Shown: piece after piece, positions 1 through 64,000 of the stretch
How the letters are laid out: every line of letters starts with the position of its first letter
How positions within the stretch are numbered: the first letter of the stretch is position 1
Program-made: the position numbers and the translations under genes
Source: Candidatus Omnitrophota bacterium
GTDB taxonomy: Bacteria > Omnitrophota > Gorgyraeia > Gygaellales > UBA12090
DNA length: 64,000 bases
Assembly (NCBI GenBank): GCA_030674475.1
Contig: JAUSCZ010000041.1
Span: 3,481-67,480, forward strand
Direction: 5' to 3'
The notes under the pieces: generated by a model
The model's input: the letters and a program-made list of their open reading frames with translations, nothing else
What the model was told of the DNA's origin: nothing
The model's database searches: none

Positions 1-1951
1 ACAAAGCCTCTCGCATTTTTTCAGCCAATTCCTCTTTGGTCTTCGCGGTTTTCCAATACTTCCTTGGTTTCAAAATAACAATGGGGTCGCTGATATTAGG
101 CCCCATAGGATCCGTGGCTATCTCTGCCGTCCCGATTTTTGAAACTACGGTTTCCACCTCCGGAAAGCGCATAATGATCTTTTGAGCAATTGCCTCGATC
201 TCTACGGATTCTCTTAATGAAATACTCGGTAAACGAATAATCTGGGGAGTCAGGCTTCCTTCATCTAAGGCGGGGATAAATTCTGTCCCCAGAAAAGGAA
301 TGAGTGCAAGACTCCCGCCAAACATCATTAAGGCAGAGATTATAACCGTAATTCTATGCTTTAGGGCATTCTTCAGAACAGGTAAGTATAATTTCTTTGC
401 CCAGAGTATCAGGAAACTCTCTTTTTCATTGCCGGCTTTTAAAAAAAATGAACAAAAGACAGGTATTACAAAGATAGATAAGGCTAAAGATGAAAATAGG
501 GCTATAGCAATAGTAAAAGCCAGAGGAGAAAACATCTTTCCCTCCATGCCCTGAAGGGTCATTATGGGCAGGAAGGTAATGGCTATAATCAATTCACCGA
601 GGATGGATGGTTTCCGCACTTCCATAACCGCGTTTAATATTGTGGTAAATTTGTGTTTGGAGGCACCAGACTCAGAAAGATGCCTTTGGACATTTTCCAC
701 CTGAATAATAGCGGCATCTACAACCATACCCAGGGATATAGCCAGCCCTCCTAAAGTCATAAGATTTGCTGAGAGGCCGATCATTTTCATTACAATAAAT
801 GTCGCCAAAACCGCTAACGGCAGGGTAAGAGCGACCACAAACGCGGCCCTGAAGTTTCTTAAAAACAGATAAAGGATTATAATGACGAAAATAGCGCCTT
901 CGGTAAGGGCTTTTTCAACCGTCGCCAGGCACTTCTCAACAAGTTCCGTCCTATCATAAAATGGTTTTATTTTGATTCCGGCAGGCAAAACTTTTCCATC
1001 ATTAATCTCTTGGACTTTATTTTTAACCCGCTCGACAACCTCCTTGCCGCTTTCTCCCTTAAGCATCATGACGATGCCGGCCACGCCTTCCCCTTTGCCG
1101 TCAACCACCAGCGCCCCCTGACGCGTTTCAGGCCCAATTTTAACTTCGGCAATATTGCTCACATACACAGGCACTTCTTCTTTTTCTTTAATAATAATGT
1201 CTTTGATATCGTCAATAGATTGGATCAGCCCTATGCCTCGGACTAAATATTGCTCCGCAGAATGCTCAATGATATTTCCTCCAGCATTGCTATTGTTGTC
1301 CGCTATTGCCTCAAAAACCTCTCTTACTGTCAGATCGTATTTCGCCAATTTCTCCGGATCAATGATGACTTGATACTGTTTCACATACCCGCCAAATGAA
1401 TTAACATCCGCTACGCCGGAAATAGTTTTTAAAATTGGGCGAACAATCCAATCTTGCATAGTTCTTAATTCTGTTAAGTCTTCCGTTTTATCTTTTACCA
1501 CAGCCTCTGGGGGACGCTCTAAGGTATATTGATAAATTTCACCCAATCCGGTTGAAATAGGGCCTAATGCCGTTTTCACCCCTTCCGGGAGATTTTCTTT
1601 AGCTTCAATTAACCGCTCCAAAACTAATTGCCGGGCAAAATAGATGTCAACAGTATCCTCAAAAACAACCGTAACCATGGAAAGTCCGAACTTTGACAAA
1701 GAGCGCAGCTCAACTAACTTAGGCAGCCCGGTCATTTGGACTTCTATAGGAAATGTAACTAACTTTTCGACTTCAATGGGAGAACGGCCCGGAGCTTCAG
1801 CAATCACCTGAACCTGAATATTGGTGACATCGGGGAAGGCGTCTATAGGTAATTTCTTAAAGGAATAAAATCCCAGCCCAATAAGCATGACCACCGCGAT
1901 TATAATTAACAGCCTTTGCCGTAATGAAAACGCTATAAGTTTATCCAGCAT
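1..1951 (-). CDS. HME-type RND efflux permease (CzcA/CusA family), N-terminal ~650 aa; C-terminus lies beyond the window start
   Basis: Open minus-strand frame from ATG at 1949-1951 (MLDKLIAFSLRQRLL...) to position 1. It is absent from the ORF track because no stop falls inside the window. Motifs AFPDVTNIQVQVI and GLSMVTVVFEDTVDIYFARQLVLERL are characteristic of CzcA/CusA. It lies 2 nt downstream of the adaptor gene. Confidence 0.8.
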   Translation of the reverse strand, partial: MLDKLIAFSLRQRLLIIIAVVMLIGLGFYSFKKLPIDAFPDVTNIQVQVIAEAPGRSPIEVEKLVTFPIEVQMTGLPKLVELRSLSKFGLSMVTVVFEDTVDIYFARQLVLERLIEAKENLPEGVKTALGPISTGLGEIYQYTLERPPEAVVKDKTEDLTELRTMQDWIVRPILKTISGVADVNSFGGYVKQYQVIIDPEKLAKYDLTVREVFEAIADNNSNAGGNIIEHSAEQYLVRGIGLIQSIDDIKDIIIKEKEEVPVYVSNIAEVKIGPETRQGALVVDGKGEGVAGIVMMLKGESGKEVVERVKNKVQEINDGKVLPAGIKIKPFYDRTELVEKCLATVEKALTEGAIFVIIILYLFLRNFRAAFVVALTLPLAVLATFIVMKMIGLSANLMTLGGLAISLGMVVDAAIIQVENVQRHLSESGASKHKFTTILNAVMEVRKPSILGELIIAITFLPIMTLQGMEGKMFSPLAFTIAIALFSSLALSIFVIPVFCSFFLKAGNEKESFLILWAKKLYLPVLKNALKHRITVIISALMMFGGSLALIPFLGTEFIPALDEGSLTPQIIRLPSISLRESVEIEAIAQKIIMRFPEVETVVSKIGTAEIATDPMGPNISDPIVILKPRKYWKTAKTKEELAEKMREAL

Positions 1952-1953
1952 AA

Positions 1954-2934
1954 TTATTCTCCCTCCAATTCGCCTTTTAAGAGTTCAGACTTAAGAAGAA
2001 ACGCGCCGCCAACGACAACCTCATCCCCTTCTTTAATTTGGGCATTTCTTTCTTGAGAAGGAACATCCTCAATAAAAACCTCTTCTTTGGTTTCAGCTTT
2101 TACCTTAATTTTTCTTATCATAAATTTATTATCCCCTGTTTTAAGAAAAATAATCCTATCATTACCCATCGTTTGGACAGCATCAGCCGGCACCGACAGA
2201 TATTTCTCCCCGCCTTCTGATATAATATCGCCGCTGACAAACATACCCAATTTGAGCATCATATCTTTATTATCCACAATAACCCGGATTTTAATCGTGT
2301 GGCTGGTTTCATCAACTCGCGGAGAAATAAATATTATCTCTCCTTCAAACACTTTATCCGGATACGCGACAGTACGCACCGATACTTTCTGCCCTAGCTT
2401 AATTTCGGCAATATCTTTTTCATAAACTTCAAGCGTTGCCCATAATTTCGTGAGGTCCGCGATAGTGTAAATAGACGAGACAGTATCAACCCTGTCGCTT
2501 ACTTTAGCGAAAGCGCCGATCACAATACCCGCTATCGGCGCTTTTACCTCATGCAGGGATGTTTCCCCGTTTATTTTAGATACAACACAAAGTATTTCGT
2601 CTTTTTTGACGGACCAACCAATTTGAGCTTTGGCGTCAACAATCGTACCGATAACCGGCGAAACCACATGAACTGAAGTTTCCGCGTCCTGAGCAATCTG
2701 GCCGAAGACGGAAACCTTCTTTTTGAATACGCTTAACCGCGTTATGGCTGTTATTAAGTTAATCAATTCCTGCGATTCTTTGCTTAAAGACAGCTCTTCT
2801 GCTGCCGCTGCTTCTTCAGTACGCGTTTCGGCTGCGCGATCCTTTCCTATGCTCTTATTTAAAACGCCCTGGGATACCGCTATCCCCAGCACAAAAGAAA
2901 TCAAAACCACTGATACCAATCTTAAATTTTTCAT
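1954..2934 (-). CDS. RND efflux membrane-fusion protein (periplasmic adaptor, CzcB/CusB/HlyD family)
   Basis: 326-aa ORF with an N-terminal TM segment, a coiled-coil and beta-barrel adaptor architecture. It sits in an operon between the outer-membrane factor and the RND pump and overlaps the upstream gene by 4 nt. Confidence 0.8.
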   Translation of the reverse strand: MKNLRLVSVVLISFVLGIAVSQGVLNKSIGKDRAAETRTEEAAAAEELSLSKESQELINLITAITRLSVFKKKVSVFGQIAQDAETSVHVVSPVIGTIVDAKAQIGWSVKKDEILCVVSKINGETSLHEVKAPIAGIVIGAFAKVSDRVDTVSSIYTIADLTKLWATLEVYEKDIAEIKLGQKVSVRTVAYPDKVFEGEIIFISPRVDETSHTIKIRVIVDNKDMMLKLGMFVSGDIISEGGEKYLSVPADAVQTMGNDRIIFLKTGDNKFMIRKIKVKAETKEEVFIEDVPSQERNAQIKEGDEVVVGGAFLLKSELLKGELEGE

Positions 2935-4187
2935 CGTAAATATTCCTCCTTCCGAACCGACGCGTAAACAGTCTTTTCAAGTTCGTTTATGGCTTTGTTA
3001 AGGTTAAACAGCCCTTCGTAGTATTTAATTCTTGTCTCGGCCGCGGTTTTTACCTGATCAAGAAAATTAATAAAATCTATTTCGCCTTCACTATAGCGCA
3101 GGTTTGCCAGACGCAGCAGTTCGTTTGCCTCATCCAACGACTTTTTCAGTAATTCAAGCTGACGGTGAGTAAGCTCCGCGTTTAAATAAGCCTCGAAAAC
3201 ACTAAAAGCAAGTTCTCTTTTTGCCGCCTGGGTTTTCGCAATCTGGGCGTCTTTCTCGGCTTGGGCTTTTTTAACTTCCCCTTGATTTAGATTCCAGAAA
3301 GGAACACTAAAACCCACCACCAGACTTGAGTCATTCTCATATTCTTCGGTTGTCCTTTGAAACCCGACAAAAGGAGACGGTAGGCGGGAAAGCTTTTCTT
3401 TGGTCAGATTCGCGGCCTTTAAATTTAGAGCCAAATCCTCGGATTTAATCGCGGGGCTTTTAGAAAAGGCTTCTTGGGTTAATTCCTGAAGATCGAGCCG
3501 CAATTCCTCATCCTTAAGCTCCTCTTCTATTTCAAAAAGGTTATCCATCGCGCGGCCTAAAAGCAGGTTAAGCCTCGCCTTGTTTATTTTTAACTCTTTT
3601 TCCGCGAATAAATAAGAATTCTCCGCCTCAAAAAGCGCTATCTTTGCCCTCTGAACGTCATTTTTAAGCGCCTGACCGGATTGGAAACGCTGCTGTACCC
3701 GGCTGAAAAACTGCCGCAGGATATTAAGGTTTTCGTCTGCCAATTCCAGTTCTTTTTTATTTAAAATTATCCGGGAGTAAACCTCTCTCGCCTCGGCATA
3801 CACTTGCGACCAGACGGATTTAACTAACTCCTGCTGTAGTAATACTTGATTTCGCGCTATTTTGCTTTTTGCCCCGCGCACGCCCGGCGGATCAAATTCC
3901 TGCCTGACTTCAAGGCTGTCAAGATTTGTTTTACGCTCACCTGCTTCGTTCTTTTTCAATCCCCCTATTTCAAACTCGGCCTCCGGATTGGAAAATGTCC
4001 GCGCGGTTATTAAATCGCCTTTGGCCGCGTCAACGGCTTTCTTGGCTTCTACGATGCGAGGATTAAATTCAAAAGCCAATGACAAGGCTTTCTCTAAAGT
4101 TAACGGTTCCTCAGCCTGCGCCATCTTAGGAATACTACTTACAATAAATGCTATTATCGTGATGATACTTCGTATCTTCTTGTTCAT
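2931..4187 (-). CDS. TolC-like outer-membrane efflux factor (CzcC/CusC family)
   Basis: ORF 2931..4268. The likely true start is the internal ATG at 4185-4187 (MNKKIRSIITIIAFIVSS..., signal peptide). The coiled-coil-rich two-repeat OEP layout fits the family. It is the first gene of the tripartite efflux operon. Confidence 0.75.
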   Translation of the reverse strand: MNKKIRSIITIIAFIVSSIPKMAQAEEPLTLEKALSLAFEFNPRIVEAKKAVDAAKGDLITARTFSNPEAEFEIGGLKKNEAGERKTNLDSLEVRQEFDPPGVRGAKSKIARNQVLLQQELVKSVWSQVYAEAREVYSRIILNKKELELADENLNILRQFFSRVQQRFQSGQALKNDVQRAKIALFEAENSYLFAEKELKINKARLNLLLGRAMDNLFEIEEELKDEELRLDLQELTQEAFSKSPAIKSEDLALNLKAANLTKEKLSRLPSPFVGFQRTTEEYENDSSLVVGFSVPFWNLNQGEVKKAQAEKDAQIAKTQAAKRELAFSVFEAYLNAELTHRQLELLKKSLDEANELLRLANLRYSEGEIDFINFLDQVKTAAETRIKYYEGLFNLNKAINELEKTVYASVRKEEYLR

Positions 4188-4293
4188 ATTTTTAAACCTC
4201 TTTTTAAAAATGGGAAAATAATAAAACAGGAAATGAAAAAAGACAGAATAAAGCACAATGTAATACAAATTCGTTTGTGCTTACTTCTGTCTC

Positions 4294-4563
4294 TTAGATA
4301 ATACTTTTAGGAGGATATTCGATACCGCGTAGAAACGACTCCTGGCGGAGCGCGGCATCAAATTGGATAAAAGACGCGGAAAGCGAAGGCGCGGTTGTGA
4401 TTTGCCCTGACGGTAAAACTATACCGTGACAGCCCGCGCTACAGCAGATAACACAATGGTGCCCGTTATCATCTATTGAACTTGCGGCATCACAAAATCC
4501 CGCCGCTGAGATTAAAAATACGGATATAATAACAAGCACTATTACTTTATTAAGCATGCTCAC
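4294..4563 (-). CDS. Small secreted Cys/His-rich protein (HHCVICCSAGCHG), possible periplasmic metal-binding protein
   Basis: 89-aa ORF with an N-terminal signal/TM segment and a CxxCC...C.H cluster. It lies immediately upstream of the heavy-metal RND operon. Confidence 0.4.
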   Translation of the reverse strand: MSMLNKVIVLVIISVFLISAAGFCDAASSIDDNGHHCVICCSAGCHGIVLPSGQITTAPSLSASFIQFDAALRQESFLRGIEYPPKSII

Positions 4564-4652
4564 AGAAAAATTGTAGCATATAGATAATTTTTGTCAACAC
4601 TTCAAAAAAGACTCGCCTGGAAACTCAATTTTATGGAAACCAATTCTTCGCC

Positions 4653-5891
4653 TTACCGCAGCGGGGTCATCGTCATTATCTTCTTGGCTATTTCCGGATA
4701 TTGGGCAACAAATTTCAGTTCCTCTTCCACCAGCGGTTTTTGATTATGCACGTTAGCATATCTGGCTAATTCTAAAATCCTGGCTGCCTCGGCATCGTCT
4801 TTAAAAGCTATCTCCAGTTTCTCATACACATTTCTAAAGCCCTTTATACCCGAGTATTCCCCGACAGTTATCTGCCTGCCGGTCTCAATAACCTCAGGCT
4901 CTCCCCGTCCCAGTTCTTCAAAATCATAAAGTTCATAATTACGCCGGTCTTTGAGCGCTCCGTCGGCATGAATCCCCGACTCATGGGCAAAGGCATTTGC
5001 CCCTATGCCGGGTTGATTTATCGGGATAGGGATACCGAAGGCGTAGGAGGCGTATTTACAAAGCTGCCAGGCTTTTTTTAAATCCACTTTTTCATCAAGC
5101 GTATATTTTCCCCGCATTCCGCTGGCGTAACGGACAGCCAGGATTACCGCGGCCAGATCCGCGTTTCCCGCGCGTTCTCCCATTCCATTGACACAGGTAT
5201 TAATATAGGCATCAACACCATTATCATTAGCCGCCATAGCCCCGGCCACGGAATTCGCCACCACCATCCCTAAATCATTATGGCAATGCAATTCCACGGG
5301 TATCTTTATTGCCTCAGCCAGCCTCTTAATCCGTTCGTAGATAGTAAACGGGCTATCGCAGCCGAGGGTATCGCAATAACGAAACCTGTCCGCGCCGGCG
5401 TTTTTTGCCGCCTGGGCAAAAGAAACCAGGTAATCTATCTCCGTGCGCGAGGCATCTTCCGCGTTTACGCCTATAGACTCCGCCCCTGATTCTCTCGCTA
5501 ACTTTAGCGCGCCGGTCATTTCTTTTATAACCGAGGTATGGTCTAATTTGCCCTTAAATTTATGCCTGATCATCTGCTCGGATGTGGACATGGAAAGATT
5601 TAAATGTTTTATCTTAGGGCAGTTCTTGAATGTTTCCCGGACATCTTCCTCTATTGCCCTAATCCATCCGCCTAAACGAATAGGCGCGAGGGCATTCATT
5701 TCGGCTAATTCCAAATTAGCATTCAGATAATTTGTTTCGTGATGAGTCGTGGGGAAGCCGAATTCGCTCTGGAATACGCCCATCTGATTAAGATAGCTAT
5801 TCAGGATTGTTTTTTGAAGTTTAGAGAGACATATCCGGGAAGTCTGCACCCCGTCTCTGTTAGTTACATCAATAAGATAAATTTTTGGCAT
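4653..5891 (-). CDS. LeuA/NifV-family synthase (homocitrate / citramalate / 2-isopropylmalate synthase-like, short form)
   Basis: DVTNRDGVQ N-terminal motif and LHCHNDLGMVVANSVAGA (HxH metal site) of the HMGL-like TIM-barrel family. At 412 aa it lacks the LeuA regulatory domain. Confidence 0.7.
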   Translation of the reverse strand: MPKIYLIDVTNRDGVQTSRICLSKLQKTILNSYLNQMGVFQSEFGFPTTHHETNYLNANLELAEMNALAPIRLGGWIRAIEEDVRETFKNCPKIKHLNLSMSTSEQMIRHKFKGKLDHTSVIKEMTGALKLARESGAESIGVNAEDASRTEIDYLVSFAQAAKNAGADRFRYCDTLGCDSPFTIYERIKRLAEAIKIPVELHCHNDLGMVVANSVAGAMAANDNGVDAYINTCVNGMGERAGNADLAAVILAVRYASGMRGKYTLDEKVDLKKAWQLCKYASYAFGIPIPINQPGIGANAFAHESGIHADGALKDRRNYELYDFEELGRGEPEVIETGRQITVGEYSGIKGFRNVYEKLEIAFKDDAEAARILELARYANVHNQKPLVEEELKFVAQYPEIAKKIMTMTPLR

Positions 5892-5905
5892 CTTAGCCCC
5901 TCCTA

Positions 5906-7096
5906 TTAAATAAGCGTTGCAATAAATTTCTCAATTCTATTTAATCCCTCAACAATATTCTCCATAGAAGTAGCGTATGAGAGCCGTATATAGCTATCAT
6001 CTCCGAAGACACCTCCGGGAACCACCGCGACATGAGCGGATTGCAGAAGCGCATCCGTTAAATCCATGGAATTAGCTATTTTCCTGCCGCTAATACCCTT
6101 ACTTAAGATATTGGCTATATTTATCCAGCAATAAAAAGCACCCTGCGGCTTTATCGTGCGCAGGCCCTTTATTGAATTCACCCTATTTACCATAAAATCG
6201 CGTCTTTTCTTAAACTCCGCCACCATCTTAGTCAAATCGCCCTGATTACCGTTCAATGCCTCTACGCTGGCGGCCTGAGCAATTGAGGTTGGATTAGAGG
6301 TGGAATGATCCTGGAGATTTGACATTGCCTGAATAATCTCCTTTGGCCCGGCGCAATAACCGATGCGCCAGCCGGTCATAGAATAGGCCTTAGAAACCCC
6401 GTTTACCACCATGGTTTTTTTCTTCATCTCTTCATCCAGAGACGCGATACTGACATGCCCCTCATCATAAATTACCTTCTCGTAGATCTCATCGGAAAGA
6501 CAGTAAATTCCGGACTTGAGGATAATTTTACTTAATTCCCTGAGCTCCTTCTCACTATACACCATCCCTGTGGGATTAGAGGGAGAGTTAAGGATAAGCA
6601 GTTTGGTTTTAAGATTTATCGCGCTCTCCAATTGTCCCGGGGTTATCTTGAAATTTGTTTCTTGCGTAGTATTGAGGATAACGGCTTTTGCCCCCGCAAC
6701 CCTCACAATCTCCGGATAACTCACCCAATAAGGCGAGGGCAAAATCACTTCATCGCCATCCCCGCACAATGCCACCACCGCGTTAAATATAGAGTGTTTT
6801 GCCCCGCAGGAGACAAGTATTTCCTCGGCGCTATAGTCCAGCGCGTTATCTTTTTTGAACTTTACGCGGATAGCATCTTTTAACTCTTTCGTTCCGCCAG
6901 TGGGCGTATATTTAGTAAATCCTTTATCAATTGCCTTTTTGGCGGCTTCTTTGATATTAACCGGCGTATCAAAATCCGGCTCGCCCGCGCCAAAACCGAT
7001 AACGTTAATCCCTTCCGCCTGCATTTTCTTTGCTTTGGCAGTTATGCTTAACGTGGGCGATGGGCTGATTTGACTTATTCTCCTTGATATTAACAT
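5906..7096 (-). CDS. Class-I PLP-dependent aminotransferase (aspartate aminotransferase-like)
   Basis: 396 aa, with GEPDFDTP near the N-terminus and the SKAYSMTGWRIGY lysine motif typical of AspB-type aminotransferases. Confidence 0.8.
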   Translation of the reverse strand: MLISRRISQISPSPTLSITAKAKKMQAEGINVIGFGAGEPDFDTPVNIKEAAKKAIDKGFTKYTPTGGTKELKDAIRVKFKKDNALDYSAEEILVSCGAKHSIFNAVVALCGDGDEVILPSPYWVSYPEIVRVAGAKAVILNTTQETNFKITPGQLESAINLKTKLLILNSPSNPTGMVYSEKELRELSKIILKSGIYCLSDEIYEKVIYDEGHVSIASLDEEMKKKTMVVNGVSKAYSMTGWRIGYCAGPKEIIQAMSNLQDHSTSNPTSIAQAASVEALNGNQGDLTKMVAEFKKRRDFMVNRVNSIKGLRTIKPQGAFYCWINIANILSKGISGRKIANSMDLTDALLQSAHVAVVPGGVFGDDSYIRLSYATSMENIVEGLNRIEKFIATLI

Positions 7097-7288
7097 TGTT
7101 TAACCTCCATTTTTTAATAAATTAGTTTATCCTATTATGGTTTACCCTCGCAGGAGGCAGGTCGGAAGCGATATAGCGCCTCAAATGTCCTTATCGTCGT
7201 CTGGTCATCATACTTAAGATTCGCAGCATAAAGACTACCAAAAGAATCAGTAAAATAATGATTAAGATGCGTATCATTAGCGTTCCTA

Positions 7289-8182
7289 TTACTTTTTAGC
7301 CGGTTCGCTTATCGGTAAGTGGGATTTTTCCAAATATTTCAGCAGATCGGAATCCGCGTCCAAAACAATCGTGGTGCCCGCGCCCAGTGAGCGCTCGTAA
7401 GCTTCAAGGCGCCGCAAGAAAGAATAAAATTCCGGATCTTTCTCGTAGGCCGAAGCGTAAATCGCCGTGGCCTGGGCGTCCCCCTCACCCATTAACTTCT
7501 GGGCTTGTTCGTAACTCTTGGCTAAAACGATTTGCGCTTCTTTATTAACATTGGCTCGAATCTCGCGAGCCTGCTCTTCGCCTTCCGCCCGGTACTTTTT
7601 GGCGATGCGCTGCCGCTCCGCCTGCATCCTGGCGTAAACACTGGCCTGGACCTCTCTTGGCAAATCAAGCCGCTTAATGCGAACGTCGATGAGTTCAATA
7701 CCGAACTGCTGCTTCACCGATACGCGGGCATCCTGGCTTACAGCTTGAACAATCGCCTCGCGCTGTTCCCGGACAAAATCAATAAAAGTGCGCTTGCCGA
7801 TCTCTTCCCTTAGACGTCCGGATACCACATCATTTAATCGGATCAAGGCCCCTGCTTCGGTCCGAACCGTGCGGTAAAACTCCAGCGGGTCCGTGATACG
7901 CCACCGTGAAATGTGATCCACTACGACCCGCTTCTTATCCGAGGTCAGATATTCAACCGCCTGCGCGTCCGATGAAAGCACTCGCTTGTCAAAACGCTGC
8001 AAGCTGTGAATAAAAGGAACTTTTATGTAAAGACCGGGTTCACGCACAGTGCGCATGGGTTGACCGAACATCGTGACAATCGCTTGTTCGCGCTCATCAA
8101 CGATGTAGAAAATATTTGATACGGCTAAGAGGGCGATATAGCCCGCTATTAAAAACAGTAATTTGAGTGATTTGTTTTTCAC
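7289..8182 (-). CDS. hflC: HflC (SPFH/band-7 protease modulator)
   Basis: 297 aa with an N-terminal TM and an SPFH domain. It overlaps the upstream HflK gene by 4 nt. Confidence 0.8.
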   Translation of the reverse strand: MKNKSLKLLFLIAGYIALLAVSNIFYIVDEREQAIVTMFGQPMRTVREPGLYIKVPFIHSLQRFDKRVLSSDAQAVEYLTSDKKRVVVDHISRWRITDPLEFYRTVRTEAGALIRLNDVVSGRLREEIGKRTFIDFVREQREAIVQAVSQDARVSVKQQFGIELIDVRIKRLDLPREVQASVYARMQAERQRIAKKYRAEGEEQAREIRANVNKEAQIVLAKSYEQAQKLMGEGDAQATAIYASAYEKDPEFYSFLRRLEAYERSLGAGTTIVLDADSDLLKYLEKSHLPISEPAKK

Positions 8183-9222
8183 GGCTTCACCTCTTTCAAT
8201 TTTTGGGAAGTAATTGCGGGCATCTCATGCGGCGCCTGCGCTTTCTTAAGAGGAAGCCACGGTAAGACGGAGCCGGTAGACTGCGAGGGCAATATCACTT
8301 TCTCTGTGTGGGGAAGTATACGCTCCATCATCTCAAGATAAAGTCTCTCTCTTGTCACCGTGGGTGATTTTTCATAGGATTCCCGCACATCCAGAAACCT
8401 TTCGGCTTCGCCCTGGCTGCGGATAATGCGTTGTTCTTTGTAGCCTTCTGCTTTGCGCACGGCCTCCGCGGCTTCTCCGCGGCTTCTGGGCAGAATATCC
8501 TCGGCGAATCCTCGCGCTTCTTGTATAAGCCGTTCGCGGTCTTCCCAGGCGCGCACCACATCGTGAAACGCGTCCTTTACGTCTAAAGGCGGGTCCACGA
8601 CAAGAAGCCTCACTTCCGTTGCCAGAAGACCTGTTCGATAGTCATCTAAGAGGCGCTGGAGCTGTTCCTTGGTCTGCTCTTGCACTTGAAAACGCCCGTC
8701 GGTCATCGTAAAATCAATGGTATTGCGCCCAACCACATTACGCAAGGCGACTTCCGCGGCCGTCGTAAGCATTTGTTCCGGATCCCGGGCGCGAAAAAGA
8801 AAGGCGGAGGGATCTTTTATGACATACTGCACAAAAAGCTGACTGGCGACGATATTCTCGTCACCTGTCAACATAAGAGACTCCTCATCAATAACCATGG
8901 TCTGCCGCCCGCCTTCACTACGAAATCCTATTTCGGCTCTGCGTACCCTTGCCACATCTACCACATCGCGGCTTTGAATCGGCAGCGGCAGATGAAACCC
9001 GAGTCCCGGACCGGTTTGAGAATGTATTTTCCCAAACTGCCTGATGACGCCCTGCTCCCCGGGACCGACCACATAGAGCCCCGAGGCCAGCCATAAAACC
9101 AAGCCAAGTCCACCAAGCGCCAAAAGCATCGGCGGCCGCAACACTGTCTTAAATATTTTCTGCAGGTCCTCAATAAAAGACTCCACGGCAGAAGATATTC
9201 CACCCCATTCCGGATTTTCCAT
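8179..9222 (-). CDS. hflK: HflK (SPFH/band-7 protease modulator)
   Basis: 347 aa with a TM segment, an SPFH domain and a C-terminal extension. Classic hflK-hflC pair. Confidence 0.8.
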   Translation of the reverse strand: MENPEWGGISSAVESFIEDLQKIFKTVLRPPMLLALGGLGLVLWLASGLYVVGPGEQGVIRQFGKIHSQTGPGLGFHLPLPIQSRDVVDVARVRRAEIGFRSEGGRQTMVIDEESLMLTGDENIVASQLFVQYVIKDPSAFLFRARDPEQMLTTAAEVALRNVVGRNTIDFTMTDGRFQVQEQTKEQLQRLLDDYRTGLLATEVRLLVVDPPLDVKDAFHDVVRAWEDRERLIQEARGFAEDILPRSRGEAAEAVRKAEGYKEQRIIRSQGEAERFLDVRESYEKSPTVTRERLYLEMMERILPHTEKVILPSQSTGSVLPWLPLKKAQAPHEMPAITSQKLKEVKP

Positions 9223-9315
9223 TATTTCGCCCCCTTCCTTATTTTAGTTGCCACTTTTTAGAACGGTAACTACTTTATGTTATTATCACGGATTTCCCGC
9301 GGTTATCCAAAATTT

Positions 9316-9362
9316 GCCTGCCTGACGGCCCTCGGCTTCGCCGCGAGGCGAGCAGTCAGGCG
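9316..9362. repeat. Imperfect hairpin of the gcctgcctg family, just downstream of the purE stop
   Basis: gcctgcctgacggccctcggcttcgccgcgaggcgagcagtcaggcg. Flanking cctgac/gtcagg arms plus inner ctcg...cgag pairing. Confidence 0.45.
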
Positions 9363-9874
9363 TTAGGATAAGTGCGGCAAATTTTTTTGTTCTTTTCTTC
9401 TACTTCCTTAGCCATCTGTTCTTTATATTGTTTCATCTTTTCTCTGAACCGCGGATACTTAATGCCCAGAATTTGGGTTGCCAGCAGCGCCGAATTTTTC
9501 GCTCCGGCTTTTCCGGTAGCAACACACGCCACCGGCACACCCGACGGCATCTGAACCATAGAAAGAAGCGAATCCAGGCCTCCGGAAAGCTGCGTCTGCA
9601 TAGGGACTCCGATAACCGGAAGCGGCGTCCAGGCCGCCATAACTCCCGCTAAATGCGCGGCTCCCCCCGCGGCAGCGATAATGACTTCCAGGCCCCTCCC
9701 TTCCGCGGAAGAAGCATATTCGTGCGCTCTTTGCGGGGTGCGGTGCGCGGAAATAATATTCATCTCGTAACCAATACCAAATTTTTCTAATGTTTTCGTA
9801 GCCTCTTGCATAGTTTCTAAATCCGAATCGCTCCCCATAACGATGCCGACAAGAATATTATGTGCCATATTCAA
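9356..9874 (-). CDS. purE: N5-carboxyaminoimidazole ribonucleotide mutase
   Basis: 172 aa. ILVGIVMGSDSDL and the AAGGAAHLAGVMAAWTPLPVIGVP motifs are typical of PurE. Confidence 0.9.
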   Translation of the reverse strand: MNMAHNILVGIVMGSDSDLETMQEATKTLEKFGIGYEMNIISAHRTPQRAHEYASSAEGRGLEVIIAAAGGAAHLAGVMAAWTPLPVIGVPMQTQLSGGLDSLLSMVQMPSGVPVACVATGKAGAKNSALLATQILGIKYPRFREKMKQYKEQMAKEVEEKNKKICRTYPNA

Positions 9875-9939
9875 ACCTCCCGCGCCTTATCATCCATTTC
9901 ACAATTTCCAAAACCGGCACAACTATGATCCCGGTATTT

Positions 9940-10515
9940 TCAATCTTGGCTTTTACCGCAATTCGCTACCGCAGCCGCGTTTAAGCGCGTGTTCGCGTCC
10001 ACGACTTGCTGAATGAATTTTTCCTGCTCTCGCGATATCATTTTCAAAACCTTTGTTTTCTTTTTATGGTTAATCACGGAACCGGAAGGAACACACCGCT
10101 TTTCCGGAATAGCTGCCCCCTCTACTACCGCGAGATGTCCGACAAATACTTTATCCGCTAACGCGGATTTAAAAACCACGGAACCAAAACCGATAAAACA
10201 CTTCTTCCCGATTTTACACGGGCCATGAACAATACAACCGTGCGATAAAGAAGCGCTTTCTCCGATGATTACGGAGCTGTCCCCTAAAGCATGAATAATA
10301 ACCCTGTCCTGGACATTGCAATTATCGCCAATGGAAATAGAACTCCCGGGCTCATCAGCCCTGATAACCGCGCCGGGCGCGACGAATACGTTTTTGCCGA
10401 TACTGACTTTTCCGATAATTACGGCCAAAGGATCAATATAGGCTGTTTTGTCAATCTTCGGATAGCCGCCGCTGGAATTACGCCGTATCATGCCGGCTCC
10501 TTCATTATTAAACAT
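9940..10515 (-). CDS. Left-handed beta-helix (hexapeptide-repeat) protein, gamma-carbonic-anhydrase / PaaY-like
   Basis: Repeated [LIV]GxxxxI hexapeptides (VIIGKVSIGKNVFVAPGAVIRAD...SIGDNCNVQDRVIIH). Start uncertain; an internal ATG is possible. Confidence 0.65.
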   Translation of the reverse strand: MFNNEGAGMIRRNSSGGYPKIDKTAYIDPLAVIIGKVSIGKNVFVAPGAVIRADEPGSSISIGDNCNVQDRVIIHALGDSSVIIGESASLSHGCIVHGPCKIGKKCFIGFGSVVFKSALADKVFVGHLAVVEGAAIPEKRCVPSGSVINHKKKTKVLKMISREQEKFIQQVVDANTRLNAAAVANCGKSQD

Positions 10516-11563
10516 CTTTTTCTGACACCACCGAGGCTCTACGTAACCTGTCCATTATTGCCGCGCCCAATCCTTCTTCCTTCACGCCTTCGGCGATAAT
10601 AACGTCTACTTGGTCTTGGTCAAAATCTCTTAGCGCGGAAAACAGATTAGCGGCACAAAGAACAGCGTCATTTCCGGGACCAAATAACTTTACGTTGAAA
10701 TCTCCGTATCTATCTTTATTTTCAAATTTTGCCAGTATCCCGAAACGATACCCCCGCAAATCAAACTCGCGCGCCAAGTCTTTTACTTTCTCTACCTGCG
10801 TCTTGCCATTGCCTTCCACAATCAATATCTTCGCGTTCGGAGCATAATGCCGCGGATACATCCCCGCGGATAAAATACCGTCTTTTTTATAGAATTCAAT
10901 TTGAGGAATTATTCTTCGCAACTCCTCTATCCCGATTCCGCCGGGACGTAAAATAGAGAAAGGCTCCCGCGTCAAATCCACAATGGTTGATTCTACTCCG
11001 ATATTCGCGCTTCCACCGTCAATAACCAAATCGATTTTGCCATCTAAATCTTCGAGCACGTGTTGCGCGCTTGTCGGTGATGGCCTGCCGAAAAGATTAG
11101 CGCTGGGCGCGGCTACAGGAGTTTTGGCTTCTTTAATAAGGCTTAAGGCAATCTTATAATTAGGCATTCGCACCGCAACCGTATCTAAGCCGCCAGTCAC
11201 GATATCGGGAATTGCCTCCTGCTTTTTAAGAACAAGGGTAAGCGGCCCTGGCCAAAATTCGCCTATTAAGTCTAAGGTTATCTTGTCTACCTCACGCGCG
11301 ACTTTAAACAAATCCTGCTTATCGGCAATATGCACTATCAAGGGGTCTTCCAGAGGCCGTTTTTTTGCCTGAAATATTTTCGCGCAGGCAACCGGGTTCA
11401 AGGCATCCGCGCCTAAACCGTAGACGGTTTCGGTGGGAAAAGCAACTAAGGCGCCTTCTTTAATAATTTGGCTTGCCTTTTTAATTTTGGAAATGTCTGG
11501 CGCGTAAGCATCAATCTTTAAAATCTCCGTAACCATCTTATAAGCCTTAAAAAACAAATCCAA
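10508..11563 (-). CDS. tsaC: L-threonylcarbamoyladenylate synthase (Sua5/YwlC type: YrdC domain plus Sua5 domain)
   Basis: AFPTETVYGLGADALNP YrdC signature and a ~350-aa length consistent with the Sua5 C-terminal domain. The true start may be the internal ATG at MVTEILK. Confidence 0.8.
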   Translation of the reverse strand: MDLFFKAYKMVTEILKIDAYAPDISKIKKASQIIKEGALVAFPTETVYGLGADALNPVACAKIFQAKKRPLEDPLIVHIADKQDLFKVAREVDKITLDLIGEFWPGPLTLVLKKQEAIPDIVTGGLDTVAVRMPNYKIALSLIKEAKTPVAAPSANLFGRPSPTSAQHVLEDLDGKIDLVIDGGSANIGVESTIVDLTREPFSILRPGGIGIEELRRIIPQIEFYKKDGILSAGMYPRHYAPNAKILIVEGNGKTQVEKVKDLAREFDLRGYRFGILAKFENKDRYGDFNVKLFGPGNDAVLCAANLFSALRDFDQDQVDVIIAEGVKEEGLGAAIMDRLRRASVVSEKDV

Positions 11564-11623
11564 TTACAAATATTAATACAATTAACCTTTGCATGGCTCC
11601 TCCTTTTTATCTGGTTATTAAAT

Positions 11624-11989
11624 TCAAAAGCCATCTTTCAAATCTTTATTTAAAGTAAACATCTCAACCCTCTCTCCTGTTTCCGGATTAAAGCTTGAAT
11701 GGACATCAACCACTTCAGCGCCGGTTAATTCTTTTATGGTTTGTTCTAACAAAGGTTTAATCTTTTCGATAAGCTTTTCTTTTAATTCCTTTATCAATTC
11801 CATCCCCTCTTCTTTTTTGACCATCATTCTTTCTGCCGGAGGCAAGACCCCTTTAAATCTGACGATTATCGTATCGCCCGCCACTTCGGCGGCTGCTGTT
11901 TCAACCTGCTCGCCAATTTGCTCTTTTAATATCATAGTTAACTTCTGGCAAATCATCACTTCAACATCCTGTTTTGACTTAATAGTCAT
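11624..11989 (-). CDS. DUF2294 / MpsC-like small protein (paralog 1)
   Basis: 121 aa. It shares the IIVRFKGVLPPAE ... VVDVHSSFNPETGERVEMF pattern with the ORF at 15173..15544 (VLVRLKGVLTPAE ... VRSLHTDISTRTGERVIIF). RBS ggagg lies upstream. The family name is from memory. Confidence 0.5.
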   Translation of the reverse strand: MTIKSKQDVEVMICQKLTMILKEQIGEQVETAAAEVAGDTIIVRFKGVLPPAERMMVKKEEGMELIKELKEKLIEKIKPLLEQTIKELTGAEVVDVHSSFNPETGERVEMFTLNKDLKDGF

Positions 11990-12094
11990 AGTGCGGCCTC
12001 CTTTACATCAAGCAGGTTCCTCAATTCTCTTTTTTGCCCCTTTTATAGCCTCTTCATCATTAGTGCTCCGTCAAATTAATTCTTATGGGTAAGC

Positions 12095-12243
12095 GGAATT
12101 TGACTCCGCACTTCCGCTAGGGGGGCAAGCCCCCCCATTCGGCGCTCACTTCGCTGAGCACCCCCCAAACGTGGGGGACGGTCTCCCCCACACCCCCTTT
12201 AATGCACTGTCCAACACATAAGAATTTATTTAACAGTGCATTA
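12095..12243. other. GC-rich structured intergenic element (multiple hairpins; G-tracts on the minus strand) between purC and the DUF2294 gene
   Basis: gggggcaagccccccc and gtgggggacggtctcccccac hairpins, gcggagtcaaattccgc, and a 10-bp inverted repeat aatgcactgt...acagtgcatt overlapping the purC stop. The composition is strongly atypical for the surrounding AT-rich intergenic DNA. Confidence 0.4.
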
Positions 12244-13140
12244 GAATAATTTTAGCGCTTCTCCCGTAAACATCTCGAGGGCCTGTAAGTATTTTTCAGA
12301 GGTCTTTAAAACTATTTCTTCGGGCAATTCCGGAGCCGGTGCTGTTTTATCCCAATCCAACGTCTCAAGATAATCCCTCACGAACTGTTTGTCAAAGCTC
12401 GGCTGCGCCTGGCCCGGCCGATAGCGGTCTTTCGGCCAAAAACGCGAAGAATCCGGGGTTAACACTTCGTCAATAAGGATGACCTCGTCCTGGTATAAGC
12501 CAAACTCGAACTTCGTATCGGCAATAATTATGCCTTTTGGTTCAGCATACGCGCTTGCCTTTAAATACAGAGCCAGACTCAATTCTTTTAGCTGGGTAGT
12601 GATTTCTTTGCCCAGTTCCCGCTCTACGTAATCCTGCGAAACGTTAATGTCGTGACTGACATCTTCTTTGGTTGAGGGAGTAAAAATAGGCTCCGGCAGC
12701 TTATCCGACTCCTTAAGCCCGGAGGGCAATTTTAGGCCGCAAATTGACCGGCTTTGCTGATATTCTTTCCAGCCTGAGCCGGAAAGATAACCTCTTACAA
12801 TACATTCAACCGGTATGGATTTGGCTTTTTTGACCAGCATGGAGCGGCCTTTTAGAATATCCTTATATTTTGATAATTCTTCAGGGTAACCGTTGACCTC
12901 CGCGGTAATCAAGTGATTAACAACAATATCTTTGGTAAACTCAAACCAAAACAGGCTCAACTTAGTTAAAACTTCCCCTTTATGCGGTATGCAAGTAGGC
13001 AAAACCACATCAAAACAGGATATTCTGTCGCTAGATATAATCAAAAGCTTATCTTTTAAGTCATAGACATCTCTTACTTTTCCTCTTTTGAAAAAATCAA
13101 TCTCGGAAAAATTGGTCATTCGCAGTGGTTCAGCAGCCAT
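12241..13140 (-). CDS. purC: Phosphoribosylaminoimidazole-succinocarboxamide synthase (SAICAR synthetase)
   Basis: 299 aa, with the N-terminal GKVRDVYD motif and a SAICAR-synthase fold pattern. Confidence 0.85.
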
Positions 13141-13141
13141 C

Positions 13142-14971
13142 TTAAGCGCCGCCCCTATCTGTAAACCTTATAGAATCTTCTATATCTTCAGCAGGCCTGT
13201 TGTTATTTAACTGCTCTAATAACGCCTCGTACTCTTGCAATATCTCTTGAGGCAGGCGCCCGGAAAACTGGCCTAAGAACTTTTCAATATCCTGCAATTC
13301 TGCCTGCCATTCCTTAGGATTAACCTCAAAGAGTTTATCCAACTGCCGCGGCGGGATATTTAACCCCGACAACTCTAAGTCTTTGAGGCGAGGGATTAAT
13401 CCTATAGGGGTCTTATGGGCTTCAAGCTTGTTATTTACCCGGTCTAAAATCCATTTTAATACCCGGATATTCTCGCCAAAACCCGGCCAGATAAATTTAC
13501 CTTCATCATCAACTCTGAACCAGTTGACCGAGAATATCTTTGGCGGATGCTTTAATTTCTTACCGACGTTCAGCCAGTGCCTGAAATAATCGCCCATGTT
13601 ATAGCCGCAGAAAGGCAGCATTGCCATCGGATCCCTTCTTAATACCCCTTCCTTATGAATAGCAGCCGCGGTAGTTTCCGAGCCGGTCCTGGCCCCCAGG
13701 AACACGCCGTGCTGCCAATTAAAGGCCTCGGTAACCAAAGGGATCAACTGGGTCCTGCGTCCGCCCAGGATTATCGCCGAAATCGGCACGCCTTTAGGAT
13801 TATCAAATTCCTTGGAAAGCGTGGGTGAATTGTATATAGACACGGTAAAACGGGAATTGGGATGCGCGGCTTTTGTGTCTTTCGCGCTATCCCAGGGCTT
13901 ACCCTGCCAATCCAGCAAATTCTTAGGCACCGCCCCATCCAGGCCTTCCCACCACGGCTCATTATTGCCGGTATCTAAAGCGGTATTAGTAAAAAGGGTA
14001 GGATAGAATTTATCCGTTTTTAAAGTCCTAAGCATATTAGGATTGGTTTTCATTGAGGTGCCGGGAGCTACCCCGAATAATCCTGCTTCCGGATTAATCG
14101 CCCAGAGCCTTCCGTCGGAGCCGACGTTGAGCCAGGCAATATCATCTCCTAAAGTCCATACCTTATATCCGGGCAGCGCCGACTCCAGCATGGCAAGGTT
14201 AGTTTTCCCGCAGGCGGAAGGCAATGCCGCGGTAACATAGGTTACGTTTCCTTTAGGGTCCTCAATGCCCAGAATTACCATATGCTCGGCAAGCCAGCCT
14301 TCCTGAAAGCCCAGCCAGGAAGCGATTCTTAGAGAAAAACACTTCTTGCCTAATAAGGCATTCCCTCCATAGCCGGAGCCGATGCTCCAGACCAAATGTT
14401 CATCCGGGAAATGCATAATGAAACGTTTATTGGGATCCAGGTCGCCTATGGAATGCAGTCCCTTGACAAAATCTTCAGACTTTCCTATTTTCTCTATTGA
14501 CTTCTTGCTCATCCGGGTCATTACGCGCATACTTATGGCTACATAGGAAATATCGGTAAGCTGGACACAGGCCTTGGCATACGGCGAATCCGGATGCCCC
14601 ATCATATAAGGCAAGACATACATAGTCCTGCCGCGCATACAGCCGGAGGATAACGCGCGCATTTTTTCTTTTGCCTCGTCAGGCGCCATCCAGTTATTAT
14701 TCGGCCCGGCGGTCTCCTTATCAGAATGACAGACATAGGTCAGGTGCTCGGTGCGAGCCACATCAGTGGGATGGCTGCGATGATAATAACCATTCGGCCA
14801 GTCCTTCTGATTGAGTTTGTGAAAAATAGCCTGCCCGTTAATCTTCTCTTCCTTCATCCCTATCTCAATCAGCCTGCGGGCCTCTTCTTCCGAACCGTCA
14901 CACCAATAAATCTTATCCGGACAGGTCAGCCTTGCCTGTTCCTCAACCCACTTCTCAAGCGCTGTAGCCAT
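13142..14971 (-). CDS. pckG: Phosphoenolpyruvate carboxykinase (GTP)
   Basis: 609 aa with [21 protein letters not shown] (kinase-1a/P-loop region) and the overall GTP-PEPCK layout. Confidence 0.9.
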
Positions 14972-15007
14972 TTGTTCTTTTCCTCCTATTTTTTAAAATT
15001 AATGCCC

Positions 15008-15075
15008 AATAAAAAAGCCAACATCTTTTTCCGCTTTTTCACCAAAATGAAAAAGCGGAAAAACTGATGTTGGCT
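15008..15075 (-). terminator. Rho-independent terminator-like long hairpin downstream of the DUF2294 paralog-2 gene
   Basis: Minus-strand reading gives aagccaacatc-a-gtttttccgcttttt / aaaaagcggaaaaa-gatgttggctt, a stem of about 25 bp, followed by ttttttatt. Confidence 0.55.
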
Positions 15076-15172
15076 TACTTTATAGCAGCCCCCTTTAATT
15101 CAAGGGCGTCTACCGAAGTCTTCCAATCATTACTCAATAGATATTACACTAAAATCCTGATTTTGCAAGGGT

Positions 15173-15544
15173 TTACTCTTGGAACCTGGTTTCCAAATCC
15201 TGATCCAGGATAAAAATAATTACCCGTTCTCCGGTCCTGGTGCTGATATCAGTATGCAAGCTCCTTACCTGACAGCCGGTGATATTGACCACGATATTCT
15301 CCAATAAATGCCTGGCCGCGTCCAACAGGCTGACCCGGGTCTTTTTAATCAAATCCGCGCCCTCGGCGGTCTTGGCCAGCTGTTCTTCAGCCGGGGTAAG
15401 CACTCCTTTTAGGCGCACTAAGACCATATCCTTGATGATATAGGTCCGGGTTTCCGTAGGGCCCCGCCCCATATAATCCTTTTCAAACTTTATTATCGCC
15501 TCGCTTACCTGGGCCTCAGTCTGTCCTTTGGTTATCGCGCTCAT
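15173..15544 (-). CDS. DUF2294 / MpsC-like small protein (paralog 2)
   Basis: 123 aa and a clear paralog of 11624..11989. Its ATG at 15542-15544 abuts the duplicated feoA-tail repeat. Confidence 0.5.
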   Translation of the reverse strand: MSAITKGQTEAQVSEAIIKFEKDYMGRGPTETRTYIIKDMVLVRLKGVLTPAEEQLAKTAEGADLIKKTRVSLLDAARHLLENIVVNITGCQVRSLHTDISTRTGERVIIFILDQDLETRFQE

Positions 15545-15640
15545 TTTATCAGCCTCACATAAATGCTGGAGGCCAACTCCTTATCCACGGCAAACTGGGA
15601 CTGGCCCAACTGCAGGACATTAGGAAGGGACTTTTTGAGG
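15545..15640. repeat. ~95-bp direct repeat: non-functional duplicate of the 3' end of the dtxR-feoA gene (partner 16635..16728)
   Basis: About 93% identical to 16635..16728. It would encode ...LQLGQSQFAVDKELASSIYVRLIK* with the stop overlapping the ATG of the downstream DUF2294 gene. Confidence 0.8.
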
Positions 15641-15643
15641 ACT

Positions 15644-16216
15644 CTATCCATTTTTCATCAGTTCTTTCAACGGCCTTTCAAATCTATCAAGGATTTCCGG
15701 CATTTCCAGCACATCGGAAAATTCCTTAAGCCATTTTCTAAGATAAGCTACATCTAGTTTCTTTCCCTGACGCATGATTACGCTTTCTATATCAGCCAAA
15801 TCCCGCGGCCTTCCTGCCACCGCTTTATGAATAATGAGATCTTCCGCGGAGCATATTTTTACGATATGCCCCTTTCCTAGTTTACATTCTACTGCCCGGC
15901 TTATTACTTCTTCTTCATACCCGGGAATACCGAGGGAGATATCTACTTCATAGTCTTCTTTACTCCTGATAAGGCATATTCTGTTTCTAAGGGCAAATTC
16001 CATGGCATCAGGAATACGGGCGGAAAAAACCGAAAGAATTTTTTTTATAACCTTTTTTTCTTCACCTAAATTGACCAGGATGGTAACATCCACATCGCGG
16101 GTAAATCTCGGTTCTCCCCACCATTGAAGCGCAATTCCGCCAATAAGCGCGTAGGGAATACTTTCTCGCGTTAAAAATTCGTGAACCTCCCGCATTGTCT
16201 TTAACTGCGGATTCAT
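15644..16216 (-). CDS. Pol-beta-superfamily nucleotidyltransferase (MNT / AbiEii-like), putative toxin-antitoxin component
   Basis: 190 aa. ALIGGIALQWWGEPRFTRDVDV matches the hG[GS]-x9-13-Dh[DE]h NTase motif, and the C-terminal KAVAGRPRDLADIESVI resembles MNT/AbiEii C-terminal helices. It overlaps the upstream small ORF by 4 nt. Confidence 0.55.
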   Translation of the reverse strand: MNPQLKTMREVHEFLTRESIPYALIGGIALQWWGEPRFTRDVDVTILVNLGEEKKVIKKILSVFSARIPDAMEFALRNRICLIRSKEDYEVDISLGIPGYEEEVISRAVECKLGKGHIVKICSAEDLIIHKAVAGRPRDLADIESVIMRQGKKLDVAYLRKWLKEFSDVLEMPEILDRFERPLKELMKNG

Positions 16217-16470
16217 TGTCCTCCCCTAAATCTTCCTGCCCGGTTAAAAAACTGTCTTCTTTTTAGAAGGAACTCGATTTTTTTCTTCTGAAGTATTTCC
16301 CAACTTCCCTTCCTGGTTCCTTTTTCAGCTAATTCGCATAAAGCAATATACTCGCGAGACGAATCCTCTCCCGATAGCCGGGTGAGTCTCTTCTTCTTCT
16401 CTTCAGCAATCAGTTCATCAGCCCTTTTATGGCCTTCAAGAAAACTTAATATCGTATCTTTCCTAATCAT
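16213..16470 (-). CDS. Small hypothetical protein, co-transcribed partner of the nucleotidyltransferase
   Basis: 85-aa ORF with charged, helical-looking sequence. It has a 4-nt overlap with the downstream NTase gene. No recognisable family. Confidence 0.4.
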   Translation of the reverse strand: MIRKDTILSFLEGHKRADELIAEEKKKRLTRLSGEDSSREYIALCELAEKGTRKGSWEILQKKKIEFLLKRRQFFNRAGRFRGGQ

Positions 16471-16629
16471 CTTATCCTGCCCCTAACCTCTAAATCAGCT
16501 TTTAACCCGCCCGGAATTTGCGATAGAAACGGCACTCTTCTCTTTAGTCCTTATTTTAACACTATTTTAGATTAGTTCAATGCCGTTTTTCCTTTCACTT
16601 TTATTCGCTCTTTATAAAAAGGAAAAAGG

Positions 16630-17277
16630 TTATTTTATCAGCCTCACATAAATGCTCGAGGCCAGTTCCTTATCCACGGCAAACTGGGACTGGCCCAACT
16701 GCAGGACATAGGAAGGGAATTTCTGGAGCAGGTTTACCGACATACCCGGCAGGACCCCGATGCTCATTAACTTCTGCATTTGGGAATTGTCTTTAGCGTG
16801 CAGGTAGGCAATCTCGCCCTTGTCCTTAACTTCCAACTCTGAAAGAGAAGAGACAAATTTCATCACCCTGCCCTTCTTATTCTCTTTCGCCCCGCAGCAC
16901 CTTCCAGGCGGAATAGGTTTTCCGTGCGGGCAGACCTTAGGATGGCCCAAGACAATACAGACATTCTCCTCAACTCCCTCATGAAGAAGATGTTCAAACT
17001 TACAGCTGACTTCATTGATCCCCTTATCTTTGATATCCAGGACATCAACCAATAGCCGTTCCGCCAGGCGGTGGCGGCGCAGGGCCTTCTGGGCTTCGGT
17101 CTTTCCCTTATCCAAGAGATGGATATGGTCAACATCCCGGCGGATATAGCCTAATTTCACCAACTCTTCAATTGCCGGGTCATCCCGGCCCATCCCTAAA
17201 TCCAGGGGTTTCTTGCCCTGCTCCTCCATCTGCACTGCCAGGGCCTCTAATATTTCCTCCGCGTGTTCGGAAAGCAT
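16630..17277 (-). CDS. DtxR/MntR-family metal-dependent transcriptional regulator with C-terminal FeoA (SH3-like) domain
   Basis: RRHRLAERLLVDVL dimerisation/metal-binding region of DtxR. The C-terminal VKDKGEIAYL...LMSIGVLPGMSVNLLQKFP..YVLQLGQSQFAVDKELASSIYV is the FeoA pattern. Confidence 0.75.
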   Translation of the reverse strand: MLSEHAEEILEALAVQMEEQGKKPLDLGMGRDDPAIEELVKLGYIRRDVDHIHLLDKGKTEAQKALRRHRLAERLLVDVLDIKDKGINEVSCKFEHLLHEGVEENVCIVLGHPKVCPHGKPIPPGRCCGAKENKKGRVMKFVSSLSELEVKDKGEIAYLHAKDNSQMQKLMSIGVLPGMSVNLLQKFPSYVLQLGQSQFAVDKELASSIYVRLIK

Positions 17278-17295
17278 ATTTCCTCCCTTAATTAA

Positions 17296-18765
17296 TTATA
17301 ACGCTATATGCAAAAGGTTTAAAATAAGATTTACCAAATACCCTATACTAAAAGAAAAAAACAGGATAAATATTGACATCCCGATCCCCATTTTTATGCC
17401 CCGCTCCTTAACATTCATAAGCAACTGGGCAATGCAGGGCAGGAACAAAGTCAAGGTGATGCAGGATACCACTAACTGATTCCCGGAGAGCAATCCGGCC
17501 TTCTTTAAATCATACAGCCCGGCGGCCCCGTAATCCCGGCGGAAGAAACCGAACAAAAAGGCCACTGCCGCCTGATCCGGCAGGCCGAGGGCGCGGATAG
17601 GGTGTTCCAGGATTCTTACGCAGACACCAAAGATCCCTGTAATCTGGCCTAACCAGATAAGCAGGCTGGCAAAGATGAATAAAGGGAATATTTCTTTGAA
17701 ATACCACTTCAGGCGGCTCCAGGTCTTGCGCAGGACATTGGAAAACTGCGGCAGTCGTAATGGCGGTATCTCCATATAAAAGGTAGGCAGTTCCCCAGGC
17801 ATAATCTTAGCCGCCAAGAAACCCACCAGCAGGAAAACCAGAATAATTACCCCCAGCCAGACCACCAGGCCTAACGGACTACCCTCTAAGAGGGCAAAGA
17901 TCACCCCCATTTGTGCCGAGCAAGGAATAGCCAAAGCTAAAAGCAAGGTAGCAATAATCCGCTCCCTTTTAGTAGGCAGTGTCCGGGTAACCATTGTAGC
18001 CATAGTATCGCAGCCAAAGCCCAAAACCAAAGGTATCACTGCCCGGCCGGAAAGGCCTATCCTCTTAAACAACTGATCCACCAGCATTGCCAGTCTCGGA
18101 AGGTATCCGGTATCCTCCACAATGGCAAAGGCAAAGAAAAAAGTAGCCACTATCGGCAGAATTATAGCAAAGGCATAGCGCACCCCCAGGGTTATCACCC
18201 CGTATTCCCCCACCAAGAGATCCTGCAAAAGCTTAAACGGTATCAGGGCAGTTACCCACTGGGTTACCCAGGGATTGATATGATTTATAAAAACCTTGTT
18301 TTCCAGGAAATCCACCAGGAACCCGGAGCCAAAACTGCCCACGAACTTATACAGCCCGTAGTAGAGAACAAATAAAAGTATGGGCGCTCCGGTCAGCGGA
18401 TTCATCATAATCCGGCTCAAGCGCTCCTGTATGCCCATTTTAGGCTTACTCCCAAAAACCATCACCCGGCCGGAAATTAAGCTGGCCTCCTCTTGGCGGC
18501 GTAGGCTAATAAGATAGTTCAGCGGCTGAGAATAATGGGCCTTGGCCTCGCCAATAGCCTTTTCTATCTCAAAAAAATTCCCGGGCTCTTTTTCCTTGAC
18601 CAATCCCAGGATTTCCGCGTCCTCCTGTAAAAGCAGAAGGGCCAAGGAGCGCTTGGTTATTTTATAGCCGCTTCCCTGAAGCAAGGCCTCAATCCGGGAA
18701 ATATAGACCTCAATGGTATCGTTATATCCTACATTACAGCTATTTTTCGGCTCGGTTTTTGACAT
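17296..18765 (-). CDS. feoB: Ferrous iron transporter FeoB, helical and membrane domains (split gene, part 2)
   Basis: About 490 aa and polytopic. An N-terminal soluble helical segment (YNDTIEVYISRIEALL) is followed by the FeoB core membrane domain. The likely ATG is at 18763-18765. It overlaps the G-domain ORF by about 26 nt in another frame. Confidence 0.8.
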   Translation of the reverse strand: MSKTEPKNSCNVGYNDTIEVYISRIEALLQGSGYKITKRSLALLLLQEDAEILGLVKEKEPGNFFEIEKAIGEAKAHYSQPLNYLISLRRQEEASLISGRVMVFGSKPKMGIQERLSRIMMNPLTGAPILLFVLYYGLYKFVGSFGSGFLVDFLENKVFINHINPWVTQWVTALIPFKLLQDLLVGEYGVITLGVRYAFAIILPIVATFFFAFAIVEDTGYLPRLAMLVDQLFKRIGLSGRAVIPLVLGFGCDTMATMVTRTLPTKRERIIATLLLALAIPCSAQMGVIFALLEGSPLGLVVWLGVIILVFLLVGFLAAKIMPGELPTFYMEIPPLRLPQFSNVLRKTWSRLKWYFKEIFPLFIFASLLIWLGQITGIFGVCVRILEHPIRALGLPDQAAVAFLFGFFRRDYGAAGLYDLKKAGLLSGNQLVVSCITLTLFLPCIAQLLMNVKERGIKMGIGMSIFILFFSFSIGYLVNLILNLLHIAL

Positions 18766-19243
18766 ATTCCTCAATCTTTCCCCTTAAGACATCTATGCCT
18801 TTGCCGGTGGTAGAAACCGTCCCGGCGACCGGGATATTTAATTCCTTCTCCAGCCGGGCAATATCAATCCTTATTCCGGCTTTCTGGGCCTCATCCATAA
18901 TGTTTAAAACCAGGATAACCCCAAGGCCCGCCTCTAATAATTGCAGGGTCAGAGGCAGCATCCGCTCTAAATTCCGGGCATCAATCACATGCAGGATGAC
19001 TACCGGGCCCTCATCCAGCAAGATTGACCGGCCCACCCTTTCCTCCTCGGTTATAGAGAATAGGGAATACATTCCTGGGGTATCCACAATCTCAAACTGC
19101 TCATCCCCTATTTTGCATTTTCCGCGGGAGACCTCCACCGTTGTCCCGGGATAATTGGAGACCACGGCGTAACTGCCGGTGAGGCCATTAAAGAGGACTG
19201 ATTTACCTACATTAGGAGAACCGACTATGGCTATTTTACGCAT
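18740..19243 (-). CDS. feoB: FeoB N-terminal GTPase (G) domain (split gene, part 1)
   Basis: MRKIAIVGSPNVGKSVLFN P-loop (G1), DTPG (G3) and NIMD (G4). 167 aa ending ...YVKNRAEK*. Confidence 0.85.
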   Translation of the reverse strand: MRKIAIVGSPNVGKSVLFNGLTGSYAVVSNYPGTTVEVSRGKCKIGDEQFEIVDTPGMYSLFSITEEERVGRSILLDEGPVVILHVIDARNLERMLPLTLQLLEAGLGVILVLNIMDEAQKAGIRIDIARLEKELNIPVAGTVSTTGKGIDVLRGKIEEYVKNRAEK

Positions 19244-19887
19244 TAGCTTCCCCTTAAATCACTTACTATTTTTAGCGCCTTTTTCACCGCGGAGGCGGCA
19301 GCCCGTGAAGATATAGTTGCCGAAGTAACCGCGTCTATATTCCTGCCGACTACGATCTGGTCATTTAGGGACTTATCGCGAAACTGCTTCAAGAAAGACC
19401 TCCGTTTTATTTCCGAGCCGAATAGGTCGCGAAATTCCAGAACAAATATATCCACTACTTTTTCCTTATTATCTATGCCCACCAAAAAGGTGATAGGCTT
19501 AACCTTTCCCATCTCATCAAGCACAACTGCCCAACCGATGGTTTTCCCCTCTTGAATAATGGTGGAAATCTCAACCGGCTGGGCATTTAAAACTCTTTTT
19601 TCTGTTTTATGCTCCTGAAACAAAGGGAAAATCCTTCTTATCGCCTCTTCTCTTGTTATATATACTTCAGCGAAACTGATAGCTGAAAATAACCAAGACA
19701 AGATTGCTAAACTCAAGAAAAATCTGCCCTGCAGAGCAGAAACTTTTGGCAGATTTTTCTTGATCCTGAAGCGCTCGTTTCTATAACTTGTTGAAGCGCC
19801 GAAGGATCTGATATGGGTAACCTGATATACTTTCCTATGCTCCAAGAAACCTGCCTTTAAAAATTTAATCATAATAATTAGGGACAA
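19243..19887 (-). CDS. FMN-binding domain membrane protein (RnfG/NqrC-like FMN_bind)
   Basis: TM/signal segment plus the C-terminal VTSATISSRA motif, the conserved Thr/Ser flavinylation site of FMN_bind domains. It is co-oriented with feoB. Start uncertain. Confidence 0.6.
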   Translation of the reverse strand: MSLIIMIKFLKAGFLEHRKVYQVTHIRSFGASTSYRNERFRIKKNLPKVSALQGRFFLSLAILSWLFSAISFAEVYITREEAIRRIFPLFQEHKTEKRVLNAQPVEISTIIQEGKTIGWAVVLDEMGKVKPITFLVGIDNKEKVVDIFVLEFRDLFGSEIKRRSFLKQFRDKSLNDQIVVGRNIDAVTSATISSRAAASAVKKALKIVSDLRGS

Positions 19888-19898
19888 ATTCCTAATTG

Positions 19899-21299
19899 CT
19901 AGAATCCTATGGCCATTGAAGCCATTGCCCCGTCTTTATCCCCCCGTTCCAAGACCTCGTTGCTTGAAGAGTTCCGCTGGTATTCTAATTTGAAAACCCA
20001 GGACTCAATCGGCCGGTAATTTATCCCCAAGGTGTAGCGTTTTTCCTTATTACTGCCGATCCCGGCATCGCCGTCGTCGGCAATATCCACCCAGTCATAA
20101 CGGCCGACCAGGGTAAACTTGGGGTCCTTAAATCCCCGGCCTAAAAAGGTGTTATTCAGGAACTTCGGCCAGAAATGATACCTCGGTTCAAGGTAAAAAC
20201 CCCGCATATATTTGGGGGCGGAGAGCTCATCCGCGGCATTGTCATTATCATGGTCAATCAGGGCCCCATTCTCAAAATACCAATAGGCATAATCACCCAC
20301 CAATTCAAAAGGGCCGCGTTTAAAACTTATATCACTAGCAAATCCCAGGAGATGGTCGTCGCCGTTTCTGGAGGCAGAGCCGGAACGGCCGTATCTGCCG
20401 GTATATCCGCTAAGGCCAAGCTCCAGGTTTTGGTTTAAACCCAGACCCAGCCGGCCGACAAAGGCCTTATTGTTATTCTCATCAGCCTCTATAGCCCCCT
20501 TGGCGTTGCGCAGTCCGGTATCGGAGATATCCTCATCCAGGCCGTTGATAATATACCCCTCGTAATTAAGGTAAGAATCCTCAAGAGGCCCCCATTTTAA
20601 AGCCTCTCCCAATTGGGTTTCCCCGAATAAACCAAAGCCTGCCTCCATCCAGGTGGCAGCTCCCAGCCTGCGGGATACCAACGGCCTTTCGGTCAGGTCC
20701 TGGATATCGGAATCATGCAAGAGGTTGAATCTTCCGAAGGGGACCAGGACAATCCCGCCCCGGGCATTTATCCAGTCATTGATAAGATAGCTGGCCCAGG
20801 CCTGCTCTACCTTAGCCTCTCCCACATCCGAGGCGTTAGGGCCGCCGTGCTCAATCTCGTATTCGCTGTAAAAAAGCAATCTTTCATGCGGCTGGGCGCC
20901 TATATTTAGGATAAACCTGGTCTGGTCAAAGGTGGAATTAGAATTCTCAAAGTTTTCAAACTCTATATCCGCGTAACCGCCAACACTTACATTGCCGAAT
21001 CCCGACGGATTCTTGATCAAAAGCCCTCCCTTGCCAAACGGGCCTTCGTAGCGGCCGACATAATCCAGGCTGATACTTTTTTCTTCAATCTTTTTCTGAA
21101 GTTTTTCTTCAAGCTCTCCCTGGGCCGTTTCCTGCTTTTGGCTTAATTCCTCAATTTTCTGCTGTAGGCCTTGAATCTGGGTTTCATAATCCTGGCGCAG
21201 CTCTTTAACCTGCTGTTTTAAATCCCCCATTTCATCCGCGCAAGCCAGATTGACCCCGCCCAGATAAAGCAAAAACGCCACCATAACCCTCTTACACAT
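19899..21299 (-). CDS. Putative outer-membrane beta-barrel porin with N-terminal coiled-coil
   Basis: Signal peptide MCKRVMVAFLLYLGGVNLACA (alternative start of ORF 19899..21344), a heptad-rich coiled coil, then alternating amphipathic beta strands rich in aromatic residues. C-terminal ...ASMAIGF ends in Phe. Confidence 0.5.
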   Translation of the reverse strand: MCKRVMVAFLLYLGGVNLACADEMGDLKQQVKELRQDYETQIQGLQQKIEELSQKQETAQGELEEKLQKKIEEKSISLDYVGRYEGPFGKGGLLIKNPSGFGNVSVGGYADIEFENFENSNSTFDQTRFILNIGAQPHERLLFYSEYEIEHGGPNASDVGEAKVEQAWASYLINDWINARGGIVLVPFGRFNLLHDSDIQDLTERPLVSRRLGAATWMEAGFGLFGETQLGEALKWGPLEDSYLNYEGYIINGLDEDISDTGLRNAKGAIEADENNNKAFVGRLGLGLNQNLELGLSGYTGRYGRSGSASRNGDDHLLGFASDISFKRGPFELVGDYAYWYFENGALIDHDNDNAADELSAPKYMRGFYLEPRYHFWPKFLNNTFLGRGFKDPKFTLVGRYDWVDIADDGDAGIGSNKEKRYTLGINYRPIESWVFKLEYQRNSSSNEVLERGDKDGAMASMAIGF

Positions 21300-21359
21300 C
21301 TTATCCCTTTCCTCACCGTAAAGATTACGGCAAAACTCCCACATACCTCCAAGAAATAC

Positions 21360-21569
21360 TTAGTCAGTCAGGGTTAATTCTTTTTTTGCCTCTCCTTTTA
21401 TGGAGTCAGCTGTCTTTTCCAAACGGATCTTCTCGTGCTTCTCTACTGCCACAATATGGGCATCCTGGACCTTGATGATCAACTCGCCAAAACGCAAATC
21501 CCCGGCCAGGCTGATGATATTTCTAAGATTGGCTTCGCTGATATTCATTTCTTCCCGCACTCCCGGCAA
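21360..21569 (-). CDS. YezD/DUF2292-like small protein
   Basis: 69 aa. MNISEANLRNIISLAGDLRFGELIIKVQDAHIVAVEKHEKIRL resembles the YezD family. The start may be the internal ATG at 21546-21548, directly after the fur stop. Confidence 0.4.
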   Translation of the reverse strand: MPGVREEMNISEANLRNIISLAGDLRFGELIIKVQDAHIVAVEKHEKIRLEKTADSIKGEAKKELTLTD

Positions 21570-21976
21570 TAGCCGAAGATTTCCATCTTATGCCGGACCG
21601 GGGTAAAGTTTTTCTTTTTGGCTAATTTATCCTGCAATGCCTCTATTTCCGGCTCATAGACCTCAAAAAACTTCCCGCACTTAAGGCAGACCATATGGTC
21701 ATGATGTTGGTGGCCGTATTCATGCTCCAGGCGGCTGACCCGATCCCCGAAATCCACCTCCCTGGCCAGGCCGGATTTCTGGATAAGCTTCAAGGTGCGA
21801 TAGACCGTGGTATAGCCTACCTCCGGGGCATTACGATGCACGATCAAAAACAGCTCCTCGCAACTAAGGTGTTTTTCGGTCTTTAAGAATGCCTCTAACA
21901 CCTTCAGCCTCTGTGAGGTAACCTTAAGGTTTATCTTCTTAAGGTGTTCTTTAAATAACTCTATCTCTTTTTGCAT
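21545..21976 (-). CDS. fur: Ferric uptake regulator family protein
   Basis: 143 aa. N-terminal wHTH (TSQRLKVLEAF), HEYGHQHHDH metal site and paired CxxC motifs (CLKCG...CRECG). Confidence 0.85.
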   Translation of the reverse strand: MQKEIELFKEHLKKINLKVTSQRLKVLEAFLKTEKHLSCEELFLIVHRNAPEVGYTTVYRTLKLIQKSGLAREVDFGDRVSRLEHEYGHQHHDHMVCLKCGKFFEVYEPEIEALQDKLAKKKNFTPVRHKMEIFGYCRECGKK

Positions 21977-22026
21977 AGTTTCGCGTTTTTGCGGTTTAGC
22001 GGTTCCGCGTCTTTTGCGATTATGAA

Positions 22027-22045
22027 ATTGAAAATCATTTTCAAT
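22027..22045. promoter_or_regulatory. Fur-box-like perfect 9-1-9 palindrome upstream of fur
   Basis: ATTGAAAAT-C-ATTTTCAAT, close to the TGATAATNATTATCA Fur-box architecture. It lies about 55-70 nt upstream of the fur start. Confidence 0.5.
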
Positions 22046-22094
22046 TATACTTGAAAAAAAAATTATGTCAAGTAAAATCTGCCTCTGGCGCTTA

Positions 22095-22159
22095 CCCCGT
22101 TAGAGATAGGTTGCCAAAGGCAACCGTCGGACACCTTCGGTGTCCCATCTCTAACGGGG
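22095..22159. repeat. 65-bp structured palindromic element, family P1, copy 1 (intergenic)
   Basis: ccccgttagagatagg ... cccatctctaacgggg outer arms enclose hairpins ggttgccaaaggcaacc and ggacaccttcggtgtcc. Flanked by ctta/ctta. Confidence 0.8.
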
Positions 22160-22174
22160 CTTAGATTTTACTTG

Positions 22175-22194
22175 CCTGCCTGCCGGTAGGCAGG
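22175..22194. repeat. cctgcctgcc...ggcagg hairpin (family P3)
   Basis: cctgcctgccggtaggcagg. Related copies at 25723..25744, 26683..26706 and 9316..9362. Confidence 0.55.
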
Positions 22195-22303
22195 ATTCTA
22201 AAGCTCTGCGAAGAATCTTAAGTTTTTTAAAAAAAATCCCTACGGTTTTACCGCGCGTGTTTATAGCATCCTATTGCTCTGTGAAATTAATTTTTAGCAG
22301 TGT

Positions 22304-22379
22304 GTCATTCCCGTAATCTTTTAGCGGGAATCCAAAAATGAGTTTATCTGGATGCCCGACTAAAACATTCGGGCATGAC
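22304..22379. mobile_element. MITE-like element with gtcattcccg ... cgggcatgac terminal inverted repeats (family P2, copy X)
   Basis: gtcattcccgtaatcttttagcgggaatcca...ggatgcccgactaaaacattcgggcatgac. Same ends and internal hairpins as 47243..47345. Confidence 0.65.
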
Positions 22380-22436
22380 AAAATTATCAAGAACTAATTA
22401 CACAATGTACTAGTTCAACTGATATGCCTGGCCTTT

Positions 22437-23228
22437 TTACTTCCGGGCATTTAATATCAGCTCAATCTCACTCTTAAGGCTGTCAATGCTGCGGGCTTTG
22501 GTTTTACGGCCGTTAATATAAATAGTAGGCGTACCCCGGACCTCAACCTTGTTGCCTAAAGATATATCTTTTTGGATATGTTCCTGCCATTGGGCATCTT
22601 TATCTTTGTAATCTTTCTGGAATTTTTTCATATTCAATCCCAGATTCTTAGCCAATGTATTAAATTCCTTCTCATTTAGATTTGAACTATTTTTTAACAA
22701 CCCGTCCAGCATTTCCCAGTATTTACCCTGCTCTCCGGCGGCCAGGGCGGCCTTGGCCGCGGGGATGGCCTGTTGATGAAAAGGCAAGGGATAATTCTTG
22801 ACCACTGCTTTTACCTTATCCGGAAAGGCATTTACCGCCTCTACCACCAAAGGATGAAACCTGGCGCAAAACGGGCATTGGATATCTATAAACTCCACAA
22901 TAGTTACCGGCGCTTCTTTCTTGCCTAAGAGAGGAGAGTTATCAATATTTATTTCATGTATCTTTAGATAATCTTCTTGCTCCCGCTCCTCGCCCGGCGG
23001 TGATTTTAATTTCTTAATGGCCGCCTGCAACTCTTTTCCCTGTTTTTCCATATTCCCGAGGCGCTTTTCAATCTTTTCCTGAACCAGCAGTATTTCTTTC
23101 TGCTGACGGAAAAGTTCTCCGAATAATGGATTTTTTACCTGAAATCCGATAATGCCGATACCGATAAAAACACCGATAAGGATACCGGCAACAACCGCAA
23201 AACCCGCGAATAAGCCTTTTTTATCCAT
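22437..23228 (-). CDS. DsbA-like thioredoxin-fold protein (thiol:disulfide oxidoreductase) with N-terminal TM and coiled-coil
   Basis: 263 aa with a CPFC active site in FIDIQCPFCARFHP and a thioredoxin-fold layout. Confidence 0.7.
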   Translation of the reverse strand: MDKKGLFAGFAVVAGILIGVFIGIGIIGFQVKNPLFGELFRQQKEILLVQEKIEKRLGNMEKQGKELQAAIKKLKSPPGEEREQEDYLKIHEINIDNSPLLGKKEAPVTIVEFIDIQCPFCARFHPLVVEAVNAFPDKVKAVVKNYPLPFHQQAIPAAKAALAAGEQGKYWEMLDGLLKNSSNLNEKEFNTLAKNLGLNMKKFQKDYKDKDAQWQEHIQKDISLGNKVEVRGTPTIYINGRKTKARSIDSLKSEIELILNARK

Positions 23229-23357
23229 CGTTACGCCTCCGATAATTTTGTTACTACTTTTTAGGAGAATTTAAGGTTTCGTATTTAGAATTTTTCTATG
23301 ACTACATCAAAATAGCATAACTGGAGGCTTATGTCAAATAAGGAAAGGCGGGGGGTT

Positions 23358-25625
23358 TTAATTCGGCGAATACCTCTCTTTGCCCTGCTCCACAAACAGC
23401 CCGGTATCCGCGATCAACAGCACTGCCCGGAAGTCCGGGGTAGTTTCTACTCCTCGCTCTTCCTTCAGCCAGCAAAGCCGCAGGAGAAGCGGTAATAATT
23501 GGATCTCTCTTTGCGCGTTAAAGGCGTCCTTCTGGGACATCGCCGCCAGTAAACGCTTAAGCCGGTCGGTTGAAACCTCTATCTTGGCATTAATCATCTG
23601 TTCCATTGCGGCCATTTCCCGGCTTATATCAATCCCCTCCAATTCCGCCTTACTCAACAGCGGCAGGCGCAGGTCCAACCCCTGGAAGCTTCCCATCGGC
23701 CGGGTGAGGTAGTTGATTCGGGTGAAGTCAATACCGCCGGTAGTTAACGGTGAATTACTATTTTGAGATAAGTCTTGAGTTAATGCCGAAGAGACCTCAT
23801 CCGATTTCAAAAGACCTAATTTATTGGCGGCGGCTTTTGATAAATTCTTGAATCCATCAACCAACGGTTTCAGCGCACTTTTAAGTTCTGGATCTGTAAT
23901 CTTCCCCACATCTTTAACTAAATTGCTTATCGCGCTATTTAAAACATCTAAATCTTTATCTTTCTCTATTCTAAGATCGGCATAATGGAAGTAACCATTA
24001 AATATCTCTCTCCATTTCGGATGATCCTTATAGCTACGAGATAATAAAGTAAGCTGATCCTTAATCGTTTTCTTGGTCTCCTCTACCGTCAGCGGCGAAG
24101 AGCCGGTCTCTTTCTCCTTCTCCAAATATTCTTGAGCTTCATTAAAAACATTAATTAGTTTTTTATCATTCGCATAGGTTCTACTCAGGGATTCAATTGT
24201 GTTGTTTAAGGCCTCAACAACCTTTTTTCTTTGCTCCCTATTCAAATCAGAGAAAGCACGCTTCAAATTTATCTTCCAACCTATATACGCGAACTCTACT
24301 CCTTCCCCATTACCTTCTCTCGCTATTTTTTCCAAATCAATAAGAAAACCATGATTAGCTGATGCTATTGCGTTCAATCTTTCTTGGCTTTCTATGATCC
24401 CAGTTGGCTCAGATAAATGGTTATGTATTGAACCGCCCACAAAAGCACCGCTCACGATAAGTATCGCAAGTCCGACAAGCGTAGACTTTTTCATCTTTGT
24501 TAATAGTGGACTTCCTGCCTTAAAACCGCCTTCAATTAAAGGCTTAGAGTTCCCGGTCATATCTGTTCCCCCGCTGACATAGCTCCTGATTACCTGGCCG
24601 GTGGGAGTGGTTATCTGTTCCTTAAGGTTGTATTCACCCTGCTGGAAGGACTTTTTGTATTCGCTAAAGTAGTAGTCCTTGGTCCAGGCCTCTTTTGAAA
24701 TAAGATTATCTAAGTTATGGCTGTCAATCAGGCTGGAGTATTGGCCGGGCTGGCCTCTGAACTTGTCCTTAAACCAGCGGGAAAGGATGAGCGAGAAAAA
24801 GACCTGGCGGAGTTGGGCGTATTTCTTGGAGGTATTGACCTCCTGGGTGAGCTTGGGCAGGATGAGTTCTCTAATTAGCTGGGTAGAGTATTGGTTGAGT
24901 TTCTTCATCCTTTGGTCATTAAAATTATACTGGTGACCTGGTGACATGGTGTCCTGGCGACTTTTAATGTAATCTTCCTCCAGCATCACTTTCAGGTTCG
25001 CCTTGTAGATATAGGATGAGTCTTCGCTTTCTCTGATTATTACCTCTCCCGGCACTATCCAGGGCCGAGTGATGGTGGGGATAGTAATGTTTTCAGTGCC
25101 GAATAATTCCCCAGCCCTCTTATACAGCTTATCCCAGTATTCTTTGCCTTCAGGAGTTTGGGGCGAGGTCCAACCGGCAGTATCTTTCTTTAGCTGTAAG
25201 TCCGCCTCCAGCATTATCTTACCCATATCGGTCTTTTCTAACTCCGGGTCTATAATCTGCTCCGGGGCATCCGGCCTAAGATTTACCCAAAACTTGTCGT
25301 TGGGTAAGGATAGACCTATCAAGAAATAATTGAATAGCTTCTTGGTCTCATTCTTAAGAGCATTCTCCGATTTCTCCGGTGACCTGGTGACCTGGTGACC
25401 TGGTGACTTCTCGAAGTCACCCTGGTCTAATAACAGCTTAAAGTCATTGCTTTTGATATCGTAAGAGATATACCGTAGGTGAGGGGGACGAAAGCTATCC
25501 GTATTCAAGGCCGACATTTGGTTCAGGTATTTGCCGATATTCAGCTCGGCTACTCCCTGAGCAAAGATGGGTTGGGTTAAAATCAGGCTATGGGATAGAA
25601 TTAAGGATATGGCTTTTTTGAACAT
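23358..25625 (-). CDS. Large hypothetical secreted/membrane protein (755 aa)
   Basis: Signal peptide and an internal TM (LVGLAILIVSGAFVGG). No recognisable catalytic motifs. It carries two in-frame copies of the octamer-repeat element. Confidence 0.5.
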   Translation of the reverse strand: MFKKAISLILSHSLILTQPIFAQGVAELNIGKYLNQMSALNTDSFRPPHLRYISYDIKSNDFKLLLDQGDFEKSPGHQVTRSPEKSENALKNETKKLFNYFLIGLSLPNDKFWVNLRPDAPEQIIDPELEKTDMGKIMLEADLQLKKDTAGWTSPQTPEGKEYWDKLYKRAGELFGTENITIPTITRPWIVPGEVIIRESEDSSYIYKANLKVMLEEDYIKSRQDTMSPGHQYNFNDQRMKKLNQYSTQLIRELILPKLTQEVNTSKKYAQLRQVFFSLILSRWFKDKFRGQPGQYSSLIDSHNLDNLISKEAWTKDYYFSEYKKSFQQGEYNLKEQITTPTGQVIRSYVSGGTDMTGNSKPLIEGGFKAGSPLLTKMKKSTLVGLAILIVSGAFVGGSIHNHLSEPTGIIESQERLNAIASANHGFLIDLEKIAREGNGEGVEFAYIGWKINLKRAFSDLNREQRKKVVEALNNTIESLSRTYANDKKLINVFNEAQEYLEKEKETGSSPLTVEETKKTIKDQLTLLSRSYKDHPKWREIFNGYFHYADLRIEKDKDLDVLNSAISNLVKDVGKITDPELKSALKPLVDGFKNLSKAAANKLGLLKSDEVSSALTQDLSQNSNSPLTTGGIDFTRINYLTRPMGSFQGLDLRLPLLSKAELEGIDISREMAAMEQMINAKIEVSTDRLKRLLAAMSQKDAFNAQREIQLLPLLLRLCWLKEERGVETTPDFRAVLLIADTGLFVEQGKERYSPN
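24930..24961. repeat. Degenerate copy of the ggtgacct-octamer element inside the 755-aa CDS (encodes ...SPGHQYNF...)
   Basis: ctggtgacctggtgacatggtgtcctggcgac flanked by attaaaa/ttttaat. Confidence 0.6.
25370..25409. repeat. 40-bp octamer-repeat element inside the 755-aa CDS (encodes SPGHQVTRSP)
   Basis: atttctccggtgacctggtgacctggtgacctggtgactt, followed by the hairpin ggtgacttctcgaagtcacc. Near-identical to 63157..63197 in leuS. Confidence 0.85.
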
Positions 25626-25722
25626 TTTTGTCCTTACTTAAATTTCCCAAATAAAAAACCGGACTTGGTCTTTCCTCGCATAAGGAAAAACCAAATCCGG
25701 CTGGGATATTCCGTGGCGTTTT

Positions 25723-25744
25723 GCCTGCCTGCCGGCAGGCAGGC
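25723..25744. repeat. Perfect 22-bp palindrome gcctgcctgccggcaggcaggc (family P3)
   Basis: Intergenic between the 755-aa gene start and the ZIP gene stop. No U-tract follows, so it is not a classic terminator. Confidence 0.6.
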
Positions 25745-25834
25745 CTACTGGTATTTCAGACAGGCAAAAAATAAATCAGCCAACACAATATTTATTAAAT
25801 ATTTAATAAAGTATACTACATAAACCCAAAATCG

Positions 25835-26569
25835 TCAACTAAATTTCTTTAAAACATACATCAAGACGATCCCAAACAGGAAAAAGGCTAAGGAAAGGGC
25901 GGATTTTCGGGCATCGGTTTCCTTATGAATCTCCGGGACCAGGTCGGCGCTGGAGATATAAATAAAACCGCCGGCGGTTAATCCCAGCAGGATGTGGGAA
26001 AAACCGCCGATTTTATGGGAGAGAAAATACCCCAGGATCGCTCCTCCAAAGGCGCACAGACCGGAGAGAAAATTGTAAAACAGGGCCTTTTGCCGGCTGA
26101 ACCCCCCATACACCAGGACCCCGAAATCTCCTAACTCCTGGGGGATTTCGTGGATAATCACCAGCAAGGTGGTAAACAGTCCCAATCTGACTGAAACCGC
26201 GAAACTCCCGGCAATCACCAGGCCATCAATAAAATTATGCAGGCCGTCGCCGAAAAGGTTCAGATAGGTAAAGGTATGCTGGTGGCAGACCCCGTCGTGG
26301 CAGTGGCGCCAGTAGAGGTATTTCTCCAATAAAAAAAACAAAACGAACCCGCCGATCACAAAGATAAATACGCTTTGCTGACTGCCTTGCTCTATGGCCT
26401 CGGGGATAAGGTGCAGAAAAGCCCCTCCAAACAGGGCCCCCGCGGAAAAAGCTACCAGCAGGAAAAGAATGGCCTTTAGTAATTTCTCCTTAACCGACAG
26501 GGTCAGGGCCCCAACAAGAGAAATCACGCTTACCAACAACGTGCTTAATAATATAAGTAAAAGCCGCAT
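25835..26569 (-). CDS. ZIP-family divalent metal transporter (ZupT-like)
   Basis: 244 aa and polytopic. Carries the ZIP signature HEIPQELGDFGVLV and His-rich segments. Confidence 0.85.
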   Translation of the reverse strand: MRLLLILLSTLLVSVISLVGALTLSVKEKLLKAILFLLVAFSAGALFGGAFLHLIPEAIEQGSQQSVFIFVIGGFVLFFLLEKYLYWRHCHDGVCHQHTFTYLNLFGDGLHNFIDGLVIAGSFAVSVRLGLFTTLLVIIHEIPQELGDFGVLVYGGFSRQKALFYNFLSGLCAFGGAILGYFLSHKIGGFSHILLGLTAGGFIYISSADLVPEIHKETDARKSALSLAFFLFGIVLMYVLKKFS

Positions 26570-26682
26570 TAACCTAAATTCGGCTTTCTGCCTTTATTGG
26601 CCTTTTTAGAACGCCAATTGAGCTTTCCTCTTCTTTTACGTTTACTCATTTCTTTCTTGTCTCCTTTCTAAACGCTAATTTA

Positions 26683-26706
26683 CCTGCCTGCCTGTAGGTA
26701 AGCAGG
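26683..26706. repeat. cctgcctgcc...ggtaagcagg hairpin (family P3) in the divergent intergenic region
   Basis: cctgcctgcctgtaggtaagcagg. Confidence 0.5.
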
Positions 26707-26746
26707 CATGAATAGTGCTCTTTATTATATATTACTCGTTATATTC

Positions 26747-26788
26747 GGTCAATAAGTATTGACAAAGACAGGCTTCTTTCCTATAATA
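26747..26788 (+). promoter_or_regulatory. Consensus sigma-70 promoter (TTGACA-17-TATAAT) with an overlapping 7-2-7 operator palindrome GTCAATA-AG-TATTGAC
   Basis: ttgaca at 26759-26764 and tataat at 26782-26787, with a 17-nt spacer. aggagg RBS at 26798-26803 precedes the ATG at 26812. The palindrome at 26748-26763 overlaps the -35. Confidence 0.6.
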
Positions 26789-26811
26789 AAAATACAAGGA
26801 GGATTTAAAAA

Positions 26812-27117
26812 ATGAGAAAACAGGTCTTTTTATTGTCATCACTGGCGCTTAGCGCGGCGTTATTAGGCTGTACTACCACTCAAAAAGGAGCGGCTCTGGG
26901 CGGATTAGGCGGAGCGGCCTTAGGCGGGATAATCGGCCACCAATCCGGCCACGGAGTTGAAGGAGCATTGATTGGCGCCGGAGCGGGAGCGGTAGGCGGG
27001 GCGCTGATTGGAGAACAAATGGACAAAAAATTCTGCCCGGTCTGCGGGGCGGAATATACTTCCGGAGTCCAATACTGCTCTAAAGACGGCACCGAACTGA
27101 AACTTAAACAAAAATAA
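26812..27117 (+). CDS. Glycine-zipper lipoprotein (17-kDa surface antigen / Gly-zipper family) with C-terminal Cys4 zinc-ribbon-like motif
   Basis: Lipobox LLGC, GxxxG repeats (GAALGGLGGAALGGIIG...GALIGAGAGAVGGALIG) and CPVCG...YCSKDG. Strong promoter and RBS upstream. Confidence 0.7.
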   Translation: MRKQVFLLSSLALSAALLGCTTTQKGAALGGLGGAALGGIIGHQSGHGVEGALIGAGAGAVGGALIGEQMDKKFCPVCGAEYTSGVQYCSKDGTELKLKQK

Positions 27118-27118
27118 A

Positions 27119-27778
27119 CTATAAGATTTTCATTAAAGAGGCCGGGCTTTTTATTATTTTAAAAGGCCCGGCTTTCTTTATTTCTGCTAATGAGCTTGAA
27201 CCGCCGCCTACGGCTATTGCAATAACCCCGGCGTTACGCGCGGTTTCCACATCAATAGTCATATCTCCCACATACATAACTTGTTCGGGCTTAATCTTCA
27301 GCTTCTTCATAATCCTTAATAAAATCTCCGGATGAGGCTTTCCTTCAGGTAATTTATCCGCGCAAAGCACATAATCAAAGTATTTTCTCAAATCAAGGCA
27401 CCTCAAAATAATATGGGTAAACTCCGTGGGCCGATTAGAGGCGATAGCGGTTTTAAAATCACGCTGCTTTAAATATTCCAACAGCTCTTTAGCGCCGGAA
27501 AGCAACTTAGTATATTTTGTAAGCGCTATTCGATGGTGACCACGATAAATAACCAAAGCCGGATTCAAATCCTTCTCTTCAATAAAGGCGCCCAGTAATT
27601 TTCTATCCCCCCAACCTACCGCCAAGCGAATTCGCTTAGCCGGAGCTTCTTCATAGCCTAATTTCTTAAGGGTAAAATTCACGCTTTGGGTGATGGCCTC
27701 GTAGGCGTCTACCAATGTCCCATCCAGATCGAAAATTACCAGTTTAATTCTTTCCTGAATATTTTTAAGGTTTTTCAT
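27119..27778 (-). CDS. HAD-superfamily hydrolase (phosphoglycolate phosphatase-like)
   Basis: VIFDLDGTLVD motif I and the C-terminal YVGDMTIDVETARNAG motif IV. Confidence 0.8.
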   Translation of the reverse strand: MKNLKNIQERIKLVIFDLDGTLVDAYEAITQSVNFTLKKLGYEEAPAKRIRLAVGWGDRKLLGAFIEEKDLNPALVIYRGHHRIALTKYTKLLSGAKELLEYLKQRDFKTAIASNRPTEFTHIILRCLDLRKYFDYVLCADKLPEGKPHPEILLRIMKKLKIKPEQVMYVGDMTIDVETARNAGVIAIAVGGGSSSLAEIKKAGPFKIIKSPASLMKIL

Positions 27779-27876
27779 AAAGCCATTACTTCAATTGACG
27801 AGAAAATCTATTCCCTGGATAAAAAAACCCAGCATTATTTTAACGGTAAAACAATGCTGGGTGGAAAAATCTAAGC

Positions 27877-28353
27877 TTAGCGCGCTTCTGGTTCCGGCTG
27901 GGCCTCTATTGCCGCTATTTCATCCGGCTGGATTGAAGAAGACGCTTCCGGAGAGGAAACTTCAGACGGTTCTTCTAGTTTCTCAACTGAGATATTCTTG
28001 GCGATATTATTGTTCGCGTCAAAAAAATAATCAATCCCAACGGTATCGCCCGCCTTGAGAGAATTAAAATCATTTATCCCCTCAAACTTTGTATCCTGGT
28101 TAACAGTTAAGACAAGTTCTTTTTCATCATCAGTCTGATAATCCATATAGAGAATATTGAATTTTGAAGATATGTAATCAACATTCTTAACCTCTCCCCA
28201 AACCCAGGAGATATTTTCATCAACCAACCCTATCTCAGAAATAATATTTTCATCAATAGGCACCTGTGGTTCCTGCTGGCAGAATCCTAAAACCCCATAT
28301 CCAACGCACGCCGCGCCTATAATCAGACCCGCGGTCAACAGTTTACTTTTCAT
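27877..28353 (-). CDS. Hypothetical secreted protein
   Basis: ORF 27877..28398. The likely start is ATG at 28351-28353 (MKSKLLTAGLIIGAACVG signal peptide) with a ggagga RBS upstream. Acidic C-terminus. Confidence 0.5.
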   Translation of the reverse strand: MKSKLLTAGLIIGAACVGYGVLGFCQQEPQVPIDENIISEIGLVDENISWVWGEVKNVDYISSKFNILYMDYQTDDEKELVLTVNQDTKFEGINDFNSLKAGDTVGIDYFFDANNNIAKNISVEKLEEPSEVSSPEASSSIQPDEIAAIEAQPEPEAR

Positions 28354-28522
28354 ATTATTGTCCTCCTCATTAAATTCAAAGGTCAAATACCAAAACACAA
28401 AACATTTATTTTTGAATTTATCATTTAAATTCTGCCGGTAGACAGGAATTTATTTTGTGCTTTGGATTTTGTCGTTTGTCATTGATTGTATTTGTAATAT
28501 ATAGCAAATTCCGGCCTTTTTG

Positions 28523-29830
28523 TCAAGGCAATGTTACTACTTGTTCATATAAGCTCTCAATATCTTTTATCAGCCTTTTTTTGGCGAATCTTTCCCGGAC
28601 GAATTCGCGGCCGGAGGCGGCCATCTTCCTTCTTATCTCTTCATTCCTCAGTAAGAAGTTCAAGGCCCCGGCAAAACTATCCGCGTCGCCAGGCCTCACC
28701 ATTATTCCTCTTTCGCGCGCGCTAAACCCCGTTAGAGGCAGGACGCCAGAGGCGTCCGACGGTTGCCTTCGGCAACCTGCCTCTAACGGGGTAAACCCAA
28801 GCTCATCCTTAGGTCCTTCTAAGCTCTCACCAACTAAATCCTTTACCCCGCCGGCATCGGTAGCCGCGATAACCTTACCTGAAGCCATTGCTTCTATTAA
28901 AGATACCGGCGTGCCTTCGTTGATTGAAGTCAGACAGACAATATCCAAATCCGAGTAAACTTCGGATAAATCCTTTTGCCAGCCGTTAAACTCCACCACC
29001 GAACTTAAATTCAGCTTTTGGGCAAATTCTTCAAGCTCAGCCCTTAATTCTCCATCGCCTATAATCTTAAATCTTAAATCCAGCGCGGGATTATCCCGGA
29101 TAACCTTGGCCGCGCCTTCCAAAAACAAACGATGATTTTTAATAGGCACCAGTCTTCCCACTATGCCGATATTTAAACAACGGTTGGCTTCTTTTCCCGA
29201 TGAAGCGGGATCCCGCATTCCTTGTATCGGGAGTCGGGAAAACGGAAGCCCTAAGAATCTATCTAATTCTAAGCCCAGAGGAATAACCTTAATCTTATCT
29301 GAACCGCTGATTCGTAAAGAAACCAGCTCTTTCTTAACCGCTAAACTTACCGTGATTATCCTTGAGCTAAAACAAGCTAAGAAGCGCTCAATAAAGATAA
29401 ATAATCGCGTTTTAAATCTGCCGAAATAGCCCTCAAAGACATGGCCGTGAAAGGTATGAATAAGCTTTGTTCGCCTCGCGGCCAAGAGATTATAAAATAT
29501 CCCGGCCAGCCTGCCTAATGTTCCGGCCTTGGCGGTATGGGTATGGATAATATCCGGATTTTCCCTCCTTATCAGTTTATATATTTTTAAAAACGCGATT
29601 ACATCATTCAGCGGATTTAATTCCCGTCTAAGCTCAGGGATAATATAAGGGACAACATTCCTGGCCCGGGCGTAATAAAGCATATCTCCTTCATCTTGAG
29701 CGATAGTGCCGCAGACCAAAAGCGAGTCAAATTTATCCTTGTTAAGACCCTCAGTGAGTAAAATCGCGTGAATTGCCGGGCCTCCGATATTAAGCCGGGC
29801 AATGACCCTTACTACCTTTATTTTCTTCAC
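28523..29830 (-). CDS. GT4-family glycosyltransferase carrying an in-frame 69-bp repeat-element insertion
   Basis: 435 aa with the N-terminal GGPAIH and C-terminal EGTPVSLIEAMASGKVIAATDAGG ... VRPGDADSFAGAL GT4 motifs. An extra 23-aa segment PLEAGCRRQPSDASGVLPLTGFS is encoded by P1 copy 2. Confidence 0.8.
   Translation of the reverse strand: MKKIKVVRVIARLNIGGPAIHAILLTEGLNKDKFDSLLVCGTIAQDEGDMLYYARARNVVPYIIPELRRELNPLNDVIAFLKIYKLIRRENPDIIHTHTAKAGTLGRLAGIFYNLLAARRTKLIHTFHGHVFEGYFGRFKTRLFIFIERFLACFSSRIITVSLAVKKELVSLRISGSDKIKVIPLGLELDRFLGLPFSRLPIQGMRDPASSGKEANRCLNIGIVGRLVPIKNHRLFLEGAAKVIRDNPALDLRFKIIGDGELRAELEEFAQKLNLSSVVEFNGWQKDLSEVYSDLDIVCLTSINEGTPVSLIEAMASGKVIAATDAGGVKDLVGESLEGPKDELGFTPLEAGCRRQPSDASGVLPLTGFSARERGIMVRPGDADSFAGALNFLLRNEEIRRKMAASGREFVRERFAKKRLIKDIESLYEQVVTLP
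28727..28791. repeat. 65-bp structured palindromic element, family P1, copy 2, inserted in-frame inside the GT4 CDS
   Basis: ccccgttagaggcagg...cctgcctctaacgggg are perfect 16-bp arms. Inner hairpins ggacgccagaggcgtcc and ggttgccttcggcaacc are in inverted order relative to copy 1. Flanked by taaa/taaa. 65 + 4 = 69 bp = 23 codons. Confidence 0.85.
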
Positions 29831-29860
29831 TATTTTGGGTGAGGCGGGCAGGCGAGACTC

Positions 29861-30829
29861 CTAAAGGTTCTTATTGCTTATATAACCTACGATATCTTTT
29901 ATTATGCTTTCTAAGGAATGATGCGGTTTAAAGCCGATGAGCTTATTAAGTTTATTAGTATCCGGGATCCGTCTTTGCATATCCTCAAAGCCTTCCTCGT
30001 AAGCCTGTTCATAAGGAATGTGTTTTATCACCGAGCGGCTCTTGGTTATCTTGATTATCTTCTTAGCCAAATCATCAATAGTTATCTCATCCTGGTTTCC
30101 GATATTAAAGACCTCGCCCACTGCCTTAGGCTCCTCAACTAATTTTATCAAGGCCTTGACCACATCCTTGACGTGGATAAAACAACGGGATTGTTTTCCC
30201 GTCCCATACACCGTAACCGGCTCATTCTTCAAAGCCTGTCCTATAAAACGGGGAACTACCATTCCATAGTAACCGGTTTGACGGGGCCCCACGGTATTGA
30301 ACAAGCGCACAATTACCGAAGGCACGCCTTTTTCCTTCCAATATACATAGGCCAGCATCTCATCCACAGCCTTAGCCGTAGAATAGCTCCATCTGGTTTT
30401 AAGCGGTGAGCCTAATATCCGGTCATCGCCCTCTTTTAAAGGGCCGTTGGTATTTTTTCCGTAGATTTCCGAGGTTGAGGTTATCAAAACCTTTTTATGG
30501 TATCTATAGGCCATCTCTAACACCACTTCGCTTCCTTTGATGTTGGTGGTTAAAGATTCTAAGGGCTTTTTGACTATCAGCTCCACCCCCACTGCCGCGG
30601 CCAAATGAAAAATGACCTCGCATCTTTCAACTAATTTATCAACCAGGGTTTCATTCAGAACAGTCCCAATAACCAGCTCAAAATCAGGGTTTTTTTCTAA
30701 ATGGGCCACATTCTCCAACCTGCTGGTAGATAAGTTATCCAGAACCGCGACTTTATGGCCGGCCTTAAGCAATTCATCCGCCAGATGCGAACCGATAAAT
30801 CCCACTCCACCCGTGATTAGCGCTTTCAT
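29861..30829 (-). CDS. NAD-dependent sugar-nucleotide epimerase/dehydratase (extended SDR)
   Basis: N-terminal ITGGVGFIGSHL Rossmann motif and YSTAK catalytic Y-x3-K. 322 aa. Confidence 0.8.
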   Translation of the reverse strand: MKALITGGVGFIGSHLADELLKAGHKVAVLDNLSTSRLENVAHLEKNPDFELVIGTVLNETLVDKLVERCEVIFHLAAAVGVELIVKKPLESLTTNIKGSEVVLEMAYRYHKKVLITSTSEIYGKNTNGPLKEGDDRILGSPLKTRWSYSTAKAVDEMLAYVYWKEKGVPSVIVRLFNTVGPRQTGYYGMVVPRFIGQALKNEPVTVYGTGKQSRCFIHVKDVVKALIKLVEEPKAVGEVFNIGNQDEITIDDLAKKIIKITKSRSVIKHIPYEQAYEEGFEDMQRRIPDTNKLNKLIGFKPHHSLESIIKDIVGYISNKNL

Positions 30830-30898
30830 ATTTATTTATCTCCTTAAATGGTCTATGGTTTTTTTCTTTATCGACTATTAATTTTTATTTGTTAAATA

Positions 30899-31489
30899 CT
30901 ATGGCTTAAGAATTCCGCCTGAAATAATCAGCCTTATCCCATCCTCGATTGATATATCCAAGAATTTTATATCTTTCTTAGGCACTAAAACCAGGAAACC
31001 GCTCCAGGGTGAAGGAGTGGTAGCAATAAGAACATGAACCAATTCCTCTCCGGTTTTCTTCTGGGCCTCTTCAAAACTATCGTTAGTGATAAAGCCGACT
31101 GACCATAATCCTTTAGAAGGATATTCTACCAAAGCCACCTTCTTAAAAGAAGCTCTATCTTTGGAAAAAAGGAAACTGATTATTTGTTTAGTGGAAGGGT
31201 ATATCTGGCGGATTCCGGGTAGCTTAAGAAACCATTGCTCCAGCGCCGGCAGGGCTTTTTTTCCTAAAAAATGAGTGGCCAGAAATCCCGAAAATAATAC
31301 TATGGCTCCCCCTAAAATAAAACCTATACCCGGGATAAAAAATCCAAAATTTGCCTTGAGATAACTGTTAATAAGCCCGCCGAAAATACCATCCACAAAT
31401 CGGAAAACAACAAAAAGGATATAGAAACTGATGAATATGGGAAGAAGCAAAAGCAATCCGGTAATAAAATAACGCCTGATTTTTAACAT
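30899..31489 (-). CDS. DUF502-family membrane protein
   Basis: 196 aa with two N-terminal TM segments plus a C-terminal VEYPSKGLWSVGFIT...PSPWSGFLVLVP pattern matching DUF502. Confidence 0.55.
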   Translation of the reverse strand: MLKIRRYFITGLLLLLPIFISFYILFVVFRFVDGIFGGLINSYLKANFGFFIPGIGFILGGAIVLFSGFLATHFLGKKALPALEQWFLKLPGIRQIYPSTKQIISFLFSKDRASFKKVALVEYPSKGLWSVGFITNDSFEEAQKKTGEELVHVLIATTPSPWSGFLVLVPKKDIKFLDISIEDGIRLIISGGILKP

Positions 31490-31490
31490 T

Positions 31491-33044
31491 TTATTTTTTA
31501 TCCTCTAATCTTTCGCTCAAATACCCTCCGGTAAGCCCGTCAATTGAGGCGGTAAGTTCCTCAAGCCTTAACTCCTTTTCACTCCTTGCCTTCGGACTCA
31601 AGGAATCCTGACTTGCTAATTCTATCTGCAGGCGCCGGCGCTCAAAGTAAAGCCGGGTTACCTCATCCAGAATATCATCGCGCAATTGCACCATCAGCCG
31701 CGAACGCACATCAATAGAAGTTTGCTCCGTGCTAAAAACCAAATCCCCTAAATCCCAGCTTAGACTAATTCCCCAATCCAAAGGCCCGACAAAGCCGCGG
31801 CCCTGAGGAAAACTGGTTGAGGTAAAAACTGTCTTATCATAACTCAAATCCAATTCCGGCAGGAAAGCCTTTAAGCGCGCCTGTTTCCTCCAATCAGAAA
31901 TCTTTTCCGGATATACCTCAGCATATCTGATTGCCTTTTGTTGAATCTCTCTTATGCCCGGCTCCCCGGAAAACAAAACGATATTTGTATTATTTCTCAA
32001 TTCAGGCCCGGATTCAACGCGCTTTGCTTCTTTATTCTCATTTACAGATATTACATAGAGACCCTGATCGCAAGCAGAGTAAAGATTACCGCCGGAATCT
32101 AAGGCCAACTGACCGCAATTCTTAAAATCCGCGCCCTGATAAAGCTGTTTACAGGAATCATCTTCACAGTCAAATACGCCGTTCTGAACAGCTAAGAACA
32201 TCCTGCCGCGGACAATTAGGGCATAATTTATCTTTTCATCCAGTAAACCGCTGAATATCCGCTTTTGCCAACTTTTACCGGCGTCTTGGCTCAAAAGCAA
32301 ACCCTCCCGGCTGGACAAATATAATTTATCGCTGTTATCGGGGTCAAAGGCTAAATGTTTAAGAAAACTCTCCTCAGTATACGGCTCTTCCTCGCTTGAG
32401 TCTATATCATTAGCCGCGTCTTCCGGCTCCGGGTTAAATCCGGAATACAGCCTCTCATGAGAAGATAAACGGTTATCACTCTTAAATAATCCTTTGCCGG
32501 AGACCACAAAAAGGCCTTCCGGATTGTCCGGAGCGGGAACAATAAAACTAATATTAGCGTCAGTCAGCTTACCGGATATTTTCTGCCAGATGATTCTATT
32601 TATCGGACTAAAGAACATTCCGGACTTAGTTCCTATAAATATGCTTTTCGGCGGAGCGAATATAAGCTCTATTGACGTTACATCGCGTTCTAAGGCATCC
32701 TTGCCTAAGAATATCCTCTGCCAGTTCATACCGCTGTCCTGGCTCCGGAAAAGCCCATTTTTGGCGGCCGCGTAGATAACATCAGGGCTACTTCTATCAA
32801 TATAGATAAAATTAACTTCTTTGATTAAACCCGCGCCTGAAGATTCCCAGGATTTACCCCTGTCAAGGGTTTTATATAAACCTTCTTCTGTGGCCGCGTA
32901 GATTATCCCTGGATTATTGCTATCTAAGGCAATAGCCCGAATGTCTGAGGCAGCGGATTTTATTTCCAGGCGCCGCCAGCTGTTTTGGGCGCAGGCTATC
33001 TCAGTTAAAGCCATAAAGAGAAGAAAAAACGCCAGGCAATTCAC
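31491..33044 (-). CDS. BNR/Asp-box repeat protein (sialidase/Ycf48-like beta-propeller) with C-terminal extension
   Basis: Signal peptide and repeated SxDxGxSW Asp-box motifs (TLDRGKSW, SQDSGMNW, SQDAGKSW). Confidence 0.6.
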   Translation of the reverse strand: MNCLAFFLLFMALTEIACAQNSWRRLEIKSAASDIRAIALDSNNPGIIYAATEEGLYKTLDRGKSWESSGAGLIKEVNFIYIDRSSPDVIYAAAKNGLFRSQDSGMNWQRIFLGKDALERDVTSIELIFAPPKSIFIGTKSGMFFSPINRIIWQKISGKLTDANISFIVPAPDNPEGLFVVSGKGLFKSDNRLSSHERLYSGFNPEPEDAANDIDSSEEEPYTEESFLKHLAFDPDNSDKLYLSSREGLLLSQDAGKSWQKRIFSGLLDEKINYALIVRGRMFLAVQNGVFDCEDDSCKQLYQGADFKNCGQLALDSGGNLYSACDQGLYVISVNENKEAKRVESGPELRNNTNIVLFSGEPGIREIQQKAIRYAEVYPEKISDWRKQARLKAFLPELDLSYDKTVFTSTSFPQGRGFVGPLDWGISLSWDLGDLVFSTEQTSIDVRSRLMVQLRDDILDEVTRLYFERRRLQIELASQDSLSPKARSEKELRLEELTASIDGLTGGYLSERLEDKK

Positions 33045-33141
33045 CTTCTAAGTCTCTGGGGACAAAATAAAACCCCGCGCCTTTTCATATTCATGTTTTT
33101 CAAACTAAAATACATAGAATACATAAAAGGCACGGGGTTAA

Positions 33142-33208
33142 CCCCGTTAGAGGCAGGTTGCCGAAGGCAACCGTCGGATGCCTCTGGCGTCCTGCCTCCA
33201 ACTGGGTG
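33142..33208. repeat. Structured palindromic element, family P1, copy 3 (right arm degraded)
   Basis: ccccgttagaggcaggttgccgaaggcaaccgtcggatgcctctggcgtcctgcctccaactgggtg. One hairpin reads ggatgcc/ggcgtcc, a G-U-compatible pairing. Confidence 0.75.
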
Positions 33209-33229
33209 AACACGAATAATTTTTAAAGC

Positions 33230-33466
33230 CTATTCTTTAGCTATGGCTAAGGTAATTACCCCTGCTAAAACCAGGATTAATCCCAAAGAGCCTTGAGCTA
33301 AGTGAATCAAATGCCACCACCATCTAATTACCAGGTAGCCGCCAAGCGCTAAAAACGCGATACCTAATAAAACCTTTAAAGCGGTCTTAAAAGCCTTGCC
33401 TGAGTCGGCTTTTTCTGTTTCCTTGGTTTCCTTGGTTTCCTTTGTCTCTTTTACTTCTTCTGCCAT
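33230..33466 (-). CDS. Small membrane protein with KETKETKET N-terminal repeat
   Basis: 78 aa and two TM helices. The N-terminus is encoded by three tandem 9-mers (ggtttcctt at 33417-33447). Confidence 0.4.
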   Translation of the reverse strand: MAEEVKETKETKETKETEKADSGKAFKTALKVLLGIAFLALGGYLVIRWWWHLIHLAQGSLGLILVLAGVITLAIAKE

Positions 33467-33499
33467 TTTCCACCTCCTTTTAATTTGCTAATTAATTTA

Positions 33500-34414
33500 C
33501 TAATTTGACGGCCGGCTTTTCCACCGGCGGTGAATCCAGCCCCACTCTTGAGGATACTTCCTGATGTAAAATTCAATAATTGAGGTTATCTTCTGGATAT
33601 TATACCGCAATGTCTCATCGGACGCATCTTTTTTCTCAATCTCTACCTGTGGCTCGATAATCAGCTTATGGCGGCCGTCTGCCTGGCGGACTATGAAAAG
33701 CGGGACTATGGCGGCACCGGTACGCAGGGCAAAGACTACCGGCCCGGTGGCCGTGGCCGCCTGACGGCCAAAAAAATTCACAAAAACCCCGGCTGTGCCG
33801 AAGTTCTGGTCAAGTTGGATAAAAAGTATTTCGTTGCGGCGCAAGGCCTTGACTGAATCCTCCACACAAGCCTGCCTGGGAGCGCTATGGATAAAATTTA
33901 TTCCTACTTTGCGGCGCCGGCTTTCCAGGAATTCTTCCACCTTATCATCGCGCATCCGCCTTAAGATGACATTAACCCCGTAACCTTCCTGCTTAAGCCG
34001 GGTAAGGGCCAAAGGGAAATTTCCAAAATGAGCACTCACGGCAACCACTCCCTTACCTTTAGAAAAGGCCTCATCTAAATATTCCTGGCCTTCAATAATA
34101 ACCAGCTTTTTAGATAATTCCGGATTATCCATAGCATACAACATCTCCACCCCGCTTTTAGCCATATTCCTAAAGCAGTCTTGGGCAATCCTAGTAATTT
34201 CTTTCTGCCCCAAACTATCGGCAAAGGCTATACTTAGACTCTCGCGGGCAATGTTACGTTGTTTAACCGCGATATAATAACCCAGAATAGCGATAAAATC
34301 GGCAAAACCACAAAGCCAGCCGCGGGGTAAGAATTTAACTATCAAAGAACAGAAAAATAATGCTTGTCTGGCAAGCAAACGGCTAAAACGCTTGCCAACT
34401 TCTTTTGATGTCAT
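33500..34414 (-). CDS. Lipid A biosynthesis (Kdo)2-lipid IVA acyltransferase family protein (LpxL/HtrB-like)
   Basis: 304 aa with an N-terminal TM and the LABLAT family layout (FPLALTRLKQEGY...HF GNF region). Confidence 0.65.
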   Translation of the reverse strand: MTSKEVGKRFSRLLARQALFFCSLIVKFLPRGWLCGFADFIAILGYYIAVKQRNIARESLSIAFADSLGQKEITRIAQDCFRNMAKSGVEMLYAMDNPELSKKLVIIEGQEYLDEAFSKGKGVVAVSAHFGNFPLALTRLKQEGYGVNVILRRMRDDKVEEFLESRRRKVGINFIHSAPRQACVEDSVKALRRNEILFIQLDQNFGTAGVFVNFFGRQAATATGPVVFALRTGAAIVPLFIVRQADGRHKLIIEPQVEIEKKDASDETLRYNIQKITSIIEFYIRKYPQEWGWIHRRWKSRPSN

Positions 34415-34476
34415 CTAATCTCCTACTGATTATAGCAAAATTACTTTTCTCTGCAAGAAAAATCTTTAACCTAAGA

Positions 34477-34962
34477 TTAAAGTTTGTATCCTATTTTACG
34501 CAGCAGGTCCTTGCGCCAGCGAACATCCGCTTCTTTTTCTACCCCCTTAGGGCTGGCGCCATCAATAACCCCCATTATTCCCCGGCCTGAAGAAGTCTGG
34601 GCCACAACCACTTCCAGCGGATTAGCAGTCGCGCAATAAATAGCGCAGACCTCAGAAATCATTTTTAAGGCATTCAGGATATTTATCGGGTATCCCTGAC
34701 GCAAGGCCAGAATAAAACAATGGCCAGAGGCGATATCTAAGCAGGCATTTTTGGCTATCTCTTTAAGCTCTGTGTCGTTTCCCTCAATACGCACCAAGCA
34801 GGCGCCTGAAGACTCGGAAAAGGCCAGACCGAATTTAATCTGCGGACCTGTCTGGACTATTGCTTCATAAATATCCTCCACCGACTTAATAAAATGCGCC
34901 TGGCCGATAATCACATTTACATCATCAGGTTTTTTGATCGGAATAGTTTTAAATTCAAGCAT
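34477..34962 (-). CDS. Adenosine-specific kinase family protein (Pfam Adenosine_kin-like; family name from memory)
   Basis: MLEFKTIPIKKPDDVNVIIGQAHFIKSVEDIYEAI...IKFGLAFSESSG..LVR...YPINILNALK...IYCATANP matches my recollection of the ~160-aa family. ORF 34477..34992 with an internal start. Confidence 0.45.
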   Translation of the reverse strand: MLEFKTIPIKKPDDVNVIIGQAHFIKSVEDIYEAIVQTGPQIKFGLAFSESSGACLVRIEGNDTELKEIAKNACLDIASGHCFILALRQGYPINILNALKMISEVCAIYCATANPLEVVVAQTSSGRGIMGVIDGASPKGVEKEADVRWRKDLLRKIGYKL

Positions 34963-34984
34963 ATCCACCTCCCGCGATCTGAGC

Positions 34985-35512
34985 TTATTCAATAAATTTC
35001 ATTGGGTCCAGGGGCATGCCGTTCTTTCTTATCTCAAAGTGGAGGTGGGGAATAACTCCCCGATGATTGGCATTCCCGGTTTTACCCACCGCGCCTATCT
35101 TCTGCCCCTGGCGCACCAATTGGCCGGCGCGAACCTCTATCTTAGATAAATGGCCGTAGATAGTAACATATCCTCCCGAAGGATGCGAAATTTCAATAAA
35201 ATTACCCATCCCCCGGTGAAACTGCGCCCTGGTTACCTTGCCGGCGCGGACCGCGTAAACTGCCGCCCCGAACTTAGCCTGCAGGTCTATCCCGTTATGT
35301 TTCCGACTACCGCCGCGATTAGATAAAAAATCTCCGCTTCCATAAGAGTCGTGGCGGATGATTACGGTATCCTGCTTGTATTCAACAGGACAAAAAAAGA
35401 AAATTTTATCCAGATAATAAAGCTGATAACTTAAATAAAAAGGAAAAACCAACAAGAAAACAAATAATAAAGAAGTCTTTACCCTTTGACGCGATAGGTC
35501 ATACTTTATCAC
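34985..35512 (-). CDS. M23-family metallopeptidase
   Basis: HNGIDL (HxxxD) and the GHLS...IPHLHFEI (HxH) zinc-ligand motifs. N-terminal TM. Confidence 0.8.
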   Translation of the reverse strand: MIKYDLSRQRVKTSLLFVFLLVFPFYLSYQLYYLDKIFFFCPVEYKQDTVIIRHDSYGSGDFLSNRGGSRKHNGIDLQAKFGAAVYAVRAGKVTRAQFHRGMGNFIEISHPSGGYVTIYGHLSKIEVRAGQLVRQGQKIGAVGKTGNANHRGVIPHLHFEIRKNGMPLDPMKFIE

Positions 35513-35524
35513 TTTAGGCTAAAA

Positions 35525-35547
35525 TTGAGGTTGAGGTTGAGGTTGAG
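35525..35547. repeat. Tandem hexamer (ttgagg)x3.5 in the M23 peptidase-lnt intergenic region
   Basis: ttgaggttgaggttgaggttgag. Related gaggtt/aacctc hexamer palindrome at 52633..52700. Confidence 0.6.
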
Positions 35548-35565
35548 AATTACTCAGCCTAAACC

Positions 35566-37131
35566 TTAACCTTTTTTTATTTTGCTCATTATACCATAAA
35601 AACACATAAGCGCAAAACATCCCAAGACAAAAACATCACCGATACTTTGATAAAGACTTTTTGATTTTGGGCTCAGAATAATGTCCTGAGTTTTTATGCC
35701 GGAGACAAAAATGTCTTTACCATTTTGAATAAGCCTGGAGATAACCCTGCCGCGGGAATCAATAAAACAGGATATTCCGGTGTTGGCCGAGCGCGCTAAA
35801 GGAAGCCTGTTTTCTACAGCCCGAAATACCGAAGCCGATAAATGCTGATAGGGAGCGGTAGTCTCTTTGAACCAGGCGTCGTTAGTGATATTCACCAAAA
35901 AGTCCGCTCCTTCTCTGGCGAAATTACGCGAGAGCTCAGGCAGGGTATCTTCAAAACAGATAAGCGCTCCAAATTTAGCGGATAGCGGATAGCGGATAGC
36001 GGATAGCAAAAATAAAGTATAATTATTACCAGCAGTAAAGTCTCCGATCGGAACGATACTCTCCAGAAATTTGAATGCGCCTTTTAAGGGAATATATTCT
36101 CCGAAAGGCACTAAATGCAGTTTATCATAACGGCCGGATATCCCAAATTCATTTATCAGCAGGGCGCTGTTAAAATATTTCCTTTTTTCTTTGACTACTG
36201 AGCCAACCAGCAGGGGAATTTTTATCTCCTTGGCCAGGTTAAAGATATTTTCGTTTACCCGCGCGTCAGACTCATCACCCAAGAAGCCGGGATTGGACGC
36301 CTCCGGCCAAATTATTAAATCCGGCTTAGCCAAAGCCGCTTCTTTAGTCAAACGGATGTATCTATCTAAAATAAAGGCCTGTGAACCAGAAGCCCATTTT
36401 AACTCCTGGGGAATATTGCCCTGGATTAAAGAAATTTTAAACAGCTTTCGGCTTTCGGCTGGCCAGAAGGCCGTGGTTGGGCCTCCGATGGCCCAAGCCA
36501 CTTTCGGCTTTCGGCTTAATTGATAATAGCCATAAACTAAAATTATAGAAAAACTTAACACGAAGACTGAGCATTTTCTTATTTTGCTTGAGGCTGAAAG
36601 CTTGAGGCTGAAAGCTGAGTATATTACTATATTCGCCATTACCACCAAAAAAGAAACACCGTAGGCGCCGAAAAGATCGGCAATCTGAATAATCGGAAGA
36701 TTTAAATATTGGGAATAGCCTAAAAGCGCCCAGCCGAATCCGGTCAAAAGATGAGCCCGCAGATATTCCAGGACAACCCAGAGGGAAGGAAGAAACAAAT
36801 AGTTGATAGTTGATAGTTGATAGTTGATAGTTGAGAAACATAAACCAAAAAATCCAAAATATAAAGATAAATATAAAATCAGGAGGATTTGGCCAAGCAG
36901 GGTAACGTGGACTAACCAATAGATGGTCAATGTCCAGAAAATTAGTCCGGTTAGATAAGATAATAAAAAGGCTTGAAGTTTAGATTTCTTCTGGAAGGAG
37001 AAAAATAAAGGCAGGAAGGCAAACCAGGCAAAAAACCAAAGCCGGCCCTCGAAAAACGGCAGGCTTAATAATACTCCGGAAATGATACTAAGAATTAAGG
37101 AACCGCGTTTACTAAGAAGGCCATAAACCAT
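35566..37131 (-). CDS. lnt: Apolipoprotein N-acyltransferase
   Basis: 521 aa with an N-terminal polytopic domain and a C-terminal CN-hydrolase domain (ICFED, Cys). It contains several in-frame tandem heptamer repeats. Confidence 0.8.
   Translation of the reverse strand: MVYGLLSKRGSLILSIISGVLLSLPFFEGRLWFFAWFAFLPLFFSFQKKSKLQAFLLSYLTGLIFWTLTIYWLVHVTLLGQILLILYLSLYFGFFGLCFSTINYQLSTINYLFLPSLWVVLEYLRAHLLTGFGWALLGYSQYLNLPIIQIADLFGAYGVSFLVVMANIVIYSAFSLKLSASSKIRKCSVFVLSFSIILVYGYYQLSRKPKVAWAIGGPTTAFWPAESRKLFKISLIQGNIPQELKWASGSQAFILDRYIRLTKEAALAKPDLIIWPEASNPGFLGDESDARVNENIFNLAKEIKIPLLVGSVVKEKRKYFNSALLINEFGISGRYDKLHLVPFGEYIPLKGAFKFLESIVPIGDFTAGNNYTLFLLSAIRYPLSAKFGALICFEDTLPELSRNFAREGADFLVNITNDAWFKETTAPYQHLSASVFRAVENRLPLARSANTGISCFIDSRGRVISRLIQNGKDIFVSGIKTQDIILSPKSKSLYQSIGDVFVLGCFALMCFYGIMSKIKKG
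35979..36006. repeat. Tandem heptamer (cggatag)x4 inside lnt CDS (encodes LSAIRYPLSA)
   Basis: gcggatagcggatagcggatagcggatagc. In-frame within the lnt reading frame. Confidence 0.85.
36445..36514. repeat. Paired ctttcggctttcgg direct repeats flanking a 42-bp hairpin-containing segment inside lnt CDS
   Basis: ctttcggctttcgg ... ttgggcctccgatggcccaa ... ctttcggctttcgg. Encodes SRKPKVAWAIGGPTTAFWPAESRKL in-frame. Confidence 0.7.
36585..36618. repeat. Tandem 14-15-mer (cttgaggctgaaag)x2 inside lnt CDS
   Basis: gcttgaggctgaaagcttgaggctgaaagctgag. Encodes FSLKLSASS in-frame. Confidence 0.7.
36801..36835. repeat. Tandem heptamer (agttgat)x4.5 inside lnt CDS (encodes STINYQLSTINY)
   Basis: agttgatagttgatagttgatagttgatagttgag. 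Confidence 0.85.
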
Positions 37132-37150
37132 AAACTATAAACTATAAACT
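37123..37150. repeat. Tandem heptamer (ataaacy)x4 spanning the secA-lnt junction and the lnt ATG
   Basis: ataaaccataaactataaactataaact. The lnt ATG (37129-37131) lies within the second repeat unit. A related ctataaactatcaactataaac lies at 40071-40093, between prfB and secA. Confidence 0.75.
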
Positions 37151-37154
37151 TTTT

Positions 37155-40028
37155 CTATTTTCCACAACACTTCTTATATTTTTTTTCGCTTCCGCAAGGA
37201 CAAGGCTCATTGCGGCCCACATCAGGCTGAGGTATCAACGATGCTGGAGGCGCCGCGGGGACCCGGGAAACAGCTTCAGCCGGACGCTCAGCGCGCGAAG
37301 CAGTGTTTTCCTGAGGCCGGAATCTTTCCGCTTCGGGGTGAATAAATTCCTGATTAATTGAAGAAAATACGCCTTTTATCTCTTTTACTTCCTGGCGGAC
37401 CTGGAGCTTAAAAATGATATCCACCACATCGGCCTTAATGGAATTAACCATTTGGCTAAACATCTCATAAGCGCCACGTTGATATTCTACCAAAGGATCG
37501 CGCTGGCCATAAGCCCTCAAGCCTATTCCCTCGCGAAGATAATCCATCGCGTAAAGATGGTCCTTCCATTTGCTGTCAATAACCTGTAAACAGACCATTC
37601 GCTCTAAATGACGCAGGACATCACCTCCGGCCGACTCTTCCTTAGAAGAATAAATATCCAAAACTTTCTTTAAAATATCTTCAACTATCTCTTCATGGGC
37701 GCGCTCAAAGAAGCTTGCCTCAGGCTGTAAGGAAAAATTAATCTTCAGCCAACCGGAGAAACCCTCAACATCCCAGGCCTGAACCGGGGCATCTTGGGAA
37801 ATATACTGTACAGCCGCGGATTCAATAATTTCCCGGGCCATCTCCAGGATGTGTTCTTTTAAATTATCCGACTCCAAAACTACCCGGCGTTGGTGATAAA
37901 TGACCTCCCTCTGCTTATTCATCACATTATCGTATTCCAAAAGTTGCTTTCTTATCTCAAAGTTATGCTGCTCCACCCTCTTCTGAGCAATCTCAATGGA
38001 TCGGCTTACCCAGGGATGCTCAATAACCTGGCCCTCCTCCAGGCCCAGGCGGGTCATCATCCCCACCAACCGGTCTGAGCCGAACAAGCGCATCAAATCA
38101 TCCCCTAAGGAGACATAAAAACGCGATGAACCGGGGTCTCCCTGCCTGCCACAGCGGCCGCGTAGCTGATTATCAATACGCCTGGCCTCGTGGCGCTCGG
38201 TGCCGAGGACATGCAGGCCCCCTAATTCCACTACCTTATTATGTTCATCCTCTGTTTCTTTTTTATACCTGACCATAAGGTTTTGGTATTCGCTGAGATA
38301 ATTATCGTCTTGAGGATTAATGTCCTTTTGTTTTAATATGCTCTTAACAATAAAATCGGCATTGCCTCCCAGTAGTATATCGGTTCCCCGTCCGGCCATA
38401 TTGGTAGCAATGGTTACTGCCTTATATCTGCCGGCCTGAGAAACAATAGCCGCCTCCATCTCGTGGTATTTGGCATTAAGCACCTGATGCGGGACGCCCT
38501 TTCGCTTAAGCATATCTGAGAGAAGCTCAGACTTACGGATAGAAACCGTTCCCACCAGCACCGGACGGCCCTGCTTAGAACATTCGGCTATTTCTTCAAC
38601 CGCCGCGTCAAACTTTTCCTTCTCGGATTTATACACCCGGTCAGGGGAATTCTGACGAACCAGCGGACGGTTAGTCGGAATAGAAACGACATCTAAGGAA
38701 TAAATATCCTTAAATTCCGCTGCCTCAGTAAGCGCGGTTCCGGTCATACCGGATAATTTCTCATACATCCGAAAATAGTTCTGAAAGGTAACGGTGGCCA
38801 AGGTCTGATTTTCCCGTTCAATCTTTAAACCCTCATGGGCCTCCACCGCCTGATGCAGGCCGTCGGACCAGCGCCTTCCCGGCATAAGCCGGCCGGTAAA
38901 CTCATCCACGATAATTACCTGGCCGTCTTTGATCACGTAATCCACATCCCGTTTATAAAGGTTGTGCGCGCGTAAGGCCTGGGTCAGGTGATGGCGGTAT
39001 TCCATGGTCTCTATCTCATGAAGATTATCTATCCCCAACAGATTACAGGCATTAATCTCGCCCTCATCGGTTAAGGAAGCGGTGTGGGATTTCTCGTCAA
39101 TCATATAATCGTAGCCCTTGGTCAAATCCACCCCTTTATACTTGGCGTCAATCTCATCCTTTTCCAGGATGATTCTTCCCTTAAGCTTAGAGACAATTTT
39201 ATTTATGCTGTAATATTTTTCGGTGGATTCCTCGGCCGGGCCGGAAATAATCAAGGGGGTGCGGGCCTCATCAATCAGGATGGAATCCACTTCATCAACT
39301 ATGGAATAATAAAACGGCCTTTGGACCATTTCATCTTTGGAGACTACCATATTGTCGCGCAGATAATCAAAACCGAATTCATTGTTGGTGCCATAGGTGA
39401 TGTCGCGGGCGTAAGCCTGTCTTCTGGCGGCCGGCGGCATATCGTGCTGGATAACCCCGATACTCAAACCTAAAAATTCATAAATCGGCCCCATCCACTC
39501 TCTATCGCGCCGGGCTAAATAGTCATTAACCGTAATTATATGCACGCCTTCGCCCAAAAGCGCGTTCAGACAGGCCGGCAGGGTTGCCGCCAGGGTCTTT
39601 CCTTCGCCGGTAGACATCTCGGCAATCTTACCTTCGTGCAAGACTATCCCGCCGATAAGCTGAACATCAAAATGGCGCATATTCACCGCGCGTTTTGCCG
39701 CTTCCCGGACACAGGCAAAGGCCTCAGGCAAAATTTCCTCAAAAATACTATTGCGTAAACCCTTAAGCCTGAATTTAAGTTTGGCCTTTTCGGTATTGGA
39801 GGTAGCTTCCCGGATCTGCTCTTGTAGGCTTAGAAAATCTTCTTTCAGGGCTTTGGATTTCTCTAAGAGGATATTTCTAAATTCACCCGTCTTGGCCCGG
39901 ATTTGAGCGTCGGAAAGCTGTTGAATCTTAGGCTCCAAAGAATTAATCTTCTCCACTATGGGCCGGAGGCGCTTAAGCTCCCGGTCATTCTGAGAACCGA
40001 TTAGTTTTCTAGTAATAAATTTAATCAT
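37155..40028 (-). CDS. secA: Preprotein translocase ATPase SecA
   Basis: 957 aa. N-terminal [18 protein letters not shown]-like motor motifs, and the C-terminal [14 protein letters not shown] zinc-binding tail. Confidence 0.95.
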
Positions 40029-40095
40029 CTTATGCGTTAAAGCAGAGGCGGTTTCTGATTTACAGGTTTGCTATAAACTATCAACTATAAACGGA

Positions 40096-41197
40096 TTACT
40101 TTTTCACTTTCTGCATTTTTAAATAAGCTTCAATAAACTTATCCAACTCTCCGTCCATTACCGCGTTGACATTGCCGGTTTCATACTCCGTGCGGTGATC
40201 CTTGACCATGCTGTAAGGATGCATTACATAGGAACGGATCTGGCTTCCCCACTCAATCTTTTGCTTCTTGGCGTATTCGGACTGAATCTTTTCTTCCTGC
40301 TTACGGCGCTCCTCTTCATAAAGCTTGGCCTTTAAGATATTCATGGCCGTCTGTTTATTCTGATACTGCGAGCGCTCATTCTGGCACTGCGCCACAATGC
40401 CGCTGGGCAGATGGGTTATCCGGACCGCTGAATCCGTGGTATTAACCGATTGCCCTCCGGGACCGCTGGAACGATAGACATCAATCCTTAAATCCCTCTC
40501 CTCGATTTTAATGTCAATCTCGCCTTCAATCTGGGGAACAACATCCACCGAGGCAAAAGAAGTATGCCGACGCTTATTGGAATCAAAGGGAGAAATCCGC
40601 ACCAGCCGGTGCACACCTGCCTCAGCCTTTAAGTAGCCGTAGGCATAAGGGCCTTCAATCAACAAAGTTACATTTTTTATCCCGGCCTCTTCCCCGTGCA
40701 GAATATCCGCGACCTTGGTCTTATAGCCTTTGGATTCGGCAAAACGGCAATACATCCTGAACAGCATATCCGCCCAATCGCAAGACTCCGTTCCTCCGGC
40801 CCCGGCATTTATGGAAAGAATAGCGCTGTTGGCGTCAAACTCCTGACTCAGAAGAAGCTTAAACTCTAAAGAATCTATGTCTTTTACTACAAGATCTAAA
40901 TTCTTATTTAATTCCAGGATTAACTGGGAATCTCCGGCAGTGGATATTTCCCCAAGCTCTTTTATGTCTTTGAGTTTAGCCTCGGCATCCTTAAAAGGCT
41001 GGATTCGGGTTCTTAGATTTTTTAACTCCCCAATTACCTTAAGCGATTCTTGGGATTCCTGCCAGAAATCCTGGGCGGACATCCGGACATTAAGTTCGTT
41101 TATCCGGCTTTCAGTATGAGCCAGGTCAAAGATAACCTCTAAGCTCATCGAGCTTTTTTTCTAAAGCGGCTATCCTGGTTTTAATCTCATCAAGCAT
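40096..41197 (-). CDS. prfB: Peptide chain release factor 2, with programmed +1 ribosomal frameshift at CTT-TGA-C (in-frame UGA at 41126-41128)
   Basis: ORF0 ATG at 41195-41197 encodes MLDEIKTRIAALEKKLDELRGYL. It is then followed by UGA within AGAGGTTATCTTTGAC, where an SD-like GAGG lies 3 nt upstream of the CUU slip site. The +1 frame continues DLAHTESRINELN... with a GGQ-containing body to 40096. The MSLEV start in the ORF track is an artefact. Confidence 0.9.
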
Positions 41198-41210
41198 TCT
41201 ACGCCCTCAC

Positions 41211-42281
41211 TTATTTTTTGATTCCCTTGAGCATCAAATCCAGCTCGTCCTTGTTATCGCTGAAACGCATTGCCTCTTCAAGTGAAATCTTGTCTTCTTT
41301 AAAAAGTTTAGTTAAAGACTGGTTAAAGGTCTGCATCCCGAATATCCCACCCTCCTGCAGATAGCGCGGTATTTCCCAAACCTTACGCTCGCGGATAAGC
41401 CGGGAGATGGTGGGAGTTAAAACCATAGATTCATAAGCCGGGATACGCCCGGACTTTTCTTTATAAGGAACCAGCCTTAAAGAAATTACCCCTTTCAGGA
41501 GGCTAGAAAGCTGAATAGCCACCTGTTCATGCTGATAGGGAGGAAAAAAGTTGATTATCCGCTCAACAGTCTGGGCGGCATTAATAGTATGCAGGGTGCT
41601 TAAGACCAGAACCCCGGTCTCCGCCGCGGTCATCGCCGTGGCCATGGTTTCGTAATCGCGGATATTACCGATGTAAATGACATCCGGGCTCTGCAGGGCA
41701 AACGCCTTCAAGGCTATCTGATAGCTAAAGACATCCGGGCCTAATTCCCTTTGATTGATTACCGATTGCTTATCGCCAAAGGTAAATTCTATCGGCTCTT
41801 CAATAGTCAAAATGTGCTTTTTGTGGCGGGTATTTATATATTCAATCATCGAGGCAATAGTGGTGGATTTGCCTGAACCGGTTGAACCGGTGAGTAACAC
41901 CAGCCCCCTGGACTCGTTACAGAGTTTTTCTAAGGCATCTTTAGGCAGGCCCATCTCTTCAAAAGAGTTCACGGTACGGCTAATCTGGCGGACGACTATT
42001 GAGGGGGTATTACGTTGGGTGAATATGCTCACCCGAAAGCGCTGATCAATATCATCTAAAAACAGGCCGAAATCAACATCCAGATGCTCCTTAAACATCT
42101 GCCTTTGGTTTTCGGTGGTAATCGCCTCTACCGCGGAAATAGCATCCTCAACCCCCAATTCTTTATCCGATACGGAAACAATCCTACCGTCAATACGCAT
42201 GCGCACCGGCCCTCCGGCGCGGTAAAAAAGGTCCGAGGCGTTTTTCTCACCCATCATCTTCAAATATTCTTTAATATTCAT
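41211..42281 (-). CDS. pilT: Type IV pilus retraction ATPase PilT
   Basis: 356 aa. Walker A GSTGSGKST, Asp box, Walker B and His box in a PilT/PilU arrangement. Confidence 0.85.
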   Translation of the reverse strand: MNIKEYLKMMGEKNASDLFYRAGGPVRMRIDGRIVSVSDKELGVEDAISAVEAITTENQRQMFKEHLDVDFGLFLDDIDQRFRVSIFTQRNTPSIVVRQISRTVNSFEEMGLPKDALEKLCNESRGLVLLTGSTGSGKSTTIASMIEYINTRHKKHILTIEEPIEFTFGDKQSVINQRELGPDVFSYQIALKAFALQSPDVIYIGNIRDYETMATAMTAAETGVLVLSTLHTINAAQTVERIINFFPPYQHEQVAIQLSSLLKGVISLRLVPYKEKSGRIPAYESMVLTPTISRLIRERKVWEIPRYLQEGGIFGMQTFNQSLTKLFKEDKISLEEAMRFSDNKDELDLMLKGIKK

Positions 42282-42316
42282 TTTCCCTCACTCCGTTTAG
42301 CCGCGATAAAACAGTA

Positions 42317-42637
42317 TTATTCTATACTGATATCCCCTTTTAGGCAAAACATATTTTTCATCCCCTTCTCAAGCTCAAGCAACTGCTCCTTGGCCTTGCG
42401 GCCCCGCGAATACCCGCCGATATCTCCGTTAGATTTTACCACCCGATGACAAGGGATCACTAACGGATAAGGGTTATTCTTTAAAGCCGTCCCTACCGCC
42501 CTTACCGCCTGAGGCGAACCAATACGTCTGGCAACCCAGGAATAACTGCGCGTTGAGCCAAAAGGAATCTTGAGTGCCGCCTCCCACACCCGCAGCTGAA
42601 AAGCACTAAAACGAATACTATCCGCCTTTTTCTTCAT
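42317..42637 (-). CDS. ogt: Methylated-DNA-protein-cysteine methyltransferase (Ogt/MGMT DNA-binding domain only)
   Basis: 106 aa with the PCHRV active-site motif (VIPCHRVV). Confidence 0.8.
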   Translation of the reverse strand: MKKKADSIRFSAFQLRVWEAALKIPFGSTRSYSWVARRIGSPQAVRAVGTALKNNPYPLVIPCHRVVKSNGDIGGYSRGRKAKEQLLELEKGMKNMFCLKGDISIE

Positions 42638-43853
42638 TAAGAAATCTCTTTTTTCTCAATAAGCGGTGATACTTCAAAGCAAAGCGGTGAGACTCATCCC
42701 GGATACATTGAAGCAAGCGCAGAGCCGGGGAATTATTCTTCAGCCTTATCGGCCTGGGAGTAAAAAGGGTATATATCTCTTCTTCTCTTTTAGCTAAGCT
42801 TACAATGGGAATAATTAATCCCAAATCCTCTAATTCCTTTTTAGCCGCGCAAAGCTGGCCCCGGCCTCCGTCTACCAGGATTAAATCCGGCAAAGGCAAA
42901 TTCTCCTCCTTAAGCCGCGAGTACCGCCTATGCACGGCCTCAGCCATCATCTTATAATCATCGCTCTGCTTAACTGTCTTAATCCGGAAGCGGCGGTAAT
43001 TATCCTTATCAGCTAAACCATTATAAAAAGATACCATTGAAGCGGTGGCCTGTCTACCTAAAATATTAGAAACATCAAAAGCCTCTATTCTGCGCGGTAT
43101 AACCGGGAGCCTCAAAACTTCCCTTAACTCGCTAAGCGCTGACTCCGTGTTATACAAAGATGGCTTGAAGGTATTTAAAGCAATCATCTTATCCCGTAAC
43201 AGTGCCGCTTCTTCAAACTTCCGCTCTTTGGCTTTCTGCCGCATTTCCCGGGATAACTCCTTAGCCAACTCCTCGTTCTTGCCTTCCAGGATCAGGCTGA
43301 TTTGCTTTATGGTTTTGGCGTAATCGCTCTTACTGATTTTCCCGATACAAGGAGCAGGTGAAAGCTTTATACGATAATACATACAGGCTTTTTTGGGAAG
43401 CACCGGACAGGAACGGTAGGGAAAATCGCGGCGGATAATCTTTAACGCTTCTCTCAATAAGCCGGCGCTGATATAGGGGCCGAAATATTGAGCGCCGTCG
43501 TCCTCCCGTTTACGGGTAACATAAATCGCGGGAAATTCCTCATTGGTGATCTTGACTAAAGGAAAACTCTTATCATCCCGAAGCGAGACGTTATATTTCG
43601 GCTTATGCTCTTTGATAAGGCTTGCCTCTAATAAAAGCGCCATACTTTCGCTGGCTGTGGTCCTATATTCAATATCAACCACATTCATCATAAGGCGCAG
43701 GGTCTTTGCCGAAAGCCCGCGCGCCAGATAACTGCTCAGGCGTTTTCGAAGCGAAAGCGCTTTACCGATATAAATAATCCTGCAGGATGAGTCCTTCATT
43801 AAATACACACCCGGAGAATCCGGAAATAGGCTTATTTTTTCCTTAATATCCAT
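42618..43853 (-). CDS. uvrC: Excinuclease ABC subunit C-like protein (GIY-YIG + UvrC core, lacks C-terminal HhH2)
   Basis: True start MDIKEKISLFPDSPGVYLMKD...IIYIGKA (GIY-YIG) at 43851-43853. The ORF track extends it 45 codons into the duplicated junction repeat. The LILVDGGRGQL motif of the UvrC endonuclease domain is present. Confidence 0.75.
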   Translation of the reverse strand: MDIKEKISLFPDSPGVYLMKDSSCRIIYIGKALSLRKRLSSYLARGLSAKTLRLMMNVVDIEYRTTASESMALLLEASLIKEHKPKYNVSLRDDKSFPLVKITNEEFPAIYVTRKREDDGAQYFGPYISAGLLREALKIIRRDFPYRSCPVLPKKACMYYRIKLSPAPCIGKISKSDYAKTIKQISLILEGKNEELAKELSREMRQKAKERKFEEAALLRDKMIALNTFKPSLYNTESALSELREVLRLPVIPRRIEAFDVSNILGRQATASMVSFYNGLADKDNYRRFRIKTVKQSDDYKMMAEAVHRRYSRLKEENLPLPDLILVDGGRGQLCAAKKELEDLGLIIPIVSLAKREEEIYTLFTPRPIRLKNNSPALRLLQCIRDESHRFALKYHRLLRKKRFLNEEKGG

Positions 43854-43886
43854 TGCATGACCTTTTTGATTTATGATTTCGGGGGA
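43806..43886. repeat. Left junction repeat of the inserted island (about 85% identical to 51021..51092); contains the genuine uvrC start
   Basis: cacacccggagaatccggaaataggcttattttttccttaatatccattgcatgacctttttgatttatgatttcg aligned against cacgccggctgaatccggagaaaggcttattttttccttaatatccattgaatgacctttttgatttcg. Confidence 0.8.
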
Positions 43887-43983
43887 CACGATAGTTATTG
43901 AGCTTTGCATTTGTAATGGGAATGACAGAGGCTCCGGCTGCGTCGGAGATAAAGGAAAGATCGCTCCTATTAGTTTCGCAAAG

Positions 43984-44102
43984 CTCAATAATTATTGATT
44001 TTATTATTCGATCCCGAATTTATTTTCTTCAAAGGTATTCCTAATATGTTTTCCCATGCCTGGAAAGTAACCATCAAATTTCAAGACTTAACTCTTTTCT
44101 CC
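43984..44102. repeat. Island modular repeat, copy A (right two-thirds of the ~170-bp unit)
   Basis: aattattgattttattattcgatcccgaatttattttcttcaaa...gcctggaaagtaaccatcaaatttcaagacttaac. Shared with 48340..48472. The ORF-track entry 43995..44321 lies on it and is spurious. Confidence 0.8.
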
Positions 44103-44221
44103 CTATTATTATATATTTCGTTTTTTGTGTCTAACGATAAAGTTAAGCCGCCATTTTCCGCAGAGCAAAACGACGCGGGAAATGGCGGCTTCAACGCTTT
44201 GTTAGATGGTAATTTATTGTT

Positions 44222-44422
44222 TTATTCGATATCTATCTCTTTTTTTACGTCATTGAACGAAGTGGTAGGAATATCGGCTTCTTTTGATTTAGCGTCCCGC
44301 AGTGCTTTTAGAGCTTCGTAATCTTCAAGCTCTTCCTGAATTTGGACGAATTCCTCATAAGGCAATACGACGAATTCTTTTTTTCCATCTTTTTCTAAGA
44401 TTTTTGTATGTAACGATACCAT
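44222..44422 (-). CDS. Phd/YefM-type antitoxin
   Basis: 66 aa. KEFVVLPYEEFVQIQEELEDYEALKALRDAKS resembles YefM/Phd. Located 12 nt downstream of the RelE/ParE toxin gene. Confidence 0.6.
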   Translation of the reverse strand: MVSLHTKILEKDGKKEFVVLPYEEFVQIQEELEDYEALKALRDAKSKEADIPTTSFNDVKKEIDIE

Positions 44423-44433
44423 TTTCTTCCTCC

Positions 44434-44682
44434 TTATCGATATGCTTCTTTTCTATGCATAATACGGTAGATAATTATTTTATCCTTTTCTGTTTCAAAA
44501 AGAACCCTATAGTCACCTGCTCGCAGGCGATATTCGGGAGAATAATTAGTTAATTTTTTGACATCGCCTTGTAAATCATCGGATAAAACCTCAACTTTTG
44601 AAAATATCAATTGTAATGTTTTCTTATCGATCGATTTGCAGTCTTTTATAGCTTTGGGTTTAAACTCAACTTTATACTTCAT
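44434..44682 (-). CDS. RelE/ParE-family type II toxin
   Basis: 82 aa. YRLRAGDYRVLFETEKDKIIIYRIMHRKEAY is the characteristic C-terminal RelE/ParE motif. Confidence 0.7.
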   Translation of the reverse strand: MKYKVEFKPKAIKDCKSIDKKTLQLIFSKVEVLSDDLQGDVKKLTNYSPEYRLRAGDYRVLFETEKDKIIIYRIMHRKEAYR

Positions 44683-44866
44683 AAGATAATTATACCATAT
44701 TTTGGTGTAATTTCAGTATTTTCATCTAACGAAAAGCTCAGCGTTGCCAACCCCGGGCATTCGCTGGAGCGTCTTGTTAGGAATTTTTACTTTCTTCTAT
44801 TTCTTTTTCTAATCTCAGTTTTATGTCTCTCCTCTAAACCCGCGCCCGTGCTTACTGCCTCAAATA

Positions 44867-45274
44867 TTAGGGTTCGATGGGTACAATTCGCAGCATATCC
44901 TTCGTAAGCTCAGTCACTCTATATGACTCCGTTATATCACCTTTAATTATCTGAAGGATACTTTTGCGCGGATCAAATCTCCACTTTCCAGACTTGAAAT
45001 GGTGAGCATCGTCGGGAGACAAATAATACCATTCACAATCACCATTTTTGTAGAAGATATATTGCATTCTGAATCGGCTTCCCGGAAATTCTTTGAAATC
45101 TTTCGGGCGGTATATTGAGTCTTTATCAGCTTGCTGTTGTTCCTCGAACGAATGGACCCAGTGCTGATATAAGTACTCTGGCGTCTTGGGTTTTGGAGAG
45201 GCGGATGGTGGGCTGTCTTCTGCCAATAAATATGATCCGCCAATGAGCATCACGATAAGTAGCAATATTTTCAT
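44867..45274 (-). CDS. Hypothetical secreted protein
   Basis: 135 aa with a signal peptide (MKILLLIVMLIGGSYLLA). No family recognised. Confidence 0.4.
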   Translation of the reverse strand: MKILLLIVMLIGGSYLLAEDSPPSASPKPKTPEYLYQHWVHSFEEQQQADKDSIYRPKDFKEFPGSRFRMQYIFYKNGDCEWYYLSPDDAHHFKSGKWRFDPRKSILQIIKGDITESYRVTELTKDMLRIVPIEP

Positions 45275-45282
45275 ATTTTGAT

Positions 45283-45440
45283 TTCAGCCTAACGAAATGG
45301 CTAACCCGCCGGGGCATCCACCATCGCAAAAAACTTTAGGGGTCAAACCCGGACATTAGACATTATCTCATCTTTTCCTTAAAAATTACACAATAGTTAT
45401 TGATTTTATTATTCAATTCCGAATTTCTTTTCTTCAAAGC
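45283..45440. repeat. Island modular repeat, copy B (left two-thirds of the unit)
   Basis: ...ctttaggggtcaaacccggacattagacattatctcatcttttccttaaaaattacacaatagttattgattttattattcaattccgaatttcttttcttcaaa. The upstream part (tttcagcctaacgaaatggctaacccgccggggcat) recurs at 44713..44790. Confidence 0.8.
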
Positions 45441-45573
45441 TAAAAACTCTCGCGCTTTATCACTACACCATTGCCTTAACCCACCCGAATAATCATTAAT
45501 TGTCTTCTATTCATCATCCCGCGTATTGTTTTTCAGACCAACCATACATTGCTCAAATGTTTTGATTATGAAT

Positions 45574-46380
45574 TCAGGAGGGCGTAAGGCCTAAATTTTT
45601 TAGTTTACTTATTTCATTCTGATTATATACCCCACTTTTTTCAAGAAGAAATCCTATTGCCTGATGATAAGGATAAACAAAAGCTAACTTCTTTAAAGTT
45701 CTTATTAGATTTTCAATAGAAATCCCTTCTTTTGCTAGTTTATAACAATTTAATATTTCTAATATACCATTCGTATATGATGGCCGAACAACAATATCAA
45801 TTAATGTTCTTTCTAAATTTGTTACTAATACCTTATTTTGATTGAAATATGCTTCTATAACACCGCACATATTAGTATTTTGGCCATTCAATAAATAAAC
45901 CTTATATTCCTTAAAATTAGCTATGTTGGTTGTGACTCGCTGTGTTCTTGAAAATGCAAAATCAATTCTCCCTTGGGATAAGGAAGAGGAATAATTGGAC
46001 GCGGAACTTCTTCTTTGCTCAAAATTTACATAAATTTTGTCTGGTGGGTCATTAATTAACTTGTGAATATATAGCGCTGTTCGGTGTGTATAATATAGAT
46101 TTTTTATAAATGAGAGACAGTATACCCATACGGAAACATCTCCCCAGCTAAAAAGAGAATATTCACGGTTAGGGAATTTAATTGAGGTCTTCTTTAAGTC
46201 TGTACGTTTTAGTAATAATTCTAAAAACTTGAAAGCTGTCATGGTGTTAGGTAGGTCCCATTCCAATCTTTTATCTTCTAGAATGTTCACTATTTCGGTA
46301 AAGGTAAAGATTGATTTCTTGGCTTGTTTGAAATAGTTTTTAATTACATCAAGTTTTGTCTCAAATTTTGAAATTTTCAT
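45574..46380 (-). CDS. Uncharacterised 268-aa protein (possible Abi-like/HEPN-like defense component)
   Basis: No transmembrane or signal features. It contains an R-x5-H segment (HRTALYIH) compatible with, but not proving, a HEPN Rx4-6H motif. It stands alone between island repeat B and the hipB promoter region. Confidence 0.3.
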   Translation of the reverse strand: MKISKFETKLDVIKNYFKQAKKSIFTFTEIVNILEDKRLEWDLPNTMTAFKFLELLLKRTDLKKTSIKFPNREYSLFSWGDVSVWVYCLSFIKNLYYTHRTALYIHKLINDPPDKIYVNFEQRRSSASNYSSSLSQGRIDFAFSRTQRVTTNIANFKEYKVYLLNGQNTNMCGVIEAYFNQNKVLVTNLERTLIDIVVRPSYTNGILEILNCYKLAKEGISIENLIRTLKKLAFVYPYHQAIGFLLEKSGVYNQNEISKLKNLGLTPS

Positions 46381-46638
46381 TTTTTAGATAAGTTTTAAGT
46401 TAAAATTGAGCTTAACTCCTACCGGTATAGTATAAATACTATATCGGTAGAAAGTCAAGTATTTTCTCATTTTCTTCAGTTTAATTATACCCTTTAAGGT
46501 GTAATTATCAAATTTTTTAAATAAAACATTGGCTATTATGCCCTTTAAGGACTATTTGTTTATAATAAAACCCTATCAGGTATAAAAATTTAAAAAATAC
46601 TTGCAATTATACCCGAAAGGTGGTATATTCTTATCACC

Positions 46639-46890
46639 ATGGCCCACTTTCCAATTAATATACAGATTAAGAATCTACGAAAAAAGCTGGGTTTAACTCA
46701 AGTCGATTTCGCGAAAAGAGCAGGGGTAGGTTTGCGTTTCTTAAGAGAGCTGGAAGAAGGCAAGCCTACGGTGCGGTTAGATAAGCTTAATCAAGTTTTG
46801 GATTTCTTGGGTGTTCATCTGGAAATAGCGCGCAATGAAAATATAAAATCTGAATGGACAGATAACAACAAACTTGAAGCAGAATTATGA
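46639..46890 (+). CDS. hipB: HipB-like XRE-family HTH antitoxin/regulator
   Basis: 83 aa with an HTH (LRKKLGLTQVDFAKRAGVGLRFLRELEEGK). The stop overlaps the start of the next gene (ATGA). Confidence 0.7.
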   Translation: MAHFPINIQIKNLRKKLGLTQVDFAKRAGVGLRFLRELEEGKPTVRLDKLNQVLDFLGVHLEIARNENIKSEWTDNNKLEAEL

Positions 46891-47210
46891 AAGAACTTAG
46901 AAAAGGGCAGGTTTTTTTCAATAAGGACTTGGCCGGGGACATTAGCGAAACGAAAGACGGCTATCTTTTTGAATATGATAAAGATTTTTTAAAAAAAAAT
47001 ATACCTGTTTCTATGTCGTTACCTCCCAGAGAAGAGCCTTATGAATCTAAAGAATTATTTCCTTTTTTTAAAGGCCTTTTGCCTGAAGGCTGGTATTTAG
47101 ATATTGTTACCGCTACCCAAAAGGTTGATAGGGAAGACTTGTTTGGTATCCTTCTTTGCACTACGAGCGGTGATACCATTGGCGCGGTAACGGTTCGCAA
47201 GATAGAATGA
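46887..47210 (+). CDS. HipS-like protein (HipA N-terminal subdomain homolog)
   Basis: 107 aa. The YLFEYDKDF...PVSMSLPP... pattern matches the HipA N-terminal (Couple_hipA) region, here as a separate ORF in a HipB-HipS-HipT gene order. Confidence 0.6.
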   Translation: MKELRKGQVFFNKDLAGDISETKDGYLFEYDKDFLKKNIPVSMSLPPREEPYESKELFPFFKGLLPEGWYLDIVTATQKVDREDLFGILLCTTSGDTIGAVTVRKIE

Positions 47211-47242
47211 ACATCATTGCTGTCCAGGTTAGCCATTACAGC

Positions 47243-47345
47243 GTCATTCCCGCAATCTTTTAGCGGGAATCCACGACGAGAGTATTTTCTGGATACCCGC
47301 TTTTCCCGCATAGCGGGATCCCGTAAAGCGGGACGCGGGTATGAC
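47243..47345. mobile_element. MITE-like element (family P2, copy Y) inserted between hipS-like and hipT-like genes
   Basis: gtcattcccgcaatcttttagcgggaatcca...ggatacccgc[ttttcccgcatagcgggatcccgtaaagcgggac]gcgggtatgac. Same termini as 22304..22379, with a nested extra hairpin module. Confidence 0.65.
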
Positions 47346-47407
47346 AAATTCAATATCTCAAAATTCCGTTCCAGTCGACAAGTAATAACTAATTTGGACA
47401 CGAGTGA

Positions 47408-48274
47408 ATGAACATAAAACTTATTAAAGAGATGTTTAATACTTCTAAACTGCCGATAATAGATTTCGGCTTGGAAGATGTTTCTCAAAAAGCGCAGAAA
47501 TCGGCGGGGAAGTTATCCATTTCCGGGGTTCAGCCGAAATTATCCATGAAGCTTGATAAGAAAAATAATGCGTTAATTTCTGTTGCTGAAGGCGGAGAAT
47601 ATATTTTAAAACCCCAAACCGTGGCTTTCCCGAATATTCCTGAGAATGAACAGTGTTGTATGGACATAGCGGCGGAGTTTAAGATAGCTGTTCCTCCTCA
47701 TTGTCTCTTGCCTTTAAAAGATAAAAGCTGGGCGTATATTGTGAAAAGATTTGACAGGGAATCAGGCGTGAAAATCCATCAGGAAGAATTCTTTCAAATA
47801 TTAGAATCAGGAAATAAATACCAAGGTTCCGTTGAACAAATTGGGCGTAAATTAAAAGAAATATCTACCGCGCCCGGATATGACGTGCAATTATTTTTTG
47901 AGAGGGTTGTCTTTAATTTTATTATTGGAAACGGAGACGCCCATTTAAAGAACTATTCAATCGCGTATAAGGATAAAGAAACTATCCGCTTAACGCCGGC
48001 CTATGATATGGTATGTTCAAAATTGGTGATTCCGGATGAAGAAGATTCCGCCTTATCTATCAACGCCAAAAAGAATGAACTGAAAAGAGATGATTTTGAT
48101 AAGTTGGCGGAGTATTTAAATATACCGATAAGAATTCGCTATGAAAAATTCGAAAAGAGCTTGATTTTAATGGAAACAATAATTAAAAATTCAAAAATTA
48201 AGCAAGAGATTCAGGAGCGATTTATTAACATCATTAAAGAGCGCTTATCACGTATGAACATAGCGGCAGAATAA
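47408..48274 (+). CDS. HipT/HipA-like serine/threonine kinase toxin (kinase core)
   Basis: 288 aa with the ISGVQPKLSM P-loop-like motif and the catalytic GNGDAHLKN (D-x-H-x-K-N) motif of HipA-family kinases. Confidence 0.7.
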   Translation: MNIKLIKEMFNTSKLPIIDFGLEDVSQKAQKSAGKLSISGVQPKLSMKLDKKNNALISVAEGGEYILKPQTVAFPNIPENEQCCMDIAAEFKIAVPPHCLLPLKDKSWAYIVKRFDRESGVKIHQEEFFQILESGNKYQGSVEQIGRKLKEISTAPGYDVQLFFERVVFNFIIGNGDAHLKNYSIAYKDKETIRLTPAYDMVCSKLVIPDEEDSALSINAKKNELKRDDFDKLAEYLNIPIRIRYEKFEKSLILMETIIKNSKIKQEIQERFINIIKERLSRMNIAAE

Positions 48275-48283
48275 AGAAAAGTT

Positions 48284-48472
48284 TAAAAAGCTTTAAGGGC
48301 CACCCGGACATTAGATACCATCTAATCTTTTCCTTAAAAATTAGAGACAATACTTAATTATTGATTTTATTATTCGATCCCAAATTTTTTCTTCAAAAAT
48401 ATCCCTTATTTGCTTTCCCCTGCCTGGAAAGTAACCATCAAGTTTCAAGACTTAACCTTTTTCTTTTCTCCG
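48284..48472. repeat. Island modular repeat, copy C (full-length ~170-190-bp unit)
   Basis: ctttaagggccacccggacattagataccatctaatcttttccttaaaaattagagacaatacttaattattgattttattattcgatcccaaatttttt...gcctggaaagtaaccatcaagtttcaagacttaacc. The ORF-track entry 48361..48591 is spurious. Confidence 0.8.
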
Positions 48473-48833
48473 GCATAGATGCTTTTAGCATCTCAAACAG
48501 CCTGTCTTTGATATTCAGCGATTCCCGCTCCGCTTTTTGGATATTCTTATTTTTTACCATTTCCCGGTCTTTCTTTCAACAATTTCTCTAGGTGATAACT
48601 TTGCATCTTGTTAGGCTTCGATTTACTGTTGAACCACCTATTAACTGTAACGCGGAAAATCTGCGATAGGTTTCTTACTTTCTAAGATATTTATGATCAA
48701 AATAAAAAGGATAAATTTTATCCCTTAACAAGATGGTTCCAATTGCTATGAGAGCTATACCACAATATGTTAAGAATGTTCCCATGTCTTCCTTTTCTCC
48801 GTTTCGAACTCTCCGCGCGTGTTCTCTTTACGC

Positions 48834-49475
48834 CTAAGAAGTTAAGAATCGATTTAATTCATTTACTAAAAAATGCACAGTCGTAGAAGGTCTCCTTAAG
48901 CTAGCTGTATGAATAGGCAGATATTGTGACATTAGTTTTTCAGCGTTTCTTATGCCATCATTCTGTTTGCTTAGAATAAGATCATACATTTCTATGCTAT
49001 TCTTTGTATAGGGCTTCCCTAATAACTCACTTAGTCTTTTGATGTATTCGGGACGATTCCTAGCATTTTGCGTATAATGGAAATGAAGCAAATACCATAA
49101 TTCAAAACACTCATTTGAGTAAGCAATATTGATTTTGTGTTTTCTTGCTAGTGAAATAGCCTTTTCAAAATTTTTATCCGGGTTGTCGTCTTTATCAAAC
49201 ACACACCAAATTTGGTCAAATTTTATACCATATCTTGCAGCCGCTTCTTTATGCTTTATTGTTTTTTCTACAAGAGACACTGTGTTATCGCCTATCCCAA
49301 ATATTTCATCTTCTACCTGAGAGGAAGTTAAACGAAAACTTCGAAAATAATTTGGTTCAGTTTTTTCGCCCTCACAGATAATTAGAAACGTTTCTCGCAC
49401 AGGTTTGACAGCGACCCTTCGCTTAAGAATTCCCGACTGTTTTCTTTTCCAAAACGCGCTATCCGGCTCTTTCAT
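48834..49475 (-). CDS. RloB-like protein (AbiLii-like; Toprim-like)
   Basis: 213 aa with the N-terminal FLIICEGEKTEPNYF signature of the RloB family. It overlaps the upstream ATPase gene by 4 nt. Confidence 0.65.
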   Translation of the reverse strand: MKEPDSAFWKRKQSGILKRRVAVKPVRETFLIICEGEKTEPNYFRSFRLTSSQVEDEIFGIGDNTVSLVEKTIKHKEAAARYGIKFDQIWCVFDKDDNPDKNFEKAISLARKHKINIAYSNECFELWYLLHFHYTQNARNRPEYIKRLSELLGKPYTKNSIEMYDLILSKQNDGIRNAEKLMSQYLPIHTASLRRPSTTVHFLVNELNRFLTS

Positions 49476-50722
49476 CTTTTAAATAAAGAATTGGTTCCTT
49501 TTACAACTGGGATCGCTCCGTATTTTCCTGCTATATAATCTTTCTCAAAAGATGCGTCATTCCTAACCTTGTATTCTACTAAAGAGTATAAATCTGTGGC
49601 TCCGTATTTATTTTTTTCGGTAAGCCATATTTGATCTCTCCTAAAAATGGCCCGGTTAAATAAATTGGTGTTATGCGAAACAAAAACTAGTTGAGCATTA
49701 TTAGGGTTATTCTCCCTGGAATTAAATAACTCTATTAAGAATTTAATTAAAATAGGATGCAATTTGGCATCCAGTTCATCTATTACTAACACATTGCCTT
49801 TTTTTAGCGTATCTAATATTGGAGCTGAGATAGCAAAGAATTTTTTTGTGCCAGCCGATTCTTCGAAATCAAAATCAAATTTTTCTAACTGAAAGGTTTT
49901 ATTATCAATATCGTACTTCTTATGAAAAGCATTAATTTTAAAGTCTACAAGCTCATCATCGGGTTTAATTTTGGTTTTTATTCCATCGGGCAGATCCTCA
50001 ATCCTTATTTTTGTTTCCTCAATACCAACATCCTCTATGCCTAAATCCGCAAATTTCGTAAATTTCATAATTTCATTTTTGAATTCAGTATCTTGAAGTT
50101 TTCTTAATGTAAATTCTAAATAACTAGTATCTGTTAAGGCGGTAAGGACCTTAAATTTTTTAAACCACTGGAATATTTTTCCGGCTATCGGACCATTAAA
50201 TTGAGCAACAACGGATAGAAAAAGTGCATTATCCCTGGTTTTATCTTTAAGCCCCTTGCCTTCCTTGAAATGGCCCCCAATAGTAAAATTATCAGGCTCT
50301 CTTATAAATAATCTTGTTTCTTTTCTTATTGGAACATAGAAAAGCCACTCTCTATGTATTTTTTCTTTATCGGCCTGAAAGCCATATCGGTATCTAATTC
50401 TTTCATGCATAAAAATAATTTCAAAGGTGCTGGGTTGATTTTCTGTTTCAGTACTAAGCTTAAATCTAGTAACTTTTATTTTGTCGGTAACATCTTTTGT
50501 CGAAAACAGAACAAAGGATTTTACAAAACGCATTGCTTGGATTAAATTAGACTTTCCGCTAGCATTTGCGCCATAAATAACAGCGTTCTTCAACAGCCTT
50601 AATTTATCTTTGGCAATAAATGTATTCGTTTCTTCATGCTCTTTCCTTGCTGTTGCCATCAGACTTATGGTGGCTATGTCTTTAAATGATTTAAAGTTGC
50701 CTACGCTAAATTGTATTAGCAT
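49472..50722 (-). CDS. AAA_21/OLD-like ATPase (AbiLi-like)
   Basis: 416 aa. Walker A GANASGKSN at the N-terminus, with a distant Walker B/D-loop (VLVIDELDAKLHP), typical of ABC/OLD-type AAA_21 ATPases paired with RloB. Confidence 0.65.
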   Translation of the reverse strand: MLIQFSVGNFKSFKDIATISLMATARKEHEETNTFIAKDKLRLLKNAVIYGANASGKSNLIQAMRFVKSFVLFSTKDVTDKIKVTRFKLSTETENQPSTFEIIFMHERIRYRYGFQADKEKIHREWLFYVPIRKETRLFIREPDNFTIGGHFKEGKGLKDKTRDNALFLSVVAQFNGPIAGKIFQWFKKFKVLTALTDTSYLEFTLRKLQDTEFKNEIMKFTKFADLGIEDVGIEETKIRIEDLPDGIKTKIKPDDELVDFKINAFHKKYDIDNKTFQLEKFDFDFEESAGTKKFFAISAPILDTLKKGNVLVIDELDAKLHPILIKFLIELFNSRENNPNNAQLVFVSHNTNLFNRAIFRRDQIWLTEKNKYGATDLYSLVEYKVRNDASFEKDYIAGKYGAIPVVKGTNSLFKR

Positions 50723-51020
50723 GATTCGCTCCTTTTCCAGTATTACGTGTCATTAATTATATAATAGATGGCTAATTTCACCTAAAATTGCAAAAAATGA
50801 GTTTATAGTCTACTTTTTTAAGTATATAACAAATATACATCAAAAATTTAAAATGTCAACATTTTTTGTGAAATATTCTCAAAAAATAAGTTTATTTATA
50901 TATGCGCGGCTAGATAGCCGTCCTAATTTCTATGTGAATTCAAGAGGTAGGAGGTTTCAGGGTTATTCCGCGAGAGGCTCGGCATGCCACACCACCGAGT
51001 TTTGCAACAGTCCCAAGATG

Positions 51021-51092
51021 CACGCCGGCTGAATCCGGAGAAAGGCTTATTTTTTCCTTAATATCCATTGAATGACCTTTTTGATTTCGGCT
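51021..51092. repeat. Right junction repeat of the inserted island; contains the genuine murJ 3' end plus a degenerate uvrC-start pseudo-ORF
   Basis: Partner of 43806..43886. In this copy the uvrC-like frame reads MDIKEKISLSPDSAGVHLGTV... and diverges after 16 aa. Confidence 0.75.
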
Positions 51093-52588
51093 AAATCCAG
51101 GATAAGCGCGCCTAAGATAAAAATTAGCAGGCCGGAGAGCGCCGCGGCGCTTACTCTCACTAAAGGCGGGGCGCTAATTAGACACCGGCCATAAACATAA
51201 AAACTGGCCCCGGAGGCTATCAAAGAAAAAAAGAGAATCTTGGCGAAAACCTGGCTTAAATACCGGCCGTTAAGCGGGCCGATCTTTTTTCTTAAAGAAT
51301 GAAAAAGGATAAAAAAATTAATGCCTCCGGATAAGCTGGTAGCTAAAGCCAAGCCCTTTAATTTTAAAGGATACATCAGGATAAGATTAAAAACGATATT
51401 GACTAAAAGCGAGGCCGCGGTTATCTTAAGCGGGGTTTTGGTATCCTTAAGAGAAAAGAATCCCGAAACCAGCACCTTGTTGGCGGCATAAAAACTCAAG
51501 GATAAGGCGTAAAACAAAAGCGCTCCGGAGGTAATCTCGGTGGAATAGGCGTCAAATCTCCCCCCTTCAAACAAGGCCGCGACTATCGGCTTAGCCAAAA
51601 CGGCTATTAGGGCGGAAACCGGAAGCATAATCAAAAAAACAGCAATTAAGGAAAAATTCAGGGTCTTCTTAAAATTATCCAGATTATCCTCCAGCGCCTG
51701 ATGAGATAAAGACGGTAAGGCCGCCTGGGCAATGGCTATCCCGAATATGCCTAAGGGAAATTGAAAAATCCGGTTGGCAAAATATAAGGCGGAAATCGCT
51801 CCCTGGCCTACGATATGAGCCAGAGAACCGAGTATCGTATCCACAAAGAGATTAAGCTGATAAATACAAGAACTGAATATCCGGGGGAGAATCAGTTTTC
51901 CGATTTGCCTGATCCCGGGATGCCGCAACTCCAGTGCCGGACGGTAGCGGAAGCCTTTTTTATAAAGCATCGGTATCTGCACCGCTAACTGTCCTACCCC
52001 CCCGGCCAAGACTCCCAAAGCCAGGCCTAGTGTTCCCTCTCCGTAAGCAACAGCAAAAACGATTATAGAAATATTCAAAAGGCAGGGGGCCAAGGCTGAG
52101 ATAGTGAAAGACTTAAGAGAATTCAACACCCCCATACAATAGGCGCTCAAGGCAATCAATAGTAAATAAGGATAGATAATTCTGGTCAGCCGGACTGTTT
52201 CCTGGAACTTTAACGCGTCAGAGCTAAAACCGGGGGCAATCAGGCGCACAATCCAGGGAGAAAACACTACCCCCAGGATAGTAAGCGCCGCCAGGATGAC
52301 CAGGAGGATATTCAATAAGCAATTAGCCAAATGCCAGAATTCCTCTTTTGATTTTTTGGCCGCGTATTCGCTGAATACCGGGACAAAGGCCGCGTTCACC
52401 GCTCCCTCGGCCACCATATCCCGCAAGAGATTAGGAATCCTGAAGGCCACCACAAAGGCCTGAGAATACATACCCGTGCCGAAGAACCGGGCAATCACCA
52501 CATCCCGGATAAAACCGAGTATCCGCGAGCACAAAGTAAAAAAACCGATTAAGGAAGCCGATCGGGCAATTTCTTTATTGGTTGACAT
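51047..52588 (-). CDS. murJ: Lipid II flippase MurJ
   Basis: 513 aa with 14 predicted TM helices, the N-terminal MurJ pattern (FFTLCSRILGFIRDVVIARFFG) and MOP-superfamily features. Confidence 0.85.
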   Translation of the reverse strand: MSTNKEIARSASLIGFFTLCSRILGFIRDVVIARFFGTGMYSQAFVVAFRIPNLLRDMVAEGAVNAAFVPVFSEYAAKKSKEEFWHLANCLLNILLVILAALTILGVVFSPWIVRLIAPGFSSDALKFQETVRLTRIIYPYLLLIALSAYCMGVLNSLKSFTISALAPCLLNISIIVFAVAYGEGTLGLALGVLAGGVGQLAVQIPMLYKKGFRYRPALELRHPGIRQIGKLILPRIFSSCIYQLNLFVDTILGSLAHIVGQGAISALYFANRIFQFPLGIFGIAIAQAALPSLSHQALEDNLDNFKKTLNFSLIAVFLIMLPVSALIAVLAKPIVAALFEGGRFDAYSTEITSGALLFYALSLSFYAANKVLVSGFFSLKDTKTPLKITAASLLVNIVFNLILMYPLKLKGLALATSLSGGINFFILFHSLRKKIGPLNGRYLSQVFAKILFFSLIASGASFYVYGRCLISAPPLVRVSAAALSGLLIFILGALILDLAEIKKVIQWILRKK

Positions 52589-52632
52589 TTTAGGTTAAAT
52601 ATGCTATAAAAATAACCAATATGTAATTATAA

Positions 52633-52700
52633 AGGTTAAGACCAAGGTCAAGGTTAAACTTGTCTCAACCTTGACCTCAACCTCAACCTTTTCATTTAAC
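52633..52700. repeat. Imperfect inverted repeat built from ggtt/aacc hexamers in the murJ-rpsT divergent promoter region
   Basis: aggttaagaccaaggtcaaggttaaac...tctcaaccttgacctcaacctcaacct. Confidence 0.5.
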
Positions 52701-52726
52701 AATTTACTGTAACACAGGAGGAATAA

Positions 52727-53011
52727 ATGGCTCCACGTAGACGCCAATCGCTAAAAGCGCAGCGCAAGGACAAAAAAAGACACACCCGCAATCACCAGGT
52801 AAAAACAGCACTCAAGAAAACCCTCAAGAAATTAGAAGTTTCTTTCACCGAGAAAAAAACAGCAGAGGCCGCGCAAACGCTTAAAGAGGCAATTTCTAAG
52901 CTGGCTAAGGCCGCCAAAAAAGGCGTCCTGCACAAAAACACCGCCCAGCGCAAAATCTCCCGTCTAAGCAGAAGATTAGTTAAAATAGTTAAATTAGGCC
53001 AGGCCGCATAA
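52727..53011 (+). CDS. rpsT: 30S ribosomal protein S20
   Basis: 94 aa, basic, with the KKGVLHKNTAQRKISRLSRRL C-terminal motif typical of S20. RBS aggagg lies upstream. Confidence 0.85.
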   Translation: MAPRRRQSLKAQRKDKKRHTRNHQVKTALKKTLKKLEVSFTEKKTAEAAQTLKEAISKLAKAAKKGVLHKNTAQRKISRLSRRLVKIVKLGQAA

Positions 53012-53689
53012 TTTCACTACCAGGACCTCTAAGGCAAACTCGGGTTTAACTTTGCCGGTTTTTAGGTTAAGGTCGGCTTCCATCAAGAGGCCGACCTTTT
53101 CTTTTTTCTCTTTTAACTTTAAGCTGTCTGTGGCGGATGAGAAAGAATCGCTTTTAACAAACCGATAACGCAAAGCTCCCAAAATCATCTCCGGCTTTTC
53201 TCCGTTTCTAAACAAATCTACCAGTAGATTTAAAGCAAAGGATGCGTCTTTTCTCTCAATAGCCCTGGCTAAACCAAAGGCGTCAATCTTATCTTTAGCC
53301 TTAAAAGGAATGACTTTGCCGTATCTGGAGATTTTATTAAAAAACGCGCTTTCCGCTTTAGGGATAAGGGCGGCCTCTAAAATCAGGATTAAGTCTTCAG
53401 GCAGTTTTTCTATTTGAGCCGCGAAATAATCCTTGAGCTCGTCTTTAAGTTTAAAGACATCTTTAATTACCATTATTCTTTGGGGGGATTCCAGGGGTAG
53501 GCGGCTGAGGGCTTCTTTAAACAGGGGGAGGGTTAGTTCTTTAGCGTAAAAGGATTCACAATTAAAATCCTCAAAGCCTTTTTTAAGTAACTCACTTTTT
53601 AAAGAATTTATTTTTTCCTGCTTGGCGGGTTCATCTTCTCCGATAAAAAAATAAAGCATCTTAACGTAGGCAAAATTACCAATTCTCAA
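52994..53689 (-). CDS. holA: DNA polymerase III delta subunit-like protein (short HolA)
   Basis: 231 aa. N-terminal YFFIGEDE and the overall helical pattern resemble HolA. The conserved lptE-holA adjacency supports the call. It is shorter than typical HolA. Confidence 0.5.
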   Translation of the reverse strand: MRIGNFAYVKMLYFFIGEDEPAKQEKINSLKSELLKKGFEDFNCESFYAKELTLPLFKEALSRLPLESPQRIMVIKDVFKLKDELKDYFAAQIEKLPEDLILILEAALIPKAESAFFNKISRYGKVIPFKAKDKIDAFGLARAIERKDASFALNLLVDLFRNGEKPEMILGALRYRFVKSDSFSSATDSLKLKEKKEKVGLLMEADLNLKTGKVKPEFALEVLVVKLCGLA

Positions 53690-54233
53690 CTAAGCGCTCC
53701 AGCACCCGCCGGGCCAAATCGGCTATGGCCAGGTCAAGAGCGGCCTTCTCGGTCTTAGCCTGGGTGCCGGTGATAAAATAAGTCGCGTCTCCCACAAAAT
53801 TAGGTTCCTCCCAGAGAGGGGTTTCCTCCCCCTTTTTTAAGAGGACCAGGCGCATTATCAGGCTAACGCGGTATTCGGCAACATCCTCCTGGTTATTCTC
53901 ATAACGCAGGGCATCCCGCTGGTAGTTAATCAAATCGCCCTTGAGAACTATATCCGCGTCTTCTTTCTTGGCCACGCGCATTCCTCCATCAAACATGAAA
54001 CGGTTGATAACCGCGGCGCGGATGTCATTTTCTAACAGCGGATGATAGGTCCGGAATCTCTGCCCCAGTCCGGTGGCATCCTCGGAAAGCAGATCAACCT
54101 TATTAGCAAATGGCTCAACAAAGATAGTTTTATACGGTCCCCGGTAAATCGTGCGGCTGGTATAGCCGCAGCCGAACAAAGCAGAAAGCAGAAAGCAGAA
54201 AGCAGAAAGCGAAAAAAGATTGCGTTTTTTCAT
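53676..54233 (-). CDS. lptE: LPS-assembly lipoprotein LptE-like
   Basis: 185 aa with lipobox LFGC. Its size and position upstream of holA match the leuS-lptE-holA arrangement of E. coli. Confidence 0.55.
   Translation of the reverse strand: MKKRNLFSLSAFCFLLSALFGCGYTSRTIYRGPYKTIFVEPFANKVDLLSEDATGLGQRFRTYHPLLENDIRAAVINRFMFDGGMRVAKKEDADIVLKGDLINYQRDALRYENNQEDVAEYRVSLIMRLVLLKKGEETPLWEEPNFVGDATYFITGTQAKTEKAALDLAIADLARRVLERLVENW
54181..54208. repeat. Tandem heptamer (gcagaaa)x4 encoding the LptE signal-peptide hydrophobic core (FSLSAFCFLLSA)
   Basis: gcagaaagcagaaagcagaaagcagaaagc. Reads in-frame on the minus strand. Confidence 0.85.
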
Positions 54234-55219
54234 TGTGTCTCCAATTCTTTAAGCGCCTCTCTGGCCGGGGTGGCGCTGGCGCAATAAGGGCATTTTTCTA
54301 TTATTTCCTGATAATAAACCTTGGCCGCCGCGTATTTTTTCTGCTTCTTGTAAAAATCAGCTATTTTTAAATTGCCCGCGGCCTCTTTTTCCTTTAAGCT
54401 GTCAATCTGTTTACCCGCGTCTTTGGCCAGATTCTCCTGGGGGCGCGATTTAACAAACTCTTCAAATTCTTCCCTGGCCTTCTTGGTAAGCTCCTGGTCA
54501 TAGTCTGCCTTGGGAGCTATCCTGGTGGCGCAATCAGCCGACTGAAATCTTGCCTGGGAGGCCCATTGGCTTTCCGGATAGGTAGTCCCCACCTTATCAA
54601 ATTCCTCCCGGGCCTCCTGGAAGCGGCTGGAATCCTTTAAGGTCATTCCCAGAAGATACTGGGCATAGGCGGCTTGCTTTCCATACGCTGAATTGTCTAC
54701 CACTTTGCGAAATATCTCAATGGCCGGATTTTCTACCGGAAGCTCCACTCCCATGGCCTTTCTTTTTTCACCCGACATAAAAACCTGGGCTATTTTTAAT
54801 TCCTTCTCAATTATCTGATCCATCCGGCCGGAAAACGGATATTTATCAATCACCTTCTGATAAGCCAGATAGGCCTCGTAGAGCTTCTTGTTGTCAGCCT
54901 CAAGGCTCAAGCCGATATAAAACTGGGCGTCAGGCGCCTCAAAGGCCTTAGGGTAATACTTAATCAGCTTGCGGCATTCCTCAATCGTCTCTTTGTATTT
55001 GGCCTGCTGGTAGAGTTCCTGGATGAATTTCAACTGCTCTTTGGGATTAGGTTTGACGCTGGCCTTGGGGTTCGCCCAGCGGCTGGATTCGGGGGTCCAG
55101 ATCCAAAAAGGATAAGCGGATTGAATACTGCAGGATAAAAAAAGAGTGAAAACCGCTAATATCAAGCCAATTCTTCTCATAGCGATTTTTACTCTATCAT
55201 AGAAAAGAGATTTTGTCAA
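54230..55219 (-). CDS. bamD: Outer-membrane protein assembly factor BamD-like TPR lipoprotein
   Basis: 329 aa with lipobox LFLSCS, TPR-like repeats and a YfiO-like organisation. Confidence 0.6.
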   Translation of the reverse strand: MTKSLFYDRVKIAMRRIGLILAVFTLFLSCSIQSAYPFWIWTPESSRWANPKASVKPNPKEQLKFIQELYQQAKYKETIEECRKLIKYYPKAFEAPDAQFYIGLSLEADNKKLYEAYLAYQKVIDKYPFSGRMDQIIEKELKIAQVFMSGEKRKAMGVELPVENPAIEIFRKVVDNSAYGKQAAYAQYLLGMTLKDSSRFQEAREEFDKVGTTYPESQWASQARFQSADCATRIAPKADYDQELTKKAREEFEEFVKSRPQENLAKDAGKQIDSLKEKEAAGNLKIADFYKKQKKYAAAKVYYQEIIEKCPYCASATPAREALKELETQ

Positions 55220-55275
55220 ACCAAAGAGAAGCGCTATTGTAATGCGTCAGCGAAAGGGGGCAATTTATAAAATGT

Positions 55276-55340
55276 GTCATTGCGAGGCGCGAAGCGAAGC
55301 AATCCCGTCGGAAAGATTGCTTCGCTTCGCTCGCAATGAC
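55276..55340. repeat. 65-bp near-perfect palindrome (26-bp stem) with gtcatt...aatgac termini
   Basis: gtcattgcgaggcgcgaagcgaagcaatc-ccgtcggaaa-gattgcttcgcttcgctcgcaatgac. The left flank tgtgtcatt is shared with P2 copy X. The overlapping ORF-track entry 55242..55424 is spurious. Confidence 0.75.
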
Positions 55341-55373
55341 GCCAGCCGCCCCCGTTTAGTGACCGATTACGCG

Positions 55374-58300
55374 CTATTTATTCTTCTTTTTTACCTCTAT
55401 ACCGTTAGAATGGCCTCCTTTTGACCATTGGCCGGCGCCGTTTTTAGCCTTGACATTAAAATAATACTCTTTCCCGGTCTTAAGCTTTAGGCTAGGGACA
55501 GTAACCGAGGTATTTGTCCCGGCAGAGGTCCAATCCAGGGCATTGGTTTTGCCTTTAGCAGTGCCGATGGAATACTGATATTCGCTAATCCCGGATTCCT
55601 TGTCTGAGCTTGACCAGGAAGCGGAAAGCTTATTATGTGAACGGGTATGCTCTTTACCGTCCTTAACCTTGGGCTTTTCCGGGACAGAGGTATCCACAGT
55701 AACGGTATCGCTGTATACGGAAGACCAGTTACCGGCGGCATCCTTGAATTTAGCATAGACTGTTTTCTTGCCGCTTCCAAAAGATAAACTCCAAGTCTTG
55801 GCCGTAGAATAGGTTTCAGCGCTGGACCAATTACTGTTATCGTTAGAAAACATCATTTCTGACAAGCCGCTGGAAGAATCCGAAGCGGAAAGCATTAAAA
55901 CAACATCGGATTGGGCCGTATAAGAGGCATTATTATTTATCTTTATTGAGCCGCTGGGGGAAGCAGTATCAATTTTAATGGCTGACTCAGCACTCTTAAC
56001 TGTTTCAGAGTTGCCGGCTTTATCAATAGAATAGTATCTTATGCTATAAGTGCCTTCCGTGGATAAAGTAAAGGGAGAGCTATAGGTGAGTGCCGGGTCA
56101 GAACCGTCGGTGGAATAATAGGTCTTGTCCACTCCGGAGACGGAATCCGAGGCAGTTAAAGTAATGGTTACCGAGGCCTTATTCCAGCTATCCGAATCTA
56201 CCCCGGATAATTCCGTGGAAGGCGCGGTCTTATCAATCTTAACCGAAGCAGTCTTGGTTGACTCGGAATTCCCGGCCTTATCCTGAGAATAATATTTTAT
56301 GTTATAACTGCCGTCCTCGGCCATGGTAAAAGGGCCGCTATATGCGCCTACAGCGCTGGAAACATCGGTAGAATAATAGGTCTTGTCCACTCCGGAGGCG
56401 GAATCCGAGGCGGTCAGGGTAATTGTAACTGCCTCTGTATGCCAATCCTCACTATCTCCTAAACCCGACATAGCCGTAGAAGGCGCGGCCTTATCAATCT
56501 TAACTTGATAATCCGCGGTTTTAATTGATTCAGAGTTTCCGGCCTTATCAATAGAATAATATTTTATGGAGTAGGTTCCATCGTCAGATAATGTAAAAGG
56601 CCCGTCATAGGTAGCTGTGGGGTCAGAACCGTCGGTGGAATAATAGGTCTTGTCCGCTCCGGAGACGGAATCCGAGGCGGTTAAAGTAATGGTTACCGAG
56701 GCCTTATTCCAGCTATCCGAATCTACCCCGGATAATTCCGTGGAAGGCGCTGTGCTGTCAACGGTAATTCCGTCAGAATACCCCGTGTCCGACCAAAGCT
56801 CAGCTTCATTTTTGGCCTTGACGCTAAAATAATAAGTCGCGCCCTCGCTTAAGCTAAGCCCGGACTTAGTTACGGATATATCCGTTCCGGCGGATGTCCA
56901 GCCAGTCATATCTGTCGCGCCTGAAGAAGTACCAATGGCATATTGATATTCCAAGATCGCGGATTCATTGTCGGAGCTCGACCAGCCGGCATAAAGCAGA
57001 TCGGTTTTAACCGTATATTGGCCTTCATCCGTTACTTCAGTGGTAGAGGGAGCGGTTGAGTCTTGGGTATCGCTGTCAGCGCCAACCTCAGTTACATAAA
57101 CATTAAAGGTATCCGCCTCGTCTTCCCTGATCCAGACAACCTTATTCCCGGATATGGCCACACCCTGATCCGCCTGTTCACTCACAGTAAGCCTTTTTTC
57201 TTCATCCGTATTCAAATCGTAAAGATAGATATCGGAGTTTCCATTTCTCTCATCCAGATACACAATCTTCTTACCGGATATCGCGCAATACCAGGGATTG
57301 GCCTCATCGCCGGTAATCCTCTTTTCCTCTTTAGAATCCAAATCATAGAGATAGACATCGGTATGGCTGTTACGGCTGTCCAGATAAACCACCCTTTTGC
57401 CGGAAATCCGCGGGCTATAAGGCGAACCGCTGGTATCTGAATTGATTTTGGACTCTTCAGCGCTTTCTAAATCGTATAAATAAACATCACTGCCGACGCG
57501 CTTATCCTGCCAGACTATCTTTTTTCCGGATATCGCGGGGTCCGAAGGATAAGATTCCGCGGAGTTCATTGCCTGCTTTTCTCCTTTATCCAGGTCATAG
57601 AGATAGACGCTTGCGCTATCGCCGTCAGAATCCTCAAGCCAGACGATCTTACTCCCGGAAATGGAAAGGTAATATTTGTCGGATTCGGTTTCGCCGGTAA
57701 TCAGGGTCTCTTCTTTGCTATCCAAATCATAAACATAAATCGGCCACTTGTATTTGTAAGAAGTCTCGCTATCCCGGCTATCATAGAAAACCACCTTGCT
57801 GGCGCAAAGGAAAGGAAACCTCCGGTTGGCCTGAGAGGAAGAGCTAAAAGAAAGTTTTTCTTCCTGGTTAGCCTCTAAATCATAAGAATACAACTCGTAG
57901 TAATCCCCGCTCTTATAGGCCCAGATAATCTTATCTCCGTCAATGGCCGGGCGATTTTCTTCCAGGGCGTCTTTCGCGCTCGCGGAATTAAGCTTCTTTA
58001 TCCCTAAGTGGGTCTGAATATTCAGGGTTCTATCGTCACTTCCCAGCGCGGTCAGGGTTAAAGAAAAATCCACTATCTTCTCGCCGGTAAAAGAAGAAAC
58101 CGCCTTAAACTTAAAAGGGCTGGCGGAATTACTTAGAGAGCCGTCTTTCTTAATTGTGCCGTATTCATAAGAGGATGCGCTTATATTCACATCCGAGTCC
58201 TCTGTGCTCAAAGCGCCCTGCACTGAATAGGCGTCGCCTCCGGTATTCTTGATTTCCACAGTCAGGATAGCCTCTTCATCCTCTTCCACCATCCCATCCC

Positions 58301-60002
58301 CATCTCCGGAAGATTCGCTCACCGCAGCCGAAACAATCTCAAAAGCAGGATCTTCATCGGCAAGCAGGCCGTTAAAGACATTTACCCGGCCTGAGCCCAA
58401 TTTCCCGGAGTATCCGGAATTAAGGCTGTCTATATTATCGGCTGAAGAGGTAATTTTGGCCTTAATCTCACTCTGGGTATAGTCAGGATACTGGCTGATA
58501 ATTAAGCCAGCCAATCCGGCAACATACGGAGAGGCCATAGAAGTGCCTTCAATCGGATCACCCTGGTAAGAACTGCTATAACCCGAAGAATCCGCCAAAA
58601 ATCCCGATGTAGGAACCGTGCTTAATATCCCGCTGTCTTTGGTGCTGTCGCCTCCGGGAGCAAAAACATCCACCCAATCACCGTAATTAGAATAACTGGC
58701 CTTGGTATCATCTTTAGCAGTCGCGCCTACCGCTATAACATTATCAAAAGCCGCGGGATAACAATATGTCTTATCTTCTGTTTCCTCATTTCCGGCGGCC
58801 ACGACAATTATCACGCCCTTAGAATAGGCGTCATCTATTGCTTCTTTTACGGTTTTCAATTTTAAGGATGTTCCGCCGCCAAAACTCATATTCATCACAT
58901 CCGCGCCGTTATCCGCGGCATATTTTATAGCTGAAGCCACATCATCAACTTCAAACAATCCATAGACGTAAGTATTGTCGCTTATGGCAAAACCGGCTCT
59001 CACCGGCATTATCTTACAATCATAACATACCCCGGCTACTCCGAGGCCATTATTCCCCTTGGCCGCGGCTATCCCCGCGACATGCGTGCCGTGGCCGTAA
59101 TAATCTTTTGGCTCATAATCAATTTCCGCGTAATCCTCATCTGAAAATAACACATAGCCCTTATCGGTATAACTGCTAGTTTCAATATTCACAAAGTCCT
59201 TACCCGGATTACCGTCGGCATCATTCCAGATGTTGTCCTTTAAATCCTCGTGATTATAATCAACGCCCGAGTCAATGACCGCGATAATCGTATCCGAATC
59301 ACCGGCATTTATCTCCCATCCGCTTTCAGCCTGGGTATTCTGATGCGCCCACTGCTGGCTGTATTTGGCGTCATTGGGAGCTAGATTGGCCCTGAGAACA
59401 TAATTCGGCTCAGCGTATTCCACCGCCGGACTTTCTTCATAATCAGCCGTCATTTGGGATATATCAGCATCCGAGTCCTGAGTCTTTAAGAGATAAATGC
59501 TTTCCAGGCTGGAAGAGGCCTGTCCACTGTTAAGCGCGCGCTTCTGTCTCTTTTCCAGGCGCAAGATCAGCTCCTCCTGCTTCTTAATCTTTCCCCGGAT
59601 TTCTTCCTTATCCTTTTCTATCCTTTGTTGATAATCCTTATATTCCTGGGAGTCTTTATCCAACTGCCAATACCATCTTTGGTGTTCAACATCAAGCTTG
59701 GCCAAATCCTCTTTAAGGCCGGACAGGACATTTTCCGGATTAGGGGCATCCTTAAATACCCCTTCCATAGAGCTTACTTTATATTTGGAGTTTAATTCTT
59801 GCAAGTCAGTTGTAGTTTTGCTTTCTTTCAGCTTAACTATCAACTGGCCGGGGACATAACTCGCGGGGTCTAATTTTTTAGCCGATATGCCGGAAGGAAG
59901 ATGAGCCTCTTCTGCTAATGCTATGGGAAACAGTGTCAACAGCAGACTTAATATTGCAGTTTGATAAAGTTTTAATTTTGTATTTTGCGAAAATGTCCTC
60001 AT
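55374..60002 (-). CDS. Giant secreted subtilisin-like (S8) serine peptidase with beta-propeller repeats and tandem Ig-like (chitobiase/hexosaminidase C-terminal-like) domains
   Basis: 1542 aa. Signal peptide, a peptidase_S8 triad context (VIDSGVDYNHEDL Asp, HGTHVAGIAA His, GTSMASPYVAG Ser), six ~45-aa YLYDL...IVW repeats, then three ~92-aa repeats (TYYSTDGSDP...YSIKYYSIDKAGNSE). Confidence 0.85.
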   Translation of the reverse strand: MRTFSQNTKLKLYQTAILSLLLTLFPIALAEEAHLPSGISAKKLDPASYVPGQLIVKLKESKTTTDLQELNSKYKVSSMEGVFKDAPNPENVLSGLKEDLAKLDVEHQRWYWQLDKDSQEYKDYQQRIEKDKEEIRGKIKKQEELILRLEKRQKRALNSGQASSSLESIYLLKTQDSDADISQMTADYEESPAVEYAEPNYVLRANLAPNDAKYSQQWAHQNTQAESGWEINAGDSDTIIAVIDSGVDYNHEDLKDNIWNDADGNPGKDFVNIETSSYTDKGYVLFSDEDYAEIDYEPKDYYGHGTHVAGIAAAKGNNGLGVAGVCYDCKIMPVRAGFAISDNTYVYGLFEVDDVASAIKYAADNGADVMNMSFGGGTSLKLKTVKEAIDDAYSKGVIIVVAAGNEETEDKTYCYPAAFDNVIAVGATAKDDTKASYSNYGDWVDVFAPGGDSTKDSGILSTVPTSGFLADSSGYSSSYQGDPIEGTSMASPYVAGLAGLIISQYPDYTQSEIKAKITSSADNIDSLNSGYSGKLGSGRVNVFNGLLADEDPAFEIVSAAVSESSGDGDGMVEEDEEAILTVEIKNTGGDAYSVQGALSTEDSDVNISASSYEYGTIKKDGSLSNSASPFKFKAVSSFTGEKIVDFSLTLTALGSDDRTLNIQTHLGIKKLNSASAKDALEENRPAIDGDKIIWAYKSGDYYELYSYDLEANQEEKLSFSSSSQANRRFPFLCASKVVFYDSRDSETSYKYKWPIYVYDLDSKEETLITGETESDKYYLSISGSKIVWLEDSDGDSASVYLYDLDKGEKQAMNSAESYPSDPAISGKKIVWQDKRVGSDVYLYDLESAEESKINSDTSGSPYSPRISGKRVVYLDSRNSHTDVYLYDLDSKEEKRITGDEANPWYCAISGKKIVYLDERNGNSDIYLYDLNTDEEKRLTVSEQADQGVAISGNKVVWIREDEADTFNVYVTEVGADSDTQDSTAPSTTEVTDEGQYTVKTDLLYAGWSSSDNESAILEYQYAIGTSSGATDMTGWTSAGTDISVTKSGLSLSEGATYYFSVKAKNEAELWSDTGYSDGITVDSTAPSTELSGVDSDSWNKASVTITLTASDSVSGADKTYYSTDGSDPTATYDGPFTLSDDGTYSIKYYSIDKAGNSESIKTADYQVKIDKAAPSTAMSGLGDSEDWHTEAVTITLTASDSASGVDKTYYSTDVSSAVGAYSGPFTMAEDGSYNIKYYSQDKAGNSESTKTASVKIDKTAPSTELSGVDSDSWNKASVTITLTASDSVSGVDKTYYSTDGSDPALTYSSPFTLSTEGTYSIRYYSIDKAGNSETVKSAESAIKIDTASPSGSIKINNNASYTAQSDVVLMLSASDSSSGLSEMMFSNDNSNWSSAETYSTAKTWSLSFGSGKKTVYAKFKDAAGNWSSVYSDTVTVDTSVPEKPKVKDGKEHTRSHNKLSASWSSSDKESGISEYQYSIGTAKGKTNALDWTSAGTNTSVTVPSLKLKTGKEYYFNVKAKNGAGQWSKGGHSNGIEVKKKNK
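55865..56705. repeat. Three tandem ~276-bp intragenic repeats (domain duplications) within the S8 peptidase gene; units 1 and 3 are near-identical at DNA level
   Basis: gtcttgtccactccggagacggaatccgaggc...ccggataattccgtggaaggcgc occurs near 56120 and near 56650. Confidence 0.7.
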
Positions 60003-60100
60003 TATGACTAAAGTATACCATACTTTTTGCCTTTTTCAAGGCCCGGAAGGCGATTTTAGGAAAACGCTTCCTTATCAATAGGCTATTATTTACCATATTG

Positions 60101-61474
60101 TTACATTCCTATATAAAAGCAAGAGAATGGTAAGCCGCTTAATTGATGCGCAATCTTAAACAGCCAAAGCATAGAAAAGTCTATAGTTACCGCTATTGGT
60201 AAGGCTATGGCCGGACAAATCAGTGCCGATACACAAAGAGTAAACCCCAATATTATCACCAGGCTAACCAGAGGCACAATAATCAGGTTAGCCAATATGG
60301 CTACGGGAGTTATAATCCGGAAATAATAGAGGATAAGCCAAAAAGTAGAAAGCCAGGCCGCCAGGGAAACCGCCAGGCTGTTTACCATAAACCTGATTGC
60401 CGGACTTGTTTTGGGTTTTAATTTAAACCAGCCAATAATCCGGGGAGATAATGACACAATCCCTAAAACGCTGATAAAAGAAAGCTGAAAACCGATGTCA
60501 AATATCTGCCTGGGGCTATAACCCAGGATTATCAGGGCGGATAGGCTTAAACTATTAATTATATCCGTATCTCTTTCCAGCAGATATCCGATTAAAACCA
60601 CTACCGCCATCAAAGTAGCCCTGGCTACCGAGGCCTGGGCCCCTACCGCGCACATATGAATAAACAAAATTGGAATAGCCAGAAAATAACGGCATTTGCG
60701 CTTTATTCTTAGAGCCTTCAATAAAAAGAGAACGGTAAAAACCACTATCCCCACATTAAAACCGCTGATGGCAATGATATGGGCGGTGCCGGTGCGGGTA
60801 AAATCCTCCCGGATCTGGGCCGGGAGGCCTTGCCGGTCTCCCAGGGTTATCGCCGATAAAACCGCGCTGTTAAGCGGTTGGAGATATTTTTCAAATATCC
60901 CCTTCAGCCGCTGTTTAATCCTAAAAGCTAAAGAAATAAATAAATTCCCCTTATCCCGGCCTAAAAAGATAATTTCCCTTTCTTTGCCCACCTCCAGAAG
61001 ATAATAAATCCCCTGGCTTTTCAGATACTCCGGGTAGGAAAAACTTGGGTTCGCGCTAAAATTAAACGGCCTATGCAGGGATCCCTCTAAAATCAGCTCA
61101 TCACCATAATAAAAATCATGGCGGCCAAAGGCATTAACCAGAATCTCTCCGCGGACAGGATAAAATTTGTCCGAAATAATCAGTTTTTTAGCCTGGAAGT
61201 GAAAGCTGGTCTTGCGCCTGGTGGATGCCGGGTCATTATCCACAATACCCTGGATCCGCGCGCTTAAGCTTCCCTTAATCTTTAAAGAGCCGATATGCCC
61301 CGGCGGCAATAAATCATAATTCCGGATATGCATTGACCCCAAGGAGAGGCAAAACAATAAAAAGACCCAGAAAAAAACCGCCTTTTTATTTATGAATAAA
61401 AAAGCGGTTAAAAGCATGGCCGCGGATAAAACCAACCAGGCCCAAAAGTGGATATTGATAAAACTACCCGCCAA
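60101..61474 (-). CDS. comEC: ComEC/Rec2-family DNA internalisation membrane protein (no metallo-beta-lactamase domain)
   Basis: 457 aa and polytopic. N-terminal DUF4131-like region plus the competence domain pattern. Confidence 0.65.
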   Translation of the reverse strand: MAGSFINIHFWAWLVLSAAMLLTAFLFINKKAVFFWVFLLFCLSLGSMHIRNYDLLPPGHIGSLKIKGSLSARIQGIVDNDPASTRRKTSFHFQAKKLIISDKFYPVRGEILVNAFGRHDFYYGDELILEGSLHRPFNFSANPSFSYPEYLKSQGIYYLLEVGKEREIIFLGRDKGNLFISLAFRIKQRLKGIFEKYLQPLNSAVLSAITLGDRQGLPAQIREDFTRTGTAHIIAISGFNVGIVVFTVLFLLKALRIKRKCRYFLAIPILFIHMCAVGAQASVARATLMAVVVLIGYLLERDTDIINSLSLSALIILGYSPRQIFDIGFQLSFISVLGIVSLSPRIIGWFKLKPKTSPAIRFMVNSLAVSLAAWLSTFWLILYYFRIITPVAILANLIIVPLVSLVIILGFTLCVSALICPAIALPIAVTIDFSMLWLFKIAHQLSGLPFSCFYIGM

Positions 61475-61529
61475 TATCCCCAGGGTAAAAGAAATCGCGA
61501 TAAAGGTTACTATGGAGATTTATCCTCCT

Positions 61530-61868
61530 TTATTCCAGGATAAGATAATCTTTGAGCCGCTTAAGCTTCTTAGGGCCAAGGCCTTGGACCTTTTGCAGTT
61601 CCTCAAAGCTCTTAAATCCGCCGATAGAATTACGGTATTCTATGATATTTCCGGCCAGGACCGGGCCAATCTCCGGCAGGCGGATTAATTCTTCCAGGCT
61701 GGCTTTATTCGGGTTTATTTTTTTCTCTATTATTGAATGGGGACTTTGCGGCAGGATGACTTTGAATCCGGGGTTTATCTTCTGCAGGTAATTTATAATT
61801 ATCCCGGCCAAGACCACAGCCCCCACAAACAACAAGACCTGTTTTTCCTGGCGGGTCAGATTAAGCAT
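61530..61868 (-). CDS. comEA: ComEA-like helix-hairpin-helix DNA-binding protein
   Basis: 112 aa with an N-terminal TM and the [53 protein letters not shown] tandem HhH motifs. Confidence 0.8.
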
Positions 61869-61877
61869 ACCGCGATT

Positions 61878-64000
61878 TTAAATTACTATGTTTACCAATT
61901 TTCCGGGAACCACGATAATTTTCTTTGCCGGCTTATCCTCAATCCACTTCTTTATTCCCGGCTCGTTCAGACAACGCTGTTTTAATTCCTCTTCCGCGAT
62001 ATCTTTGCTGACCACGATAGTGCCTCGGTGTTTACCGTTTATCTGAATCACGATGGTGATATTTTCTTCCGTCAGCAGGCTTTCATCGGCTCGCGGCCAT
62101 GGGGCTCGCGTTATGCTTTCGCTGTGGCCTAAGCCCTGCCAGAGCTCCTCGCTAAAGTGCGGGGCAATCGGAGAAATTAAGACAACTAACTGGGAAAAAA
62201 CCTCTTTATCCGCTCCTGACTGATATATGGCATTAACCAACTCCATCAGGCCGGCGATAGCGGTGTTGAATTTAAATTCCTCTATATCGGCGGTAACCTT
62301 TTTGATGGCCTTATGCAGAGCGCGGTAAACTTGAAGGTCGGCCTTTTCTTTTAAGTTATCCTGGATGCGCCAGAGGCGGTTGAGAAATTTAAAGGCCCCC
62401 TCTATCCCCCGGTCATCCCACTCCAGCTCAGTCTCCGGGGGAGCGGCAAAAAGGATAAACAACCTTAAGGTATCCGCGCCGTATTTCTGAATTATGGAAT
62501 CCGGGTCAACAATATTGCCCCGGGATTTTGACATTACCTCGCCGTCTTTTAAAACCATACCCTGGGTGAGCAGGGATTTAAAAGGTTCGTGGAAATCTAT
62601 CATTCCCAAATCCTGAAAGAACTTGGTGAAAAAACGCGAATATAACAAATGTAGGATGGCGTGCTCAATCCCGCCGATGTATTGATCAACCGGCATCCAA
62701 TATTTGGCTTCTTTAACGTCAAACGGATTATTCTCATCTTGGGGTGAACAGAATCTCAAGAAATACCAGGAAGAATCAAAGAAGGTGGCCATAGTATCGG
62801 TTTCCCGGCGGGCTTTTTCCTGGCATTTAGGACAAACGGTATCCACAAATTCCTTAACCTTGCCTAAAGGACTACCCCCCTCACCGGTAAAAGGCGCATC
62901 TTCAGGAAGCTCCACCGGTAGGGCCTCGTAGGGCACCGGAACAATCCCGCATTTCGGGCAATAAACAATCGGAATAGGTGTTCCCCAATAACGTTGGCGG
63001 GAGATAAGCCAATCCCGAAGCCGCCAATGGGTTACAATTTTACCCATACCCTCTTTCTCCATCCATTGGGCAATTTTAATCTTAGCCTCTTGGTTCGCCA
63101 GGCCGTCAAACTCCCCGGAATTAACCTGTAGACCATCACCCTCATAGGCTTCCCTCATTTCTTCCGGTGACCTGGTGACCTGGTGACCTGGTGACTTTAT
63201 CACAATTCGCATTGGCAAATTGTGTTCTTTAGTAAACAAGAAATCCCTCTGGTCATGGGCAGGCACAGCCATAATCGCGCCTGTGCCGTATTCCATCAAC
63301 ACATAGTCGGCAATCCAGACCAGAATAACTTCCCGGTTAACCGGATTAATGCAATAGGCCCCGGTCCAAACCCCTTCTTTTTTTACATCTTCTTTAACCC
63401 GGGATATTTTGCTCTCCTGAGATACCCTCTCTATAAAGGTTAAGGCCTCTTTTTCTTGCGGTCTACCCCGGATAATCTCTTTTACTAAGGGGTGTTCCGG
63501 CGCCAAAACCACATAGGTTGCCCCGAAAATAGTATCCGCTCGGGTGGTAAAGACCGTAATTACCTTATCGCTATCTTTCAGGCGAAAATATATTTCCGTC
63601 CCCTGGCTCTTTCCAATCCAGTTGCTCTGCATGGCGATAACCCGCGGGGGCCATTTATCCAACTGCTTCAAATCCTCCAGCAGACGCTCCTTGTATTCGG
63701 TAATCTTCAGATACCACTGTTCCAGCTCTTTCTGCTCCACCGGACTGTGGCACCTCCAGCATTCACCCTCAATAACCTCTTCATTGGCCAGAGTGGTTGA
63801 GCAGGAAGGGCACCAGTTAACCCCGGAGGCCTTTTTATACGCTAAGCCGCGCTCAAACATCTTCAGGAATATCCACTGGTTCCATTTATAATAACTGCTG
63901 TCGCAGGTGGAAAGCTCCCGCTCCCAATCATAGGAAAAACCCATCTTCTTTAATTCCACCTTCATCCACTCAATACACTTATGGGTCCAATCATCCGGCT
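61878..64000 (-). CDS. leuS: Leucyl-tRNA synthetase, C-terminal ~700 aa (N-terminus beyond the window end); carries an in-frame octamer-repeat insertion
   Basis: Editing-domain and anticodon-binding regions with a KMSKS motif (VMSKSRGN). The ORF-track start at 63965 is internal. The inserted segment SPGHQVTRSP is encoded by 63157..63197. Confidence 0.9.
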   Translation of the reverse strand, partial: PDDWTHKCIEWMKVELKKMGFSYDWERELSTCDSSYYKWNQWIFLKMFERGLAYKKASGVNWCPSCSTTLANEEVIEGECWRCHSPVEQKELEQWYLKITEYKERLLEDLKQLDKWPPRVIAMQSNWIGKSQGTEIYFRLKDSDKVITVFTTRADTIFGATYVVLAPEHPLVKEIIRGRPQEKEALTFIERVSQESKISRVKEDVKKEGVWTGAYCINPVNREVILVWIADYVLMEYGTGAIMAVPAHDQRDFLFTKEHNLPMRIVIKSPGHQVTRSPEEMREAYEGDGLQVNSGEFDGLANQEAKIKIAQWMEKEGMGKIVTHWRLRDWLISRQRYWGTPIPIVYCPKCGIVPVPYEALPVELPEDAPFTGEGGSPLGKVKEFVDTVCPKCQEKARRETDTMATFFDSSWYFLRFCSPQDENNPFDVKEAKYWMPVDQYIGGIEHAILHLLYSRFFTKFFQDLGMIDFHEPFKSLLTQGMVLKDGEVMSKSRGNIVDPDSIIQKYGADTLRLFILFAAPPETELEWDDRGIEGAFKFLNRLWRIQDNLKEKADLQVYRALHKAIKKVTADIEEFKFNTAIAGLMELVNAIYQSGADKEVFSQLVVLISPIAPHFSEELWQGLGHSESITRAPWPRADESLLTEENITIVIQINGKHRGTIVVSKDIAEEELKQRCLNEPGIKKWIEDKPAKKIIVVPGKLVNIVI
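63157..63197. repeat. 40-bp octamer-repeat element inside leuS (encodes SPGHQVTRSP), followed by the hairpin cacaattcgcattggcaaattgtg
   Basis: atttcttccggtgacctggtgacctggtgacctggtgactt. Identical core to 25370..25409. Confidence 0.85.

Follow-up and report, generated by a model that had tools for sequence, protein, structure and literature searches.

Tandem heptanucleotide arrays recur at five positions of the lnt gene in Candidatus Omnitrophota

The lnt locus and its repeat arrays

The window, meaning the whole stretch of 64,000 nucleotides analysed here, comes from a Candidatus Omnitrophota MAG. It carries lnt, the gene for apolipoprotein N-acyltransferase, whose product shares 100% identity with a protein from an NCBI Candidatus Omnitrophota MAG, matches the Pfam families LNT_N (3.1e-36) and CN_hydrolase (6.4e-32) and aligns with E. 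coli Lnt (5xhq) at 2.5e-38. Profile matches to LptE (4e-9), SecA and an RF-2-type PCRF/RF-1 protein likewise agree with the names lptE, secA and prfB used in an earlier note on this DNA. That note had described repeats within lnt and lptE and at gene junctions, and all of them are present among the following features.

35566..37131, minus strand: lnt, 521 aa, with five arrays inside
37121..37150, minus strand: site N, ATAAACT/ATAAACC x4, coding strand (AGTTTAT)3(GGTTTAT)2, between the secA stop and the lnt start
36799..36834, minus strand: site S1, ATAGTTG x5.1, coding strand (CTATCAA)5.1, encoding STINYQLSTINY in the TM4-TM5 loop
36586..36616, minus strand: site S2, (AGCTTTC AGCCTCA)2.2, in the TM6-TM7 loop
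36444..36517, minus strand: site S3, GCTTTCG, coding strand (AAGCCGA), in the linker from TM7 to the nitrilase domain
35976..36007, minus strand: site S4, TAGCGGA x4.6, coding strand (GCTATCC)4.6, encoding LSAIRYPLSA
35525..35547, minus strand: hexamer array (CCTCAA)3.8 in the spacer between lnt and the M23 peptidase gene
40071..40092, minus strand: CTATAAA/CTATCAA x3.1, coding strand (GTTTATA GTTGATA GTTTATA), in the prfB-secA spacer
54178..54214, minus strand: AAAGCAG x5.4, coding strand (GCTTTCT)4.7-5.4, in the LptE lipoprotein signal peptide
63166..63195, minus strand: 8-mer array (AGGTCACC)3.8, encoding KSPGHQVTRSPE in an insertion-tolerant loop of LeuS
25378..25407, minus strand: 8-mer array as in leuS, in the gene for a 755-aa secreted protein without a Pfam match

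Site N covers the 23-nt secA-lnt spacer together with lnt codons 1-4, and the ATG of lnt lies in a mutated unit. Site S1, credited earlier with 4.5 copies, is present with 5.1. The 14-mer of site S2, repeated 2.2 times, consists of two heptamer variants, AGCTTTC and AGCCTCA, and is therefore a two-unit, higher-order heptamer array. Site S4 occupies a loop of the nitrilase domain immediately ahead of the strand with the catalytic Cys (ICFED). Outside lnt, the prfB-secA array begins directly 3' of the prfB stop codon, and the LptE array encodes MKKRNLFSLSAFCFLLSALFGC, the hydrophobic core of the lipoprotein signal peptide. The leuS array and that of the 755-aa protein share an identical 36-nt stretch, AAG(TCACCAGG)3TCACCGGA, and a 2-copy remnant of the same type of 8-mer is found at 24930-24945.

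An inserted hairpin segment at 36461-36500 (40 nt; DNA fold -19.4 kcal/mol, z -2.8) splits site S3 into two halves of 2.4 copies each (36501-36517 and 36444-36460). In two related loci, L004 and L005, the array is uninterrupted, with a perfect run of 4.6 copies in L004, and relative to these the window holds an insert of 42 nt, or 6x7. A mobile element was considered and rejected, as the hairpin is single-copy and found at the orthologous site only: beyond that site there was no match in the window (allowing up to 3 mismatches) or, as an exact match, in 210 loci. Arrays of L133/L197, L150 and L181 enclose a 21-nt GC palindrome with one and the same heptamer on either side, and the palindrome recurs in a spacer of the window (25722-25744). 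In the 80-locus survey described below it was found at 12 places, 7 of them in lnt against 5 in 684 kb of flanks; most lnt arrays are without a palindrome.

These arrays are far above chance expectation. With a cut-off of at least 2 copies plus 3 nt, the window contains 7 perfect period-7 arrays, against 0.09 on average (maximum 1) in 100 dinucleotide shuffles of the window, and 4 period-7 arrays of at least three copies, against 0 in the shuffles. No arrays were found in the window's MurJ, ComEC and ZIP transporter genes, and the whole window gave 0 matches to Rfam covariance models of structured RNAs at the gathering score.

Fixed positions and changing units

We surveyed 80 further independent Omnitrophota lnt loci (811 kb, comprising 127 kb of lnt and 684 kb of flanks; L### denotes one of the loci compared). 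Perfect period-7 arrays numbered 119 inside lnt and 11 in the flanks, or 0.94 vs 0.016 per kb, an enrichment of about 58-fold. The corresponding counts were 12 vs 4 for period 8, 1 vs 3 for period 6 and 0 vs 1 for period 9. All of the lnt arrays map to five positions, the very ones occupied in the window, and the perfect arrays measure 18-38 nt, or 2.6-5.4 units. Among 84 Omnitrophota lnt genes a perfect array is present at site N in 21 and at S1 in 37, while S2, S3 and S4 hold 31, 28 and 30 arrays, respectively. Heptamer arrays are thus a gene- and site-specific trait of most sampled Omnitrophota lnt genes and are not genome-wide. A stop-to-stop ORF mask covered 95% of the flanks and was of no use for separating coding from intergenic DNA there.

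The sites outside lnt recur to differing extents. Arrays at the 3' end of prfB are found in 6 of the 40 loci holding the prfB-secA junction, and those in the LptE signal peptide recur in most sampled Omnitrophota: L126 and L127 have the array of the window, L128 has (TACTTTC)4.6 and L129 the 8-mer (TTATTGGG)3.9. LeuS of L129 is without the array segment, and in L128 its place is taken by another insert, of 15 aa, with (CAGTCCA)2.4. A contig scan for CTATCNN x3.7 returned, among the matches listed, pure arrays in many phyla, about 30% of them spanned by long ORFs and none at a locus with an lnt gene; these matches speak to occurrence in many phyla and not to where such arrays are commonest.

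While the positions are constant, the units are not. The 37 arrays at S1 have 30 distinct units, and in five relatives the S1 unit is CTATCAA, CTATCGA, CTATTGA or CCATCGA, each variant being spread over the copies. Segment lengths are tightly confined, with interquartile ranges of 54-54 nt at S1, 42-45 nt at S3 and 45-51 nt at S4, and the corresponding loops of E. coli Lnt are of similar length. Lag-7 self-match is 0.44-0.52 at array sites, compared with about 0.25 for control segments. Where an ortholog has no array, it encodes an unrelated peptide of equal length at that site, so the repeats do not simply arise from the codons of a conserved peptide. The periodicity belongs to the DNA and not to the protein, as the period is 7 nt, not 21 nt, and units match at all codon positions; the earlier suggestion that DNA-level repeats are tolerated in loop, linker and signal-peptide segments is in accord with this.

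Units are homogenised within each lineage at fixed positions and so evolve in concert. Together with the recurrence of arrays at the five lnt positions, in the LptE signal peptide and at the prfB 3' end, and with the 58-fold enrichment, this had escaped the earlier note. Close relatives can differ fully in their units: L162, L166 and L193 have different pure units between flanks that are about 99% identical, which would need very fast turnover or cassette-like recombination. Conversion between the arrays of one gene was considered as a general rule and discarded, the mean unit distance being 3.36 within genes and 3.46 between them. Identical units are in only small excess. Across different sites they make up 37 pairs vs 6 expected, a figure inflated by related sequences; for example, L162 has one unit at both S2 and N, and in several genes a single unit occupies S1 and S4.

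Length stability and frameshifted alleles

Copy number did not vary in any Lnt cluster examined at 90% identity or above. The LptE array was unchanged in 15 of 15 cluster members, and copy number was identical in four near-identical locus pairs, with S1-S4 the same in L134/L135 and in L203/L204. The hexamer array next to lnt has 3.8 copies in the window and 2.3 in L004, but this is a spacer with no reading frame at stake, and length also varies among loci at site N. Full-length lnt genes are in frame in 83 of 85 cases. That every array preserves the reading frame, as had been pointed out before, is true but trivial, since the ORFs are intact.

Departures from this pattern are rare. One lineage has three lnt alleles: an in-frame allele with 3 x 28 nt (L133), a frameshifted one with 2 x 28 nt (L197), and a compensated one (L214) in which 2 x 28 nt are accompanied by one extra GGCA, so that a change of -28 nt followed by +4 nt leaves the gene in frame again. 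The frameshifted 2 x 28-nt allele is also present in NCBI OGX44545.1 (P0278) and in P0281/P0282. Assembly collapse aside, these alleles would be accounted for by slippage with frame restoration; the 28-nt composite unit of this clearest frameshift case is close to a contig end, which makes such a collapse possible. In L212, lnt is frameshifted at S2. Two further split lnt genes were rejected as OFF alleles, that of L211 being a scaffold gap (a run of N) and that of L213 lying on an error-prone long contig whose secA is likewise broken into three ORFs.

Origin and persistence of the arrays

Fixed selfish repeats resembling cyanobacterial STRR had been proposed as one reading of these arrays. 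Work by Mazel in 1990 and Elhai in 2008 is said to have dealt with the STRR heptanucleotide repeats and with SDR mini-elements embedded in tandem heptamers, and STRR reportedly comprise three defined units (CCCCAGT, TTGGTCA, CAACAGT) in many, mostly intergenic copies. The Omnitrophota arrays share with STRR and SDR the 7-nt tandem units and the nesting of hairpins or palindromes of 21-42 nt in arrays. However, nearly every unit is distinct, the arrays lie mostly in coding sequence at few fixed sites, and many dispersed, mostly intergenic copies of one unit were not seen. Tandem matches to the STRR units numbered 0 in the window and 1 across 948 kb of Omnitrophota loci, and tandem TAACTGA, GGGAATC, GGGGATT and ATCTTTC units, searched for like STRR1-3, were absent. 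The arrays are thus not a dispersed selfish family of the STRR kind.

Head-to-tail perfect units of 5-11 nt in runs longer than chance are typical of prokaryotic long simple-sequence repeats, and the arrays of the window have this form. The two have in common tandem 7-nt units in few copies and variation of unit and length between related genomes, here seen as different units and copy numbers at orthologous sites; known cases are mainly intergenic and genome-wide, whereas those of Omnitrophota are mid-gene, at fixed positions and strongly enriched in one gene. The Omnitrophota lnt arrays are therefore prokaryotic long simple-sequence repeats of a new variant, and not STRR. Non-triplet repeats have been reported as avoided in the middle of coding sequence (PMC3315296). 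Like the Omnitrophota arrays, Xanthomonas GGGAATC and Nostoc GGGGAYT repeats (PMC4692102) prefer about four units, occupy the same gene junctions in relatives and vary in length and sequence. The 2-6 copies of TAACTGA beside start codons in Beggiatoaceae (PMC4679880) recall the secA/lnt and prfB/secA junction arrays, but form a single conserved intergenic unit proposed as a regulator-binding site, while the Omnitrophota arrays have no conserved unit. In our literature search, no paper connected Omnitrophota with lnt and heptamer repeats.

We consider it about an even chance that the arrays are slippage microsatellites trapped in length-constrained, sequence-free linkers, where a non-triplet period keeps them from being lost step by step. 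Replication slippage would yield arrays of 7-nt, and occasionally 8-nt, units in four Lnt linkers, the Lnt N-terminus, the LptE signal-peptide core, a LeuS surface loop and the adjoining spacers; heptamers are described as the most abundant class of long simple-sequence repeats in prokaryotes and attributed to slippage of the polymerase (Mrazek 2007, as cited in PMC4692102 and PMC4679880). Since 7 is not divisible by 3, one 7-residue periodic peptide is read from an n-unit array whichever frame is used. A gain or loss of 1 or 2 units would break the downstream frame, and one of 3 units would shift the linker by 7 residues, so purifying selection on an important gene would remove almost all length changes. 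Stepwise shrinking, open to triplet-unit or intergenic repeats, would be barred, and the array would be locked at about 4-5 units (30-36 nt). New unit variants may spread to all copies by out-of-register conversion or slippage within an array, and sometimes between arrays, so that each lineage would come to have its own pure unit at a position constant across the sampled Omnitrophota.

Slippage and conversion as the process, and frame lock as the cause of persistence, may nevertheless fall short in several respects. The presence of some five arrays in lnt, when MurJ, ComEC and the ZIP transporter of the window have none and the flanks of 80 loci are nearly free of them, is not obviously explained. 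Arrays recur at the prfB 3' end and in the secA/lnt spacer though no frame is locked there, pure units differ completely between 99%-identical flanks, and the spread of variants by single-unit gains and losses would pass through frameshifted states, so that length-neutral conversion has to be assumed. The frameshifted alleles found in several assemblies would also fit a tolerated OFF state.

Such a state is central to an evolved contingency system, in which slippage would switch or tune lnt and lptE through coding frameshifts and junction spacing under second-order selection, giving populations with and without N-acylated lipoproteins or LPS export. We regard this as unlikely, although the gene-specific enrichment recurs in the sampled Omnitrophota in both the coding sequence and the 5' junction of lnt, non-triplet units far outnumber 6- and 9-mers, and frameshifted alleles (L197, OGX44545.1, P0281/P0282, L212), as well as the compensated L214, fall exactly at array sites. 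Moreover, lnt and lptE both act in outer-membrane biogenesis, and several Gram-negative bacteria can do without lnt. Contingency loci of host-adapted bacteria, such as the 7-bp repeats upstream of the Haemophilus influenzae hmw genes, likewise have non-triplet repeats in coding or 5' regions (here 7- and 8-nt units in lnt, lptE and the lnt 5' junction), with conserved presence, changing sequence or number, and frameshifted alleles. However, their tracts are long (as a rule well over 5 units), vary greatly among clonal isolates, and are placed in surface or restriction-modification genes; those of Omnitrophota are short (3-5 units), stable at 90% identity or above and in the near-identical pairs, and lie in an inner-membrane biogenesis enzyme that is nearly always in frame and whose five arrays exceed the needs of a switch. 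The possible assembly collapse in the clearest frameshift and the two artefactual split genes weigh on the same side. The earlier opinion that contingency is improbable for lnt agrees with the invariant copy numbers but is weakened by the frameshifted and compensated alleles at array sites.

Templated copy-and-paste seeding or renewal linked to tiny mobile palindromic elements, as for cyanobacterial SDR in heptamers, is in our estimation quite improbable. It would act through 7-bp target duplications, template switching or ectopic conversion instead of purely local slippage, and would suit the identical 8-mer block with its edges in leuS and an unrelated ORF 38 kb away, the units shared between sites, the 21-nt palindromes within arrays and the 42-nt hairpin in the S3 array. 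Against this, unit diversity is very high, most arrays are palindrome-free, the hairpin is confined to its orthologous site, the excess of shared units is inflated by relatedness, and site specificity is left unexplained. Protein-level selection for 7-residue periodic, heptad-like peptides in linkers and signal peptides is very improbable and largely refuted by the 7-nt nucleotide periodicity. A 7-nt repeat does yield a 7-residue repeat, identity within the LptE signal-peptide hydrophobic cores of 94 orthologs is 0.164 at lag 7 and 0.085 at other lags, and many lineages have a Pro at one and the same place in S3. Yet the repeats are nucleotide-perfect, synonymous variation between 21-nt periods is not common, different lineages have unrelated peptides, often with Pro or with mixed charged and polar residues, and like arrays lie in non-coding spacers.

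One would expect non-triplet microsatellites to be purged from the interiors of important genes, but in lnt they are a conserved anatomical feature across most sampled Omnitrophota lineages, with positions and lengths fixed and sequence free. The arrays show that frame-breaking microsatellites can last very long inside a housekeeping gene. They offer a natural system with hundreds of independent replicates, in which the birth, homogenisation, mini-palindrome invasion and loss of tandem repeats are measurable, and in which one may test whether frame lock makes a repeat effectively immortal. For annotation, 7-residue periodic peptides and translated palindromes (LPAGRQ) give spurious similarity and mis-called starts in Lnt and LptE. 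The arrays also raise the question of whether lipoprotein N-acylation and LPS export are switchable in Omnitrophota. It is rather doubtful that these bacteria keep the heptamer tracts (the five lnt sites, its 5' junction and lptE) as a heritable switch or tuning device selected for mutability. If so, a switch with OFF and second-site compensated alleles would let ultra-small, host-dependent cells vary their lipoprotein acylation and LPS export.

Arrays in the window and in close relatives of its lnt

Nearly all genes of the window lie on the minus strand, and a Candidatus Omnitrophota MAG protein at NCBI matches its Lnt with 100% identity. The heptamer arrays that an earlier note had described in lnt, lptE and at gene junctions are all present in the sequence. 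Compared with 100 dinucleotide-preserving shuffles, the window holds seven perfect period-7 arrays of at least two copies plus 3 nt (shuffle mean 0.09, maximum 1) and four with at least three copies (none in any of the 100 shuffles). Five of the window's arrays are in lnt; no arrays were found in the window's other polytopic membrane proteins, MurJ, ComEC and ZIP. The genes concerned, assigned with Pfam, and other repeats are:

35566-37131, minus strand: lnt (LNT_N 3e-36, CN_hydrolase 6e-32)
37155-40028: SecA ORF
40096-41148: RF-2-type release factor ORF
53676-54233: LptE ORF
61878-63965: leuS, 3' part
63166-63195: perfect 8-mer array (AGGTCACC)3.8, in leuS
25378-25407: perfect 8-mer array (AGGTCACC)3.8, in a 755-aa secreted ORF without Pfam match
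24930-24945: two-copy remnant of the 8-mer array
25722-25744: GC-rich palindrome (TGCC)3(GGCA)3 in a spacer, one occurrence
Spacer after lnt: hexamer (CCTCAA)3.8

The leuS gene and the 755-aa ORF have in common an identical 36-nt stretch, AAG(TCACCAGG)3TCACCGGA, which encodes KSPGHQVTRSPE in both. Additionally, a 25-nt unit (TTAAAGAGGCCCGGCTTTCTTTATT, 85% match) is repeated twice at an ORF end (27133-27183), and a 15-nt unit, TCCCGCAAAGCGGGA, occurs twice at 47304-47333. The stretch 44000-50000 has a low GC content (0.34-0.36, about 0.45 elsewhere) and may be an acquired island; it carries the window's sole long gene on the plus strand, for a HipA-like toxin kinase (47408-48274).

We fetched lnt DNA from four relatives (67-83% amino-acid identity), and heptamer arrays were found at the same lnt positions in all four. 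The sequences are taken from ENA and NCBI assemblies that are independent of one another, which rules out assembly artefacts, an alternative that the earlier note had raised. Within 5-21 kb around lnt in the four relatives, no heptamer arrays were found outside the gene. The unit is lineage-specific, with each variant spread across the array copies: in the TM4-TM5 loop it is CTATCAA in the window and L004, CTATCGA in L005, CTATTGA in L003 and CCATCGA/CTATCGA in L001. The window and L004 differ from the others in the frame of this array, which is possible because indels of 2 nt and 1 nt at its edges compensate each other; inside the array the shift is invisible, as all three frames of a 7-nt repeat give the same peptide with a period of seven residues. 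The repeats are no by-product of a conserved peptide: at the nitrilase-domain site, L003 and L004 lack a pure array and have a segment of equal length with an unrelated peptide and a faint remaining 7-nt periodicity. The hairpin segment with flanking paired repeats reported from the sequence is present; it proved to be a 42-nt (6x7) insert inside one (AAGCCGA) array, which is uninterrupted in L004 (perfect, x4.6) and L005.

Five sites in Lnt, and sites in LptE and LeuS

JGI metagenomes were scanned with conserved Lnt motifs other than the array-encoded peptides, yielding 80 further Omnitrophota lnt loci (48-61% identity, 811 kb in total). Perfect arrays of at least two copies plus 4 nt were counted.

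Perfect arrays inside lnt (127 kb) and outside it (684 kb)
Period 7: 119 inside (0.94 per kb), 11 outside (0.016 per kb)
Period 8: 12 inside, 4 outside
Period 6: 1 inside, 3 outside
Period 9: 0 inside, 1 outside

Period 7 is thus enriched 58-fold in lnt. Of the outside arrays, most are immediately upstream of lnt or at the prfB 3' end, where 6 of 40 loci have one, as does the window. When placed on an alignment of 84 Lnt sequences, 148 period-7/8 arrays fell into five discrete sites.

Array sites in Lnt (window residue numbers)
N: N-terminus/secA junction, 21 arrays
S1: about 100-113, TM4-TM5 loop, 37 arrays
S2: about 170-190, TM6-TM7 loop, 31 arrays
S3: about 204-230, TM7-nitrilase linker, 28 arrays
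S4: about 375-385, loop before the catalytic Cys strand, 30 arrays

At least one perfect array is found in 63 of the 84 genes; in the lnt of the window, all five sites are occupied. Unit diversity is extreme (30 distinct units among the 37 S1 arrays), and segment length is nearly constant, with interquartile ranges of 54-54 nt at S1, 42-45 nt at S3 and 45-51 nt at S4. At four sites, lag-7 self-match averages 0.44-0.52, compared with about 0.25 at other lags and in control segments of the same genes. The corresponding loops of E. coli Lnt are of comparable length, and the arrays therefore fill native linkers and are not large added insertions. Two Lnt homologs, P0066 (674 aa) and P0112 (637 aa), also have a Peptidase_M23 domain, which suggests that in some genomes lnt has fused by read-through with the M23 gene downstream of it.

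The LptE signal-peptide site behaves as the lnt sites do. It holds (GCTTTCT)4.7 in the window and in two relatives (LptE P0121, 95% identical to the window's), (TACTTTC)4.6 in L128 and an 8-mer, (TTATTGGG)3.9, in L129; across 94 orthologs, lag-7 identity in the 22 residues before the lipobox is 0.164, compared with about 0.085 at other lags. In many LptE orthologs (P0125, P0130, P0134, P0137, P0144 and others), the called N-terminus extends far beyond the real signal peptide and contains recurring peptides such as INTDKKHGLTQII and NHRLHRLKK.ITQII; the extensions resemble repeat elements from upstream that have been translated, and mis-called start codons. The BamD-like/LptE/holA genes adjoin a 1542-aa subtilase (Peptidase_S8, 55374-60002) with chitobiase-C, Ig-like and fibronectin-III domains. 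The LeuS array occupies a loop that tolerates insertions; the segment is missing from L129, whereas L128 carries another insert there, containing (CAGTCCA)2.4.

Stability, turnover and nested palindromes

Within clusters of at least 90% identity there is no array variation, and the array-encoded peptide is kept in all 15 listed LptE sequences and in all Lnt clusters. The near-identical pairs L134/L135 and L203/L204 have identical S1-S4, and L153 and L155 are 100% identical over the aligned lnt region. At about 90% identity, the units are different and homogenised. Between flanks about 99% identical, L162, L166 and L193 have the pure units TCGGTTA, GTCACAA/G and GGTCATA at S2 and CACCGAA, ACCTGCG and CACCTAT at S3, respectively; therefore either turnover is fast relative to point divergence or short cassettes are swapped by recombination. 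The lnt alleles of these three loci and L184 are mosaics in which 98-99% identical blocks adjoin blocks about 90% identical to the same relative, with the change-over in the array-rich S2-S3 region. The window's own lnt resembles L004 at its 5' end and L005 around S4. Site N is variable in length, and in spacer arrays the number of copies changes freely (for the hexamer, 3.8 in the window and 2.3 in L004).

A 21-nt GC palindrome of the type CTGCC(T)TGCCGGCAGGCAGG, translated LPAGRQ, sits inside S1, S2 or S3 arrays of several genomes with the local heptamer on its flanks, in frame in L133, L150, L181, L197 and L214. It occurs seven times in lnt, five times in 684 kb of flanks and once in the window, as the spacer palindrome at 25722-25744. 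LPAGR(Q) peptides turn up both in loops of Lnt and in the N-terminal regions called for LptE orthologs; the palindrome resembles a tiny mobile or REP-like element. At S1 of one lineage, GCTATCC plus this palindrome forms a 28-nt repeating unit, with three copies in frame in L133, two copies and a frameshift in L197 (an allele also in NCBI OGX44545.1 and two further contigs), and two copies plus an extra GGCA in L214, a net change of -24 nt that is again in frame. One lineage thus appears to show slippage and frame repair directly. A second frameshifted lnt allele lies at S2 of L212; two other split lnt genes were rejected as artefacts.

The unit GCTATCC recurs at N, S1 and S4, L162 has one unit for both S2 and N, and several genes have one unit common to S1 and S4. 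Identical units at different sites number 37 pairs against 6 expected, a figure inflated by kinship of the sequences. These recurring units and the identical arrays of leuS and the 755-aa ORF therefore point to occasional copying between array sites. An 8-mer closely related to the unit of the latter two, ACGTCACC, forms arrays at site N of L158, L163 and L212.

Origin of the arrays

The best-supported model, to which we give about an even chance, is that the arrays are slippage microsatellites trapped in linkers of constrained length and free sequence. With a non-triplet unit, a change of one or two units would shift the frame and a change of three would alter length by seven residues, so that selection on the gene would block stepwise shrinkage, the route by which triplet-unit and spacer repeats are lost. 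Purity would be kept by out-of-register conversion, presumably length-neutral. Such trapping accounts for several features: periods 7 and 8 prevail over 6 and 9, arrays keep to about 4-5 units, positions are fixed and sequence is free, close strains have stable arrays, and frameshifted or compensated alleles occur but are rare. It explains only in part why lnt is so strongly favoured and why arrays also recur in the spacers beside prfB and lnt. The main rival, a selected contingency switch, fits the gene specificity and the OFF alleles, but the tracts are short and close relatives show no polymorphism, and we consider it unlikely. Templated or mobile seeding tied to the mini-palindromes, which could act alongside either trapping or a switch, is distinctly unlikely. 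Protein-level selection as the cause is very improbable, being largely ruled out by the 7-nt periodicity.

Cyanobacterial STRR sequences have conserved units and are mainly intergenic. The earlier note's reading of repeats tolerated in loop regions agrees with the trapped-microsatellite model; its likeness to STRR does not hold, as conserved STRR units are absent (no tandem match in the window, one in 948 kb of Omnitrophota loci) and the arrays are confined to a few, mostly coding sites. Heptanucleotides are described as the most abundant class of long simple-sequence repeats in prokaryotes and ascribed to polymerase slippage (Mrazek 2007, as cited in PMC4692102 and PMC4679880). Pure CTATCNN arrays occur in many phyla among the matches listed in a genome contig scan. 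Unlike the Omnitrophota arrays, GGGAATC of Xanthomonas and GGGGAYT of Nostoc (PMC4692102) and TAACTGA of Beggiatoaceae (PMC4679880) are conserved units reported mainly from intergenic DNA, and all three are absent here. Our literature search turned up no description of heptamer repeats for either Omnitrophota or lnt; site-specific heptamer microsatellites within a housekeeping gene, conserved across the sampled Omnitrophota, are therefore a new form of a known type of repeat.

Follow-up and report, generated by a model that had tools for sequence, protein, structure and literature searches.

Phages and integrative and conjugative elements (ICEs) have attP sites that rebuild tRNA or gene 3' ends. 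In integrons, recombination between an attC and a secondary site by IntI chemistry leaves no target duplication of 70–100 nt. Toxin–antitoxin (TA) and defence genes are described as typical cassette cargo in a preprint (bioRxiv 10.1101/2024.07.02.601719), and the defining features of attC sites are taken from PMC5027507. The present island, located in a window of 64 kb (the whole stretch of DNA analysed) from an Omnitrophota chromosome, lies between the core genes murJ and uvrC and, like phage and ICE attP sites, rebuilds gene ends, in this case those of both neighbours. At about even confidence, we favour an att-flanked accretion island that lacks an integrase and occupies a murJ/uvrC hotspot varying among strains, formed by host recombination in a junction mimic of roughly 100 nt and belonging in part to the integrase-less cassette arrays (CALIN).

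Table 1. Features of the murJ/uvrC island and its borders (window coordinates; L numbers denote loci in relatives).
Feature	Position	Strand	Evidence or remark
uvrC (411 aa), core gene downstream of island	42618..43853	-	Pfam GIY-YIG, UVR, UvrC_RNaseH_dom
uvrC-proximal junction copy (attR-like)	43803..43872	-	real uvrC ATG 43853-43851; dead murJ 3' end and stop
Remnant of conserved island-right end, 'P arm'	43873..43895	-	...GTGTCCCCCGAAATCAT
Hairpin, 105 nt	43891..43995	.	17-19-bp arms TGAGCTTTGC...GCAAAGCTCA; flanked by ATAAYTAT
Internal repeat D2-D1, copy A	43986..44100	-	carries promoter-like hexamers upstream of uvrC as well as the 27-codon micro-ORF
attC site 1, integron-type	44129..44207	-	top strand ATCTAAC...GTTAGAC; 79 nt
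RelB/Phd-like antitoxin	44222..44422	-	PF18506 E 1.5e-4, PF02604 E 2.3e-3; both below Pfam cut-offs
ParE/RelE-family toxin	44434..44682	-	Pfam ParE_toxin 6.5e-11, above cut-off
attC site 2, integron-type	44724..44782	-	top strand TCCTAAC...GTTAGAT; extra-helical G, L'' arm of bottom (+) strand
135-aa protein, N-terminal signal-peptide-like segment	44867..45274	-	cargo gene, whole or partial, in every variant island
attC 3' half, ending in R box GTTAGGC (45293-45287)	45287..45333	-	upstream alignment; marks 135-aa cassette start
Internal repeat D1-D8, copy C	45347..45442	-	repeat search
Orphan AbiEi-like gene, 3'-truncated	45574..46380	-	PADLOC AbiEi 4.8e-18, profile positions 11-212 of 252
HipB-like HTH antitoxin/regulator	46639..46890	+	TIGR03070 couple_hipB 1.5e-22, above cut-off; HTH_3
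HipS-like protein (HipA N-terminal domain, separate gene)	46887..47210	+	Pfam Couple_hipA 2.6e-24; TIGR03071 2.2e-22
MITE, 191 nt, at hipS-stop/hipT-start overlap	47215..47405	+	10-bp duplication GAATGAACAT at 47205-47214 and 47406-47415
HipT-like kinase toxin (HipA_C)	47408..48274	+	Pfam HipA_C 1.8e-47
Internal repeat D2-D1-D8, copy B, 3' of hipT	48302..48464	-	repeat search
36-codon remnant, in-frame deletion of 169-aa membrane-protein gene	48675..48785	-	gene intact in L013 (5441-5950)
AbiLii (RloB, TOPRIM-like AbiLi partner)	48834..49475	-	PADLOC AbiLii 9.7e-32; Pfam RloB 1.8e-46
AbiLi (AAA_21 ATPase)	49472..50722	-	PADLOC AbiLi E 2.5e-101; Pfam AAA_21 1.9e-40
Conserved island-left end, 'P-prime arm'	51000..51030	-	AGCCGGCGTGYATCTTGGGACTGTTGCAAAA; fragment of L015-type uvrC 5' end
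murJ-proximal junction copy (attL-like)	51018..51087	-	last 13 murJ codons and real stop 51049-51047; dead uvrC ATG 51068-51066
murJ (lipid II flippase), core gene upstream of island	51047..52588	-	NCBIfam TIGR01695 murJ_mviN, E 1.5e-124

The two junction copies were recovered by a repeat search of the whole window as ungapped direct repeats of 70 nt, 89% identical, with an exact core of 28 nt (AGGCTTATTTTTTCCTTAATATCCATTG on the + strand), and both reproduce the murJ-stop/uvrC-start overlap. A MAFFT alignment lengthens the match by a few bases past one 7-nt indel (ATGATTT). The first-pass annotation had aligned 43806–43886 with 51021–51092; these segments do match, although the indel it gave as 6 bp is one base longer. 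When the left (uvrC-proximal) copy was searched against the whole window by blastn, the right copy returned E = 2.9e-21 and the next-best match E of at least 0.03, which puts the repeat far above chance similarity of AT-rich DNA. In the MAFFT alignment, differences between the copies are confined to whichever part has no function in the copy concerned. With murJ left whole by the right copy and uvrC by the left one, both genes survive the insertion.

Several relatives have the uninterrupted locus. The window murJ is 90–97% identical in nucleotide sequence to the copies in L001, L002, L014, and L015, and uvrC is 92–94% identical to those in L001, L032, and L035. In L001 (murJ 90%, uvrC 92%), the two genes overlap directly, and they are adjacent or overlapping in nine other loci (L003, L004, L006, L007, L008, L015, L016, L021, and L027), an arrangement that persists down to 47% MurJ identity. 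The ancestral state is thus a direct overlap, as had been proposed from the window sequence, and the adjacency in L001 and in eight or more distant Omnitrophota makes the island derived. The opposite polarity, an ancestral island deleted in relatives, or an artefact of assembly, is very improbable. Recombination between direct repeats could remove an island cleanly, and repeats can give rise to chimeric metagenome contigs, but the 7,145 bp between the junction copies have a GC content of 0.352 against 0.455 in the remaining window, a deficit of 10 points, and the Logan assembly of run SRR13727527 reproduces window positions 41492–46920 at 100% identity. Another Logan contig from this run includes the AbiL pair; it begins 456 nt upstream of AbiLi, a distance that by arithmetic, not by window alignment, puts its end inside murJ. 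Because these Logan assemblies are independent, the arrangement is unlikely to be an artefact of one contig's assembly, and the same architecture occurs in MAGs from other samples. Together with adjacency and GC, these data largely refute both forms of the objection.

The flanks are housekeeping genes. Strains that are 92–98% identical (L002/L036, L014, L035, L037–L040, L013, and L032) carry different sets of genes between these same junction copies. Occupied relatives do have the repeats: both copies are present in L002/L036, L035, and L032, the uvrC-side copy in L037, and the murJ-side copy in L014, L038, and L039. The two copies in L035 are identical at 55 of 56 positions by manual count. 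In L032, whose tandem structure is known from a single short-read contig, the junction is present three times; its middle copy, between a P arm and a P-prime arm, is an attP-like joint of the conserved island ends. L013 and copy 1 of L032 have another left boundary, directly after the murJ stop. The junction is duplicated, as the first-pass annotation held, but its single 7.1-kb insertion gives way to a mosaic of accretion, cassette exchange, deletions, and a MITE. The island is real, yet of a fairly ordinary kind.

Variants share the inner ends of the island: the murJ-side P-prime arm is a fragment of another uvrC allele, and the uvrC-side P arm carries a diverged murJ tail. The P-prime arm is identical in L014, L035, L038, L039, and copy 2 of L032, and in L002 past a masked run of N; homology to L002, L014, and L032 ends at 51000, beyond which the variants diverge. 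In the 15 nt after GGATTC, 13 positions match the L015-type uvrC against 10 for the window's own gene (manual count), L015 itself having a murJ 95.6% but a uvrC only 69% identical to the window in nucleotides, on a contig that may be chimeric. The uvrC start in the right copy, earlier taken to have decayed in place, instead matches this different allele (...SAGVYL...) and so came in with the element. Conserved ends with a fragment of a different uvrC allele and a diverged murJ tail show that the incoming DNA brought its own junction mimic of roughly 100 nt. The same data bear on a scheme in which the junction was first duplicated locally in tandem, by slippage or unequal crossing-over, and foreign genes then filled the neutral gap by illegitimate recombination, both copies being native and their differences decay. 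The restriction of differences to non-functional parts would fit, as would the many island joints away from attC sites (the L013 joint at the 135-aa gene and in-frame deletion remnants). However, the 'decayed' uvrC fragment is closer to the extant L015 allele than to the local one (manual count), the divergence is far above the 4–10% that separates strains with empty sites, and in every variant the copies are flanked by conserved non-native arms, which is also true of the middle copy of L032. We consider local duplication quite improbable.

A more serious competitor, possible though in our view doubtful, is a cis-mobilisable (CIME-like) element whose junctions are true attL/attR sites of a tyrosine or serine recombinase that a helper element would supply from another place in the genome or population, with site-specific integration, excision, and accretion, and a crossover fixed in the identical core. 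It would account for att-like repeats with conserved element-side arms and for the rebuilding of both gene ends, and the tandem accretion in L032 with its attP-like middle joint is a classic signature of site-specific accretion. The full P arm, found in L002 and L032 (ATTGTGACACAGCCTSATTGTGATGTYCCCC...), contains a direct repeat, ATTGTGA-N9-ATTGTGA, which could be an arm-type binding site. Against it, tblastn with IntI1, a search blind to serine recombinases and DDE transposases, found no IntI/Xer-type tyrosine recombinase in the 64-kb window or in the loci, Pfam searches covering the island plus flanks of about 10 kb found no other recombinase class there, in keeping with the earlier remark that no integrase or transposase is visible, and none of about 10 variant islands has an integrase. 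Neither arm was found on IMG/VR viral contigs. The different left boundary of L013 and L032 copy 1 also argues against it. Moreover, polymorphisms within the repeat (CATT, CATG, or TCTC just before the ATG) are common to murJ-side copies in some strains and to uvrC-side copies in others, a shuffling that a single fixed crossover would explain only with additional gene conversion. On the strength of these shared polymorphisms, we lean towards homologous recombination by the host together with gene conversion, and a dedicated recombinase whose crossover point is fixed seems less likely. Polymorphism patterns from short metagenome contigs are the sole basis for choosing between RecA and a trans-acting site-specific recombinase, and chimeric assembly at the conserved core of 40–56 nt could also yield such patterns.

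Under the favoured host-recombination reading, the element would insert by a Campbell-type single crossover of the chromosomal junction with the mimic, the latter borne on a DNA that was circular or had been taken up, repeated integration would give tandem accretion such as the three junction copies of L032, and later deletions would join units. No circular or excised form was observed. Exchange may have followed natural transformation, which is possible because a ComEC gene (60101–61474) and a PilT-like ATPase lie in the window.

Cassette exchange gives part of the content a second route of turnover. The motif CTAAC-N35–65-GTTAG occurs only twice in the 64 kb, both times within the island, at the two complete attC sites of the window, which were assigned manually and had been overlooked in the first-pass annotation. 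They show R boxes, a bulged L''-arm base opposite the gene strand, unpaired spacers, and loops. Site 1, with a 13-nt loop on a stem of about 20 bp in which a single base is bulged, folds as DNA at -22.5 kcal/mol (z = -5.2). The attC 3' half does not form a full hairpin. Three unrelated upstream sequences meet the 135-aa cassette exactly at [G/A]TTAGG (the GTTAGG box); in L013, the joint is 6 nt before the ATG, with no attC there. Two units at least, the 135-aa gene and parE-phd, have canonical attC sites and are thus integron gene cassettes; an integron integrase encoded elsewhere presumably moves them. Together with the exact GTTAGG joints, these sites make part of the island a CALIN. This cassette content is a new addition to the account of the island. 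A purely integron origin, in which a degenerate chromosomal integron or CALIN placed its first cassettes in a secondary attG-type site at the junction and the repeat is incidental, is nevertheless improbable. Boundaries at G|TTAGG, the TA and defence cargo, and a GTT triplet in the P-prime arm (GACTGTTGCAAAA) just ahead of the variant divergence agree with it, but the 70–100 nt duplication lies outside attC × secondary-site recombination, and the variants share 8 nt past the G of GTTGCAAAA, so that divergence is not at G|TT. No intI or attI was found. About 5 of the 7.1 kb belongs to AbiL, HipBST, and AbiEi, which lack attC and have promoter-like sites of their own; cassettes therefore do not account for most of the island. 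HipBST, in addition, lies on the opposite strand.

All the cargo genes listed in the first-pass annotation are present in the island, which was searched with Pfam, PADLOC, and NCBIfam, including the RloB/AAA_21 AbiL-like pair, the HipB-HipS-HipT-like module, and the RelE/Phd pair. A strong promoter-like site precedes AbiLi (50859–50832; 11/12 match in a promoter scan). A 268-aa gene recorded as unknown is present but identifiable as the orphan AbiEi; no AbiEii partner is present. Segment 45582–45529, which spans its 3' terminus, matches L032 5664–5717 at 98% (blastn). The final codons of the gene and the next 45 nt thus derive from the end of an ORF unrelated to it (3' end of L032 5046–5742), which indicates a deletion joint. 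The 135-aa protein has no match in Pfam, PADLOC, or NCBIfam; it is 92–93% identical in amino acids in L002, L032, and L035 and has 63 homologues. Judging by profile matches, the island appears to be a store of abortive-infection and TA modules (AbiL, HipBST, ParE/Phd, and the orphan AbiEi), which, from family membership, would protect against phage while also stabilising the island.

Several modules are already decaying, as seen in the MITE with its target duplication and in gene remnants. Terminal inverted repeats, about 19 nt long (TGTCCARRTTAG...), can be made out by eye in the MITE, which has a partial relative at 22304–22358 of the window; it is missing from L032, which is otherwise collinear and carries a hipT copy with 95% amino acid identity. 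The 105-nt hairpin (fold z -3.0 to -3.75) may be a second MITE-like insert; within the window it matched only itself. Around the membrane-protein remnant, two blocks, 48791–48729 and 48731–48651, match L013 5435–5497 and 5894–5974 by blastn. Finally, the D2-D1-D8 repeat unit is contiguous in L037, and its D2-D1 part is a micro-ORF of 27 codons or, alternatively, what remains of the 5' end of a 63-aa ORF that L032 and L035 contain.

The island that separates murJ from uvrC is best read as composite: it would have grown by accretion between att-like flanks, without an integrase of its own, at a hotspot that varies across the population, and is built in part of integron cassettes. It is bounded by direct repeats of the murJ-stop/uvrC-start overlap, termed junction copies (right, on the murJ side; left, on the uvrC side), which a repeat search of the window aligned without gaps over 70 nt at 89% identity (62 of 70 positions) and which MAFFT extends by a few bases past one 7-nt indel. 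When the left copy was used as a query against the whole 64-kb window, the right copy was returned with E = 2.9e-21 and everything else with E of at least 0.03, so the two flanking segments align beyond what is expected of AT-rich DNA. The first-pass annotation had described a duplicated murJ/uvrC junction around the island and read it as the outcome of an insertion; both the observation and this core interpretation stand. It had also pictured a single 7.1-kb segment integrating, of which the duplication of the junction by insertion is retained, and the single segment is replaced by accretion, partly of integron cassettes. The 7,145 bp between the copies have a GC content of 35.2%, versus 45.5% in the remaining window. 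Logan contigs of run SRR13727527 reproduce window positions 41492-46920 at 100% identity, and a separate contig of the same run carrying the AbiL pair starts 456 nt upstream of AbiLi, which by arithmetic lies inside murJ. UvrC is only ~411 aa long in the window and in all relatives checked, with no C-terminal helix-hairpin-helix domain detected by Pfam.

Features of the murJ-uvrC island and of related loci; coordinates refer to the window unless a locus is named
Feature	Location	Strand	Description
Right junction copy	51018-51087	-	last 13 murJ codons and stop, plus dead uvrC start
Left junction copy	43803-43872	-	real uvrC ATG at 43853, plus dead murJ tail
murJ	51047-52588 (ORF)	-	TIGR01695, E = 1.5e-124
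uvrC	42618-43853	-	GIY-YIG, UVR and UvrC RNase H domains (Pfam)
AbiLi	49472-50722	-	PADLOC, E = 2.5e-101
AbiLii/RloB	48834-49475	-	PADLOC, E = 9.7e-32
HipB-like HTH	46639-46890	+	TIGR03070, above cut-off
HipS-like	46887-47210	+	Couple_hipA, E = 2.6e-24
HipT-like kinase	47408-48274	+	HipA_C, E = 1.8e-47; 288 aa
MITE	47215-47405		191 nt, in the hipS-stop/hipT-start overlap; 10-bp duplication GAATGAACAT, TIRs of ~19 nt (by eye)
attC site 1	44129-44207	-	79 nt; + strand GTCTAAC...GTTAGAT; -22.5 kcal/mol as DNA, z = -5.2
attC site 2	44724-44782	-	+ strand ATCTAAC...GTTAGGA, one mismatch; spacers, stem with bulged G
attC in L002	L002 5732-5785		ACCTAAC...GTTAGGC; shared with L014 and L035
L002-type order, murJ half	L002/L036, L014, L035, L038, L039		junction copy, DUF4145-like 232-aa gene, attC, 135-aa gene
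L002-type order, uvrC half	L002/L036, L014, L035, L038, L039		DUF4160/DUF2442 pair, degenerate attC, hipT remnant, junction copy, uvrC
Interval between copies 1 and 2	L032		AlbA_2-like gene (by eye), restriction-enzyme N-terminal remnant, complete HipBST
Interval between copies 2 and 3	L032		AbiLi fragment, 135-aa gene, L002-type tail

Scans with MurJ through GTDB genomes and JGI metagenomes assign the window to the Omnitrophota, and the relatives' loci (numbered L001 to L040) include several with an empty site. In L001, whose murJ and uvrC are 90% and 92% identical to those of the window at the nucleotide level, murJ runs to 11542 and uvrC begins at 11521, so that the genes share 22 nt and have nothing between them. 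The two genes are adjacent or overlapping in nine further loci (L003, L004, L006, L007, L008, L015, L016, L021 and L027), with MurJ identity down to 47%; the unoccupied target is thus found in close relatives (L001, with the overlap, and L015) and also in distant ones. Given this adjacency in relatives, the undivided murJ-uvrC pair is ancestral, as the first-pass annotation had proposed, and the island derived. L015 1-2314 (metagenome contig C687J35504_10040617) combines a murJ 95.6% identical to that of the window with a uvrC only 69% identical (both nucleotide), and the drop falls exactly at the junction, marking either a recombination breakpoint or a chimeric assembly. In the distant Omnitrophota locus L018 (4799-5777; MurJ 53% identical in amino acids), and also in L022, murJ and uvrC are separated by one gene for a 247-aa secreted protein, and the junction is not duplicated; insertions at this intergenic position are thus not confined to the lineage of the window.

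Near-identical strains hold different gene sets at the same site, with gene orders read here from murJ to uvrC. For instance, L002/L036, L014, L035, L038 and L039, all with a murJ 95-97% identical to that of the window at the nucleotide level, share an L002-type order, to which L035 adds one gene. The DUF4160/DUF2442 unit is absent from L037, and L013 carries, intact, the gene for a 169-aa membrane protein that survives in the window only as a 36-codon in-frame remnant (48675-48785). The two junction copies of L035 are 55/56 identical by manual count. L032, a single short-read contig, carries three junction copies (182-221, 3706-3745 and 6896-6935), the middle one being an internal att copy between both element ends, as in tandem accretion. 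The empty site, several occupied variants and the tandem state are all represented, giving a comparatively documented case of uncultured, small-genome Omnitrophota storing and exchanging phage-defence and toxin-antitoxin genes. Within L032 222-1867, a 453-aa gene resembles AlbA_2/Schlafen on inspection by eye, and a gene like that of a type I restriction R subunit persists in its first ~24 codons (MAKEAKSRIKINKLLEESGWRFFD), a further defence-gene remnant.

Beyond the junction itself, the islands share short arms at both ends (as sequence strings, GCCGGCGTGYATCTTGGGACTGTTGC and ATTGTGACACAGCCTSATTGTGATG). The murJ-side copies all continue into the same 31 nt, AGCCGGCGTGYATCTTGGGACTGTTGCAAAA, termed the P-prime arm (51030-51000 in the window), except in L013 and in copy 1 of L032, and the variants diverge beyond it. 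The uvrC-side copies are all preceded by ...ATTGTGACACAGCCTSATTGTGATGTYCCCC[YR]AAATCAYG, the P arm, of which the window holds only the remnant GTGTCCCCCGAAATCAT (43873-43895). As a repeat dispersed through the genome the P arm is rejected: it has 0 matches in the window at 3 mismatches and is present in island loci only. In the L032 middle copy, the P arm lies to the left and the P-prime arm to the right, as would be expected if two tandem elements met in an attP-like joint. The uvrC start in the right copy had been regarded as decayed in the first-pass annotation. Local decay is rejected, as the P-prime arm lies nearer to the uvrC 5' end of L015 (...GCCGGCGTTTATCT..., encoding SAGVYL) than to the window allele (...TCCGGGTGTGTATTT...), with 13/15 versus 10/15 matches over the 15 nt past GGATTC (manual count). 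The better match to L015 suggests that the incoming DNA brought its own ~100-nt mimic of the murJ/uvrC junction, derived from another lineage. Arm scans of IMG/VR viral contigs matched neither the P-prime arm nor the P arm, and so did not point to any phage or satellite bearing the mimic. In the murJ-side copy, the dead uvrC start keeps its ATG and the sequence context before it; an ORF of 42 codons begins there (51068-50940, minus strand; MDIKEKISLSPDSAGVHLGTVAK...), probably a meaningless by-product, since the sequence past the P-prime arm differs among strains. L013 at 5356 and L032 at 222 have a different left boundary, where junction homology ends at the murJ stop and a shared AGCGCGG precedes divergence; this may represent either a second insertion-point type or a deletion derivative.

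The island encodes no visible enzyme for its own movement, in agreement with the first-pass annotation, which saw no integrase or transposase. A tblastn search with IntI1 against the window and all fetched loci gave a best E of 1.7 and detected no IntI/Xer-like tyrosine recombinase; such a search does not pick up serine or DDE enzymes, for which Pfam covered the island and ~10 kb on each side. All island ORFs carry other assignments or none in Pfam, PADLOC and NCBIfam, and the ~10-kb flanks are housekeeping (release factor, SecA, Lnt, PilT-like ATPase and Ogt on one side; S20, HolA, LptE and BamD on the other). An island bounded by a transposon or IS is ruled out by the lack of any transposase domain in the island ORFs (Pfam) and of inverted repeats joining the two ends in the repeat search of the window.

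Integrase-less accretion islands at an att site are known as cis-mobilisable elements (CIMEs) from Streptococcus thermophilus, where the ICESt1/ICESt3 family occupies the 3' end of fda. Like CIMEs, the murJ-uvrC island is flanked by repeats of a core-gene end, lacks an integrase in cis, shows an internal att in tandems and fused units, and carries accessory cargo. Unlike CIMEs, its repeat covers a two-gene overlap and regenerates the 3' end of one gene and the 5' end of the other, its polymorphisms suggest a variable crossover or gene conversion, and its host is an uncultured Omnitrophota; we know of no helper ICE or integrase for it. The choice of target, an overlap of two core housekeeping genes that are both restored by the mimic, is modestly unusual, and an island can persist there only because both gene ends are rebuilt.

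The CIME-like features make a site-specific recombinase acting in trans at a fixed crossover core the main rival explanation of how the island moves. The repeat varies just before the ATG (GGTCATTCAATGG, GGTCATGCAATGG or GGTTCTCCAATGG; CATT, CATG or TCTC), and the distribution of the variants ignores the side. L035 has TCTC in both copies; the murJ-side copies of L014 and L038 have it, and that of L039, whose first cassette is the same, does not. CATG belongs to the uvrC-side copy of the window and to the murJ-side copy of L013. Core variants shuffled in this way between left and right copies are unlike the product of a single fixed point and are predicted by homologous exchange or gene conversion between copies, with the proviso that contigs may be chimeric; chimeric assembly at the conserved core bears on all enzyme inferences, L015 included. 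The window also encodes a ComEC/Rec2 competence protein (60101-61474), making DNA uptake plausible, and this protein and a PilT-like T2SSE ATPase (41211-42281) are compatible with natural transformation as the route of island exchange. Together, the side-blind variants and plausible uptake favour RecA-type Campbell integration and exchange, whereby the junction mimic on incoming DNA would recombine with the chromosomal murJ/uvrC junction. In the minimal mobile elements of Neisseria and, more broadly, in defence-island hotspots flanked by conserved core genes, exchange is generally ascribed to transformation and homologous recombination. As in those elements, whole-gene sets that differ from strain to strain lie between the same core genes, accompanied by small MITE/REP-like repeats; such hotspots need no duplicated target, whereas a junction duplication of 56-100 nt is integral here.

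Part of the island appears to consist of integron-type cassettes, for which the earlier list of accessory genes named no attC sites; two were found. An attC site is delimited by R boxes of consensus RYYYAAC/GTTRRRY, with extra-helical bases on the recombined bottom strand and ORFs on the top strand (PMC5027507). Sites 1 and 2 of the window and the L002 site all show this R-box pairing and, judged by eye on folds and not by the IntegronFinder model, have internal loops beside the R boxes, a single bulge and terminal loops of 7-13 nt. Site 1 combines a ~20-bp stem, from which a single base bulges out, with unpaired spacers of 5-6 nt and a loop of 13 nt. In 3/3 sites the bulge (G, G and C) falls on the 3' arm of the strand opposite that of the genes, the position in which a recombined bottom strand carries its extra-helical bases. 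The pattern CTAAC-N35-65-GTTAG has two matches in 64 kb, both within the island, and a looser attC scan of the window yielded no further short bulged site. The two complete sites are 517 bp apart and are accompanied by one 3' half-site, with no intI-like match in 64 kb; a full attC at 45280-45350 was rejected for want of a fold (z ~0) and retained as a 3' half-site only.

The strongest evidence that these are integron cassettes comes from comparing the boundaries of the gene for a 135-aa protein. In the window, L002 and L032, this gene has unrelated upstream DNA, and homology begins exactly at C[G/A]TTAGG[C/T], as is characteristic of cassettes, whose boundary falls at G|TT; the exception is L013, where the joint lies 6 nt before the ATG. 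In the window, clear cassette status is limited to the 135-aa gene and parE-phd; AbiL, HipBST and AbiEi have promoter-like sites of their own and no attC. Two distant homologues of the 135-aa protein, P0016 and P0033, lie in ordinary chromosomal neighbourhoods with no integron. No complete integron, in which intI would adjoin attI and the Pc promoter, was found, as neither the window nor any fetched locus holds an IntI/Xer-like sequence. An integron cassette array without integrase (CALIN) is defined by a minimum of 2 attC sites in 4 kb and the absence of an integrase (PMC11389934; PMC11386340). As far as its sequence goes, the stretch fits this definition, and its ORFs lie on the attC top strand; as in CALINs, one cassette occurs in different neighbourhoods joined at an R box, and a toxin-antitoxin module, parE-phd, forms a cassette. 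Unlike CALINs, only ~1.2 of 7.1 kb is clearly cassette-borne, the array sits inside a larger att-flanked island, and one attC of the island family bulges C, not G.

Several other candidates were set aside. CTAAC...GTTAG occurrences in L016 (a tandem repeat) and at L032 779-832 (within a coding gene) were put down to chance, and 15016-15075 was rejected as attC, being a perfect 26-bp stem without bulges (AGCCAACATC...GATGTTGGCT; -26.6 kcal/mol). This last hairpin lies between two convergently ending minus-strand genes and is probably terminator-like. Regions 48560-48700 and 50930-51020 fold no better than shuffles.

All components of the island are of known kinds (att-like island, CALIN, MITE, AbiL, HipBST, ParE), with no new mechanism. 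The literature searched held nothing specific on integrons in Omnitrophota/Omnitrophica, and attC cassettes in this phylum would be modestly unusual; these integrase-less cassettes extend the known occurrence, and the two attC sites offer substrates for integrase assays. A bolder and improbable reading takes the ~100-nt mimic as the dedicated landing pad of a new family of helper-dependent ('hitcher') Omnitrophota islands, characterized by a gene-overlap target, both ends rebuilt, tandem stacking and cassette docking. If true, it would imply a new recombinase, or an IntI-like enzyme using the junction as an attI-equivalent, and the junction would dock integron cassettes in a phylum with no described integron.

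The cargo suggests, from family membership, functions in phage defence and addiction. AbiLi (an AAA_21 ATPase) and AbiLii lie side by side in the same orientation with a 4-nt overlap, as in AbiL systems. The HipBST module has an HTH hipB, a separate HipA N-terminal hipS and a kinase-core hipT in the canonical hipB-hipS-hipT order, with the stop/start overlap seen in the MITE-free L032 copy; unlike HipBST elsewhere, HipT has 288 aa and its gene in the window is split from hipS by the 191-nt MITE. A small antitoxin-like gene directly follows ParE, as in ParE/Phd systems; the toxin is over the Pfam cut-off (43.1 versus 23 bits), and the RelB/Phd-like antitoxin is under it (22 versus 27 bits). The 135-aa protein has no family match in Pfam, PADLOC or NCBIfam. 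Most of the earlier gene list was recovered, namely RelE/Phd (as ParE/Phd), the secreted 135-aa protein, HipBST and AbiL; its unknown 268-aa gene is AbiEi (PADLOC, 4.8e-18). Unlike AbiE systems, this AbiEi has no adjacent AbiEii ORF and its 3' end is joined to the remnant of an ORF intact in L032, and is thus an orphan, truncated at its 3' end.

The element parting hipS from hipT has the marks of a MITE: a target duplication, TIRs, an empty site in L032, where the hipS/hipT ATGA overlap is uninterrupted, and a shorter relative in the same genome at about 22270-22415, intergenic and 25 kb away, whose matching stretch is 22304-22358. Its position should uncouple translation of the toxin, hipT, from that of its antitoxin. 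A 105-nt hairpin at 43891-43995 may be a second MITE-like insert. Three internal repeats, D2, D1 and D8, recur at 43986-44100, 45347-45442 and 48302-48464; an Rfam scan of 43500-51400 at E ≤ 1 returned no RNA family, so they are not a known RNA. Contiguous in L037, the D2-D1-D8 repeats hold a 27-codon micro-ORF that corresponds to the 5' portion of an ORF of 63 aa present in L032 and L035, and their repetition within the island would fit a fusion of formerly separate units.

Follow-up and report, generated by a model that had tools for sequence, protein, structure and literature searches.

The low-GC island inserted between murJ and uvrC in this Omnitrophota lineage contains three co-oriented copies, one of them complete, of a non-coding repeat that we term X. 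In our judgement the chances are even that X is a lineage-specific, unstructured backbone segment of small islets that were tandemly accreted and then rearranged. The nucleotide-precise cassette boundaries in the island belong to attC sites that adjoin X, and not to X itself. The architecture is of a known kind, here in a new lineage. A sequence-only reading of this DNA, in which repeats of ~170 bp divide the island into exchangeable gene cassettes, is partly supported by the analysis described below.

An insertion with exchangeable cargo at murJ/uvrC

The window, the whole 64-kb stretch of DNA that was analysed, includes an island with a GC content of 0.32-0.36 set in flanks of ~0.45 (Table 1). 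The island is an insertion, as two relatives (L023 and L024) have nothing inserted at this site, homology between the window and the related contig L026 picks up again at 43888 and 51000, and the cargo at murJ/uvrC differs strongly among about a dozen close strains. Depending on the strain, this single site holds AbiL, HipBST, AbiEi, ParE/RelB, a Schlafen-like ATPase, a type III R-M system or DUF4145. A modular island with exchange of content is borne out by these differences and by the repeat pieces found at the junctions. The gene labels previously proposed from the sequence were recovered by Pfam and PADLOC (ParE/RelB, HipB-HipS-HipT, and RloB with AAA_21, which correspond to AbiLii and AbiLi), and the 268-aa gene is AbiEi-like.

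Table 1 Features of the island and its borders (window coordinates)
Feature	Position	Strand	Details
D3, left copy	43803-43872	.	Duplicated murJ-3'-end/uvrC-5'-start junction; functional uvrC start at 43853
Low-GC island	43889-51017	.	Inserted at the murJ/uvrC junction
Long hairpin, 31-nt arms	43891-43995	-	Between copy A and uvrC; z = -3.0
X copy A, x1-x2 only	43986-44102	-	Starts 26 nt past the last attC; followed by hairpin and uvrC
attC site 1	44129-44207	-	3' of ParE/RelB cassette; 36.7 bits, E 1e-7; fold z = -5
ParE toxin (44434-44682) and RelB/Phd-like antitoxin (44222-44422)	44222-44682	-	Pfam; one TA cassette between attC sites 2 and 1
attC site 2	44724-44782	-	3' of lipoprotein cassette; 21.9 bits, E 1.3e-3; z -2.5 to -2.8
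Lipoprotein gene cassette, 135 aa	44867-45274	-	93-95% identical in other strains; upstream neighbours differ
5'-truncated attC	45288-45333	-	5' boundary of lipoprotein cassette; right arm GGCGGGTTAGC-CATTTC-GTTAGGC
X copy B, x2-x3 only	45334-45442	-	Left edge is the x1/x2 boundary; after geneZ 3' remnant
geneZ 3' remnant	45510-45582	-	Overlaps stop of AbiEi-like gene; 98% identity to L103 2688-2741
AbiEi-like gene, 268 aa	45574-46380	-	PADLOC AbiEi E 5e-18; orphan, no AbiEii partner
hipB-hipS-hipT	46639-48274	+	Pfam
MITE-like insertion, 197 nt	47211-47407		Between hipS and hipT; 8-bp duplication GAATGAAC at flanks
X copy C, complete x1-x2-x3	48290-48471	-	Between RloB-downstream spacer and hipT 3' end
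AbiLii (RloB)	48834-49475	-	Pfam; PADLOC AbiLii E 1e-31
AbiLi (AAA_21)	49472-50722	-	Pfam; PADLOC AbiLi E 3e-101
D3, right copy	51018-51087	.	Functional murJ stop at 51047 and 17-codon uvrC' pseudo-start

The L111 island contains three murJ/uvrC junction repeats, the middle one a hybrid that combines an island right end with an island left end, which points to tandem accretion; both L111 units terminate in hipT, one copy intact and the other a remnant. The window island has only two copies of the junction, D3, and thus accretion would have to precede loss of internal D3 copies. The geneZ remnant derives from a 213-aa gene that is intact in L109-L115, and the MITE-like insertion between hipS and hipT is missing from L111.

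Three copies of X at module boundaries

X is a unit of ~170-180 nt (168 nt where intact in L105/L106) made up of the parts x1, x2 and x3, and all three copies lie on the minus strand. Self-BLAST of the island against the window aligned C with A at 88% identity over 112 nt (48355-48464 and 43989-44100; E 9e-35), C with B at 81% over 117 nt (48285-48397 and 45328-45438; E 2e-23) and A with B at 90% over 52 nt (43986-44037 and 45391-45442; E 1e-13). A repeat search and a MAFFT alignment agreed with BLAST on three copies, and self-BLAST of the island found no fourth in the 64-kb window. The three repeats first noticed by eye of a model are therefore real (E 1e-13 to 1e-34), and they occupy the module boundaries assigned to them. 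Two plus-strand open reading frames, 43995-44321 and 48361-48591, start at the same TTG within x2 and overlap attC site 1 and relB or non-coding DNA, which is consistent with their being artefacts. The hairpin between copy A and uvrC has the end of x2 as one arm and an inverted partial copy of x2 as the other.

Pieces of X occur at junctions in 15 related loci. The x3 of copy B is identical to that of L105/L026 over 37 nt, and the junction of x3 with the hipT 3' end is common to copy C, L026, L103, L105 and others. Several edges of X recur at identical nucleotides in different contexts, namely the x1 start GGAGAAAAG, the boundary between x1 and x2, and the ...AAAG with which x3 closes. This pattern is also expected from a site-specific mechanism, although at least some of the contexts are orthologous and not independent. 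Between lineages X is 82-100% conserved, much as the flanking genes are, and its conservation is thus no evidence for or against a selected function. The fold of X was not significant (z +0.6, -1.0 and +0.8), no terminal inverted repeats were found in it and it had no match in Rfam. The x2 core was not found in GTDB representatives, its metagenome matches were those of chance, and the x1 and x3 patterns were not found in viral contigs; among the metagenome contigs of the lineage and the collections searched, X was seen only in this island lineage.

Canonical attC sites adjoin the repeats

A covariance model (R1) trained solely on genuine class-1 integron (plasmid) attC sites gave exactly two significant matches in the 64 kb, the next best scoring 10 bits. 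Site 1 has the cores R'' ATCTAAC and R' GTTAGAC with an extrahelical G in the 5' arm, site 2 has R'' TCCTAAC and R' GTTAGAT, and both closely resemble the aadA1/cmlA5 type, in structure as well as in sequence. As each site lies 3' of a gene unit, the pair constitutes a small CALIN, the term for attC clusters from which the integron integrase is missing (Cury et al. 2016, PMC4889954). The truncated attC gave neither a covariance-model match nor a hairpin, and its arm parallels attC site 1. In L026 and others an intact attC (37.3 bits) occupies the position of the truncated site, with homology beginning at the R' core, and in other strains matches of 37.3 and 17.6 bits lie directly upstream of the lipoprotein gene. 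In each of four contexts, homology of the lipoprotein cassette begins at the R' core, and its upstream neighbour switches across strains exactly at the attC core GTTAGG. In relatives the model returned nothing significant in 78 kb outside the island. The window contains neither an integrase nor a transposase, and the same is true of every island variant seen.

These sites alter the account of the repeats in two places. Of the extent earlier given to copy B, the x2-x3 part shared with C stands, while the left ~45 nt (45283-45333) are the right arm of the truncated attC. A supposed further fragment of the repeat at 44713-44790 is instead attC site 2, intact, together with the leader of the ParE cassette; it resembles 45283-45330 and 44110-44150 because all share the attC core arm CTAACGAAA. 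The sequence-only reading had also likened the repeats to attC or Xer recombination sites in logic though not in sequence, but a role of X as such a site is not supported. X does resemble attC sites in recurring at gene-module boundaries, co-oriented with the genes. In contrast with attC, however, X forms no hairpin, lacks both the R''/R' cores and the extrahelical-base architecture, and gives no match to the model, and it is two to three times the length of this island's attC sites, which stand in canonical form right beside it. The boundaries of the X copies are better explained as rearrangement breakpoints.

Probable rearrangement at X in related strains

The comparison of strains is a static one between a handful of metagenome contigs. 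L105/L106 and L026/L108 have flanks that are 99.7% identical, and differ at the x1/x2 boundary by a DUF4160-DUF2442-attC block. A near-isogenic pair differs by a gene block of ~700 nt located inside X, which suggests that rearrangement has occurred at the repeat. The lipoprotein module and X-hipT follow one another in a different order in the window from that in the L-strains. In L103 and L109-L117 the x1 open reading frame forms a fusion with the 3' remnant of an unrelated, S24-peptidase-like gene, indicating that the edges of X are breakpoints; the intact hipT of L111 retains merely the last ~15 nt of x3, and the x3-hipT junction is therefore also a breakpoint. In the window the attC array is bracketed by direct x2 repeats (copies B and A).

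We propose that small defence and TA islets integrate at murJ/uvrC in this lineage, sometimes in tandem, and that intact X adjoins the hipT 3' end. Copies A, B and C, paralogous to one another, would be leftovers from the joining of related islet units that were subsequently trimmed by indels, a history that would explain both why X lies at module boundaries and why the copies represent different, overlapping thirds. As direct repeats of 50-190 nt, the copies offer substrates to RecA-type homologous recombination or to replication slippage, by which the modules lying between could be deleted, duplicated, or turned into circles and inserted again. Precise cassette mobility, by contrast, is due to the canonical attC sites, the two-site CALIN and the one truncated site, and presumably relies on an integron integrase whose gene either lies elsewhere or has been lost.

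Alternative explanations

It could be argued that X is mainly a promoter or 5'-leader module, a view to which we assign a minor but real share of the probability. A sigma-70-type promoter in x2, on the minus strand, would drive the downstream units, copy B serving the lipoprotein array in the manner of an integron Pc and copy A serving uvrC, with repetition reflecting selection for expression. The motif TTGAAG-N16-18-AATAAT is found on the minus strand of x2 in all three copies, an invariant stretch of 18 nt in A, B and C overlaps the putative -10 element, and A and B each precede a co-oriented gene that has no obvious promoter. As murJ and uvrC lie next to each other or overlap in the relatives with an empty site, a uvrC separated from murJ by the island requires a new promoter; integron cassettes, moreover, seldom carry promoters (PMC4889954). 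It should be emphasized, however, that the match covers 9 of 12 positions in an AT-rich island that gives 40 such sites where 25 are expected, and that an invariant 18-mer is unremarkable in three copies so diverged (own estimate, p about 0.2). In addition, transcription from copy C would enter hipT in the antisense direction, and the x2 core is missing from most L-strains, including L026 and L103, which nevertheless keep the downstream genes. The earlier description of the repeats as promoter-carrying is thus weakly supported. The promoter and backbone-segment explanations are compatible, and x2 may provide a weak outward promoter from copy B into the lipoprotein cassette and from copy A into uvrC.

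Less probable, at long odds in our view, is that X as a whole, or else the end of x3, serves as a double-strand attI or 'landing-pad' site for an integrase encoded in trans, with fixed insertion points for attC cassettes and larger modules at the x1 left edge, the x1/x2 boundary and the x3 end. The boundaries of X are indeed sharp and recurring, and the attC arrays of both lineages have a piece of x3 upstream and x1 downstream. The x3 end of copy B, ...CCCCTAAAG/TT, resembles the attI1 crossover, ...AAAG/TTAGGC. It fits the attG consensus G/WT (10.1101/2022.09.11.507474), and joined to the sequence that follows attC site 1 it would give CCCCTAAAG/TTAGAC, a plausible simple site. TT follows the G, however, at only one of the three x3 junctions, and half an attC after the x3 of copy B is the product of no canonical integrase reaction. 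The edges of the DUF4160/DUF2442 block carry extra non-homologous nucleotides and degenerate x2, and so do not represent a clean insertion. The breakpoint in the L111 hipT and the lack of an integrase in the window and island variants likewise argue against a landing pad.

We consider it improbable that X is a small-protein gene, in which x1-x2 would encode a 26-residue peptide (MKLDGCFPGRGKHIRDIFEEKRFGIE) behind a GGAG ribosome-binding site and the repeats would be paralogues of this gene. The open reading frame and the double stop that closes it are preserved whole in L105, L106 and copy A, and in L105 GGAG lies 7 nt ahead of the TTG start; the frame is, however, shifted in C, truncated in B and fused to the unrelated remnant in most strains, and x3 is left unexplained. 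Between A and L105 there are ~7-8 non-synonymous and 3-4 synonymous differences, a rough dN/dS of ~0.65 that indicates no clear purifying selection. Least credible of all is that the copies derive from an IS or MITE-type transposable element, as its ends or as its remnants: X is short, multi-copy and non-coding with discrete ends, and the island does hold a true MITE-like insertion between hipS and hipT, but X has neither terminal inverted repeats nor target-site duplications at its edges, its copies are co-oriented, confined to one island and absent from the other collections searched, and the window and variants contain no transposase. The suggestion of cassette boundaries marked by repeats thus encountered no IS ends, and its pattern recurs in other genomes.

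Likeness to known systems

X is short, non-coding and multi-copy in the manner of REP/BIME, ERIC and MITE sequences but, unlike these, it is non-palindromic, carries neither TIRs nor TSDs and, as far as tested, is limited to one island and not dispersed. The likeness to a CALIN concerns the sites beside X: two attC sites on the same strand, separated by 520 nt, and a truncated site with no intI within 64 kb, each intact site 3' of a co-oriented unit (a TA pair and a single small gene), and a cassette boundary at G/TTAGG across strains. TA cassettes are typical of chromosomal arrays. This array differs in that a larger defence island surrounds it, at the junction of two core genes, and in that the literature searched yielded no report of an integron from this candidate phylum. 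Small CALINs, or SALINs, have been proposed to arise via secondary-site insertion (Loot et al., 10.1101/2022.09.11.507474).

As in defence-island hotspots, a single fixed site between core genes receives cargo that varies by strain; unlike in hotspots, three nested layers of direct repeats (D3, X and attC) lie within 7 kb. Tandem accretion of islands at one attachment site is known, as are islands that restore the 5' end of a gene, such as those targeting dusA. In common with accreting islands, a duplication of the ~70-nt murJ/uvrC junction brackets the island, a hybrid copy splits the L111 sub-islands, and backbone segments shared by related units would become internal direct repeats. The islets here are in contrast very small (2.7-7 kb) and no variant seen encodes an integrase or other recombinase, and integration could therefore be a homology-driven single crossover at a junction repeat of 70-100 nt. 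As in gene-restoring islands, the distal end of this island provides a new 5' end for uvrC.

The repeat X and the attC sites beside it

The sequence-only reading described a repeat of ~170 nt at the borders of gene cassettes, and three matches obtained when the island was compared with the window by sensitive self-BLAST, at 81-90% identity and with E values of 1e-13 to 9e-35, bear out the existence of this repeat, here called X. Copies C and A match over 112 nt (48355-48464 and 43989-44100; 88% identity, E 9e-35), copies C and B over 117 nt (48285-48397 and 45328-45438; 81%, E 2e-23) and copies A and B over 52 nt (43986-44037 and 45391-45442; 90%, E 1e-13), and no additional copy was found in the whole 64-kb window. 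In minus-strand orientation, in which nearly all genes of the window run, X divides into three parts, x1, x2 and x3.

Features of the island and its surroundings, as positions in the window
Feature	Position	Strand	Remarks
X copy C	48290-48471	minus	x1-x2-x3, all parts
X copy A	43986-44102	minus	x1-x2
X copy B	45334-45442	minus	x2-x3
x1		minus	~64-76 nt; begins GGAGAAAAG; contains start of 26-codon ORF
x2		minus	~52 nt; TTTGAAGAAAAG...GAATAATAAAATCAATAA...
x3		minus	~50 nt; TAATTTTTAAGGAAAAGATGAGATAATGTCTAATGTC...CCCCTAAAG
attC1	44129-44207	minus	directly 3' of co-oriented ParE/RelB
attC2	44724-44782	minus	directly 3' of co-oriented lipoprotein gene
Truncated attC	45288-45333		right arm GGCGGGTTAGC-CATTTC-GTTAGGC, parallel to GGCGGCTTAAC-TTTATC-GTTAGAC of attC1
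geneZ 3' remnant	45510-45582		98% identity with L103; next to copy B, on its upstream side
AbiEi-like gene	45574-46380		268 aa
Divergent hipB/AbiEi intergenic region	46400-46640		at least four inverted motifs of TATACC-N6-8-GGTATA type (e.g. 46484-46506, 46535-46557)
MITE-like insertion	47211-47407		197 nt, GC-rich
Partial second copy of MITE-like insertion	22304-22358		
Small ORFs, rloB-copy C spacer	48679-48789; 48438-48560	minus	
Island	~43889-51017		GC 0.32-0.36, against ~0.45 in surroundings
D3, left copy	43803-43872		holds real uvrC start
D3, right copy	51018-51087		holds real murJ stop and 17 codons of uvrC pseudo-start
Longest uvrC ORF	42618-43988		starts at TTG 43988, within X copy A
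uvrC leader hairpin	43891-43995		31-nt arms; DNA fold z = -3

Genuine integron attC sites, which the sequence-only reading had overlooked, adjoin X. Imperfect palindromes bounded by RYYYAAC...GTTRRRY were found next to the copies and, because attC sites are conserved in structure and not in sequence, a covariance model (CM R1) was built; a plasmid BLAST with attC1 had given chance matches only. Plasmid-borne class-1 integron arrays, a dozen in all, supplied candidate training sites, and the eight that were structurally consistent (~5.2 effective sequences, no window sequence included) were aligned to a structure of R box, spacer, 3-bp stem, extrahelical base and 6-bp stem. The dfrA1, dfrA15 and gcuCupin sites were left out as structurally inconsistent in an 11-sequence alignment, and the OXA-2, GES-5 and aacA34 junctions yielded no clean site. 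The 60-nt aadA1 attC was confirmed as genuine: it is 100% identical in ~2000 plasmids and lies directly 3' of aadA1, beside intI1, in R100/Tn21.

With filters off and both strands of the whole window searched, CM R1 gave exactly two significant matches, attC1 (36.7 bits, E 1e-7; only 8.5 bits on the opposite strand) and attC2 (21.9 bits, E 1.3e-3), the next best scoring 10 bits (E 2.7), all E values being rough given the eight training sites. Both sites fold as DNA hairpins (z of -5.0 for attC1 and of -2.5 to -2.8 for attC2). In the 5' (R''-L'') arm each has an extrahelical base aligned to the bulge column of the model, GTT[G]AAGCCGCC/GGCGGCTT-AAC and GCT[C]CAGCG/CGCTG-AGC, respectively, and thus the top strand of both sites is the minus strand of the window.

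The 'fragment' that had been placed at 44713-44790 is actually attC2, its likeness in local alignment to 45283-45330 being that of two attC core arms. The latter stretch, the 'B-upstream part' of the sequence-only reading, itself reads as a 5'-truncated attC after comparison with L026 and L111, two of the related loci described below. A third intact attC (45288-45340 or 45288-45362) was considered and rejected, as the sequence has no fold and no CM R1 match.

By the IntegronFinder definition (PMC4889954), a CALIN has two or more attC sites that share a strand, are separated by less than 4 kb and have no intI nearby. The two CM R1 matches are both on the minus strand and 520 nt apart. There is no intI among the plausible ORFs of the window, in which ORFs of 300-350 aa are housekeeping genes, and no integrase was seen in any island variant examined; attC1 and attC2 thus fit this definition of a CALIN. 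That defence genes travel as integron cassettes is already established (10.1101/2024.07.02.601719). The architecture of the locus is of known kinds, CALIN, defence hotspot and tandem island accretion. In the literature searched there was no report of an integron in Omnitrophota, to which the locus extends attC cassette arrays.

A variable island at the murJ|uvrC junction

At either end of the AT-rich island stands a copy of D3, a 70-nt direct repeat; the two copies are 89% identical and duplicate the stretch in which the murJ stop meets the uvrC start. The real uvrC start is ATG 43853 (MDIKEK...), as both the relatives and the D3 duplicate show. The island lies inside uvrC codon ~17 and provides a substitute uvrC 5' end. 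The gene labels proposed earlier hold at the level of Pfam: ParE with a RelB/Phd-like antitoxin, a 135-aa lipoprotein, HipB-HipS-HipT, and RloB with AAA_21. PADLOC assigns the RloB/AAA_21 pair to AbiLii/AbiLi and labels the 268-aa gene AbiEi-like.

A scan with UvrC placed the organism in Candidatus Omnitrophota; exact-protein searches gave no match for MurJ or HipT, and for PrfB a 2-kb contig only. In L023 and L024, whose UvrC proteins are 78% and 71% identical to that of the window, murJ abuts uvrC and the site is empty. L026, a UBA12090 genome with flanks ~95% identical, carries a different island of 2.7 kb at the same junction. In order from murJ, this island comprises an x3 piece, a DUF4145 gene, an attC (37.3 bits, E 8e-8 with CM R1), a lipoprotein gene (95% identical to that of the window), x1, a DUF4160/DUF2442 pair, a degenerate attC at ~6868-6938 and x3 fused to hipT remnants, after which uvrC follows. 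Homologues of the lipoprotein and of the x1-containing ORF led to 15 more contigs from groundwater metagenomes, all at murJ|uvrC; the strain comparisons were all made with metagenome contigs of unknown completeness. Genes for a Schlafen-like ATPase and an HSDR_N protein, intact hipBST and the 213-aa geneZ are among the cargo of these contigs, and a more distant genome, L118, has a type III restriction-modification system at this position. These comparisons mark murJ|uvrC as a hypervariable hotspot for defence and toxin-antitoxin genes. They also uphold the view that the island is modular and exchanged with repeats at its junctions, as the cargo varies across strains and X pieces lie at the seams.

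Rearrangement of X and the lipoprotein cassette among strains

An intact X of 168 nt lies between the lipoprotein stop codon and a hipT remnant in the related contigs L105 and L106. L026 and L108, with flanks 99.7% identical to those of L105 and L106, have ~700 nt at the x1|x2 boundary (an S24' remnant, DUF4160, DUF2442 and an attC), and x2 is present only in degenerate form. GeneZ is also found at the x1|x2 boundary, in L103 and L109-L115, and is absent again in L116. The insertion at this boundary is not clean, there being extra flanking nucleotides and a loss of part of x2. The x1 ORF continues in frame, in L103 and related contigs, with 40 codons that correspond to the C-terminus of an S24-peptidase-like family. 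Whether a real gene begins in x1, represented by the 58-aa ORF of L103, was therefore tested; homologues of this ORF share only its C-terminal 40 residues, indicating that the 'gene' is a fusion scar.

Traces of such events are present in the window. Given the remnant of geneZ beside it, copy B probably derives from an X that had been split by an insertion of this type, and would be its right half. The junction of x3 with the hipT 3' end in copy C is common to the window and the related strains, and the intact hipT of L111 has only the last ~15 nt of x3 attached, so a breakpoint lies at x3-hipT as well. The attC cassette array is in both lineages preceded by an x3 piece and followed directly by x1, the position of the array block relative to X-hipT being permuted between the window and the related strains. 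Direct copies of x2, 90% identical, enclose the whole block of the window, x3(B)-attC'-lipoprotein-attC2-ParE/RelB-attC1-x1(A).

The lipoprotein cassette has four different upstream sequences among the window and related loci. In the window it follows the truncated attC; in L026, L103, L105-L109 and L113, a 54-nt attC after DUF4145 (37.3 bits); in L116 and L117, a 71-nt attC after HSDR_N (17.6 bits, E 0.02); and in L111, the right arm of this 71-nt attC, fused to a truncated AbiLi gene. In all four contexts homology begins at the R' core (C/A)-(G/A)TTAGG, which is the boundary to be expected where integron cassettes recombine at G|TT. The sequence-only reading had located the cassette chemistry in the 170-bp repeats; the precise boundaries fall at the adjoining attC sites instead. 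In both truncated sites the deletion end-points are within the hairpin loop, and two independent loop-ending deletions suggest that attC hairpins are deletion hotspots. These deletions (window 45288-45333, L111 ~4510-4545) affect different strains and attC types and leave only the right arm before the lipoprotein gene.

Origin of the X copies

L111 has three copies of D3, the middle one of which (3878-3982) is a hybrid of the right end of the island, the core and the left end of the island. This hybrid separates a unit of a Schlafen-like gene and intact hipTSB from a second unit of AbiLi', lipoprotein, x1...x3 and hipT', both of which end with hipT, and this arrangement is the hallmark of tandem accretion at a single attachment site. 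From the strain comparison we infer that X and hipBST form the conserved backbone of a family of islets. Of the marks of a site-specifically integrated island, flanking direct repeats, empty sites and a tandem hybrid junction were seen, and an integrase was found in no variant; for this reason integration may be catalysed in trans, or may proceed by a single crossover through homology at the junction repeat of 70-100 nt.

The best-supported reading, to which we give an even chance, is that X is the conserved non-coding backbone of these islets and would survive as direct repeats at the joints of a defence island that grew by accretion and was rearranged time and again. The three copies in the window would descend from joined islet units, internal D3 copies and parts of X having later been deleted. 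The x2-flanked block of the window is what an unequal crossover, or a circle re-inserted at x2, would give, and X would supply homology for further rearrangement and possibly a weak promoter. The precise cassette boundaries are explained by the canonical attC sites next to X.

The locus illustrates, in compact and natural form, the assembly and reshuffling of a defence and toxin-antitoxin island in a phylum that is uncultivated. One core-gene junction appears to accept islets repeatedly, integron-type cassettes with canonical attC sites are embedded in the island with no integrase nearby, and direct repeats inside it would mark the joins and breaks of modules. As the variants are near-isogenic, gains and losses of cassettes can be followed to the nucleotide. 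For annotation, it should be emphasized that a 'novel repeat at cassette boundaries' can mask an ordinary attC a few bases away.

Other readings of X

X may possibly carry a weak promoter, predicted from TTGAAG-N16-18-AATAAT on the minus strand of x2 in all three copies. The match extends to 9 of 12 positions, in an AT-rich region that holds 40 such sites against 25 expected. The motif is directed towards the lipoprotein cassette in copy B and, in copy A, towards uvrC, which the island separates from murJ; from copy C it would fire antisense into hipT. The x2 core is absent in most of the related strains. A good GGAG site goes with the 26-codon ORF, which is intact in copy A, L105 and L106, frameshifted in copy C, and under no clear purifying selection by our own count.

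X might serve a trans-encoded recombinase as a dedicated double-strand landing pad, with an attI-like x3 end and fixed entries at the x1 edge and at x1|x2, a proposal we regard as improbable. Were it true, junction att, X and attC would form a three-tier modular system without a resident integrase, in which multi-gene defence modules and single-gene integron cassettes are assembled side by side. At present X represents no new recombination system.

Xer/dif-type sites span ~28 bp, a 6-bp spacer lying between two inverted arms of 11 bp; the x2 segment GATCGAATAAT-AAAATC-AATAATTAAGT, inspected by eye only, has arms complementary at ~5 of 11 positions and is not convincing as such a site. Intact X has no significant fold (z = +0.6, -1.0 and +0.8, RNA-parameter folding of both strands) and no terminal inverted repeats were found in it, indicating that it is neither a hairpin-type site, a structured RNA nor an IS or MITE end; cmscan gave no Rfam match in 43000-52000 (E <= 1). 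An attC identity is not supported, given the lack of a hairpin fold, of terminal RYYYAAC...GTTRRRY cores and of any CM R1 match in the three copies at E <= 10 (filters off, whole window). IS or MITE ends are likewise improbable, there being no terminal inverted repeats, no target-site duplication at X, whose edges adjoin unrelated sequences, and no transposase in the window or the island variants.

An exact-pattern scan of GTDB representative genomes did not find the x2 core, because L026, the only close genome in that collection, is without x2. Seven matches in JGI metagenomes were all due to chance (an AT-rich 22-mer inside unrelated coding sequences), and in viral contigs the x3 pattern had no match and the x1 pattern three, judged chance.

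Further features of the island

The long hairpin of the uvrC leader pairs the x2 end plus 12 nt with an inverted partial copy thereof. It is specific to the lineage of the window, the L026 sequence there being unrelated, and could be an attenuator or a rearrangement palindrome. A palindrome upstream of uvrC in L026 (7285-7335) has the core motifs in reverse order, CCCCGTTAGAAAA...TTTTCTAACGGGG, an arrangement that is not attC-like.

The AbiEi-like gene is without an AbiEii partner, and its stop overlaps the remnant of geneZ, which is intact in L109-L115, showing that the AbiEi-like gene abuts a deletion scar. The inverted motifs between it and hipB are likely operators, predicted for HipB. Exactly at the overlapping hipS stop and hipT start lies the MITE-like insertion, with imperfect terminal inverted repeats (...GTCCAGGTTAG / ...GTCCAAATTAG) and an 8-bp flanking duplication, GAATGAAC, that restores both the hipS stop and the hipT start codon. 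It probably uncouples the translation of hipS and hipT, and is missing from the L111 hipBST, which is otherwise 93-94% identical. The 360-nt spacer between rloB and copy C has two small ORFs, with predicted peptides of 36 aa, hydrophobic (MGTFLTYCGIALIAIGTILLRDKIYPFYFDHKYLRK), and of 40 aa, basic.
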